64,000 nucleotides of DNA from the NCBI GenBank assembly GCA_030704615.1, contig CM060734.1, positions 15,500,001 through 15,564,000 on the forward strand. The letters are read 5' to 3'. The stretch comes from Takakia lepidozioides. Taxonomy: Eukaryota; Plantae; Bryophyta. The notes under the pieces are model-generated. The model searched no databases and was not told the DNA's origin. It saw only the letters and a list, made by a program, of their open reading frames with translations. Position numbers and translations under genes: made by a program. Of the stretch, positions 1 to 64,000 are shown in pieces. Numbering within the stretch: position 1 is the stretch's first letter; each line of letters starts with the position of its first letter.

Positions 1-777
1 GGTGATTGGACGAACTTGGTTTACTTGACATAGAAGCTGCCAAGTGGGGACACCAATTACATTCCATAAGCCTGCGAGTGACTAGCTCAAACTCTGGTTT
101 TTCATCGCATTGTTCCAGCTGACACAGTTGCGGACTCTCCATAACACTCTTCTCCCGAATATGCACAAACAGGTAGCAACATCCACCTTTCTGTGTGGAC
201 CCTTGCTAGCTTAATCAACCACGTGGACAAGGCTGCCAAAATTGCTAGCCAGGACTTCTAGGACAGAGCACATTAGTGAACCAAGTCCTATGAGTAGATT
301 CTATGGCCCCCTCAAATTAAAAAAAACAACTGTTCATACAGTCAACCGTTAGTTGATGGATGTAGTGCTCCAGGAAAGTAGTCTGTGCAATCGCTGAGAG
401 ACTATACTGTTGACCACAACACAAACTGTATTACGAGAAATTCATTGAAACTCTCATTGCTCCCTTGCCTTCACATACATCATGCCCAGGGTCACGGGCG
501 AGACCGACTCAAACAAGGAACGCTCTCTATGTTTCAAAACAACCTTGCTTACAGTTGCGCTTACAAGACCACTGTTACACTGGCATTTCCTATTGCAATA
601 GGGGAGGAACGAACTGCAGAAACCTTCAGAACTCCGATCATTAAAGAACCTGATGAACAAAGAAGAGACCCTCATGTCCCGAGGGAGAATAGTCCAAAGA
701 AAGACACAAACATAATCCTTGAAAACAAACCAAAGAAGGACATTCCAAGATGGCAGGTACAGATTGAACTAACTTAC

Positions 778-3700
778 TCTCAGGTCAACCAGCTTTTCAC
801 GGATTTGCATGTATCCCAAATGCAGCTTCCCGCCGAAGTGGTCCGCCAACCGCCGATCACTGGAATGTTAAGACCAAGGAACCAGCCATGATGAACAATC
901 TACTATTCATCTCTAAAGTACGCATACTAGAGAACATCGAGTGCTACAATGCGAGAGTGGAATCGGCTTGCAAGGACCCACATTTCAATTTCCTTTCCAT
1001 CTATCTCAACAAAATACTCTTGCCTGGTTTGCTGTGGATGCTAGTTTGCTATAGATGTTACTAAATACTAAGCTTCGTCAGTACCAAAGGTGCACCAGGA
1101 TTCTGTTGACGATTAAAAAGATAAAGAACTCAATTGTTGATTCAACCATTTTAGAAGTGAACATGACCTACCACTAGGCCATGTTGAGTAGGTCACATTG
1201 ACGTGTAAATGCTACTGCTAAGTATTGATGAAAGCAAAAAAATAGTTCAAATGTTGGGAAGTTGGATGATAAAAAAGGGCTTGGAGAAACTAATGATGAG
1301 AGAAACTTATTCAATGTTGCCATCTGATGTCTTCACTGGAAAAAGTTACTTGTTCTTAAGGATGTAGAACCCCAAGCCAAGCTTCCAAACAAACTTTTGC
1401 ATCAAAACATGCCAAGTTCAAGACCCAGCTTAACAGAAACGGCTTCCAAAAAGAATGCCCAACGACTCTATGATGTGCGAAGTGAAAGACATGTGTAAGC
1501 AGAAAACTGAGCTGCATAATACATACAGTCAACATGGTGGAATGCCATCATCATCTTGAAAGACCCATAACAACTCTGCTGCCAAACACCAACGTTGGTG
1601 ATTAACGTGGGGTATATTTGTACACACTTCTAGGCTCGGGAGAACCAAATGTTCACCCTCAACAAGAATAGCCAGAATGTTCCTTGACACAGGCTTTTCT
1701 CAGTTCCAGATGCCCTAGGATAATATTAACATGGTATATCATCGTAAGCTGTGGCTTCACAAGTGCCTTAACCAGCAACCAGATGGTTACAACACTTCCC
1801 GGATCCAAAAGATCAGCAAGCAACATGGTCAAACACAAATGAGTGCAAATTCAAAAAGCAATAACATGACTAAAACCTGTTTTACCTGTCATAGATGCTC
1901 AAGAACGCTCCACAGATGTCACAGACTCGAAGCTTCTGGTCGGCCTGCATGGACTCAGTACCTTAGAAACCATTTCTAAGCTAGAACTCCACAAATTTGC
2001 TGGCTACAGTACTTTCCTCCTCTATTTGTTCTACAGTTGAGTTTACAACCATTAAGTCCCTCTGCCGGTGGTTATCTGTATTCACGCACTTGAATCATCG
2101 TCCAACTGCAGCTGCCATGCCCATAAGTGGGTATTATCTCTGCCAGCTGCAAGAAATTCACCCACATATGCTAGTACAAAGAAACCTAATTGGTGAGCTA
2201 CCGATAAAGAAACATGCTTACAATCATAGAGTTTACTTAAGCCTCAGCAATAAATCAGAAACAGTTTTACAGAGAAGAAAACACCACATACAATACGGAC
2301 ATCAGGAGCGAGTAGCTTGGCGGGATCCATTACTGCCTCTTGTCTTGCTCCAAGCTGCCAATCAAGCTGTCAGCACCAGTCTCTTCCCTCATTGTCAGAA
2401 CATCAGTGTACAAGGAATTGAAATTCACACATCACCTTGACCATTACAAAACGACAAATGTTCAGATACACACGTTTGTTGTTTACGCCTGCAGAACAAT
2501 TTCCCGTAAAATGAATGTCTGCCGGTCATGTCCGAATGTTGCATGGATGCTTAAAACAGGAAGACAAAACTTACTTTTTTCAAAGCCTCTGCCTCCTCCA
2601 TGGCTTTCTGTGCCTCATCCACCATCCCTAGCTCACCTGCCCACATCAGCCTCATTGTTTTGTCACCTGTTATACTCTACAATACAATCAATCAGAGGTG
2701 CCCTCCAATTATTCAAATCCTGGAAGAAACCCAAAGCAACCAACATTAAGCCATTAGGTCCTATAGAACAAAAGAATAAACTCTTTTTCACATAATTCAC
2801 AGAAAGAACTGACCAAGTTCCTCTGCTTTCTTTAACTTCTCCTTTATCATTTCTTGTGTCCTTGCATCAGGAGGTAGCACCACCAACATTGGCAAGGGTG
2901 CCAATGGAGGGGGGGTTGAGAGAGGTTGTGGCATCAATGCACGGTCTTTGTTGAAGGCCTCCAGTAGTGACATAGCCTATACACCAATCCAGACATTTCA
3001 TCAGGAGACTAATACCCCAACAGGAAAGTACATAGAGTACGTCAGAAAGCATTGAAAGTACAGAGAGTGCTGGACTTAACTCATCAACACGTGTAGAAAA
3101 TTATTTTGTTTGTACATTTGTGGTAGTGAGCGAGGGAAGAAACAAATATGCAGACTCTATAATCTCCACAAAAAGCCCTAACAGCATGGGACAAGAACAT
3201 GAGAACCCTAGAAAACCAGGTGCAAGGGGGCCAACCATTTCTAGTCAGCAAAACTAGAGAGAGAGTGGGTTACGTAGCATGAACACAATGTGTGGTGTTT
3301 ACCTCTCTTTAACGAGGTCAGACAGCCTAATTTAGGCACCATCAAAACTGTCTCTACCCAGATCTGCCTCCCTACCTCCCTTTGCATGTCCTTGCTGGAA
3401 AACCAGTTTTCAGGTCTATATGGGGCAATCAGATGCATAATAGGAAGGCCCTTCTCACAAACAGATCTGCCTATTCTATTGTTGCCTTACGAAGCAACAA
3501 TAGAAGTAGGAAGTGCACTGCAAGTGAGCAGCTTTCTCATATCTGCAAAACATCCAGCTCTGTGATTTCAGACAAGAACTCAAAAATTCTTAGAAGAAGA
3601 GTGTCCCTCACCTGCACCCGTCCCAAAAACACCACAAGCATATGAAGTGGGTTAGTGAGGATGTGCAAGGTGAACGGCAGGCCCTCTTGCATGCTATAGA

Positions 3701-6700
3701 TTTCCAAAATGAACAAATAAGTATCCTGTCCAATAGCAGAGCATAAACCCCACTGTGGTACAAAACCTGCAAGGGAGTCAAAAGGAGTGGGTCACTTAGG
3801 TAGTGATCCCTGTGGAACCCCCTGCTTAAACCATAGAAGTAGGAAGTGCACTACAAGTGAGCAGCTTTCTCATATCTGCAAAACATCCAGCTCTGTGATT
3901 TCAGACAAGAACTCAAAAATTCTTAGAAGAAGAGTGTCCCTCACCTGCACCCGTCCCAAAAACACCACAAGCATATGAATTGAGTTAGTGAGGATGTGCA
4001 AGGTGAACAGCTGGCCCTCTTGCATGCTATAGATTTCCAAAATGAACGAATAAGTATCCTGTCCAATAGCATAAACCCCACTTTGGTACAAAACCTGCAA
4101 GGGAGTCAAAAGGAGTAGGTCACTTAGGTAGTGATCCCTGTGGAACCCCCTGCTTAAACCACTTCACCAATGTCATCCCTGCACAAGGTCATACTAGCAA
4201 AGAGAAGAGAGCTAAGGGAGGTCCTTTCAGCCATTTCAGCCAGCAGTAGGCTCAGCAGCATCAATATCAGCCCATGCTCCAGAGGGAGGGGGTGGTGGTC
4301 TCATGACAGTAAGCACCCATTCCCAAAAGGGAGGTGTTACTAGGCCATGTGCTCGAGGCACATATAGAGGTTCTTGATTTGGAAAATTATTCAGAGATTC
4401 AACTTAGAGCTAGTCAAGTCCATGTAAGTTCCTCCTAGTGTCCACTCTCTTTGTGTTGCCACACTAAGCACATAAAGAGCCTGAAAGAGTACCTTGCTTG
4501 AAGCCATAGTTCAGTAGTAAGGTGACTGCTCCTTCAGCTCTCATCTACCCTCTTCCAACTGAGAAGAGCAGCAAGGCCTTCTAACCTTATGGGGCAGCTG
4601 CTGTAGGTTAAGACTAGGGAACACCCTAATGAGTCATTCTAAGGAGTCATCCCGTTCTCCGTTTTTCCATTCTGTTCTAAGCAAAAAATTCTGAACAGAA
4701 TAACAGGATCAGGCAATTCTTGAGTGCTGTTACAAAGAGCCACATTCAAGGAAAGAGAGAGGGAGAGAAAAGACACAAAAACCCCCATTACTAGTAGGCT
4801 GTAATGGGAAGTTTCTCTGCTTTCTGTTGCTGGACTTGGAATGGCATGCAGCTTGACTTCCTGGCTACTCTTAATCCCACTGGTGCCCATACTTGATGCC
4901 AAGTGAACAGGTCAGCTTGTCTTGGTCGACCCTCCCAGACTTGTGAGTGTTACAATCTTTGCACTCATGTGCTCCAGGGGCTGAATGTCTTATGCCACCC
5001 CTCCCACTTTGGTTAGGGTTTCTTCCCTGGGCAAGAGTTTTGCTCAACAACCCTCCTCTCGTCTACATGCACTAAATGGTTTCTCTTCCGGTTGGCCCTG
5101 CCAGGGTCAGCATTTCTTGGCTTGCCAAATGCAGTAACTTAGAACCCACCCTAAACTGGTTCTAACCGGTTTTTCGCTTTATGCATATGATCTGGGGTGC
5201 TTTCCATTTCCTTGCTAAAAAGAAAACTGTAGAGAAAAGGTGAAAGATATTTAACCTCCAAATAAAACAACTCTAAAAGGTAAAAACCCAAGCCTGAAGG
5301 GTGAGGACACACCTGTTTATCTGCTCGCTTAGAACGAAGATCTTCCACTTCCTCCATTATCCGAATTTTGTCGTCTGCTTTCCCATCCAGATCTACAAAA
5401 CCAGTGCACAGAAAACAACATCTGATTCAGCTGAGAATTGTTAAGTCCCTAGCACGATAACAGCTGACCCTACTTACTTGGTGCATACAAGCACAGCAGA
5501 AACAAGGTACAAACACTTGCTTTCAAAGAGATGGATTGGCATGTTAGCTTTCCATAAGGACAGACTGACCCATGTACTCCGCAGCTTTCATCTTCTCCTT
5601 GATTTGCCTTGTGTACTCCAAAGCCTCTGGTGACTGAAGCATGAAAGCAGCAACCCAATGTAAGACGAATGCATTAACCTTCATGAAATCACCATAATTC
5701 CAACTTCAGACACCTGAACACAGGACAGGGTCACCACTGATCATGCTCACATGCACATTGAAAACTCCTCTTGTTGATCTTCAAAACCAACACGTCTAAA
5801 GGAATGCATAAAAACTACTGCATGCCACTTCCAAAATTCATAGAAATCTCCTCATAATCATTTGGTTGGTAACCCACAGGCCAGCAACAACCTCAGCTCC
5901 ACAACCAGAGACAGCTGGTGACTCTTCACACTCACAAAGATAAGAGTACCTCTTCTTTCATCGAAACAAAGCACGGGAATCTACGGCCATCAAGTACATG
6001 TTTTGATGTTCAAACATGTTCAGTGACCAAAGACATGTTCGAAGACATGTGGCCAAAGACATGTTCGAGTGTTCATGTTTTGATGTGAATGGACAGTTAT
6101 GCTAATTTATCCAACTAACGTATTTACCAAATCATGTCAACCTTTAATGCTGCAACCACTGAAAGCAGTCTCCTGGTGTGTTGAACAGTGTTCAAGAACT
6201 CAAAAGAAACAGCCTATAAACAGTTGTTCTTGTTGTTGGTCCTCAAATCTACCACACAAGACAGTGAGGGTGGGCACCAATTTTGACCCACTTGTTGCTG
6301 AGCCTAGATTAAGCACAATTCTCTTCAGCTGAGAGGGGGAAGGGGACAGAACACTGACCTTGGTAACTTCAGAGACTGCGATAGCAGTGGCGGCTCCGGC
6401 ATCGTCATCCTCCAGGCGTTTCAGGGCACGCTGAATCTTGCGGTCACATTCAATGATATGCTTCTCCAAGCAGTCCTCTAGGTCCCTGTCGTAGTTGTCC
6501 TTTCCTTTTGCTTTACCCTCTTCATATCTGTGTTGCATTAAGGTACGACCGCTAGCTGGGCATATTTGAAGCAACTAACATGCACCCTCACAGCACTCAG
6601 GAATCCATTGCACCCATCAGTCACATGTATCTATGTAAGATCCGCACTAAACTTTGAAGTCGCATTTGAAAAGTCACCAAACGAAGAGTCAGAATGCTAC

Positions 6701-8261
6701 CTCCGAATGCAAAACAAGCACATTCCATCATGGAAAGACAGGGCACAAGAAACCCAACATAAGTCATGTATGTTAACAGTCCATTGAGGCATGTACAGCT
6801 AAAAATCACTCGTCAAATTTGAAATAGATGTAACGGTCTAAGATTACTTTATGTACTTCACCAAATTTTCCTAAGTCTTGGACAACTACTTCCCATATAA
6901 GCACCTGACAAGTACAACTTCAGATTTGGTACACAATTAAGCCCTTGTTAGATGACAAGCTGATATAGCAAACAATTGCAATGCCCCTCAAGGCTTACAG
7001 GGATATTTGTGAAAAGTGGAAGGATCAGCAAGTAAGAGCAAGGTACTGCAGTCTAGAACTGCAAAAACTTTTCTTACCATTGCATCTGACAAGGATACTC
7101 TCTTCGAAGTTGTAAGGAGTGGACCTTGGAGCAGGGTCCTAAATCCATTTTCTGAAACATGACAATAAATGACACTGAGATAGGGGGAATTCAGGCTCAG
7201 GCAAGTCTAGCTCGTGATACATATCATGACATCCAGATAAGACCATGAAATATCAATCGCAAGAAGGTACACCAATAACTAATTAGCCACTCACAACTGA
7301 CAACAAGGGCCTTAATTACTAATTGCTGTGAAATCTCCAAGCTGTAGGTAGGCCTAAATGATGCTACTGAAGCACATATTTCAGCTCACTGTATTCCCAT
7401 ACATAATGAAGTAACTCATGCTAAGGATAGGACTGAAGTCGAAGTTTTGTGACCCTCATTCAATAGGACAACCTTCAGTTCCCACGGACATTGCTGACAG
7501 AGGACATTTCTCCACAATGAGAAAGGCAGAGTAGGTGTAGAAAACACCAGCCTATTCATGGCCCCATACCACAACAAAACTTATGTCGTTTCCAAAAATC
7601 CCCTCAAGGTTGTCACTTTCATACATTTTACACACAAATTTGTTTATGTCCAAAGGATGTACTCATTTGCATAGATTGAACCCCTCTGACGTATCATAAT
7701 CCACAGCTTAATCTCACACGGAGCATCATAAACTACCTCAACATGTACCATACAGAGCACTCCTTACATGGGTTTGACTCGTAGAAATCTCCACTCTATT
7801 TTTCAGACTCTGGTTGCAGCAAGCCGACGATTAATAGTATACCATTAAATTGCATCGACCTATCAGGAGACTCGATCCTCTCACAGGGACGTTTCTCAGC
7901 ACCAGAAGAGCTCCCCAAAACCCAAGAAATGTTGGCTCAAAGACAACTAAAGTTGGCACTGCGTACTGAATAAGGACAATTTGAGCTGGTTGGTCCTGAA
8001 CATTTTTACACCACAAACGAATCTGCCATACTTTGAAGACCCGGTGGATTCCCTCCATCCACAAGTCCCTCACGGCAAGATTCAAGATCTAGACCAGACA
8101 TTCCCAGACCTTACCGTGAGTTGAAAGAGGTCATGAGGGCAGAGTCCAGTCAGGTACAGCCGACACACATCACGGTCATAGTAGTTCCTCTTCACTTCCT
8201 GGACATCTCCATTGCGATTTGCCCCCATCAGCGCATCCAACTGCTTTCTAAAAGCATCCAT
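778..8261 (-). CDS. LUC7: LUC7-family U1 snRNP protein, spliced, 3'-partial (RS-rich C-terminal exons not found in window)
   Basis: Ten GT-AG-bounded exons splice in frame (942 nt, 314 codons): 8115-8261, 7099-7151, 6359-6527, 5570-5633, 5313-5392, 2814-2976, 2575-2636, 2292-2354, 1886-1944, 778-859. Product MDAFRKQLDALMGANRNGD..VCRLYLTGLCPHDLFQLTKMDLGPCSKVH (ZnF1) ... QKLRVCDICGAFLSIYDSDRRLADHFGGKLHLGY (ZnF2). Confidence 0.95.
3500..4161. repeat. Tandem duplication, 2 x ~330 bp, in LUC7 intron 5
   Basis: Units start ATAGAAGTAGGAAGTGCACT at 3500 and 3833 and end CCCTGCTTAAACC; near identical. Confidence 0.9.
6528..7098 (-). other. U12-type (minor spliceosome) GT-AG intron 2 of LUC7
   Basis: 5' site GTATCCTTG (7098-7090). 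Branch site TACCTTAAT ends 9 nt before the intron end (..ACAG), with no polypyrimidine tract. Confidence 0.9.
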
Positions 8262-8631
8262 TATCTTATTCAATCTTACACCGTTGTGCTCAAGATGTTT
8301 TTTTGCTTTGCCGTCACACTTTGAAACCTGGAATCTTTCCTTCTTCCTACTACTACCTTCCACCTTCCTGCAGGTCTGTTCGTCGCTCCGGCCTACACCA
8401 CACTTTTGGGCACTCTGCCGTTTCAAGAGTGTCTCTGCCTATCTCATTGAGAATCTCCGCGTACACATAAAATCACAACGCGGTGTGCTTTCCAGAGCGT
8501 GAGCACCAAACTTGTGAAGGCCACTCTTTCTACCCTAAAGTCGACCTGAAAACCGGCCTTTGACCGGAGGGAAACGGTCACCCCGGGAAGTAATGGACTA
8601 GGTAGCATTCGAGAGGAGCCCCTAACGTACT

Positions 8632-9311
8632 AGTGAAGGCGCCCTCTAGGGCGCATTATGGCTCCTAGTGAGTCACTAGGGCGAGGCCGGAGACCTAGGA
8701 CTCACTAGGAGCCATAATGCGCCCTAGGGGGCGCCTTCACTGGCGTAATGGAATTTTGGGGGCAGATTCTGCGAGGCCCTGATTGGTTGCAGGCCATAAT
8801 GAGCCATTAAAAGTCAATCTGCCGAATAGGAGAGTCAAACAGCCGATTAGGAATGCAGAATGCGCCAGCGCCGTGGAGCGTCGATTTTCTGCTTGCTAAT
8901 TTGCCTAAAAAATGGCAGAATCTGCCCCCAAAATCCTTTATGCGGCTCGGTAGGTCTTGGCTCCCTGCTATATCCGGTAGCAGGGGCTCCTCTGGAGCGC
9001 TACCGGACATAACCGGTTTTTAGGGCAGTGAGCCAGTCAGTTTAACCCTTGTACGTATCTAGCACCACCGGATATAGCAGGGAGCCAGGACCTACCGAGC
9101 CGAGTAGGTAGTTAAAATCTAGTAGGTCGTAGAATACCACATATAGCACCCCTCCTCAAATCCAATAAAAACACGCCAAGTCAACGAGGCTGCTCTAAAA
9201 ATCGGTTATGTATAGGGTAATGCCCCCCTCGTGTGGGGCATTCCCGGATTTTCGGGCCTACATCTGGGGTACATCGTATCGCCCTGGGGTCAGGCCCTTA
9301 AATCCGGGAAC
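8632..9311. repeat. Cluster of four consecutive inverted-repeat pairs upstream of LUC7 (MITE/foldback-like)
   Basis: Arms 8632-8674/8699-8741 (43 bp, 1 mismatch), 8753-8772/8915-8934 (20 bp, perfect), 8943-8978/9067-9102 (36 bp, 1 mismatch), and 9241-9251/9300-9311. Confidence 0.8.
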
Positions 9312-9429
9312 GCCTGCGTAAAGAAACGGAGGTTGATTTCTTTTTCTTTCCAGGATTCTACCTACTAGTTTCCAGGACATGACATTTTTATGCTTGTTGT
9401 GTTTTCATTGCTCTGTTTCTGTGCTTTCG

Positions 9430-11940
9430 GCGGGAAGGGAAGCTGTATGCCAAAGCTTCAAAGTGCAAATTCGGGGTCACAAAAGTGGAGTTCCTAGGGC
9501 ATGTGATTACACAGGATGGGATCAAAATGGATGACAGAAAGGTGAGGGCGATCTTAGACTATGAGCCTCCAACTTTGGTCCCGGGAGTGCGATCCTTCCT
9601 AGGACTCGCCTCTTATTACCGAAAGCATGTGAGAAATTTCGCCAAGATCGCGGGGCCGCTGTCAGACCTTCTGTGTAAGTCCAAGGTATGGGTATAGAAC
9701 ACCTTTTGTGGCCAAGCTTTTGCCGAGTTGAAGCAGCGGATGGCGGGAGCTCCAGTCTTGAAAATCCCGGAGTTCGACCGTCCACTTGAGATTCATACAG
9801 ATGCGTCAGACTTCGCAATTGGGGGTGTGCTCATGCAGGATGGACGTCCAGTGGCTTACAAAAGTAAGAAACTGAATGAAGTGGAGCGACGGTGGCCTAC
9901 GCACGAGAAAGAAATGAAGACGGTGGTGCATTGCCTTGAGCTTTGGCGCCACTATGTTGGTTCCAACCCGGTGAAGGTGTTCACGGATAATGTCACGGTG
10001 AAGTATTTTTCCACACAGCCTAAGTTGTCCCCAAAACAACTTAGGTGGCAAGACACTTTGGCAGTGTTCGACGTGGATATCTAGTACAAACCGGGACGGG
10101 ACAATGTGGTGGCCGGTGCTTTAAGTAAAAAGCGGCAGCTCATGTTGGTGTACAGGGGCGAGACGGCACTCCAAAGGAAGATCTGGAAGGCTTACCGGAA
10201 GGATGAGATGGCAAAGTCCGTGATGCGGGACTTGAGGTTGGGGGTTAAATCGTAGTTCCACTTGCACAATGGACTGCTCCGGTACAAGCAAAACCGTCTT
10301 TACGTGCCGAAGGGAGGGATCAGAGATAGTCTCTTGAGATAATGTCATGATGGCCCGCTTGCGGGCCATGGTGGAGCCAAGCGCATCGTGGCACTCTTGA
10401 AGAAAGAGTATTTCTGGCCCAAACTGAGGGATGAGGCCAAGGAGTATGTCAAGACATGCACCACATGCCAACAAAACCGGAGCGAGTACAAAAAGCAAGC
10501 GGGGCTGTTACAACCCTTGCTCATTCTAGAGGGGTCTTAGGAAAGTGTCTCGATGGATTTCATGACTGTTTTGCCGCTGTCAAAAGGATTCGATGCAATC
10601 ATGGTGGTGGTGGATAGGTTCAGTAAAATGGGCCATTTCATTCCCACCAAGGAGACGGCAACGGCGCAAGAGACGGGGCGACTTTACTTCGCCCACGTCT
10701 TCAAGCATCATGGACTCCCGAAGGATATTGTCTCGGACCGCGATCCAAAGTTTACAAGTAAATTTTGGAGAGCACTTTGGAAGAAAATGGGGACGAGGCT
10801 CAAGATGAGCACGGCCTTCCGACCTACAACATTTTGTTTATAAATGAAATGGTTTCCAAATGTTGTGCGTCCTATTTTGTTTGGAATGGTGATGCATGGT
10901 ATGGTTGGCTAGTGTGTAGAATGCATGCTAGCTTACAAAAGTGGGAGAGGTAAATTGGATTAATCGTGTATTTGCGCAGTGCCAAAATCGGGTGACTCCC
11001 ATCCAAGGGGCAAGGAAACTTGCGCCTTCTTTGGGAGTTCACGTGCTAGTGCGCACCTGGCGCATGCGCGTACTATAACTGCGCTACTGAGGGGGTTGTC
11101 TTGTAGTGCAGGCTAACGCGGAAGCTACGTGCTTCCGTTCACGTACTATAATCATATAACCTCGGGACAAAGTCGTAGTGCGGCTTCGGCGTGTTCCCGT
11201 ACCTCAGGCCAGCATTCCAAGGCGGACCCAACTGTAGTGATTGGGGCGCACGGTTGATTCAAGGTTATCTTCCTAGTCAAAAAGGGTTCAAGGTGAACCC
11301 TTGCTCAAGGTGATGCCAAAAAGCGGCATCATGAGCGATCGCAAGCAATATTGTTGCAGTAAGGCGATTCGATCCTCGGGGAGGATCGTTCCTTGCCCTT
11401 GAAGTGGGCCAAGAAGAGTGCACTGGGTGGAGCTAGAGAGGCTCCACCCTTGGCCGGGACTTGGAGGAAGTCGGCCGAACTAGCTAGTGGAGAGTAGACT
11501 CAAGTGGGGGTTTGGTTCGTTGCCATGGGACGCCATGGTACGGAAACAAACTCCTTGATGTGGGACGCCACAACTTGGATGTTAGTTTCTACAAAATGGA
11601 CAAATCGATGAGGACATCGACTCCCTGTTGGTAGGGGTGTGTGTCGCGGCCCTTTGCCTTGAGGGCAGGGGGGTCGGGACACAAGAGGGGCTGCCCCTGT
11701 GGTGGGGGCAGTGGCAACAATAGGTACGGGGCTGAAGCACCCTTGAGTGCCCAAGGCACTCAAGGAGGCGAAGGCGCTCACTAGGTGGAGCCCCGCACAC
11801 CGGGTTGCGGTGGGGCTGGTTCCACGAGGGGTGGTGGTAGCTTAGTGGGTCTTAGTGGGGGTGGCATAGGACTCACTCAGGAGTCAAGGGTCTTCGTGGT
11901 GGTTTGCCATAAAAGGACGGTGTTGTTTGTGAAACCCCTT
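9430..11940 (+). mobile_element. Decayed Ty3/gypsy chromovirus copy (end of RT, RNase H, part of integrase, 3'UTR, PPT, partial 3' LTR); same family as 39692-46660
   Basis: ORF fragments nearly identical to the 1559-aa polyprotein ([17 protein letters not shown]..) with stop codons. PPT GTTGGTAGGGGTGTG precedes the LTR start TGTCGCGGCC at 11642. Confidence 0.92.
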
Positions 11941-11959
11941 CGGATCTCTAGATCACGCC

Positions 11960-12990
11960 CAACTTCTAGCCATTATGACGGACCTAGGATACCCAGCTGA
12001 TGCCATTCAACTCATTGGCAACATCTATACTGGCAGCTCCACAGAATATTCTGGCTCATACTATGGTTCCACCCCCCCCTATCCCAATTCTAAGAGGTGT
12101 TATTCAAGGAGACACCCTAAGCCCATATCTGTTCATCATCTTTTTGGAGCCCCTCCTAAGATGGATTGGTCGCGGCAAATTAGGCTATCGCTACAAAACC
12201 TCCGACAACACCATCTCTGCTGCAGCCTATGCAGATGATCTTGCCGTCCTAGCCCATAACCCTCAACATCTCAATAGACAAGTGGACAAACTATCTCGAT
12301 TCAACCAATGGTCTGGCATGGAACTCAGCCTCCACAAATGCGTTGTCACCGCAGCTACCCATTATAGCAAATTCACTAAGGCTACGACTGCCTCACACTG
12401 TAAGTTGCATATCCACTACCAAAATAAAAACTTCTCCTTCTTAGGCCCTGACGAACCCTACACCTACCTAGGCATACAACTTGTCCCCTCACTTACTTGG
12501 AACCTACAAAAATCCACTACAATCGCTAAACTAACTGACAGAAGCATGGCCAATCTTCAGTTTCTATCCGCCCCAAACTCTCTCTCATTCAAACTGTACT
12601 CAAACCTCAAGTCCAATACTCTTTTCACGCTGCACCCTTCTCCCTCCCAGATATCAAACTAATCGACAAACATTTCATTCAACTCACTAAATGCATATGC
12701 GATCTACCCACCAGCACCCCCAACGCCCTTACCCAACAGATAGCTATGGCATAGGTATATCCCACTAATTACCTCCTACACCCGCACCCTAGGCACACAG
12801 CTACAAGAAGCTCTCAATGACCCTGGATGTCTAGGACTTATCTACAGGGGTCTCCTTCAATTCCTGGCCACTAAATACAATGGCCTTTACTCCCTGCCAA
12901 CCCTTCATCCCCAATCCTGCCACCACTCTCCCACGGCTAGAACTCTATACATCTTACGCCAAATGAACATAAGCATACAAACCGATCTGC
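11960..12990 (+). mobile_element. Non-LTR retrotransposon (LINE) reverse transcriptase fragment
   Basis: GVIQGDTLSPYLF, AYADDL and YTYLGI motifs; frameshifted. Confidence 0.88.
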
Positions 12991-13049
12991 CTGCTTGTAC
13001 CACTATCCATTTTCTATTGTCTCTCTTCTAATGCTAATCATTTGAAGTG

Positions 13050-15131
13050 TGATGATTGCAGGAGCTTGTGGAGGATCCGGCACTGAGTAATGACGTGCTG
13101 ATAAAATCGCTACGTACCTGGCCTGCTAAGATAGTGTGCTCGACGGATGAGCTGCGACTGGTGACTATCTCCAAGGTTCTGAACAAGCCCAACAAGGAGA
13201 ATCTTTACGAACCGTCTTTCTATGAGAAGATCCGTCACTGCAGAAGATATTACCATTACAAGGAGCGGCCCCAGAAGTATGATGAGAATTGACGGGTTGA
13301 GACTCAGCAGTGGAAGGTGAGTGTGACCACGGGAGGTCTCCTGTCATTTCTTCCCATTCATCTATCACTGCAGCGATGCAATGGATGTCTACATTATAAT
13401 TGATCGCTATCCAGTTTCCTCGCCCCCACACCAGCCCCACATCTGCGGTCCCAGCACCTTCTCTTCCGTTGAGGTCTTTTGGAATGTGTTCTGCTTCGTA
13501 ATGTGGTGCTTCTCTAGCGCTTCATTCTCCAATCTGGTGACATTATCGATTTGGAAGAGATCCACACACGTGTACAGAAATCCTTAAAAAACCAAATGAC
13601 CATCAAAGTTTGAAATTTTGATGGTTAGTTGGGTTTTTAAGGGTCTCTTTACAAAGGTGTGACTCTCTTCTAGGTCGAGAATGTCACCAAATTGGTAGAC
13701 ATGGATGGAGAAGCACCGCATTACGAAGCAGGAGACACTCCAAAAGGAGCTTCAAAATGCAAGACACCCTTGAAAGGAGCTTGATCAATGGGTGATTTTT
13801 CGCTGCTTGTGATTTTCGCTGTTTGCTGGAAGTTAGCTGGAAGTGTTGGCTGAATGTGAAAGTTAACAAGGGAGACCTCCCGTGGTAGATAACTACACTT
13901 GCTGGAATGTGCAGGATTTCATTGTCAGAGCTCAAACCATTCTGGATGTGAAAAGTGACAAGGAGGCAATGCCACTTGTATTCACCTCCGATCGGACCTG
14001 GAATTACTGGACAAGAGTGTTCATAAAATGGGAGAAGGGCGAGCTCATTGACCCCAAAGGGAACATCCCCATGAAGGAGCAACCAACACTAAAAAAATCT
14101 AGCGTGGCTTGACTGCAGGGTTTGGACGACAGCCAGATTAGGAAGGTTGCCGCAATGTTACTCAAGAACAAAGTGTCGATGCGTCATCCATACACTGGGC
14201 CTGACCCTGATGTTCTGAGTCTTGAGGATTATTGCAAATACAAGAAGTTGAGGAGGCACATTATTGATGATATCATGGTCGGTTTTGGATTTAAGGAGCC
14301 GACGAAGGACAACCGACATCCATACACAAAGGCGGAGTGGACGGCCATCAAACATAAGTACGAGATCAACAAGGCCTAGTTTGTGCAGTTTAAGAATGCT
14401 CTCGGGAACACCTACCTTAACGCAAAAATGAAGGCAATGACGGGAAAGCATAAGCAACCACTTCAATTTCTGAATTTGATTCAAGCTGTGAAAATGCTTG
14501 CAGAGTCGCCCCGAGGTTCGCTGGATAGAGTTTACATGTGTGTGCGAGATTGGAAACAAGGCTCAGGAGATTGGGACGGTGGCAATGTTTGCCACAAAAA
14601 CATTTGAAGTTGTTTCGCTCATCATGATCAGCACATTGAATGCCCATCTAGAAAAACAGAGAATGAGTTCGCGGACCTCTTCAATGGCATAAGGTCAAGA
14701 AAAATCAGGACCAACATACTCTGTGTCATCACCGATACTGATAGCTCTCGTGAGCTGATAGCGTACATTCAATCCTCAAAGGGGAAATTCCTTATAGAGA
14801 CAAGCTTCTACATACCATCGAAGAGGGAGACATTTTTCAAGACAAGGAATTTTGAAAATCCGGTAGTTCATTTCCATTTCATTTTTCCGATGGCAGATGC
14901 GAAGTGGGATCACGTGGACGAGGTCGTGCGGAGGAGCATTACATCCGACGATCGATACATCCCAAGAGTGCTACATACAGAGGCGGACGAATCAAAAAAA
15001 TCCTCTGCAAGGTCGCTACTACAATAATGAGATCCAATCATCGGCCATCGACCAAGTCGTTGATATCTTCTGTCCAGAGGCTCTTCTATTGTTAATGTGT
15101 ATTGTGGCAGGATTGTCACATACTCGCTTCT
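13050..15131 (+). pseudogene. Degenerate multi-exon TE-associated gene of unknown family, possibly with an inactive MTase-like C-terminus
   Basis: Chain of protein-like ORF pieces broken by stops (13056, 13882, 14122, 14383, 14897). Acceptor GGCAG at 14896 and donor GTAAG at 15132. Confidence 0.4.
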
Positions 15132-15199
15132 GGTAAGAACATACAAACTCAACTCTTAATTTTACTTCTTGTAAACCCCATTATTATCGTGCTAGGGAC

Positions 15200-16850
15200 A
15201 GTAATAGATGATGTAGGGAGATCTCCCGTCCTCCATTGACGGGAGATCTCCCTTCCTAGCCATGACGGGAGACCTCCCGTCCTCCTGTTGACCACAATAC
15301 TGATACCCAAATGATTAGAATCATTTTATTAGAGGACTTTCCCGAGTGCGTCCAGATTCCTACAAAGTAATACACGAGATTTTAGGTAACACACTGGCGA
15401 TGTTACCTAAGATCTTGTAGATCACTCTGTAAGTTTGACAGTGCACAAATGGGGAGTATGTCTCTGCTTGTGAATGCTCTGTCATTGCTTCAAATGATGA
15501 TGGGTTGAAAGTGTGTGTGGACAGAAGTCCATTGACGGGAGATCTCCCGTCGTCCGTTTGACGGGAGACCTCCCGTTCTTCTTATATGCGTCTTAGTATG
15601 AACCTCCGGTGGTAATTAAGATAAATCGGGACAGAAGTGATACCCATGTGATTAACCACATTCATTACGGGGATTTCAAAAGTGCCCGAACATACTTACC
15701 TAGTAAACCACAAGTTTTGTGGTTAACTTGATAAGTATGGGCAGGCATAACTTTAAGTAATTCCCAGATTGTGAGAGCTCTGATATTGCTTCAGATGATG
15801 GGTTGAAATGTCCTTAGGAAGTTCCCATATTTTCCACGCGAGTTTACGTCCTCCTTCGACGGGAGGCCTCCCGTCCTCCTTTGACCAAGTTCATCAGATG
15901 TGTCTTTTAGTGTGTCCAGTTTGTAGAATTTGGATCATTCTCTAGTTTGAACCTTCTCCCTTCCGGTCTATTGGCCATTCAAGTATTTCAAGATGAACCT
16001 CGCGTAGGACTTGGCTGGCACGACACGCTACAGATACATAAGTGATTAGTAACATTCATTACGGGACATTTCGGAGCGGAGCCAAATACTTACAGAAGGT
16101 AACGCAAGTCTTTATATTACACATTGGCGATGTAATCTAAAATCTTGTGTGGCCTTCATGTAAGTCTGGCCATGCACAAGCCTGAATTATCACTGCTTAA
16201 AATGATGATGGGTTGAAAGTGTTAGTTGGCAGAAGTCCATTGAACATCCTTTTGACCATTCATTTGACCGATCATTTTGAGATGAACCTCGCGCAAGACT
16301 ACTGTGGCACAAACACTACTGATACCCACGTGATTAGCTACATTCATTATAGGACTTTTCTGAATGCGTCCGTATTCTTACAAAGTGAACACAAGACTTT
16401 AGTAAACACACTGGCAATGTTATCTAAGATCTTGGGTGTCACTTTGTAACAATGGCCATGCACATGCATGAAGTATGTCTCTGCTTTGAATGCTCTGTCA
16501 TGGCTTCAAATGATGATGGATTGAAAGTGTGTGTTGGCAGAAGTCGAATGACGGGAGATCTCCCAGGGTTACTTTGCTAGGAGACCTCCCGTTGTTGCTT
16601 TTCCGGAAGATATCCCGAGGTCTCTCGTCCTCGTAATGACCATTCTTTTCTGCCTCATTAAGATGACCAGTCTGGCACAACACACTATTAATAACCCAGG
16701 TGATTAACCACAATGATTAAGGGGATTTCAAGAGTGCATGATCAAACTTACCATGTAAACCACAAGACTTTATGTAACATTGACAATGTTATATAAGATC
16801 TTGTGGTTTACTTGATAAGTATGGCAAGCCAGAATCTTGAAGTAATTCCC
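15200..16850. repeat. Degenerate ~300-bp tandem units carrying the palindrome GACGGGAGA(T/C)CTCCCGTC
   Basis: Palindrome copies at ~15217, 15238, 15263, 15534, 15560, 15858, 16550, 16579. Recurring GATGATGGGTTGAAA and GATACCCA..TGATTA blocks. Confidence 0.8.
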
Positions 16851-16851
16851 A

Positions 16852-17477
16852 TGTCGTACACCTAAGCATCGTGCCACAACATACATCGTTGTCCACACAC
16901 AATATAAGCACACAATCCTAGAAAGCTATGCCACAATGATAATGGAAGTGAACGCAATGGAAACACTCCACTCATGAATCCACTCAATCACATAGAGAGA
17001 GAGAGAGAGAAAAGACTCCGGCCGAAGCTGGCGTAACTAAGAGCCACTTCGCCTTGCGGTTACTGCCCTCTTTCGGGGGTGGGCTCAATCACATAAACTA
17101 AGTTAAGCCAAGGGCACCTTTGCTAAAGGAATCCACCCTACAAAGCCCTCACCACACTCTCTCTCAATACCTAGAGCTATGGAGGTGGGAGAGGCTCATG
17201 GAGGCTCAACTACAAGAAGTTGAGCCTCCTCAACCCTCATAAGGGGAAAACCCATTCCCATGTGCTTGACACCTCACTTGGCATATGAGACCAAATGAAG
17301 TCCCAACACACAAAATGCACATATAAATATCCAAATGTCCTAGCTAACTAGAAGTAGGTAATTCTAGTTAACCATGACTAAAACCATGACAGCTGTCGTG
17401 TACCTAAGCATCGTGCCACAACATACATCGCTATCCATACACAATCTAAGCACACAATCCTAGAAAGCTATGCCACA
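16852..17477 (-). repeat. 3' LTR of the PHD-bearing gypsy element
   Basis: On the minus strand a PPT (CTAGGGGGGCGAT, 17490-17478) directly precedes TGTGGCA; the segment ends ..TACGACA at 16852. Confidence 0.65.
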
Positions 17478-17733
17478 ATCGCCCCCCTAGTTGGTGATTA
17501 GGTCCCTCTAACACCGGATAGCTGACAAGTATCCACCCAATAAGATCATCGCTTGATCTTCAATTGTACAAGTCCCAACATCTGAAGTCGATAGATCAAG
17601 AGGCCGGGTGCAAAAGTAGCCCCATCGTTAGTCGCCTGTCTGTAATCCATGATCTTCAATTGAGTATCCATGACGTTGAACTCCCACTAGCTAGACCTTG
17701 GATCACTTGTCAACTTCACCATTTTCATGCCCA

Positions 17734-19661
17734 CTACCTTTGTCCAAGGCAGTGTGGACACAACCATTCTCCACTAGGAACCTCCTCAAGTGGCGGTGTC
17801 AAGCCTCTCATGTGCCACCCCCTTGAGCATTTGTCACACACCAACATGGTTGCGGCACCACCAGCATGCCCACATAGCATGCAACGCAACCCTGCAGGTA
17901 CCACTGCAAGGTTGGGATTTATCCTCCCATCCACATGTGGAAGGTGACATGGCGCACAATTGCGCACATTATAAGTACACAGCAGGAGCAACCGCAAGGT
18001 GTGGCTTTCCTTAATGCACGATGTGAAGAAGTTTGTCCATCTCTTTCTGCCAGGTAGAGACAAAGCAATATTCCCCTATCTCCCGCTCACTCAAATGGGG
18101 GCTCTTAGTAGCATGATTTGTTATTCTTCCTGATGTTTACAAAGTTCATGGGAGATTCAGCTTGGTCTTAGCAGGCCGTGTTTCAATCTCTGCCTGCTCA
18201 GCTGCACCGTGGTGGTTCTCACATACCAATTCGACATGCTGTGACATCCAAGGTTGTAGGTGCTGTCTGCTGAAGATACACATAGTCCCCAGGGTTGAAT
18301 CTCCGAAAACCTGGTCGATATCCGCCTCCACGTATGATGGCATACCTCAATGTGTCTTGGTGTTGGGCAATAGCAAAGTTCTCAAAAGCCATAGGCATGA
18401 CTCTCTTGAACAACTCTGCCCGTTGGTCATACGCTTGTGTCCACGCGTCCGGATCATCAAGGTCAAGGACTACTACAGCCTCCCTGCGAATAAATACAGG
18501 CAAATCTGGCTCTCGGCTGAAGAGAAGAAAGTAAGGTGAGAAGGATGCAAGTGACGTTTGTTTGCTGAACTATAGCCCATAGCCAACCAAGGCAGCTGAT
18601 GGTCCCAATCTCCCAGGTGTCCCTTCTGCAAGCCGTACTTGTGCAAACCCCTCTTGACTATTTGAACAACTCTCTCCGCCAAGCCATCAGCCTCGAGATG
18701 ATCCCGAGAAGTAGTGCGGTGATCTATCAAGGCTTGCTCACACAAAGCCTGAAACTCCCCCAAGAACTCTCTCCCCTGGTCCGTGAGTACCTCGGCTGGA
18801 GCACCAAATTGGCTAAGCACTCAATCTAAGAATGCATACGCCGCCCCCTCACTTGCCTTGTTAGGCAATGGCACTAGCTCAATCCATTTGGAGAAGTGTT
18901 CCACCATCACCAACACATACTTGTTGTGGCGCATCGTCAGTGGCAATGGTCCCGCGAAGTCAAGACTCCACCGATATCCCAATCCCATAATGGGTAAATG
19001 ATGCAATTGTGGAGTAGGTGCATTAAAAGAAGCATGCACCCTATCACACACCATGCACCTTGCCACTAACAACATCTGTGTGCATGCCCCGCCACCAATA
19101 CTGCCCTTGCAGCAAACTATGAGTGTGCCGCATCCCAAAATGTCCCAACTCCTCATGGGCATGGCGTACCAATCGCGCTCGTTGTGTTGGATGAGGCACA
19201 ATCCTCACTCGTCCATCCTCCCATACTCGGAGCAGGTGAGTCCCCTTCCACTTGAACCTCTTGGCCCGTTGTAGGATCCGATCTCTCTCCTTAGCAGTAG
19301 TCACACTGGCTGTTGTCTCTCCGGTACAAAGGTAGGCCAACACCGCTGCATCTTCATGCATATCCTTAGCACCACCAAGCTCCTGATTGATCTCTGGATC
19401 CTCATGCACACTATCTCCATGACCAATCACATGGGATGGACCAGCTTGAGCTCCCATTGCTAGAATGCACAAAAAGGCAGATGCATGCCATCCTGGCACC
19501 ATCTCCTCATCTCTCTCACCATGCCACCGAGCTCCAGTGTCATCATGTTTGCTCGTGCATGGATTACGACTCAACCCCCCATCTGTATCCCGATTGACTA
19601 CACCGGCTCGATGCACCACCTGGAAGTTGTACTCTTGAAGCATAAGTGCCCACCGTGCAAG
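17734..19661 (-). mobile_element. Decayed Ty3/gypsy pol 3' half: end of RNase H, integrase, C-terminal PHD finger
   Basis: LARWALMLQEYNF; HEELGHFG..CMVC zinc motif; WSLDFAGP, LTDQGREF, DGLAER (DDE); CMLC..VCDKCSRGWH..WLCPHC (C4HC3 PHD, one Cys mutated). Confidence 0.88.
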
Positions 19662-19899
19662 CAGGGATGCCTCGGCGTGAGCCTGGTCACGTGAGCGCGT
19701 GAGCGCAATTGCGCTCACGCCACGTCACCTTGCGCCAATGCCACATCACGGGGCTCACTCCACGTCATCACACTTGAAGACCGCGTCACCACGCGCCCAA
19801 GAAGAAGTGGAGTGTATTCCCGCGGATTGGCACCCTTTACCGTGGAAACAAGCTGGACGACATAATAAAAGGCAGTGGTCATTCCCACCTGAAAGCAAC

Positions 19900-20270
19900 A
19901 GATGAATAAAGGATGGATGAATGTACAGTTGGATGATAAACAGATGGATGAGTGTGAAAAATGAATGTAGATGGATGAATGAGGGATGGATAAGAGTCAA
20001 ATGGATGAATGTATAATGGATGTTGAGTAATGAAAAACATTCATGACAGGAAGATGCATGACTAAAATTTTAGACGAATGCACAACGTATATGACATGAG
20101 TGTGGAAGGTTTGTGGGGTGGATTAAAGAGTACATAGGATGAATGTACAATGGATGTTGAACAAAGGAAAACATTCATGAATGGAGCACGCATGAATACA
20201 CTGTAGATGAAAGCACAATGGATATGACAAGAGTGAGGTAGGTTTGTGAGATGGATTCATACATATTGCA
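19900..20270. repeat. GGATGA(A)-rich repeat tract (TE subterminal-like)
   Basis: Many GGATGAA/TGGATG copies plus a ~120-bp duplication. A related TCATCCATCC tract lies at 59330-59460. Confidence 0.6.
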
Positions 20271-20697
20271 AATTAAATGGTAGTTGATGATAGTTTTTTC
20301 TTTCCAAAGGAACAACTACGGTGGAGGAAGGGGATTCAACGTTTTCTAAAGAGGATGAAACAGAATATTAAAAGAACATAGTTCAGTCTGACTCAGAGTC
20401 AGTACAATGTATCCCCACTTCCTCTACATCTAAGTCTAAGTATTTAAGAACTCCGGATCTACGCTGGCTACACCTACGGTCGGGCAGTAAAAATTCAGGG
20501 GATAGGGACTCGGCCGCGTGAAGTGCCATTGCTTCGGCATAATCAGGAAGCAGAAAATTGCAGACTCGCCACAAATGACTGTATCTCTTGAAGATCCACC
20601 GCTGCCTTTCCTGAAAGACAGCCTGAAAAAGTTATTACTGTAACTTTGATGTTATTGAGAAATTGAGTATGACTTCCAAAGTGGGTTTAGCACTTAC

Positions 20698-22554
20698 TCA
20701 CATGAAAAGTCGTTGTCGACCTGCTTATCTTTGGGATCGTCATCATTTCGAATTTGAATCCGATCAGTCTGTGTGCCTGAAGTGGAGCTAGACAAAAGGG
20801 GGAGGAGCACTGTGTTGTAGAGGTCAGAATCACCCTCCATGCCAAAAAGGCTTCTTTCGTCTGCCTTGCATGCATGGTAAGTTGCAACTGCACCAGACAG
20901 GAGGACATGAACAGTTTGGTGGGGGGGATTTAAGCAGATGGAACTGGTGAAATAAAATCAATTCGGAAGGGAGAGAACGAACCTGTGGACACAGAAAGAT
21001 CGACCACCCGTGCAGAGTGGTGGCTGCATGATTCCAGCAGTATTTGCATGAACGCTGGGGATTTTTCCTTTGCACCTCCCCAGGGAGTGACATCTGGTCT
21101 CTTGAGAGTCTGACTGGACTGCATAAAGTTGTATAAAATGTCATCGACATGCGGCTCATAGGGGGGGTTGACTAAACAACCCTGGTCAGAAATCTCAAAG
21201 CTGCGGATGGAAGATGGTGTCTTTGAGGTGCGAATCCTCCACAGGCAGATCGCCTCGAACATCCTCGTCTGCCAAAGATAACAGGTTAGTGTGGTAAACA
21301 CAATCTATAGTAAATCGGCTATTCAGAACTCAGGCACAAAACAATCATTTTTATCACGAATCAGTGATGATCGGTGTCGATCATGACAGATTCTTCTAAA
21401 GTGGAGTTGCAGAGAACATTGAAACTCATCATGAAAGCACAAGCAGAAGGGAGACGGCATACCAGCTGACCAGGGAAACCCCATTTCACAAGGTAGAGGC
21501 TGTTCACACAATTTCATGTGCGCAAAACTTCAAACCCTGAAGACTTCAGGTATGATGCCAATGCCCGACGACTATCTTTGTCACATGACTGAAAAAGCAG
21601 AAGTGTCCCTGCATCAGAGAGGAAATTATTACAGAACCCGAACACCCAACTCCAGTAGTTGTCCTCGAATTTGTTCCAGCCTGGCGTCTTGCCCTTTGGA
21701 AGAACTTCTGGCACAGTCTGGTCATCCTGGATGTCGAGAATGACAATGTCAGCCGCATATGTTTTCTGCACACCGCACACGAAGGTGGGACCTGTGCTCA
21801 CCTGCAACAGACATGTTTTTTTTCAGAACGATGGCAAGAATGTTTTCAAAGAACCAGACTGAAATACTGCCAATGAAACTTTCAGAGAAAAAGGAAAGAA
21901 ACTGGAATTCTCACCAGATTGAGGAATGAGATTATGTTGTCCCAGGTAGGCGAAGGCACCCCAGTGTATCCTCTCTTTCGACTCTGCATCATTGACAGCC
22001 AACCCTCATTGACAATTTTAGTCTCTCCTGCCGAATCAGAACGGGAAGGGTGTGGCTTGGCATCGAACACGCACTGAACTGTGCGGGTATATCTTCCAGC
22101 AGTGAAGTCCTGCCCACTCTCCATCTCCTTTTCTTTCTCCTTCCCCTTGTCCTTTTCCTTCTCTTTGGACTTGGCTTTGCTGGTGAGATGGCTATGACAT
22201 CAAGAGCCTTGTCTTTTGGTTTGCGGCCCGTCTTCTTTCCCTTCTGCGGCGTTCCCTGAGCATTAGGCTCCTTGGCAGCCAATGTTGCTATGTTTCTTTG
22301 GTACTCTTCGTCAGTCAGAGGCGCCAGCATCTCAGCATTATTGTTCAAATATTTCATATGCTGTTCTTGAAAGGTCGTGTGCTCCGGTGGGCAGTCAAGG
22401 TACCAGCCACAGTCTCTGAAGTGAGAAGGACTCCAGTCCTTCAATATCCCTGCAGTATACATGGTTGGATCGTTTGCAGGGTTCGACCACATGTCAAGAT
22501 AGTCTGGAATACCGCTCAGGTGATTTCCTTCTATAAGCACATATTTTGTGTACC
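20698..22554 (-). pseudogene. Intron-containing gene resembling beta-class N6-adenine/N4-cytosine DNA methyltransferases (N6_N4_Mtase-like), disabled
   Basis: Exons ~22554-21915, 21801-21463, 21268-20983, 20887-20698 with GT-AG borders in compatible phases. Motif order: ADIVILDIQD (IV-like), YWSWVFGFCNNFLSDAGTLLLF, EKSPAFMQILLESCS (X-like), RVVDLSVST (I-like), ATYHACKADERSLFGMEGDSDLY (II-like). In-frame TGA at 21514-21516 and a frameshift near 22120. Confidence 0.65.
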
Positions 22555-22659
22555 TGTTAAACAGGAGATAAATCCCAACCTACCAAAGCGCGAAGTGAGT
22601 AAGATGCAAGTAGCACAGAATGAAAAAAATATGGAATGAAATGGCTCTGAGAACTGCTC

Positions 22660-23130
22660 CAAGGACCTCTCAGGACCACACGACAGCTCCGGATGTGAAT
22701 GTCGTCAACGCCATTCAAAACATTCCATTCAATGATACTGTAAATACACCCTAATCCACGTGAATGCAAACTCTCGCTTTGGAATGACACAGACATAGAA
22801 GTGAATGTCGTCAACGACATTCACTTTGGATTTGTGAATACACTGCTAATCAAGCCTAATGATTTCTCAAAAGAGGCAAAATCATTGGATGGAAATCAGA
22901 AACTCGAGTAAGGAACCCTCCCCAAAAACTCAATGGACATTCATAACGAACATAACACTGAGGACCTCATAATAACACTGGATGTGAATGGCGTCAACGC
23001 CATTCACAAAATTACGAACAAGGAACCAATTAATACACCCTTAGCCCCCAATCCATGTAAATTCAAATTGTCGCTGGTGAATGACACAAACATAGAAGTG
23101 AATGTCGTCAACGACATTCACTTTGGATCT
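22660..23130. repeat. Degenerate duplication (~298-bp period) with four GTGAATG(T/G)CGTCAACG copies
   Basis: Motif at ~22695, 22801, 22984 and 23099. Confidence 0.7.
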
Positions 23131-23131
23131 C

Positions 23132-23890
23132 TAAAAACTTGTACTTTCCAGGGTGCAGTTTCAATCCGTGTGCTTGCAAGTGCTCAAACACCACCTGAAG
23201 GTGTCTCTTATGCTCCTCAACTGTGGCACTAAAGATGACGATATTATCAATGTAGCACCGGGCGAAGTCTAGCCCCGCAAGAATCCTATCCATGACCCTC
23301 TGAAACTCTGCAGGAGCATTCTTCAACCCAAACGGCAGGAACCGCCATTGGTACAAGCAATCCTTCCCATGTTGGTCAATCCCCCAGAATGTCGTCTTTT
23401 GCTTGTCAGCCTCTTTGATTGGCAACTGGTGATAACCGGATCGCAAGTCCAATGTGCTAAACACCTTCGCATGCCCAATGGCATCAAAGATCTCCTCTGG
23501 AGTTGGCATGGCATATCTATTGGACTTAGTCTGACGGTTCACAGGACGATAGTCCCCACACATCCTTCTTTCTGTCCAATTGCCATAGATATTCTTCTTA
23601 ACTGGCATCACCGTTGCCGAGGCATACTCCCCGCCTGACAACTCCACCAATCCAGCTTCGAACAACTCCATAGTCCGTGACTGGATCAAAGACCTCTCCA
23701 TGTCACTATACATGTAGGGCCTTCAAAAAATTGGCGTGTCACTTGCCAAATCAATACGAATCTCCTGGCCCTTCAAACTCCCCAAATCCTTCAAACTGAA
23801 GGCAAAGCAATTTCTATAAGCCCTTAGAAATTGTTGGATCCTCCGTCTCTCTCCTCCGGTGACTGTAGGTCCAACATCTAGTCCCCAATT
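23132..23890 (-). mobile_element. Ty3/gypsy reverse transcriptase fragment (probably the same element as 17734-19661)
   Basis: [38 protein letters not shown] (mutated YIDD). Confidence 0.9.
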
Positions 23891-23894
23891 GTCC

Positions 23895-26130
23895 TCAGTG
23901 ACTGCAACCTTGGGTCCTGATTATCAGGTGCTGCCGTGATCTTGGCCAAGGCCATGTTACTGTCACCATGTTGGGGGGGGGGGGGGGGGGGTCGGCATGC
24001 TGGAGCTCGATCAGAGCTAACGGGCGGTATTGACCAGTCTGTGCATCAGGCGCGTTGTTGGCGTCACCCTGTGTAGTTGAGGAGTTAGTGATGCCTGGGG
24101 GTAGGGGTAACTTGGCCAACACCACATTTGCATGGTGAAAGAAATTCGCCAGATTTGCTCCAAGATTCTGGGTGATCGATTCCTTCAAGACAACAGATAC
24201 GCATGGTGTTCCTCCTGTTGTTTTGTCAAGGTGGTGGCCACCCACGATTCCATGGCAGAGAGTTCTCCACGAATATCCTTTCTTATCGATATGGCATGAG
24301 CAGCTAGTTTTTTGTCTATTTCAGACATCATAGCTCCGTGACCACGAGAAGATCCCGAGTCTGGTTTGATTGCAATTGAGTTCACCATGTCGGCTAGCGC
24401 ATGGTTGATGTTCGCCACCCGGAGTTTGTCAAGAATTTCCTTTGCCGGTGGTTTAGCTCCGTTCAGACTGTTGTTATGTGGCTCGAAGTTGACGTAGCGA
24501 TCGATAACCAACACATGCGGTTTGTTGACCCACTGTGTGTAAACACTTGGGTTTTTGCACGTAATCACGATCATGCCAGTGTGCTTGATCTTCTCTGTAG
24601 GAACAACCGAACAAAAATAGATTTGCGTGATGTTGTCTTTTCCAAAGACAGAGCGCATGGCGTCCTCGATAGCTGCATGTGGATACAGTTGGTTGAGATT
24701 TTTCACAACGAGCGTAAGTGCGTTTCTCTCCGCCACGATTTCCTGTGGGGTAGCTATTAAACTAGTCATGCTGGTTCGCCGATTTCGCAGCTGTGGTCTG
24801 ATCAGCGTACGCCCGAATCGGATGCCCTGTGTCAGCATCCTTTGTTTGGTGTCCTCAGAAGTGATGTATATGAAGCAGAACTTAGACTTTGGCCCAGTCT
24901 TGTGAGTATAGAGGATCTCGTACTCATCACCATGAACGTGAGCTTCCATGATGAGATGCATTGTAAGCTTGTGGCTGATCCGTGTAGGCTTTTGCTTGTC
25001 ATGTATAAAGAGAGATGTTCCATTGATGATTGTAGATCGAATGTTTTTTCCACCTTACCCTGCATTGGTATGCCAGAGGACATCTCTATGACAAAGGCTC
25101 GGTCGCCTTTCAAGAGGGCGATGCCATCCCTAGCTGGATTTAGCAACTCGACCTTGAAGATGCCAATCCAGTACTTGCTGGCATGTTTGGAGTAGGCCAT
25201 TATGGGTGAATACAGCGTAGTACCCAGTGGAATGTTCATCTCTGCAAAACGCTTCTTAGCCCTATAGACAGCTTGTTCTTTGGGCATGTCGGTCTCTCTA
25301 TCAAACCTGATCAGTATGTGGTAGGGCGTTGCGGAGAGTCCAGAGACAGGGTCGACGATGGTGCCTTTTGGCAGTTGAGTAAGCTGGTAGAGTTGGCCTT
25401 CGCGGCTGTCCGGTCGAGCTGTAGGAAAAAATAGTTGGGGTACGTGCGGGTAGGCCTTGAGGCCATGCCGCAGTTCGTAGATCTTAGACAGGCAGAGCCC
25501 AAGCTGCTCGAGTTCTGTTGTCGTGCGTGCCTCCGTGACAAATGGAAGTTCAGCATCGTGTGTATGTTGTTCAAGTGTGTGATAACCCATCCATAAGTGT
25601 GGCCCTCCTGGCGAGCTTGAAATTTCTAAGCATGGAGCTGGATCTGGCGAGAGAAATCCCCATGATTTTTTGGGATCGGAGTGGGTGCTTCCAGCCTCGC
25701 TGTTGAATGCACTGGAGGAGCGCTTGTTGTGCGGGCTGAGAGTCAGTGGCTGTGCAGGAGACGCGTGAGTGGCATGGAGCTGGGTCACCCGTTGATTCTG
25801 TGCTGATGGCGCTGGGGTTGGGGCAAGTTTGTCATGGACGTGAGCACTGTGGGACTTTGTCATGTTTTGTGTGGAGTGAGTTTGGTATGCTTGTGGAGTG
25901 GCGAAGAATTGTTTGTCGGATAAGTGCATGTCACTGACTTCCTCGTCGCCATCAAAGTGATGGAACATTTCTGCATCTGCGTCCTTGTGGTGCCCAATTT
26001 TTACCGAGAGTCGCTGAGCAAGGAAGTTCACCGGAGATTTGGAGCTGAACGTAGCCTTCCCTTTGTGTCTTGGCTGTTTTTGGATACTCCTCGAGCGTTT
26101 TTGGATAATACTAGATTTATTGCTAGACAT
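23895..26130 (-). pseudogene. Frameshifted ORF1-like protein (RRM-like segments plus coiled coil), probably from a non-LTR retroelement
   Basis: ORFs 24832-26235 and 24185-24961 join by a frameshift near 24965. LTLVVKNL..IEDAMRSVFGKDNITQIYF..TGMIVITC has RRM-like spacing. Family assignment is inference. Confidence 0.5.
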
Positions 26131-27513
26131 GTATGGAATGGAAGAGATTGAGTGAGGATGGGAGAATTTTGCTAAAAAATGACATCCCCAAAATGAGATC
26201 CACTTCATCGATCTCGTAAATGGTGAAGTTCTCACGCCCCTCCCAACTCCCTAGTTGAAGAGGGACGTCAAACACCAACCTCCACGCTACTTGTGGCTCT
26301 CCCTTGGCAGAGCGCACTTCATTAGAGGGCCCCACGTCAATTGTCGGGAGTCCTAACTTTCGTGCCGTTGCTGGTGTCATGAAGGAGTGCGACGCTCCTG
26401 TGTCCACTAACAACGACGCGTTAGTTCCGAAAATTACTCCGCTCACGAATATCAACTGACTTCCTTTACACAAAGCTCTTGCCTCTTGATATAACTCACA
26501 AGTGTAGTTGCATACATTGCAAGTCTTGGCGACCATCGCCTCCACCAAGCAGGTGATGGAGTATTCGGATAGCTCCGTGGTTGCCCGGGTCATGTTCAAC
26601 TGCCGGGGTTTCGGGCACTTCTTTGTCATGTGCCCGGGCTCCCCGCAATCAAAGCACACTCCATCAAAGGTCAACCTATGTCCGCCATAGGCCGCCACAC
26701 CTGATTTTCCTTTCGGAGCACCGGGTGCCGCCTTGACGTGCGAAGGCCCTCCATTTGGTTTCTATGCACCATTGTTGTCGCGTGGCCTATCCCACTTCTT
26801 TTCCGGTCAGAAGGAATCACCCTCCCACCGGACCTTCTTGTGGTTCAGCTCCGTACGGCTCTGTCTTTCGCCCCTGGGGACATCCGAGAAGCATTCAGCT
26901 CTTTCAATTGCCTCGTTCAAAGTCTTTGGTGACCTATTCTCTAACTTCCGCCTGGACCAAGGGGCCAGTCCCGCCACAAAGTTGAAGACCATTTCTGGTT
27001 GCGCCATGTCAGCGACTTCGAGCAATAGCACATTGAAAGCCTGAACATATCCCCGAATGTCATCGGTTTGTTTCGAGTTCCTCATCTTGTCCCGGGCGAG
27101 CCAGGACACGTTGAGGGGCACAAACTGATTTTTCATGAATTCCTTGAATCCACTCCAGCTCAAGGTCTCTCGGTTTGGCCCTTGGTCGAGAAGGCGTTTT
27201 TGCCACTATTGTTGAGCATAGCCCCTCAAGTAGGTGGGTGCACTACAAGGAATCGCCGAAATAACGACTCAAAAAACGACTGGAAACCCAGTCGTTTCAG
27301 TCAAAAAATGACTGGGCGACTACGAGTCCGAAAGGACAAGACCTATCGGACAGCCCAATCGTTCCAGTCATTACGTGGTTGGAGTTGTTCCAGTCAGTCG
27401 TGACGCCGACTGCAAGGTAATTTTTAAGGTGTGGCCACGTGGCGTCGCCACGCGCGTTGTTGACTGAATCTTGGACCTTGACCACAGTGGACTTTTGACC
27501 GGCGGGTTCCGAC

Positions 27514-28085
27514 CAGTGTTGGGCGGTTCTTAGGTTTTTTTAATATCCGCCGGGTCCGGATACTTGACAAATTAGAGAATGATATATCCTGCGGATCCGG
27601 ATATTAGAATAATTTGCATTTCTAATATCTGCCGGTTATGCATAGTGGAAGTTTTTAAAAATCTGCCGGATATAAATAAGTTTGAATATTTAGATTTTAA
27701 AATCCGACGGTTATAGAGTAATCCGGATCTAAATAATCATGAAATACAATTTTCTTTTTAAACAGGGGGATTGTAGCCCTGATTTAACTTTATTGAGATT
27801 TACTTGCATTTTTTTTAAATAATAATCAATTGAAATGATTAAAATTCCAATAAAATATTCATATTTTATTTTATTTTCTTGTATCCGGTTGAGATCCGGT
27901 ATTTTGGCTACATATCCGGATACAATCCGGTTATTAAACCTTTTTATATCCGACGGGTAGGATCCTATCCGGATCCTCCATTTTATGTATCCGCCGGATA
28001 TAAATAATAGCCGGATATCAAATAGTTGCCGGATCCGGATCCGGATACATTGATATCCTGATGACTCTATATCCGCCCAACACTG
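27514..28085. mobile_element. hAT-type non-autonomous element (MITE), 572 bp
   Basis: 13-bp TIRs CAGTGTTGGGCGG / CCGCCCAACACTG, 8-bp TSD GTTCCGAC, many ATCCGG/CCGGAT subterminal motifs. Confidence 0.95.
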
Positions 28086-28859
28086 GTTCCGACTTCCCCA
28101 CCGTGTGCACGCCGGGAATACAGCCGCATGGCTCGGTGTAAAAACTCCACTTGTTCTCTTGGAGGCAGGACACGCGCCGTAGCCGCGTTGCTTCACGCTG
28201 CTGAATAGTTACGATCTCGTACTACACGAGCACTAACCACTAGTTCAAAAATAACTAGCAAGTCGTTTCAACGACTGCACAGTCAGACTGCGAAGTTGTG
28301 AACTACATCTCGGAGTGCTGGACTCGTAGTAGTCCAGTCTAGCGGTTACCTTCAAGGACACGCGTGGCTTCCCGGGTCTCGCCACGTCCAGGCCTGAGGC
28401 CACAACACGTGGCGCAAGTGAGTTGTCTGCTGGTTGCCTTCACGACTTGCGAGTGGAGTCGACAACTAGAGTGTTGAAGTGACAGATGCAACTGGAGGTT
28501 TGAAATGCACTACCTCACTAGTGACTACATCGACTGTCGGTTGGGAACCAGACACTCCTACTGGTTGCACTGACTTGGGGGCTGCGACTTGTAGTTCATA
28601 CATGTGCAATATTATTTCTACTATGTCTGAATAGCAACACGGATGCGACGATCGATCTACTACGGCATTGCAACCAACACAATCCCTGCACACTGGGGAT
28701 GATCATGTCATTGCCTATGTGATTCAGACTTCAGAACATACAGACCATGCCATCAATGCACGAAATCAAATTAACTGCATGAACAAGAGCACGTGACAAT
28801 GTATTAAGATAACACCTCAAAATTGCCCCATACAATGCACAAATCCATGAGTCCGTAAC

Positions 28860-31000
28860 GACCAAGATTGGAACCTGTTTCTGGATACTTCTGTGTTGTC
28901 ACTTTGGCAGTATCATGTTAAAGTCACTCCAAACTATCAAAGGTTCACTCAACCAGCTAACTTGCAGAATTCAACATGAAAATTTAGGGCTGATTATGAT
29001 AAGAGGGGAAAACAGGGTGAAGTGTGTTGAAGAAGGTGCCTTGATTAGCAGTGACTGATTTTATGAATTGTGCCGCTGCTGCTGTGGCTTCCAGTTGACC
29101 ATGTACCCATGCAGGTTTCCCTTTCACATGGAATCATAGGTAATCGGGAGTTTGAAATCCGGCCCTCTTGGATGAATCTGGACTTATACTCTATCCTTGC
29201 TCCTTCAGCTATCCATGCGTCTGCACAAATCATGCATTCATCCTTGCACTTGTTGCTAGCAGATGACAATGACAGCATAGAGTTGTTCTAGGAAACACCC
29301 AACTTAGCTTATCACTCTAGTTCCTATGTTAAATTGTGTCGGCTACTCTCTGTAATCTAACAGGCATTCACCTTTTGGTCTCGATTGTCTCACCGTTGAC
29401 TGGGGTCAGAAACGTGTTCATTCCCCAGCTTTTCCTCGTCTCTGTTACCTGTTTTCCGATACTTTCCTATTGTCACATTTGCAGTATCATGTCAAAGTCA
29501 TTCCAAACTAGATTCACTCAACCAGCTAACTTGAAGAATTCAACATGGAAATTTAGGGCCGGTTCTGATAAGAGGGAAAAACAGGGTGAAATGTGTTGAA
29601 GAAGGTGCCTTCATTAGCAGTGCCGATTTTATCAATTGTCTCGTTGCAGTTGCGGCTTCCAGTTGACCATCTTCCCATGCAGGTTTGTTGTGGCTATCCT
29701 TCCAAAGGGAATCATAGGTAATCTGAAGGTTGAAATCCGGCCCTCTTGGATGAATCTGGACCCACACTCTATCCTTGCTCCTTCAACCATCCATGCCTCT
29801 GCACAAATCATGCATACATCCTTGCTTTGCTGCTAGCAGCTGACAATGACAGCCTACATTTGTTCTAGGAAACACCCAACTCAGCTTATCACACTCATTC
29901 CTATGTTGAATTGCATGTGCTACTCTCTGTAATTATACAGGCATTTACCTTTTTGCCTCGGTTGTCCCACCATTGACTGGGGTCAGAAAAGTACTCATTC
30001 CACAGCTTCTCATCATCTCTGTTACATGTTTCTGGATACTTAACTATTGTCACTTTGGCAGTATCATGTCAAAGTCACTCCAAACTATCAAAGGTTCACT
30101 CAACCAGCTAATTTGCAAAATTCAACATGGAAGAAGAAGGATTGTAATAAGAGGACAAAACAGGGTGAAATGTGTTGAAGAAGGTGCCCTCATTAGCAGT
30201 GTCTGATTTTATCAATTGTGGCGCCGCTGCTGCTGTGGCTTCCAGTTGACCATCTACCCATGCATGTATGGAAAAGTAGGTAATGTGGAGCTTGAAATGC
30301 GGCCCTCTTGGATGAATCTGGACCCACACTCTATCCCTGCTCCTTCACCTATCCATGCCTCTGCACAAATCATGCATACATCGTTGCCTTGCTGCTAGAA
30401 TCTGACAATGACAGCCTACATCTGTTCTAGGAAACACCCAACTCAACTTATCACTCTAGTTCCTATGCTCAATTGCATCTGTTACTCTTTGTAATCCAAC
30501 AGGCATTCACCTTTTTGCTCGATTGTCCCATCGTTGACTAGGTCAGAAAAGTATTCATTCCACAGCTTCCCCTCGTCTCTGTTACCTGTTTCTAGATACT
30601 AATCCTGTTGTCACATTGGCAGTATCATGTCAAAGTCACTCCAAACTATTTAAGGTTCACTCAACCAGCTCATTTGTAGAATTCAACATTTAGGGCCGAT
30701 TTTGATCAGAGGGAAAAACAAGATAAAACGTGTTGAAGAAGGTGCCTTCATGAGTAGTGCCTGATTTTATCAATCGTGCCAATGCTGCTGGGGCTTCTAG
30801 TTGACCATCTACCCATGCAGGTTTTCTTGTAGCTATCCTTCCACAGGGAGTCATAGGTGATCTGAAGCTTGAAATCCGGCCCTCTTGGATGAATCAAAAC
30901 CCACACTCCATCCCTGCTCCTTTAGCTATCTATGCTTCTGCACAAATCATGCATACATCCTTGCCTTGTTGCTAGCAACTAACAATGACAGCCTAGAATT
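28860..31000. repeat. Tandem array of ~4 copies of a ~570-bp unit inside the CACTA
   Basis: GCAGTATCATGT..AAAGTCA at ~28907, 29481, 30058 and 30619; GGCCCTCTTGGATGAATC occurs in each unit. Confidence 0.9.
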
Positions 31001-31144
31001 CATGCAGCAAACACGACACCACATCTCGTTCAGCCATACCACCCAAACCCAGAATTAGGACAGCACTCTGATTCCATCCACTGTCACCAAAGTCAGTCCA
31101 ATATCACCCCTTTAGTCAAGTGCAATTATGGGCTGACTTCCCAC

Positions 31145-34100
31145 CTATGCTGAGTAGGCCCCACTATCATTTCCCGTGGATATGCCAAAACCATTGGCCA
31201 GCTTCTCACTGTGGTGGCAAAGAGAAAATTCCTTTTCCTCCTCCCCCACATCATGCAATACAAAGCGCCTGTCAGGCACATACCCCGCCTTCTTCATCTT
31301 CCCAGCCAATCTTCTCAACTCAGCATGGATTTCCTTAATTCTGAGATGCAACTTGTCATCTACAACGAAGGTGTGCACCCTGTTGCCAACCTCAATGCAG
31401 CATCAACCTGGCTCGTTTCTAACCCCTTTGACCTTCATCATTCTTCTCACCTTTGCAGTATCATCCCACCTGCCAGCTGCAGCATAGATGTTTGAGAGCA
31501 ACACATAAGTCGCGGCATCTTGTTCAGCCCACATGAGGGTAGATGTTGTTGCATGTTCAGCCATCTCCACATTGCCATGGATTCTGCATGCACCAAGCAA
31601 GGCCTTCCACACCACAGCACCTGGATTTATAGGCATTTTATTAATCATGTCCACTGCCTCATCCGGTTGTTCCTCAGGTCCAAGAAGGTCCACCATGCAG
31701 CCAAAGTGCTTTACTGTCGAAGTGACACCATGATCTTGACTCAGGGAATCAAAGTAGCGTCTTCCTTCATTCAGTAGGCCAGCATGGCTGCATGCAGAGA
31801 GAACATATATAAAGGTGATATGCTCGCCGTTCTTTTGCATTCCTTCAAATAGTTGCATGACCTCCCTATGACAACCATGATGTGCATATCCTGCGATCAT
31901 CGCATTCCATGACACAACATCTTGTTCAGCCATATTGTCGAACACTCCCTTTGCATCCTCCATGCACCCACATTTGGCATATATGTCCACCAGGGCAGTG
32001 TTCAGGATCACATCTGGTACAATTCCAGCTCTGACGATGTCGCCATGGACCTCTTCGCTCTTTTCCAGGGCTGCCAGGCTTGCACACGCACTGCAAACGC
32101 ACACAAACATGATGTAGGACCGGGCTTTACCCCGTCGCACATCATTTGCTCATAGGTCTCCAAAGCCTCCATCCCATGTCCCTGCTGTGCAGACCTTGCA
32201 AGCATCGCACTCCACGACACCACATCTCGTTCAGCCATAGTGTTGAACACTCCCTTTGCATCCTAGATGCACCCACATTTTGCAAACACGTCCACCAGGG
32301 TATTGTTCAAAATGACATCTGGTACAATTCCAGCTCTGAAGATGTCGCCATGGACCTCTTTCCCCTTTTCCAGAGTTGCCACGGCAGTGTTTAGAATGAC
32401 ATTTGGTACCATTCCAACTTTGATGATATCCCCATGCACCTCTTTGCCCTTCTCCAGGGCTGCCAGGCTTGCACAAGCATTGCAAATCTACACAAACATG
32501 ATGTGCTTCCCCCATCATTCACTCATAGGTCTCCAAAGCCTCCATCCCACGTCCCTGCTGTGCATACCCCGGAAGCATCGCACTCCACGACACCACATTT
32601 GGTTCAGCCATAGTGTCGAACACTCCCTTTGCATCCTAGATGCACCCACATTTTCCAAACATGTCCACCAGGGTAGTGTTCAGAATGACATCTGGTACAA
32701 TTCCAGCTCTGAAGATGTCGCCATGGACCTCTTTCTCCTTTTCCAGAGCTGCCAGGGCAGTGTTTAGAATGACATTTGGTACAATTCCAGCTTTGACGAT
32801 ATCCCCATGCACCTCTTTGCCCTTCTCTAGGGCTGCCAGGCTTGCACGACGCCACATCCTGTTCAGCCATAGTGTTGAACACTCCCTTTGCATCCTAGAT
32901 GCACCCACATTTTGCAAACATGTCCACTAGGGTATTGTTCATAATGACATCTGGTACAATTCCAGCTCTGAAGATGTCGCCATGAACCTCTTTCCCCTTT
33001 TCCAGAGCTGCCAGGGTAGTGTTTAGAATGGCAGCTGGTAGAATTCCAGCTTTGACGATATCCCCATGCACCTCTTTGCTCTTCTCTAGGGCTGCCAGGC
33101 TTGCACGATGCCACATCCTGTTCAGCCATAGTGTTGAACACTCCCTTTGCATCCTAGATGCACCCACATTTTGCAAACATGTCCACTAGGGTATTGTTCA
33201 TAATGACATCTGGTACAATTCCAGCTCTGAAGATGTCGCCATGCACCTCTTCCCCCTTTTCCAGAGCTGCCAGGACAGTGTTTAGAATGACATTTGGTAC
33301 CATTCCAGCTTTGATGATATCCCCATGCACCTCTTTGCCCTTCTCCAGGGCTGCCAGGCTTGCACAAGCATTGCAAATGCACACAAACATGATGTGCTTC
33401 CCCCATCATTTGCTCATAGGTCTCCAAAGCCTCCATCCCACGTCCCTGCTGTGCATACCCTGCAAGCATGGCACTCCACAACACCACATCTCGTTCAACC
33501 ATAGTGTCGAACACTCCCTTTGCATCCTAAGATGCACCCACATTTTGCAAACATGTCCACCAGGGTATTGTTCAGAATGACATCTAGTACAATTCCAGCT
33601 CTGAAGATGTCGCCATGGACCTCTTTCCCCTTTTCCAGAGCTGCCAGGGCAGAATGACATTTGGTACAATTCCAGCTTTGACGATATCCCCATGTACCTC
33701 TTTGCCCTTTTCTAGGGCTGCCAGGCTTGCACGACGCCACATCTTGTTCAGCCATAGTGTTGAACACTCCCTTTGCATCCTAGATGCACCCACATTTTGC
33801 AAACACGTCCACCAGGGTATCGCGAATGCACACAAACATGATGTGCTTCCCCCATCATTTGCTTATAGGTCTCCAAAGCCTCCATCCCACGTCCCTACTG
33901 TGTAGACCCTGCAAGCATCGCACTCCCCGACACCACATCTCATAGGTCTCCAAAGCCTCCTTCCCACGTCCTTCATGTTGTGCATACCCTGCAAGCATCG
34001 CACTCCACGACACCACATCTCGTTCAGCCATAGTATCAAACACTCCCTTTGCATCCTTGATGCACCCACATTTTGCATACAAGTCCGCTAGAACAGTGTT

Positions 34101-35340
34101 TGGAATGACATTTGGTACAATTCCAGCTCTGATGATGTCGCCATTGACATGTGGTACACTTTTAGCTTTGAGGATGTCACCATGGACCTCTTTTTCCCCT
34201 TTTCCAGGGCTCCCAGGCTTGCACACGCATTGCAAACACAAACAATCGTGATGTGGTTTGGCTTCACCCCTTCGTACATCATTCGCTCATCCAAAGCATC
34301 GTACCACATACATATCTGAATCTGCTATGCTCCTTGGTTTAAAGTCTATAGAGCCTCTTTCAGTCTGCCTACCTCACAAAGCATCTTCACATGCCTAGAA
34401 GAGCCAGAAAAGGCATTATGGACTCCCTCTCTTTATCCTCTTTCAGAAGCCAACGAGCTAACTTACAGAATTCAGTATGCATCTCAGGGCAGAGCCTCCA
34501 TCCTGCGCCCAAGCTGTGCATATCCTGCGATCATGGCGTTACAAGACACCACATCTCCTTCAGTCATATTGTCGAACACTCCCTTTGCATCCTCGATGCA
34601 CCCACAACTAGCATACATGTCCACGAGGGTATTGTTCAGAACAATATCTGGTTCAATTCCCGCTTTGATGATGTCACCATGGACCTCTCTGCCCTTTTCC
34701 AGGGCTGCTAGGCTTGCACACGCATTGCAGACACAAATAAAGGTGATGTGATTGGGCTTCACCCCTTCCCACCATTTTCTCATAGGTCTCCAAAGCCTCC
34801 ATCTTGCACCCATGCTGTGCATATCCTGCAATCATTGCACTCAAAGACACCACATTTTGTTCAGCCATTAGGCGAACACTCCCTTTGCATCCTCAATGCA
34901 CCCACATTTAGCATACATGTCCACTAGGGTACTATTCAGAATGACATCTGGTAAAATTCCAGCTTTGACAATGTCCCCATGGACTTCCTTGCCCTTACCC
35001 AGCGCTGCCAGGCTCGCACACACCTTGCAAACCTAACCTGGGGTGATCTGGTCGGGCTTCACCTCTTCCCTCATCATTTACTCATAGGTCTCCAAAGCCT
35101 CCATCCCGCGCCCCTGTTGTGCATAAGTTGTGATCATCGCAGTCCAAGACACCATATCTCGTTCGGCCATATTGTCCCACACTCCATTGGCATCCTCAAT
35201 GCTCCCACATTTTTCATACATGTTCATCAAAGCATGTCCAGAACAACATCTGGTACGATTCCAGCTTCGACAATGTCAGCATGGACCTCTTTGCCCTTTT
35301 CCAAGGCTGCCAGGATCACACACGCATTGCAAACACAATA
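31145..35340 (-). pseudogene. PLS-class pentatricopeptide repeat gene with E1/E2 and truncated DYW deaminase domain (RNA editing factor), fragmented and tandemly amplified
   Basis: P-L-S motifs (DVVSWNAMIAGYA, TALVDIYAKCG, HFGCMVDLLG), E motifs (VVWKALLGACRIHG, YVLLSNIYAAAG), PG box PG*CCIEVGNRVHTF with a stop, GYVPD..HHSEKLA. CxxC and the DYW tip are absent. Confidence 0.92.
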
Positions 35341-47207: not shown

Positions 47208-50200
47208 TCAGAATGTTTGTACCTTCACAGTAGCAGTGTTGTATGGTTGTTGTCCGAAAACAGGCTGAGACTCCAAAAACTTGGGAATACTGGCAGCTTT
47301 CGATGCCTTCCACAAGAAAGGCCACAACACCTCTGTTAGATACTCATCAGTTGGTGAATCTGGTTGCACCTTCCATGGCTTTGGAAAAATCCCACTGAAG
47401 GGAGGATGGTTTGCCGCCTTTCTTGGTGTGTCGTCAACAAGAACAGTGTCCTCATAAGTCCATTCTGGCCAGTCTGCCCACACTGTAGACAAGTTCTTGA
47501 AATATAATGGCTTTGAATCAGACCCCTTACGGCATGGGAGGACTGGATCCTCGTCACAGTGAAGGGCATCCCACTGGAAACCAGGTTAGTGTGGGCTGCA
47601 AAAATATAATCCACCATTGGGAAGAAGTTGCAAGCTTGGCAACAAGACCACACCGCCACCTCAAAGTGTTCAAAACACTTTTGCAAAAAGTCATAACAGC
47701 GTGGTCTCAAAACTACCATCTTCTTGCCACACATCTTCCCCACAAAACCTTTGGGAAGGGATGCAGGCCCATTAGCAGAATGAAAAGATTCACATAACAG
47801 ACCATTTAAGTCCAGAATTAGTAAATGCTTCCTCGTTGGTCCGGGAAGTAAATTGACATTTGGCTTCAACATGTGAGCAGGAGAAATTAAAGCAACTTGC
47901 TTGTTTGTTTTGTCCCCGTCTGCATCTTCCTCCCCATCTAAACTCCCACATACCTGCATACCAGAATCCGGTGTGCCCGGCCGCTCTGTCACCATTGCCC
48001 CCTGGACTGCTACTGCCTTTGTACGTGGCAAGGGCTGAATTTCCACGTGTACCTCACAGCTGGCCTTCCCTGTATCCTGCTGCTGCTCGGTCAATTCAAA
48101 AGATCATCAGTGACAGGAAGACATAAGGGCTTAGAGTGAGCACCAGTTACCGTCTGAAATTGGGATTCCAAACATTTTGATACTGTCACAGCAGACGTAT
48201 CCATCGTAGATGTCACTGGTCCTGCGCCTGGTAGATTAATCCCCAATCTGGTCACAATGGCTTTCTGGTACTCAATCATACTCTGCATCTGTAATTTTAA
48301 TTCTGCCATGTCACGTCCTTGTGATTCCACCAGTTTGTCCAAGCCATCCATCCTGCCAACTACTGTAGAATATGCGAGGCTTCCCTCCTGCCAATCCATG
48401 AAAACTTGCCCAAGTATGAATCAAACCCAAAAAACCTAGCATGAACAACCATTGGAAAGAAAACCCAGGCCAAAAGCCGTGAAAAAAACCCTAGCAACCT
48501 ATGATGCAGCAACCACTCTAGCAAACGTGGAAAACACACTTACCCGCCCGTCACTCCTAGCTGACAACCGTGACACTGAACCCTCTTGAATTTCATATAA
48601 TGTAGGAGGGCACCCTGATAGTGTTTCCTACAAATTAATCCATGCCACAAACAAATTCATGCCACAAGTCAGTAAGCAATGTGAGGGCTGACTATATACA
48701 CATAACAATTCAATGAGGAACAAAATACAGAGTCGTGATGATGCCACTTACCAAGCGTGCTTCCACCATTGCCTTCCCACCACGGCCAGTCTTGGTAGGA
48801 TTCAGAATTGCACCATTTGCCTTCTTCATGTTGCCCGACACTTTGTGGAACACCTCTGTCTGCCAGTAACTTACAAGCTTGTTCCATACCTCGTCAGATA
48901 CAGTAATGGGTTCCCCTTACCACCCAACCACGCAGTGTGTGCTTCATAACGCTGGCTCTTCATTATTCTGCCAATTGTTTGTTTTAGGTGGAAGTCTTTT
49001 AACTCGTGCGGCGTATATGAAAATAGCTTAGCCAGGTGATCTCTGATTTCGTATACAACTTCATCAGGTTGGTTGTTGATGGCAAGGGAACAATCTAGCT
49101 TGCGATAAGCCTGTCCTTTAAGGGCAGCGTGCCATACATTCCGGGTCTGACCATACGGGGCTCCTTTGAGGTTCGTCAAAATCACCGTGGGAGGAAGACC
49201 TGCAGCTATTCTCTCTTCCTTGACCTTGGCAGCTTCAATTTTGGCTGAGCTATTAGCCCTCCTTAAAGCATTGGTTCTATCATTCTTTGAAATGGCACCC
49301 TCCCCTCCTTCAGAGACCTCCGTGCGCTCAGGAGAATTCAAAGCAGGATCCTGCCAAGTAGGGACTGGTGGCCATGGTTGTTGGCCAGAAGGCCGAGGAC
49401 CATACTGGCCATACTGTCCATAAGCAGGAGGATATTCCAGTGGCCTGCCACCCCCATAGCTATTAGGGGGTGGCAAATATGGTGGAGGAGGATACTGGCC
49501 ATACTGCCCATATGGAGGAGCACCATATTGACCCTGACCATACTGAGTGCCAGACTGTGGGTACTGAGGCATACCATAATAAGGTGGGGGTACTGGTGGC
49601 ACAGAACCCACAACGTTGGGAGAGTTAGGGCCACCTCCTGCGTTCTTGTGGGCGCCATCTCCATTGCTAGCAGCAGGGATCGTGGATCCAGTGCGCTTGT
49701 GCTTGCCCTGAAAAGAAATTCCCCCAGTACAATGTGGGTGATTACACATACATATAGGCAGCAAACAACAAATCCTTGAATTCAGGCAAAACAAACTAGA
49801 AGCACATATCATTTGTAAAGACAAGATTACCCAAAACTCAGTATGATCTTGGGCAGTAAATCTCCCAAATTTGATTGGCCCCAATGATGTCCTCCCAGTA
49901 CATTTTTGAGCCCTCTTAGGTATGGGGTGTTCCTGAAATCCATAGCAAGAATTCAAATGGACAAACCTGATGGGTCCATGAGAAGTATCCCTCCAAGTTT
50001 TACTGATATTCTGGGTGCATAAGTAACCCAAGTATCTCTATAAGTAGCCATTGTAGCTTAGTACCAGGACGTTGGTTTCATGGGGCAAAGAATTTGAACA
50101 CACTTGAAGTCTACATTGGCCTGACATCATGCCTTTGGCACTTCAACTTGTCTAGTGGAAATCATTTGTGATTGTGCCTTGGCTGAGCCCTGCATTGTCC

Positions 50201-50666
50201 AACTTCCCTGTCTTGACAGACATACCCTATCTCTTTGTGATTTTACCAAAAACATACATAATTAGAATCATGGTCATTGTGAAGAACTAAAACTCACAGA
50301 CGGAGAAGGTGTTCGTAGTGTAGATGATGGGCGTTTTTGTCCTGCGACATGAGCATGGGCATGTTCTCCTCGGCTTGCCGTGGCATCCGCCGACGACGCA
50401 CTCGCCTCGCACTGGCGTGGGAGGAGTGGATCGTCCTCATCGTCCTCAGAAGAGCCCTCATGCAGAATCGTAGTCTTCATCGTCTTCAGTCTGGCACTTT
50501 GCCTTGCAGGACCTTGATCCCTACCTTTTTCCTTCGGAGCGCGTGGCTTGCGAGGGCGATTCGCTCCCGCAAGCCTGCACAAACACCTCCATGACCTCCC
50601 TCTCAAACAATCACAAACAAATGTAAGCATACATACCCTAATATTCTTAAGCTTATGCTGAACCAC
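47208..50666 (-). pseudogene. Multi-exon TE-associated gene with P/Y/G/Q-rich region, coiled coil and C-terminal FCP1/NIF (HAD) phosphatase-like domain; frameshifted
   Basis: KHLLILDLNGLL, LRPRCYDFLQKCFEHFEVAVWS, TVLVDDTPRKA at 47208-47830 with a frameshift near 47570. Upstream ORF pieces 48091, 48871, 50274 on the same strand. Linking them into one gene is inference. Confidence 0.65.
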
Positions 50667-51153
50667 AGCCGCACCCTATCAGGACGTAATGCCTGCCCAC
50701 GAATGACGGCGGACATCTCCCGCCTAATGACACACCCTCCTCAAACCTAATCGTCACTCACTGCATGTTGTTTGCCTCTCTGTTTGTACAAGTCGCAGCT
50801 ACTCGCCCCCATTTGTGCTATGAAGCTTATGATTGCTGTAGGAAGGTTAGCGGATAAGGCAAATCGCAAGTTTAGTGGGTGGGTATCCAAAGTCAGGAAC
50901 TAAACTCACCCATCTATCGACTGCTTGAATGTTGCTTCCACCTCCTTTATGGCAGCAATCCGGCGCTCTCGGAACTTCTCGTACTCAGTGAGAGGGACTG
51001 TCACTTCGAAGACCTTCCGCTTCACCATGGACACTCAGAAACGATACTTATAGTATACTATAGATATAGAAATAGCACATTGGCAGCTGGTGCAAAACTA
51101 GAGACAATGCACTGTGCGTAGCATGCAAAGAGGGAAGGGGTGACGTTCAAAGC

Positions 51154-52580
51154 ATGTACAGTGCAGGTGGCGAACGGATGCGTAGGCGTAGAATAGATGA
51201 CCGTCTATGGCGAATGGAAGAAGCTTATGCCACAAGGAATGGGCATACAAAAATGCTATGCAACTACGATGAATGTCATGGAGGAAAAGTACTCTTGTTG
51301 GAAACAGTGAGGAATCATTACATGATACACGGGAGGGATCCTCTTCTCCAACGTTGTTCTCTTCCGGTAAGATCGCCACTTTCCCTTCAACACTTTAGTT
51401 TGAATTTTGAATGCAACGATCCTCTTCTCCACATGTCGACATTTCGTTGGGTGATTGTAGTCAAGAAGTCATAAGATACAGACGTGAGTATGACTACGCC
51501 ACTTCCGTTATCACTTTAATTAATGCACATGTCGTGTTTTCATTGGTCATGTGTAGTCATGTAGTCATATATGACTAAGTAAGCGACTGCAACTATGACC
51601 TCAATGGTTACAAATGTCGTGTTTTGATTGGGTGTATATTCATAAGATACATACGTAAATATGACTGCATCACTGCAACGTCACCGTGCCTCCTATGTCA
51701 TAATATGAACAAGTGTCACATCGTTGTTGGTCCACTCACAAGATGACTATTGGGATGCAGGGATGTGAATATTCAGATGATGAAGACGAAGGCCCTGCGG
51801 CACAGCGGGAGCCCAATGTCACAGAGAACGCAGATGAGAGTGATGGATTGGAGGTAGAAATGCAACGTGCATTGCAGGAAGCGTTTCTCTTTGCAGATGC
51901 AAACAGAGAGGACCCCATTCATGGTGGAACCGATCACACATTTGCCGATCATGACGATGATCTCGTCGATTCCGGAGACAATGAATTTGATGAGAATGCT
52001 CACCTGCACGTTGATCCCGAGTATGATCAACTCTTCCGAGCGTCGCAATGTCCACTTTTTGAAGGGTGCTCCATCAGCCGGCTGCAAGCAACTTTGACGT
52101 TGCTGAACGCATGCACTACCCACAAGTGCACCAATGCATTTGTGGATGAGCTTCTGGGATTGTTGCGTAAGAGTTTTTTTGCCTAGAGAGAATTCATTGC
52201 CGAAAACTCACTATGAAGCAAAAACCATGATTGCCAAGATGGGATTGCAGTACACGATGATTCATGCCTGTGAGCGTGGTTGTGTACTCTTCCGTGGGGA
52301 GTATGAGAATGTAGACATTTGCCCAGTGTGCCGCAGTTCCCGTTACATTCCAGGTCGTGGAAGTGTGCCCAAGAAAGTATTGCGACACTTCCCTGTCATT
52401 CCACGGTTGAAACGTATGTACCGATGTAAATCGATCGCTAACCTCATGACATGGCACGACAGACATAAGAGCCAGGATGGGTTGGTTCGACATCCAGCTG
52501 ATAGCAAAGCATGGAGACACATTGACACCACATTTGCGGATTTTGCTGCAGAGCCACGATCTCTGCGATTTGGATTGGCC
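51154..52580 (+). mobile_element. CACTA/EnSpm TnpD-type transposase, 5' part, frameshifted and truncated
   Basis: ETVRNHYMIHGRDP (transposase-associated domain); LPKTHYEAK..IHACERGCVLFRGEY..CPVC..RHFPVIPRLKRMY..RHPADSKAWRHID..FAAEPRSLRFGLA. Confidence 0.92.
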
Positions 52581-52584
52581 TTAA

Positions 52585-54963
52585 GAGCGTGGTGGACGCC
52601 ATGGCTATGAGCTGTGCAAACGTAATGTTTGCTTGAATATGGCAAAGATCCTCCATTAAATTGTACGGTTCCAGCTCGTCTGTGAACCGCATCGTTGAAT
52701 GCATCCTCCTCCGGGGAAGCTTTTCTGGAGCCGCCGGCCGATTCGCCGGACTCTTCGCTCTTGATACAGGGGGTCGAGAAATGGTTGGTCGGACAATTGG
52801 AGGTTCCGCTTCTGTGAATGCTACCTCCTTTTCTTTGGGATGGATGTCTTCCTCCTCCCGAAGCACAATCTCTGCCACCTTTCGTGCATCTGACTTCATT
52901 ACTGTGAAGTTCAGATCCTCCCGTTCCGATGTGGATGTGGCTGACTCCGACGCCTCATACCCAGGGCCTTTCCCTAGCGTATCTCATTGATGTTGGGTCA
53001 TCACTGCGTAGCTACCTTTTTCGGGGCTAGCTGTCGCTGTTGGAGTGGCCTCCGGCTCACTCGCAATCCAATTTACTTGGTGTTGCGTCTCCTGAAGGTG
53101 CGTTGTATGATTGGGTTGTACGTTGGTCTGCTGTTGTTGAGGCGGCGCCGAGGTAGACGATTGATGTCCTCCCTACACCCTTACATCCCGAGGGGGAGAC
53201 CACGTGTTAGAAGAACCCTGGGCTATCTGAGCCGCAGGATTTGAATAAACTGCTCGGGCAGCCTATCCCTGAGCGGCATTGCCCCCTAAGTATGATGGAC
53301 CTGCCTGATCCGGCCTAGGTCGTTGTGCTATTTGCGTTGGGGTAGCAAAATACATGCTATGCTGTTGCGGTAGAGGGTTGGGTGGTTCAGTCACATACTG
53401 ATCCGGAAATGGGGCTCGTTGCCCTTCCAAATTCCTCTCTACTTGCTGGATGGTGGCAGGGGCCGGTCGGTCCACCTGCCTCCGGGAACATCTCTCCAAG
53501 GGATGGCCTCTTTGGCCGCAATGCACTATATCACTCCAACAGTCTTATGTTGGGTGTGTGGTTCTGCCACATTTTTGACAACCTTTCCTGGATTGACTGA
53601 ATTGTCGTTTTGATCTATCCTGATAAGTCGGGTTTTGGCTTACCTGCCTCTCCCGGGTGGGATAAGGACAATGTTGAGCAGCATGCCCAGGACCGTCGCA
53701 GTTGGAGCACCATACCTTTATCGGGTTGGGGCCGGATTCTCCTACTGGAGCAGCATCTTGATACCCCACGTAGCTGGTGATTTGCTAACCGATGGAGCTC
53801 ATGCGATCGCCCATTGTTTTGATGGTTTTGATGAGAGAGGTGACTTGCGCCTCCAAATGGCCCACCCGTGAATCAGACTGCCTAGTGGAATCTGCATACG
53901 AGTTAGTAGGGGCAACATTTGCATACTATGGCACGGTTGGTGCTACTGCTAGTGTAGGGGACGTTGCCGGGGCGTATGGCCGTGCTCCTCCTACATATGA
54001 CGGCGTATAGTGTAGAGCGGGTTGAATCACCGCTAATGGCGTCGGCTCCTGCGTGGGCTCAATCGTAATGTATGATGGAAGTGCAAAGTCGGGCATCTTG
54101 GCCCGTTGTACCTGGCGATGCATATTGTCAAACTCCTTGCTGACTTGTATGGCATCTACCAGTGTTGCAGGTCTTTGCTGCAAAACATGAAAGTGAGTGG
54201 TCTCTCGTAATCCACTCAGATCCTTCAGTACCCCATCATCTAGGGGAGTTAAAGGGTTTTGGAGTCGCATCAACTCCCGAAATCGCATTTCAAAGTCCGC
54301 CACCTCCTTTGTGGGGCCTTGGCGGATCCTGGCCAATGCCATCAAGACACTGGTGAACTGGTGGACCGCTCGAAAATGATATAAAAATGCGTCCCGAATC
54401 TGCTGCCAAGTGACGAATGTACCTGGAGCCTGTTGCCAGTACCAAGTGGACGCCCTACCCCTCATGGTCGTGGGAAACCATATCAACCAATAGGCATCAT
54501 TTAACGCTTGGTTAGTATAGCAACACTGAATAAAGCTTTTCACATGATACTCTGGGTTTTCATGTGCTTCCCCGGAAAACCAAGGCAAATGCCTGGGCAA
54601 CGTTAACGGGGGCAGGCCTGCTGGGACCACAATAGGTACCTCAGGAGGTCCTGGAACATGTGCCATAACTGACACTAACGACGGCGAAGGGCTCCTTGAC
54701 CTGGCCGGTGGTGTATAAGGGGGACTAGATATAGGGGAAACCACTCGTGAATACTCGATCTCTGAAGAGCTGTCAGTGTTCTCTCCTTCCCACTCTATCC
54801 TACCCAAACTTCTAGTTTCTGAGTCTGATTGTGGACTCAATGCTGGGTGTTTCCCTAGCAGTTGATCTCTGACGGCTTCTCGAGCCAGTCTCCTTTGCAA
54901 CCTAGTATCAAAGGATATGCTATCCAAGCTTGGGAGTGTGGCTCTTGATCTTGAGCTAGACAT
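52585..54963 (-). mobile_element. gag region of a second, non-chromovirus-like Ty3/gypsy element, decayed and truncated before the protease
   Basis: LPWFSGEAHENPEYHV..FPTTMRGRASTWY..TWQQIRDAFLYHF; zinc knuckles CSNCDGPGHAAQHC and HCGQRGHPLERC; YNLMEDL..ANITFAQL. Confidence 0.85.
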
Positions 54964-54967
54964 ACAC

Positions 54968-55528
54968 TCACTGTTTTACTGATGAGGATTCTCCTACCTC
55001 AGCCTGTACTAAAGGACCTATATTACCTTGAACAACCATGTCAAGAATAAACAAGGTCAGATTTAAATACCTTCCATGGAACCTTGGCGATGGAGGCACG
55101 TCAGTGTGCAATTTCCCGTGAACTACCCAGTCTTCAGGTGGTCGGGGCACGTTGCAGTACCTACACTCATCCAACCTGCGCACATAATGGGACGCCAAGA
55201 GCTGACATACATGGCAATGAGTGAAGAAGTCTACCTGCCACCGTAGATGTGCCACAAAAGAAGATCTGGGGTGCAATGCTCCTAGATAAATTCCAGGGCA
55301 TGAACAATACGGCCAGTTGAGCCTATCCTTGCACCAGTAGAAATGCTCCGGTGCATTTGCTTCCGAGAGTCGCTCACACCAAACCCTTTCGTTAATCCAC
55401 CCCTTCTTGATGGATTTCCGTTGAGCTAATCGCTCGATGTAAGCTTCTATGATAAGTCGAATCTCTGGCTCATGTTGCCAAAATCTGCTGCGAATCCTTT
55501 TGACCCTAGCTTCAAAAATCATACCCAC
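54968..55528 (-). CDS. Unknown extra ORF upstream of gag (paralog A)
   Basis: Intact 186-aa ORF sharing WPxCxxP..LGxL..SSxxAHLxWQV..CxxC with 55853-56590. Confidence 0.7.
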   Translation of the reverse strand: MGMIFEARVKRIRSRFWQHEPEIRLIIEAYIERLAQRKSIKKGWINERVWCERLSEANAPEHFYWCKDRLNWPYCSCPGIYLGALHPRSSFVAHLRWQVDFFTHCHVCQLLASHYVRRLDECRYCNVPRPPEDWVVHGKLHTDVPPSPRFHGRYLNLTLFILDMVVQGNIGPLVQAEVGESSSVKQ

Positions 55529-55852
55529 CTTAGAAGTTCATGTAGAAAAGATTTTGATCACTGCAGGACACTTTGTGGATGACACTGGTAAATTTCAAAG
55601 CATTACATTGCTTGGGCCGATTGGCAGACATGAAAAAAAATAAAGCATACTTTGTAGCTGCGAGATCTCTACCGATCTTCGAAGGCAGGTTACCTAGACT
55701 GTTGCTGCCTCTTCCTCGTCTATTTCCACTAGTGACTCTGGTACTGAGGTACAAGGAGAGCTGCTAACCGAGGAAATAACATGCACTAACTTTAATGGAA
55801 TGAGAGGAAGGAAACTTGTGGGAATTTCCCGTGCAAAGTAAAATGGCGGCGG

Positions 55853-56590
55853 TCATGCTGGATCCGCAATGACTCCTTTGGGAGCCGCTAAAGGATGTCC
55901 TTCAATCCAAGTGATGTCGTGTATGGTGGGCGCCACGTCCAACTGTCCGTTGGTGATCAACTCGATGATTAGTGCTGCCTCACTCTCACTGCGACTACTG
56001 TAAAATCTGGGTGGACAAATGTAGGTGATAGTTGTGTTCGGGTGAGGTAGGCGTTCCTCTACCTCCAGATAATCTTCTAACCCACACCCAAACATCCAAC
56101 ACATCCAGTCAAATGGAAGATCAATAAAGCTCTTTTTGCTCAAAAAGGAGGTGGCCTCCCCAGACCTCCGAATAGTGGGAAGAGGACGATGGAAATTGAT
56201 GCCTTCGTCCGCGATGGTGCAACACAAGGGACAACACCCTAAATACGCCACTTGCCAGGCGAGATGTGCCTCTAACGAGGATTGCACATTGAGATTCCCT
56301 AAGAAGGGGGGTTGGCAGCACCCAGGCCAACGTGTATTAAACCTGAAAAAGGAAGAGATGGGGGCAGTGAGAGCCTTGTCCCCCAATGGCCCAACTTTGG
56401 CCGAGATCCAGTACCCTCGGTACTCTTCGGCGATGTCCAGTATGCGGCCGCGCATTAACCTGCAAACTACGATTGCATCTTCGGTTCGCACTTCGCCGGA
56501 TCGGGTGCCGGAAATAACACGGTAAAGACCCACCACGCGTGCCTCAAAAGACAAGTAAAAACGATGGGCTTCCATATGATCGGTGGCCAT
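55853..56590 (-). CDS. Unknown extra ORF upstream of gag (paralog B)
   Basis: Intact ATG-initiated 245-aa ORF between the PBS and gag, paralogous to 54968-55528. Confidence 0.72.
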   Translation of the reverse strand: MATDHMEAHRFYLSFEARVVGLYRVISGTRSGEVRTEDAIVVCRLMRGRILDIAEEYRGYWISAKVGPLGDKALTAPISSFFRFNTRWPGCCQPPFLGNLNVQSSLEAHLAWQVAYLGCCPLCCTIADEGINFHRPLPTIRRSGEATSFLSKKSFIDLPFDWMCWMFGCGLEDYLEVEERLPHPNTTITYICPPRFYSSRSESEAALIIELITNGQLDVAPTIHDITWIEGHPLAAPKGVIADPA

Positions 56591-56817
56591 ACTGCAACTT
56601 CATGATTGCCATGGCATTAGTAATTTCAATGAACACTGATCCAAACACCCTCATGCAAGAGCTTCTAACCTTCATGTGCATGGGGTTCCTCAATCTCCAC
56701 CTGATGGAGTAAGATCATGAATAAACAGTAAAGTATTGCATAGAAACAAATCAGGACGAGAACACATATTGTGAGTCCGTCCATAACAATTTGGAGAAAT
56801 CCTGACTATTCTCTTAC

Positions 56818-56835
56818 CTCCCGGCAGACGCACCA
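56818..56835 (-). promoter_or_regulatory. Primer binding site complementary to tRNA-Gly(UCC)
   Basis: Plus strand reads CTCCCGGCAGACGCACCA, which I recognise as the 3' 18 nt (including CCA) of plant cytosolic tRNA-Gly(UCC). Oriented toward gag. Confidence 0.8.
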
Positions 56836-56841
56836 TTCATA

Positions 56842-59300
56842 TGACGAGCCTTGAGCGCGCGCGGTCAGGGTGACGGCATAGTAGTCTAGAGGGGCCGAGG
56901 TAAGTTGCGGTGTAGGTTGGGCTCACTGAACCGCCTACCCGACTGCGGTTAGTGCAGGGGGTCCGTGGTCGTACATGGTGGCTATGATCACTATCTAAGT
57001 CCTACCGGCAAAGAGAAATCACGTACTCCTCTTCACAGGGCGAGTTTGCGTTTCTAAGTCCTACGGTATCCTATAATCTACTTAGTAATTGTCTTCCAAG
57101 ACGTTGTGTTTTATTGTCTAATTCCTACCGCCTAGGCCCCCGAGCCGCCTATAGCCGGGACATGTTTTAATCCCTTCACAAGGCACCTGCCGAGCCTAGG
57201 GAGGAGAGGGAAAATCATCCTCTCCCACTGCCCCTCCTTCGCCGAGGGCTTGAGTTCAAGTCACCTCTAAGTGGAAGGGCCAACGCTTCCTACCCCAGTG
57301 CCTAAATACTTTGTTATAGCAACGGAGTGGCCAAAATGCCTATCGTCATCCAATAGGTTCACTCAATTCAATAAGGTGGTTCTAAGCCCCTCAACACAAC
57401 AAGTTCAATCAATTTAATCAGCGCCCTGCAGGCTATAACGAGCACCACGTGCATCTATCATATTTAAGCAATTTCGCAAATCAGAAATGCTGGAAAATAA
57501 AAGAAATTAAGAAAATCAGAAAAAATACCTCCCCTATGGGAAATCATGTGGGGAATCCAAAGATACCCTTGGTGCCTAAAGATGCCCTTGAGAACCCTAT
57601 GGGAACCCAATGAGAACCGAGGACCACCCGGGAACCGTTCCCTGCCGCGGGGAACTGACGCGGCCCTATCGGATGAATGAATCTCGTTGTGAGCTCATCC
57701 CTGCCACTACATTTGTTAGTCCAGAACATGCATGCGTAAATAATAAAATAACCACTGGTGGGTCCAAGCCAGATTTCACCCCCCTTACATTATTTTAAGG
57801 CGCTGGTGCGCTTTCCCTCCGTGGAAAAAGTCATCCTCTACCTTGGGCTCTGACACAAAGGCTCACTGTAGCCGAGTTTTTAGGACAGAGTACTTTCTCT
57901 CCTCCCTTGTCTCTCGAGGTCTCTACCTCTAGCTCACTGCCCTCAGGCCCGCTTGGTTCCCTCTTGGAGTCCTAAGAGCGCTCCCCTCCAAGGCTACGTC
58001 CTCCCAAAATCCTAGATTTAATCTACCATTGGCTCCTTAGATAATGGCTTCTAACCCTTAGAGGGGTATAAATTGAATCTAATAGCTAAAGGTAAGAATA
58101 CCCCCCTTTAAGGGAATTTGCAGACGCATTGTCCGCTGGGTAAAACGCCCCCGCCATGTGGCGGGGTGTAGATCCGCGCGTAGCGGTCCAAACCGTGGAC
58201 CGCTGCGGTTAACGCCAGCGTCCGCCGGTCCGTCACAACTTTTGGTTATCCAGCAGGTAAAGACCCGCGCCTTGCTCGCACGCTTCAGGGCCTCACGCCT
58301 GAGCCACGCGGCTGATGTACTTGATCTCAGTACGACTTAAGGTCAGCGCTGGGGCCCCGCGCCCGTACGTCGTGGCTGGGCCACAGCTGCCTCCACGCTT
58401 TTAGTAATCGAGTCCCTACTCCCTAGGCGCAGCACCCGGGCTCCTCCTGGGCTGCTCGCGACTTTGGGGCAGCTGTTGTCAAGCGAAATCAGCCCGCCCA
58501 AACCCCAAGACAAAAAATACAAACCACCCTCCCCTAGGCCTCAATGGCTTGCTAGTGGGGGGGGGGGGGGGGAATTAGCACATAGAGGCCTTATAGTAGC
58601 CTTATATCATAGATCCCGCCTACTAGCCTGCCTTTGTCAGAACTGGCTATATTTCAAATTAATCAAATACAAAGATTCATTCTTCCAACAATTCAAATAC
58701 AAGCCTCTATTGGTGCCCTTACCAATAGACTATGGGGGTCTTCCCCTTGTCACTTCTAGACATGAAATAATGGGACTCCACAATGCACTATCCTCTTTTG
58801 AAGAGTCTAAATCAGATTTTTAACTTCAAGCTTTGCTTGGAAAATAAATGAATCACATATACAAATGGTGAAATGGTAAGATGGGATCAACCTTTCTATG
58901 CGAGAGTGCTCGGGATGCTCTATCGACTCAAGTAATGGTATTCTATGCGGCCTTCACTTGGGCTCTCGTCCATAAGTCCATACTAGCCCCTCCTACTCGT
59001 CCTCAAGTCACTTTCCTCCACATGAAATTGCCCTCTTCCTTCACAAATGAAAATGGCTCAAAGGCCCACAAGCTAGGCCACTTGCCTTAGCTTACAAGAA
59101 TCCTACCTAACTAGGGAGCTTCAAGCTCCACTCCCTAGGATCTAGCCCCTCCTCAAGCCAAAAGCTAGCAAGCACTACAACAACAAGCAAGAGGAAACTA
59201 AGCAAATGAGCTAGATGAGAATAAGAGAAGCCTTGCCCCCTCTTTTATACTGTTGTTGTGCCTATTAGTTTAAGGAAAAATATTCATTAAACTATTGTTT
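56842..59300 (-). repeat. Probable 5' LTR region of the Gly-primed gypsy element (outer boundary uncertain)
   Basis: ..GCTCGTCA ends 6 nt before the PBS. A candidate matching TCGTCA lies at 57343-57348, and a TATA-like TATAAAAGAGGGG is on the minus strand at ~59249. Confidence 0.4.
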
Positions 59301-59679
59301 CTTGGGAGGATCTATAATATACTATTCCATATGGATGAAAAGTCTTAGAGGCAAATGAAAGCTGTCTTTTCATCCATCATGTTGGATGACCAGTTGGCGC
59401 GAGTTGTCATTTCATCCATCCAGCTCCTCAAGGCGAATTCCAGGCTTTTTCATCCATCCAAGAAGTAGAAATGCAAATAATAGGCCTTGTGAGTGCCGTC
59501 GACTCAATAATTTGGCCCTGCTGCTAATCAGCTACATAAATCACCAAACTTGATAACAAACTACAATTATATACCTTGTATCAGCCTGTAAATTCTCAGC
59601 TCCATTGGTGGTAAAAAGTTGCGCTTCTCGCCATTCGTCGTATTTGCGCTACACACATATTTTGTGGTATATTTGGAAA

Positions 59680-60084
59680 TCAAATCCCTGGTGATGGCTC
59701 TGGGGTCTTTGACCCTGCCACTGAGTCATAGGTTGTCCGGAGTCCCCTCCAGTTGTCCCGCACCGCTAACAAGTCCACGCTTCGCCATTTGAAGTCGTCC
59801 TGACCTGCTGTCTTCCCGATGCGGCCAATTGCTTTGTTGCGATATTTCATCGCTATACATGTCGCTTCCACCAATTGCCAAGCTCCTCGCGGTGTGTTCC
59901 TACTGGACTTGAAAGGCGGGAGAAAAGAGAGATCGCAATCTGGGACTGGAACAGTCGTCTTGTATTGTTCGAACAGGATTAACTCGCCGTTTCTGGTACC
60001 GAATTGGCAGCCTAATATGCTGTCGATGTAGCTTCCTACGGTCATCTTGACGCCAGAGTTCCTCTCCATGGTCGTCTCAGACAC
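59680..60084 (-). CDS. Hypothetical protein
   Basis: 134-aa ORF of globular composition; no recognised motif. Confidence 0.25.
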   Translation of the reverse strand: MSETTMERNSGVKMTVGSYIDSILGCQFGTRNGELILFEQYKTTVPVPDCDLSFLPPFKSSRNTPRGAWQLVEATCIAMKYRNKAIGRIGKTAGQDDFKWRSVDLLAVRDNWRGLRTTYDSVAGSKTPEPSPGI

Positions 60085-60289
60085 TGTCTAATTTCCTACG
60101 TGCTTTACCAACGATTTCCAGACAACTAACAAACTAACCTGTTTTGGCAATACAATGCCGAAACCGCTTGTCGTATGATAAAAAAACGATCTGAAAAGAA
60201 AAGTGTACCAATATATGCATCTACAGGTGGAGAGGACGTTGTTGAGGGCCGTATGAAAAAACTAGGAAGCTATCGAGCTTTATGAACCA

Positions 60290-64000: not shown

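Follow-up and report, generated by a model that had tools for sequence, protein, structure and literature searches.

A truncated, disabled gene copy in Takakia lepidozioides from a repeated family combining ParB-like and methyltransferase-like domains

Within a gypsy retroelement remnant of the bryophyte Takakia lepidozioides lies a series of interrupted reading frames whose short motifs recall those of bacterial DNA amino-methyltransferases, which raises the questions of what this gene is, whether it belongs to the retroelement around it, and whether proteins of its kind would still modify DNA. The window, namely the whole stretch of DNA that was analysed, comprises 64,000 nucleotides (GenBank assembly GCA_030704615.1, contig CM060734.1, positions 15,500,001 to 15,564,000); it contains no second copy of the gene and, searched in full, gives no Rfam match. 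The genome carries land-plant-type PLS-class PPR-E genes of the editing-factor type. The gene model, in which the loci of relatives carry L numbers and X1 denotes a sequencing run described below, is as follows.

20694-22553, minus strand: gene fragment, the 3' half only of a much longer spliced gene
21915-22553, minus strand: exon '1', from translation, with the CGWYLDCP motif and then a basic/acidic linker
21802-21914, minus strand: intron 1, GT..AG; X1 joint 21765->21915
21463-21801, minus strand: exon 2, the N-terminal half of the methyltransferase-like domain, motifs IV to VIII
21269-21462, minus strand: intron 2, GT..AG; X1 contig joint 21266->21463, two mismatches at the exon border
20983-21268, minus strand: exon 3, a variable region followed by PWGGAKEKSPAFMQILLESCS..RVVDLSVST (motif X and motif I)
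20888-20982, minus strand: intron 3, GT..AG, phase 1 (after the first base of a codon)
20694-20887, minus strand: exon 4 and stop, coding 20697-20887, stop 20694-20696, aligned with L001-L006 and L009

Exon '1', which is an internal exon in full-length relatives, follows an AG acceptor at 22554-22555 and has colinear matches in L002-L005 and L009-L010 by tblastn; its donor, CTG/GTGAGA, is confirmed by an X1 contig joint at 21915. Exon 4 contains ATYHACKADERSLFGMEGDSDLY (the end of motif I and motifs II-III), an acidic tail, and a conserved end of the form ...F(S)C-x. Run X1, taken as RNA from the behaviour of its contigs and treated here as presumed transcript data, represents a paralog about 93% identical to the window copy, and its contigs skip 21766-21914 and 21269-21462 exactly at GT..AG boundaries, with the removal of two of the three introns. 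At intron 1, the X1 contig uses an in-frame acceptor 36 nt downstream, removing 21766-21914 and starting exon 2 at 21765; it is the upstream acceptor that L002, L003, and L004 share. The position of intron 2 is occupied by an intron in other loci, and its splice sites can be read in L002 and L003. Intron 3 is retained in the sole transcript-like contig that covers 20888-20982 (record 1 of X1 reads through it), and its position, phase, and GT..AG ends are common to L002, L003, and L004. In L006 the intron has the same position and a GT donor but no AG acceptor, L001 has an in-frame unspliced stretch at the same position, and L009 lacks the intron. The proposal of the sequence-only reading that this is a spliced, eukaryotised gene is thereby upheld, through splicing of two introns in X1 and through conservation of the third.

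The same reading had quoted five peptide blocks in the beta order of N6A/N4C DNA methyltransferases, and all five are found on the minus strand where it had placed them, in an order that exceeds chance by the profile controls given below. A spliced alignment of eight family members, compared with 15 diverse PF01555 enzymes, gives an hhalign value of 97.9% (E 4.4e-13) over 217 colinear columns, in which family positions 14-245 are aligned to positions 30-262 of YhdJ, DLVIIDLPEG lying on DLIFADPPYN and VVDLTTSTGAS on VLDPFAGSFTT. The permuted motif order IV-VIII, X, I-III is reproduced within this one colinear alignment, in agreement with the beta-class order that had been suggested. That the resemblance might be a chance arrangement of short motifs in transposon-derived junk is hardly credible on this evidence: 32 reversed or shuffled controls fail, scoring 13.9±2.4 (maximum 22.9) against 94 for the real comparison, the two halves match alone at the proper parts of the enzymes (N half, P 7e-6; C half, P 6e-10), and the exons are conserved at a dN/dS of about 0.2. 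In separate comparisons with PF01555-type enzymes, the exon-2 alignment gives 84% (E 7.6e-6, enzyme positions 22-87), and the C half gives 96.6% (E 5.7e-10) in one hhalign run and 96.5% (E 1e-9) in a second.

The chance explanation draws what strength it has from searches that were negative or below threshold. The window sequence alone reaches only P 0.004 against the enzyme profile, and six window pieces searched against Pfam at E<=10 have no match, so that the HMMER search against PF01555 that had been suggested as a check came out negative for this copy. PF01555 is the sole Pfam match of the intron-free L009 ORF (E 0.012, 16.0 bits versus a cut-off of 26.7), and no Pfam model reaches its cut-off on any piece searched. 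Single-exon HMMs run against PDB sequences match no methyltransferase; the top PDB match of the exon 3+4 profile is a beta-class enzyme, DpnA/M1.HpyAVI (5hek), over motifs X-I-II, with a nonsignificant E of 0.31. A narrow profile built from YhdJ only gives just 78% in hhalign, the diverse set of phage enzymes being needed for 97.9%, and an AF2 model of the C half (exons 3+4 of L009) has a pLDDT of 49.7, too poor for a fold search. Homology of the C-terminal domain to beta-class (PF01555, N6A/N4C) DNA amino-methyltransferases is therefore regarded as supported, at the level of profiles only.

Two other assignments were considered and rejected. An NPPY in exon 3 was a candidate for the real motif IV; no relative conserves it, and in the hhalign alignments motif IV falls within exon 2. 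Membership of the MT-A70 family was set aside as well, the C-terminal D-x-x-x-G-x-G-(S/T)-T...GR...G-x-E block being PF01555-like when judged from known motifs.

The state of the window copy can be read from three sites.

22165-22175, minus strand: frameshift site, a deletion private to the window copy at which the reading frame changes
21514-21516, minus strand: in-frame TGA replacing the conserved Trp of the W-x-C-x-N motif
21724-21735, minus strand: motif IV position, DIQD, aligned to DPPY of true enzymes (family alignment, hhalign columns)

Paralog contigs from X1 and from X2, a 1.75-Mb contig set from an apparently low-coverage run, carry 13 extra nucleotides behind 22170 that restore the frame (1 nt in one X2 contig). 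At position 21514, paralog contigs have C where the window has T, giving TGG for Trp, and a Trp is present at this site in L002, L003, L004, L006, and L009. The earlier judgement that the copy is disabled is thus confirmed, with two private lesions, a 13-nt frameshifting deletion and a TGG-to-TGA change, as the cause. DIQD is, judged by alignment, a decayed form of the family motif D(I/L)PEG, and the combination of deletion, stop, and decayed motif IV means that no functional protein would come from this copy. What it retains is the CGWYLDCP/charged-linker segment and the C-terminal methyltransferase-like domain only. With high confidence, the window copy is inert, pseudogenised, and front-truncated, and documents the family and its decay only.

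The properties of the family must accordingly be sought in other copies. An exhaustive phmmer search of 1.84 billion proteins with exon 3 found 15 relatives, all of them ORF fragments; a word-indexed protein search with exon 2 found nothing within the allowed length range, and ESM Atlas look-alikes of exon 3 were unnamed or LRR-like clusters only. The loci of the relatives are colinear over the exons that each contig covers, with four exons seen in L002-L004 and three in L001, L005-L007, and L009-L010. The family is multi-copy: between 20302 and 22872 the window is covered by 33 X2 contigs, which are 85-99% identical to it, one exon-3 cluster contains 12 members from different ENA contigs, and at least three separate loci (L001, L009, L010) occur within the single assembly ERZ25073694. 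Many of the copies are pseudogenised.

Intact relatives, reconstructed from other loci, encode proteins of about 900 aa or more, in the order of a ParB/sulfiredoxin-fold domain, two conserved middle regions, the CGWYLDCP motif with its charged linker, and the C-terminal methyltransferase-like domain, such that the ParB-like domain lies upstream in the same gene as the methyltransferase-like one. Across 23 homologs of the ParB-like domain, G-N-H is invariant and D and R are near-invariant in the DGNHR motif, and its AF2 model has a pLDDT of 76.6. Purifying selection is evident in intact relatives (dN/dS 0.07-0.26). In the comparison of L002 with L021, no stops are found and the introns are 21-27% diverged, with dN/dS at 0.07 in the ParB-like part and between 0.10 and 0.21 in the methyltransferase-like exons (exon 2, 0.10). 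The family is thus under purifying selection and expressed in at least some genomes, expression being read from the presumed-RNA contigs of X1.

Whether the gene belongs to the retroelement is a question of its surroundings. The fragment occupies a stretch of about 3.4 kb (about 19720-23140) between the gypsy reverse transcriptase (RT) and the RNase H tail with integrase, all on the same strand, and this stretch is bordered by repeats.

23135-23839, minus strand: gypsy reverse transcriptase, Pfam RVT_1, E 3.7e-27, truncated close to the end of the domain
17737-19718, minus strand: RNase H tail, integrase (H2C2, rve), and PHD finger, by Pfam
22695-23121, no strand assigned: palindrome array, four 24-nt palindromes of the form GTGAATGTCG-TCAA-CGACATTCAC and variants
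19697-20315, no strand assigned: 3' flank with a perfect 24-nt palindrome (19697-19720), 21-nt tandem repeats, and repeat units of about 134 bp

The location and orientation of the gene between RT and integrase, together with the recent recognition of retrotransposons carrying adenine methyltransferases (10.64898/2026.05.21.726589), would allow it to be the gypsy's own cargo, a retroelement-encoded methyltransferase like those of DAM-LTR/DIRS elements that moves with the gypsy. This is very improbable on the remaining evidence. Three spliceosomal introns interrupt the gene, whose reading frame does not match that of pol; the junction lacks the RT end and most of RNase H; and other genomic copies part from the window at 22872 and 20302, short of both RT and integrase. 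Among relatives from other assemblies, RT and integrase are found near L010 only, on the opposite strand and outside the gene. The methyltransferases known from retroelements belong to the Dam type rather than the PF01555 type, and Streptophyta reportedly lack them (10.64898/2026.05.21.726589). The surrounding gypsy is itself a mosaic, its gag-protease being 81% identical to that of another element in the window and its RT only 33%; tblastn with the intact polyprotein of 41269-45945 stops at 23135, no LTR pair for it was found between 12000-17800 and 27100-46000, and no terminal inverted repeats were found around the insert. The earlier description of an insert between gypsy RT and RNase H with flanking repeat tracts holds as to place and tracts, whereas the gene is not pol-domain cargo but part of a separate repeated unit. 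The gypsy remnant is rearranged and is the landing place of the fragment; the fragment and the portion of the family's palindrome array that accompanies it resemble what an internal deletion would leave of a different mobile unit, not a retrotransposon domain.

Immediately upstream of the truncated gene, the palindrome array is contained in a pair of roughly 290-bp repeat units, detected as direct repeats D12 and D15, and a pattern search finds four sites in 22695-23121 against zero expected by chance. At L004, an 11-copy array of a different 24-nt palindrome ends about 580 bp upstream of the homologous gene; no palindrome arrays are seen in the short contigs L002 and L003. A palindrome of the form GCGTGAGC...GCTCACG, shared by the window (19697) and L021, was considered as a link between the two and is probably a chance coincidence, because only one exact site is involved. 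These arrays, the N-terminal ParB-like domain of intact relatives, the purifying selection acting on those relatives, and the restriction of the window copy to the 3' half of the gene were missed by the sequence-only reading.

An ordinary cellular gene family, of which the window holds a fragment trapped among transposon insertions rather than transposon cargo, would likewise account for strong purifying selection, conserved intron positions, and paralog expression in the presumed-RNA contigs, and in keeping with it no transposase domain is found in the scanned ORFs beside the fetched relatives. We nevertheless consider it quite improbable, given a copy number of 33 pieces at 85-99% identity in a contig set of only 1.75 Mb, the three or more loci of one assembly with many pseudogenised copies, the linkage of lineage-specific palindrome arrays to the gene in two unrelated loci (the window and L004), and the publication of algal counterparts as transposon accessory genes (PMC12477816).

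In the catalytic motifs, the departure from DPPY that had been noted in the window copy proves to be family-wide, and inspection of motif IV in relatives, a check that had been suggested for paralogs, shows D(I/L)PEG in most members. The tetrapeptide reads DIPE in L001, L003, L004, and L006, DLPE in L002 and L021, DLPD in L005, DCPE in L010, and DQPH in L009, the last two belonging to divergent members with DCPEN and DQPHG; neither the canonical (D/N/S)-P-P-(Y/F/W/H) nor, among the members aligned, SPPY is found at this position. In amino-methyltransferases the aromatic residue of motif IV, (D/N/S)PP(Y/F/W), stacks on the flipped base and is a defining position; eight of the nine family sequences read have Glu or Asp there. 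In motif I the Asp is kept, followed by GTG in L003 and L005, GTC in L006, STG or ATx in others, and STV in the window, the first glycine being Ser or Ala in many members. The Glu of motif II is kept (Asp in L009). The SAM-binding side looks preserved: motif X remains, as do the aspartate of motif I and the acidic residue of motif II, and some members also have GTG.

A fully active N6-adenine/N4-cytosine methyltransferase that marks its own element, with D(I/L)PEG as a working variant of motif IV, is on these grounds a doubtful but genuine minority possibility. Of all blocks in exon 2, the motif IV loop VDLVIADIPEGLPVPG is the best conserved among distant members, exon 2 has the low dN/dS given above, genuine phage PF01555 enzymes tolerate the variants DLPY and DILY, the divergent L009 has histidine at the aromatic position, and the SAM-side motifs look kept; against it stand the acidic residue that replaces the aromatic in nearly all members and the frequent loss of the first glycine of motif I. 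Judging from these residues, we lean slightly towards the view that canonical 6mA/4mC transfer has been lost, or changed to another chemistry or substrate. Strong conservation of the motif IV loop suggests that the site still does something.

These elements can be combined into a tentative mechanism. The family protein would be targeted to its own element, an idea suggested by analogy with phage ParB-methyltransferase fusions and algal giant-transposon accessory proteins. The adjacent arrays of 24-nt palindromes would act as parS-like sites, and the methyltransferase-like domain would carry a remodelled motif IV, D-[IL]-P-E-G in place of D-P-P-Y, from which the base-stacking aromatic is gone. 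In canonical ParB an HTH domain reads parS; an HTH was not identified in the ParB-like domain of this family, and binding of the palindromes by that domain is pure conjecture by analogy. A self-recognition module carried by transposons, in which a ParB/Srx-fold NTP-binding domain would be directed to element-private palindromes, and the methyltransferase-derived domain, its catalytic loop remodelled by a conserved Tyr-to-Glu change, would mark or protect the element's DNA through non-canonical modification or through SAM-dependent sensing, is offered as speculative and rather unlikely. The explanation taken as a whole, namely a pseudogenised, truncated copy from a ParB plus methyltransferase-like family with a proposed element-targeting mechanism, is regarded with good confidence.

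Land plants are thought to have few methyltransferases of the N6A/N4C type (PMC4738411), and the sperm 4mC enzyme of Marchantia is the only functional plant case found in the literature. Binding and modification of its own element would make the protein an epigenetic device encoded by a transposon. The self-recognition reading, if true, would amount to epigenetic self-labelling of a sort not described in plants; a pseudo-enzyme would exemplify the re-use of such a device.

Among known systems, the PF01555 enzymes (E. coli YhdJ, M1.HpyAVI/DpnA, and many phage enzymes) share with the family the permuted motif order, the hydrophobic strand plus Asp before motif IV, the W...L-x-D-x-G-x-L strand, the W-x-(K/C)-x-N hairpin, the motif X helix ((H-P-T-x)K-P / REKSP), the V-L-D-x-x-x-G-x-G-(T/S)-T and ...GR-x-x-x-G-x-E-x-D... 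motifs, and an end of the protein soon after motif III. The family differs from them in remaining below the Pfam cut-off, in D(I/L)PEG without an aromatic, in the frequent Ser or Ala for the first glycine of motif I, and in its spliceosomal introns and the embedding of the domain in a eukaryotic protein of about 900 aa. MpDN4MT1a/b of Marchantia and bdelloid N4CMT are likewise eukaryotic genes of bacterial N4/N6 methyltransferase ancestry; they keep TSPPY, which the family lacks, and have proven 4mC activity (10.1101/2021.02.12.428880; PMC8885841). They are host genes, and the passages describing them mention no ParB-like domain. DAM-LTR/DIRS elements resemble the window in a transposon-associated, prokaryote-derived methyltransferase next to a Ty3/gypsy RT, but their enzymes are Dam-type, intronless, located in or beside pol, and reported absent from Streptophyta (10.64898/2026.05.21.726589), whereas introns interrupt the window gene, its frame differs from that of pol, and other copies do not share its junctions.

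The closest counterparts are found in algal giant DNA transposons and in phages. Ectocarpus Sola1-1 (Sola1-1_Ec32) encodes a 1104-aa protein with ParB-like and N4/N6 methyltransferase domains, and a self-binding or self-marking role has been proposed for the algal ParB-like plus methyltransferase accessory protein (PMC12477816); in red-algal Plavaka elements, PAG2/PAG3 adjoin inverted-repeat arrays, green-algal cases also being cited (10.1101/2025.02.11.637652). By description, the algal proteins share with the family the pairing of a ParB-like domain with a PF01555-type methyltransferase in repeated elements, and tandem inverted-repeat arrays stand by the ParB-like gene in red-algal Plavaka (10.1101/2025.02.11.637652) as they do in the window and at L004. 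The algal methyltransferase domains are detected by InterPro/Pfam, whereas those of the family are sub-threshold; in Bostrychia the two domains reside in separate genes with SET and 2OG-oxygenase partners, whereas the family has them in one; and the algal carriers are Sola1 and Plavaka giant DNA transposons, whereas the window insert has no TIR pair that was found. In phages and prophages, the ParB fold is commonly fused to N6_N4 methyltransferases in the same domain order as in the family (10.1101/2025.10.10.680097), and such fusions are the likely ultimate source, although the prokaryotic proteins, unlike the family, are intronless, compact, and equipped with canonical DPPY or SPPY. The layout of the family, with ParB-like and methyltransferase-like domains beside private palindrome arrays, matches that of the recently noticed algal accessory proteins, and the family is regarded as a divergent variant of the ParB plus N4/N6-methyltransferase accessory proteins already described in algal giant DNA transposons.

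All peptides quoted in the sequence-only reading were located on the minus strand within 20694-22553, and the four-exon gene it proposed, spanned by no single open reading frame (ORF), was recovered by reading three frames with GT..AG boundaries.

Features of the copy in the window (exons from frame reading and GT..AG boundaries)
21915-22553, minus strand: exon 1
21463-21801, minus strand: exon 2
20983-21268, minus strand: exon 3
20697-20887, minus strand: exon 4
20694-20696, minus strand: stop codon, ending the exon 4 frame

Related sequence was present in three public runs only, which share one species label, and their contigs were aligned over 20300-23100. In contigs from the run X1, guessed to be RNA and 90-95% identical to the window, 21766-21914 and 21269-21462 are omitted precisely at GT..AG, indicating transcription of a paralog and its splicing at two of the three introns predicted; at the first joint, the acceptor is in frame but 36 nt downstream of that conserved in relatives. 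The same X1 contig reads through the third intron (20888-20982), leaving it unconfirmed by RNA; in the relatives L002, L003 and L004 its phase-1 position and GT..AG ends are conserved. The relative L006 retains the position and GT donor without the AG acceptor, L001 carries an in-frame unspliced stretch that is read through, and L009 lacks the intron.

The copy is disabled, as had been claimed, by two ORF-breaking lesions private to it, both sites being intact in paralog contigs from X1 and a second run, X2. Behind 22170 these contigs have 13 extra nt (1 nt in one contig) that restore the frame, and at 21514 they have a C, converting the window's in-frame TGA (21514-21516) to TGG; tryptophan also occupies this position in relatives. 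Further coding regions common to relatives are conserved upstream of exon 1, and since the window lacks all of them, it retains just the gene's 3' half. The object in the window is a dead, truncated copy.

The unit is evidently a high-copy repeat, as the 1.75-Mb X2 contig set, apparently a low-coverage run, yielded 33 pieces of 85-99% identity covering 20302-22872; these copies diverge from the window at 22872 and 20302, before the flanking reverse transcriptase (RT) and integrase. When exon 3 was searched exhaustively with phmmer against 1.84 billion representative proteins, 15 matches were obtained (best E 2.6e-12), all of them short, unnamed ORF fragments from eukaryote-like contigs in metagenome and Logan assemblies. 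Across the fetched loci, L001-L007, L009, L010 and L021, the exons are colinear as far as each contig extends, and splice sites are conserved. L002 and L021 are intact, with frameshifts or stops in several other loci. Between these two, intron divergence is 21-27% with zero stops, and purifying selection acts along the whole protein length.

dN/dS between L002 and L021
First upstream region (ParB-like): 0.07
Exon 1: 0.26
Exon 2: 0.10
Exon 3: 0.21
Exon 4: 0.19

L009 10001-13247 is an intron-poor copy: its ParB-like region is directly continuous with the exon that follows, a single 381-aa ORF takes in both the middle region and exon 1, and exons 3 and 4 are contiguous. At L007 1409-2413, a DUF7869 ORF (Pfam E 2e-45) lies upstream of exon 2, in the place expected for the conserved, CGWYLDCP-bearing N-terminal portion of exon 1. 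In L004, GC content rises from ~34% to ~49% over 9000-12324, where the genes (pentapeptide repeat, SPW repeat, HflX-like GTPase) look compact and resemble bacterial ones; this could reflect a chimeric contig, or a locus adjoining genes of organellar or bacterial descent. The C-terminus of all members (window 20697-20720; L002 4290-4313) comprises an acidic tract and, after it, a conserved (D/E/N)-F-C-x or F-x-C-x motif, with the variants DEFCCK, DDFCT, NEFCM, NIFCE, DFSCE and DFRSCK.

The HMMER comparison with PF01555 proposed for the methyltransferase assignment returned nothing, no piece of the window having any Pfam match even at E<=10. Taken alone, the spliced sequence of the window scores no better than P 0.004 against the enzyme profile, which makes the family profile essential. 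Spliced family models were assembled with X at breaks; against a narrow profile restricted to YhdJ they first reached 78% (P 1.8e-5), and the enzyme set was broadened by 11 diverse phage PF01555 enzymes into a 15-member alignment. With hhalign, the 8-member family alignment matched it at 97.9%, E 4.4e-13 and score 94 over 217 colinear columns, family positions 14-245 aligning with YhdJ 30-262, whereas reversed and column-shuffled controls scored 13.9±2.4 (maximum 22.9). Each half matched alone at its expected enzyme place, the N half at 30-102 (P 7e-6) and the C half at 197-262 (P 6e-10). Separate hhalign runs against enzyme alignment A7 gave 96.5% (E 1e-9) for exons 3+4 (alignment A6) and 84% (E 8e-6) for exon 2 (A2). 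The methyltransferase interpretation, with the claimed beta-class motif order, is supported at the profile level. Weaker but independent pointers agree with it: the intron-free ORF of L009 has a single Pfam match, PF01555, which scores 16 bits where the cut-off is 26.7, and the top match of the exon 3+4 profile among PDB sequences is beta-class DpnA/M1.HpyAVI, over motifs X, I and II (E 0.31). The predicted model of the C half (pLDDT 49.7) was too poor for use.

The departure of DIQD from DPPY was confirmed and extends to the family, an acidic residue replacing the aromatic one in nearly all members.

Residues at the motif IV position, aligned to DPPY
L001, L003, L004, L006: DIPEG
L002, L021: DLPEG
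L005: DLPDG
L010: DCPEN
L009: DQPHG
Window: DIQDD

The second proline is dispensable, since genuine phage PF01555 enzymes in the set already have DLPY and DILY. Within exon 2, conservation is highest in the motif IV loop (VDLVIADIPEGLPVPG). An NPPY at 21158-21169 (minus strand, exon 3) was rejected as motif IV, being in a variable region and absent from every relative. SAM-side features are mostly retained, namely REKSP-F-MQ-LIE (motif X), V-V-D-L-T-x-(G/S/A)-T-G and GR-H-x-x-G-F-E-x-D. As judged from these alignments, the catalytic loop of the family is remodelled, SAM binding is probably retained, and the balance tilts slightly towards canonical amino-methylation having been changed or lost.

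In the ParB-like region missing from the window, the G, N and H of DGNHR are invariant among 23 homologs, and D and R nearly so. The AF2 model of this region has a pLDDT of 76.6 (core >85), and the families listed first by Foldseek with it agree with the region's other comparison. Language-model look-alikes of residues 60-218 of P0161 (L002 390-1046) included fungal DUF3723 clusters (0.95), ParB_N (0.92) and phage DUF6551 (0.91). No HMM-level link of the ParB-like domain to DUF3723 was seen; DUF3723, an accessory gene of fungal Starship elements, serves as a lead only.

The insert lies where the sequence-only reading placed it, flanked on the same strand by a gypsy RT and by an RNase H tail-integrase-PHD segment; the end of the RT is missing, as is the bulk of RNase H. 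The gag-protease at 26168-27241 has 81% protein identity to the intact chromovirus at 41269-45945, against only 33% for RT (23135-23839), so at least two gypsy lineages are combined in the surrounding "element", a mosaic for which no LTR pair was found. The chromovirus (minus strand) encodes an uninterrupted 1559-aa Ty3/gypsy polyprotein of gag, zinc knuckle, protease, RT, RNase H, integrase and chromodomain. Between gypsy protease and RT (24188-26235, minus strand) are two long ORFs, of 467 and 258 aa, without a Pfam match, and a PHD finger (17737-18063, minus strand; Pfam E 8.5e-10) lies at the C-terminal end of the integrase region, the place of the chromodomain in chromoviruses.

Immediately upstream of the truncated gene, a 24-nt palindrome (10+4+10) occurs four times against zero expected by chance, and in L004 a different 24-nt palindrome forms an 11-copy array upstream of the homologous gene, with ~580 bp between the end of the array and the gene start. 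Neither terminal inverted repeats around the insert nor a transposase beside the fetched relatives was found. Most simply, the insert would be a piece of the element that carries the family, with an internal deletion: it would start with the array, lack the ParB-like and middle exons, and continue with exons 1-4 and the 3' tract. In the family, the ParB-like part and palindrome arrays would together provide element-directed binding. At the insert's exact left edge (19697-19767) is a perfect 24-nt palindrome (GCGTGAGCGC-AATT-GCGCTCACGC) followed by three 21-nt tandem repeats. A similar CGTGAGC...GCTCACG palindrome lies ~0.7-1 kb past the end of the L021 gene copy, a likeness that may be chance.

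A PLS-class PPR gene that includes an E motif, as is typical of land-plant editing factors, also lies in the window. N6A methyltransferases are said to be few in land plants (PMC4738411), the Marchantia and bdelloid rotifer enzymes retain TSPPY (10.1101/2021.02.12.428880; PMC8885841), and the adenine methyltransferases carried by retrotransposons belong to the Dam type and reportedly do not occur in Streptophyta (10.64898/2026.05.21.726589). No report of the present family in land plants was found in the literature searched. ParB-like plus N4/N6-methyltransferase proteins are described from the brown alga Ectocarpus as accessory genes of giant DNA transposons (Sola1-1_Ec32, 1104 aa), for which the authors propose binding to, and modification of, the element that encodes them (PMC12477816); similar reports from green and red algae are cited there. 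The present family is best placed as a divergent variant of these algal genes, differing in its remodelled catalytic loop, within a genome with land-plant-type features. Phages commonly encode a ParB fold fused to an N6_N4 methyltransferase (10.1101/2025.10.10.680097), so this eukaryotic family repeats, in its domain order, an architecture of prokaryotes or phages. In Plavaka elements of the red alga Bostrychia, a PF01555+SET gene and a ParB-like+2OG-oxygenase gene adjoin tandem arrays of inverted repeats (10.1101/2025.02.11.637652); here, too, palindrome arrays lie beside the gene, in the window and in L004.
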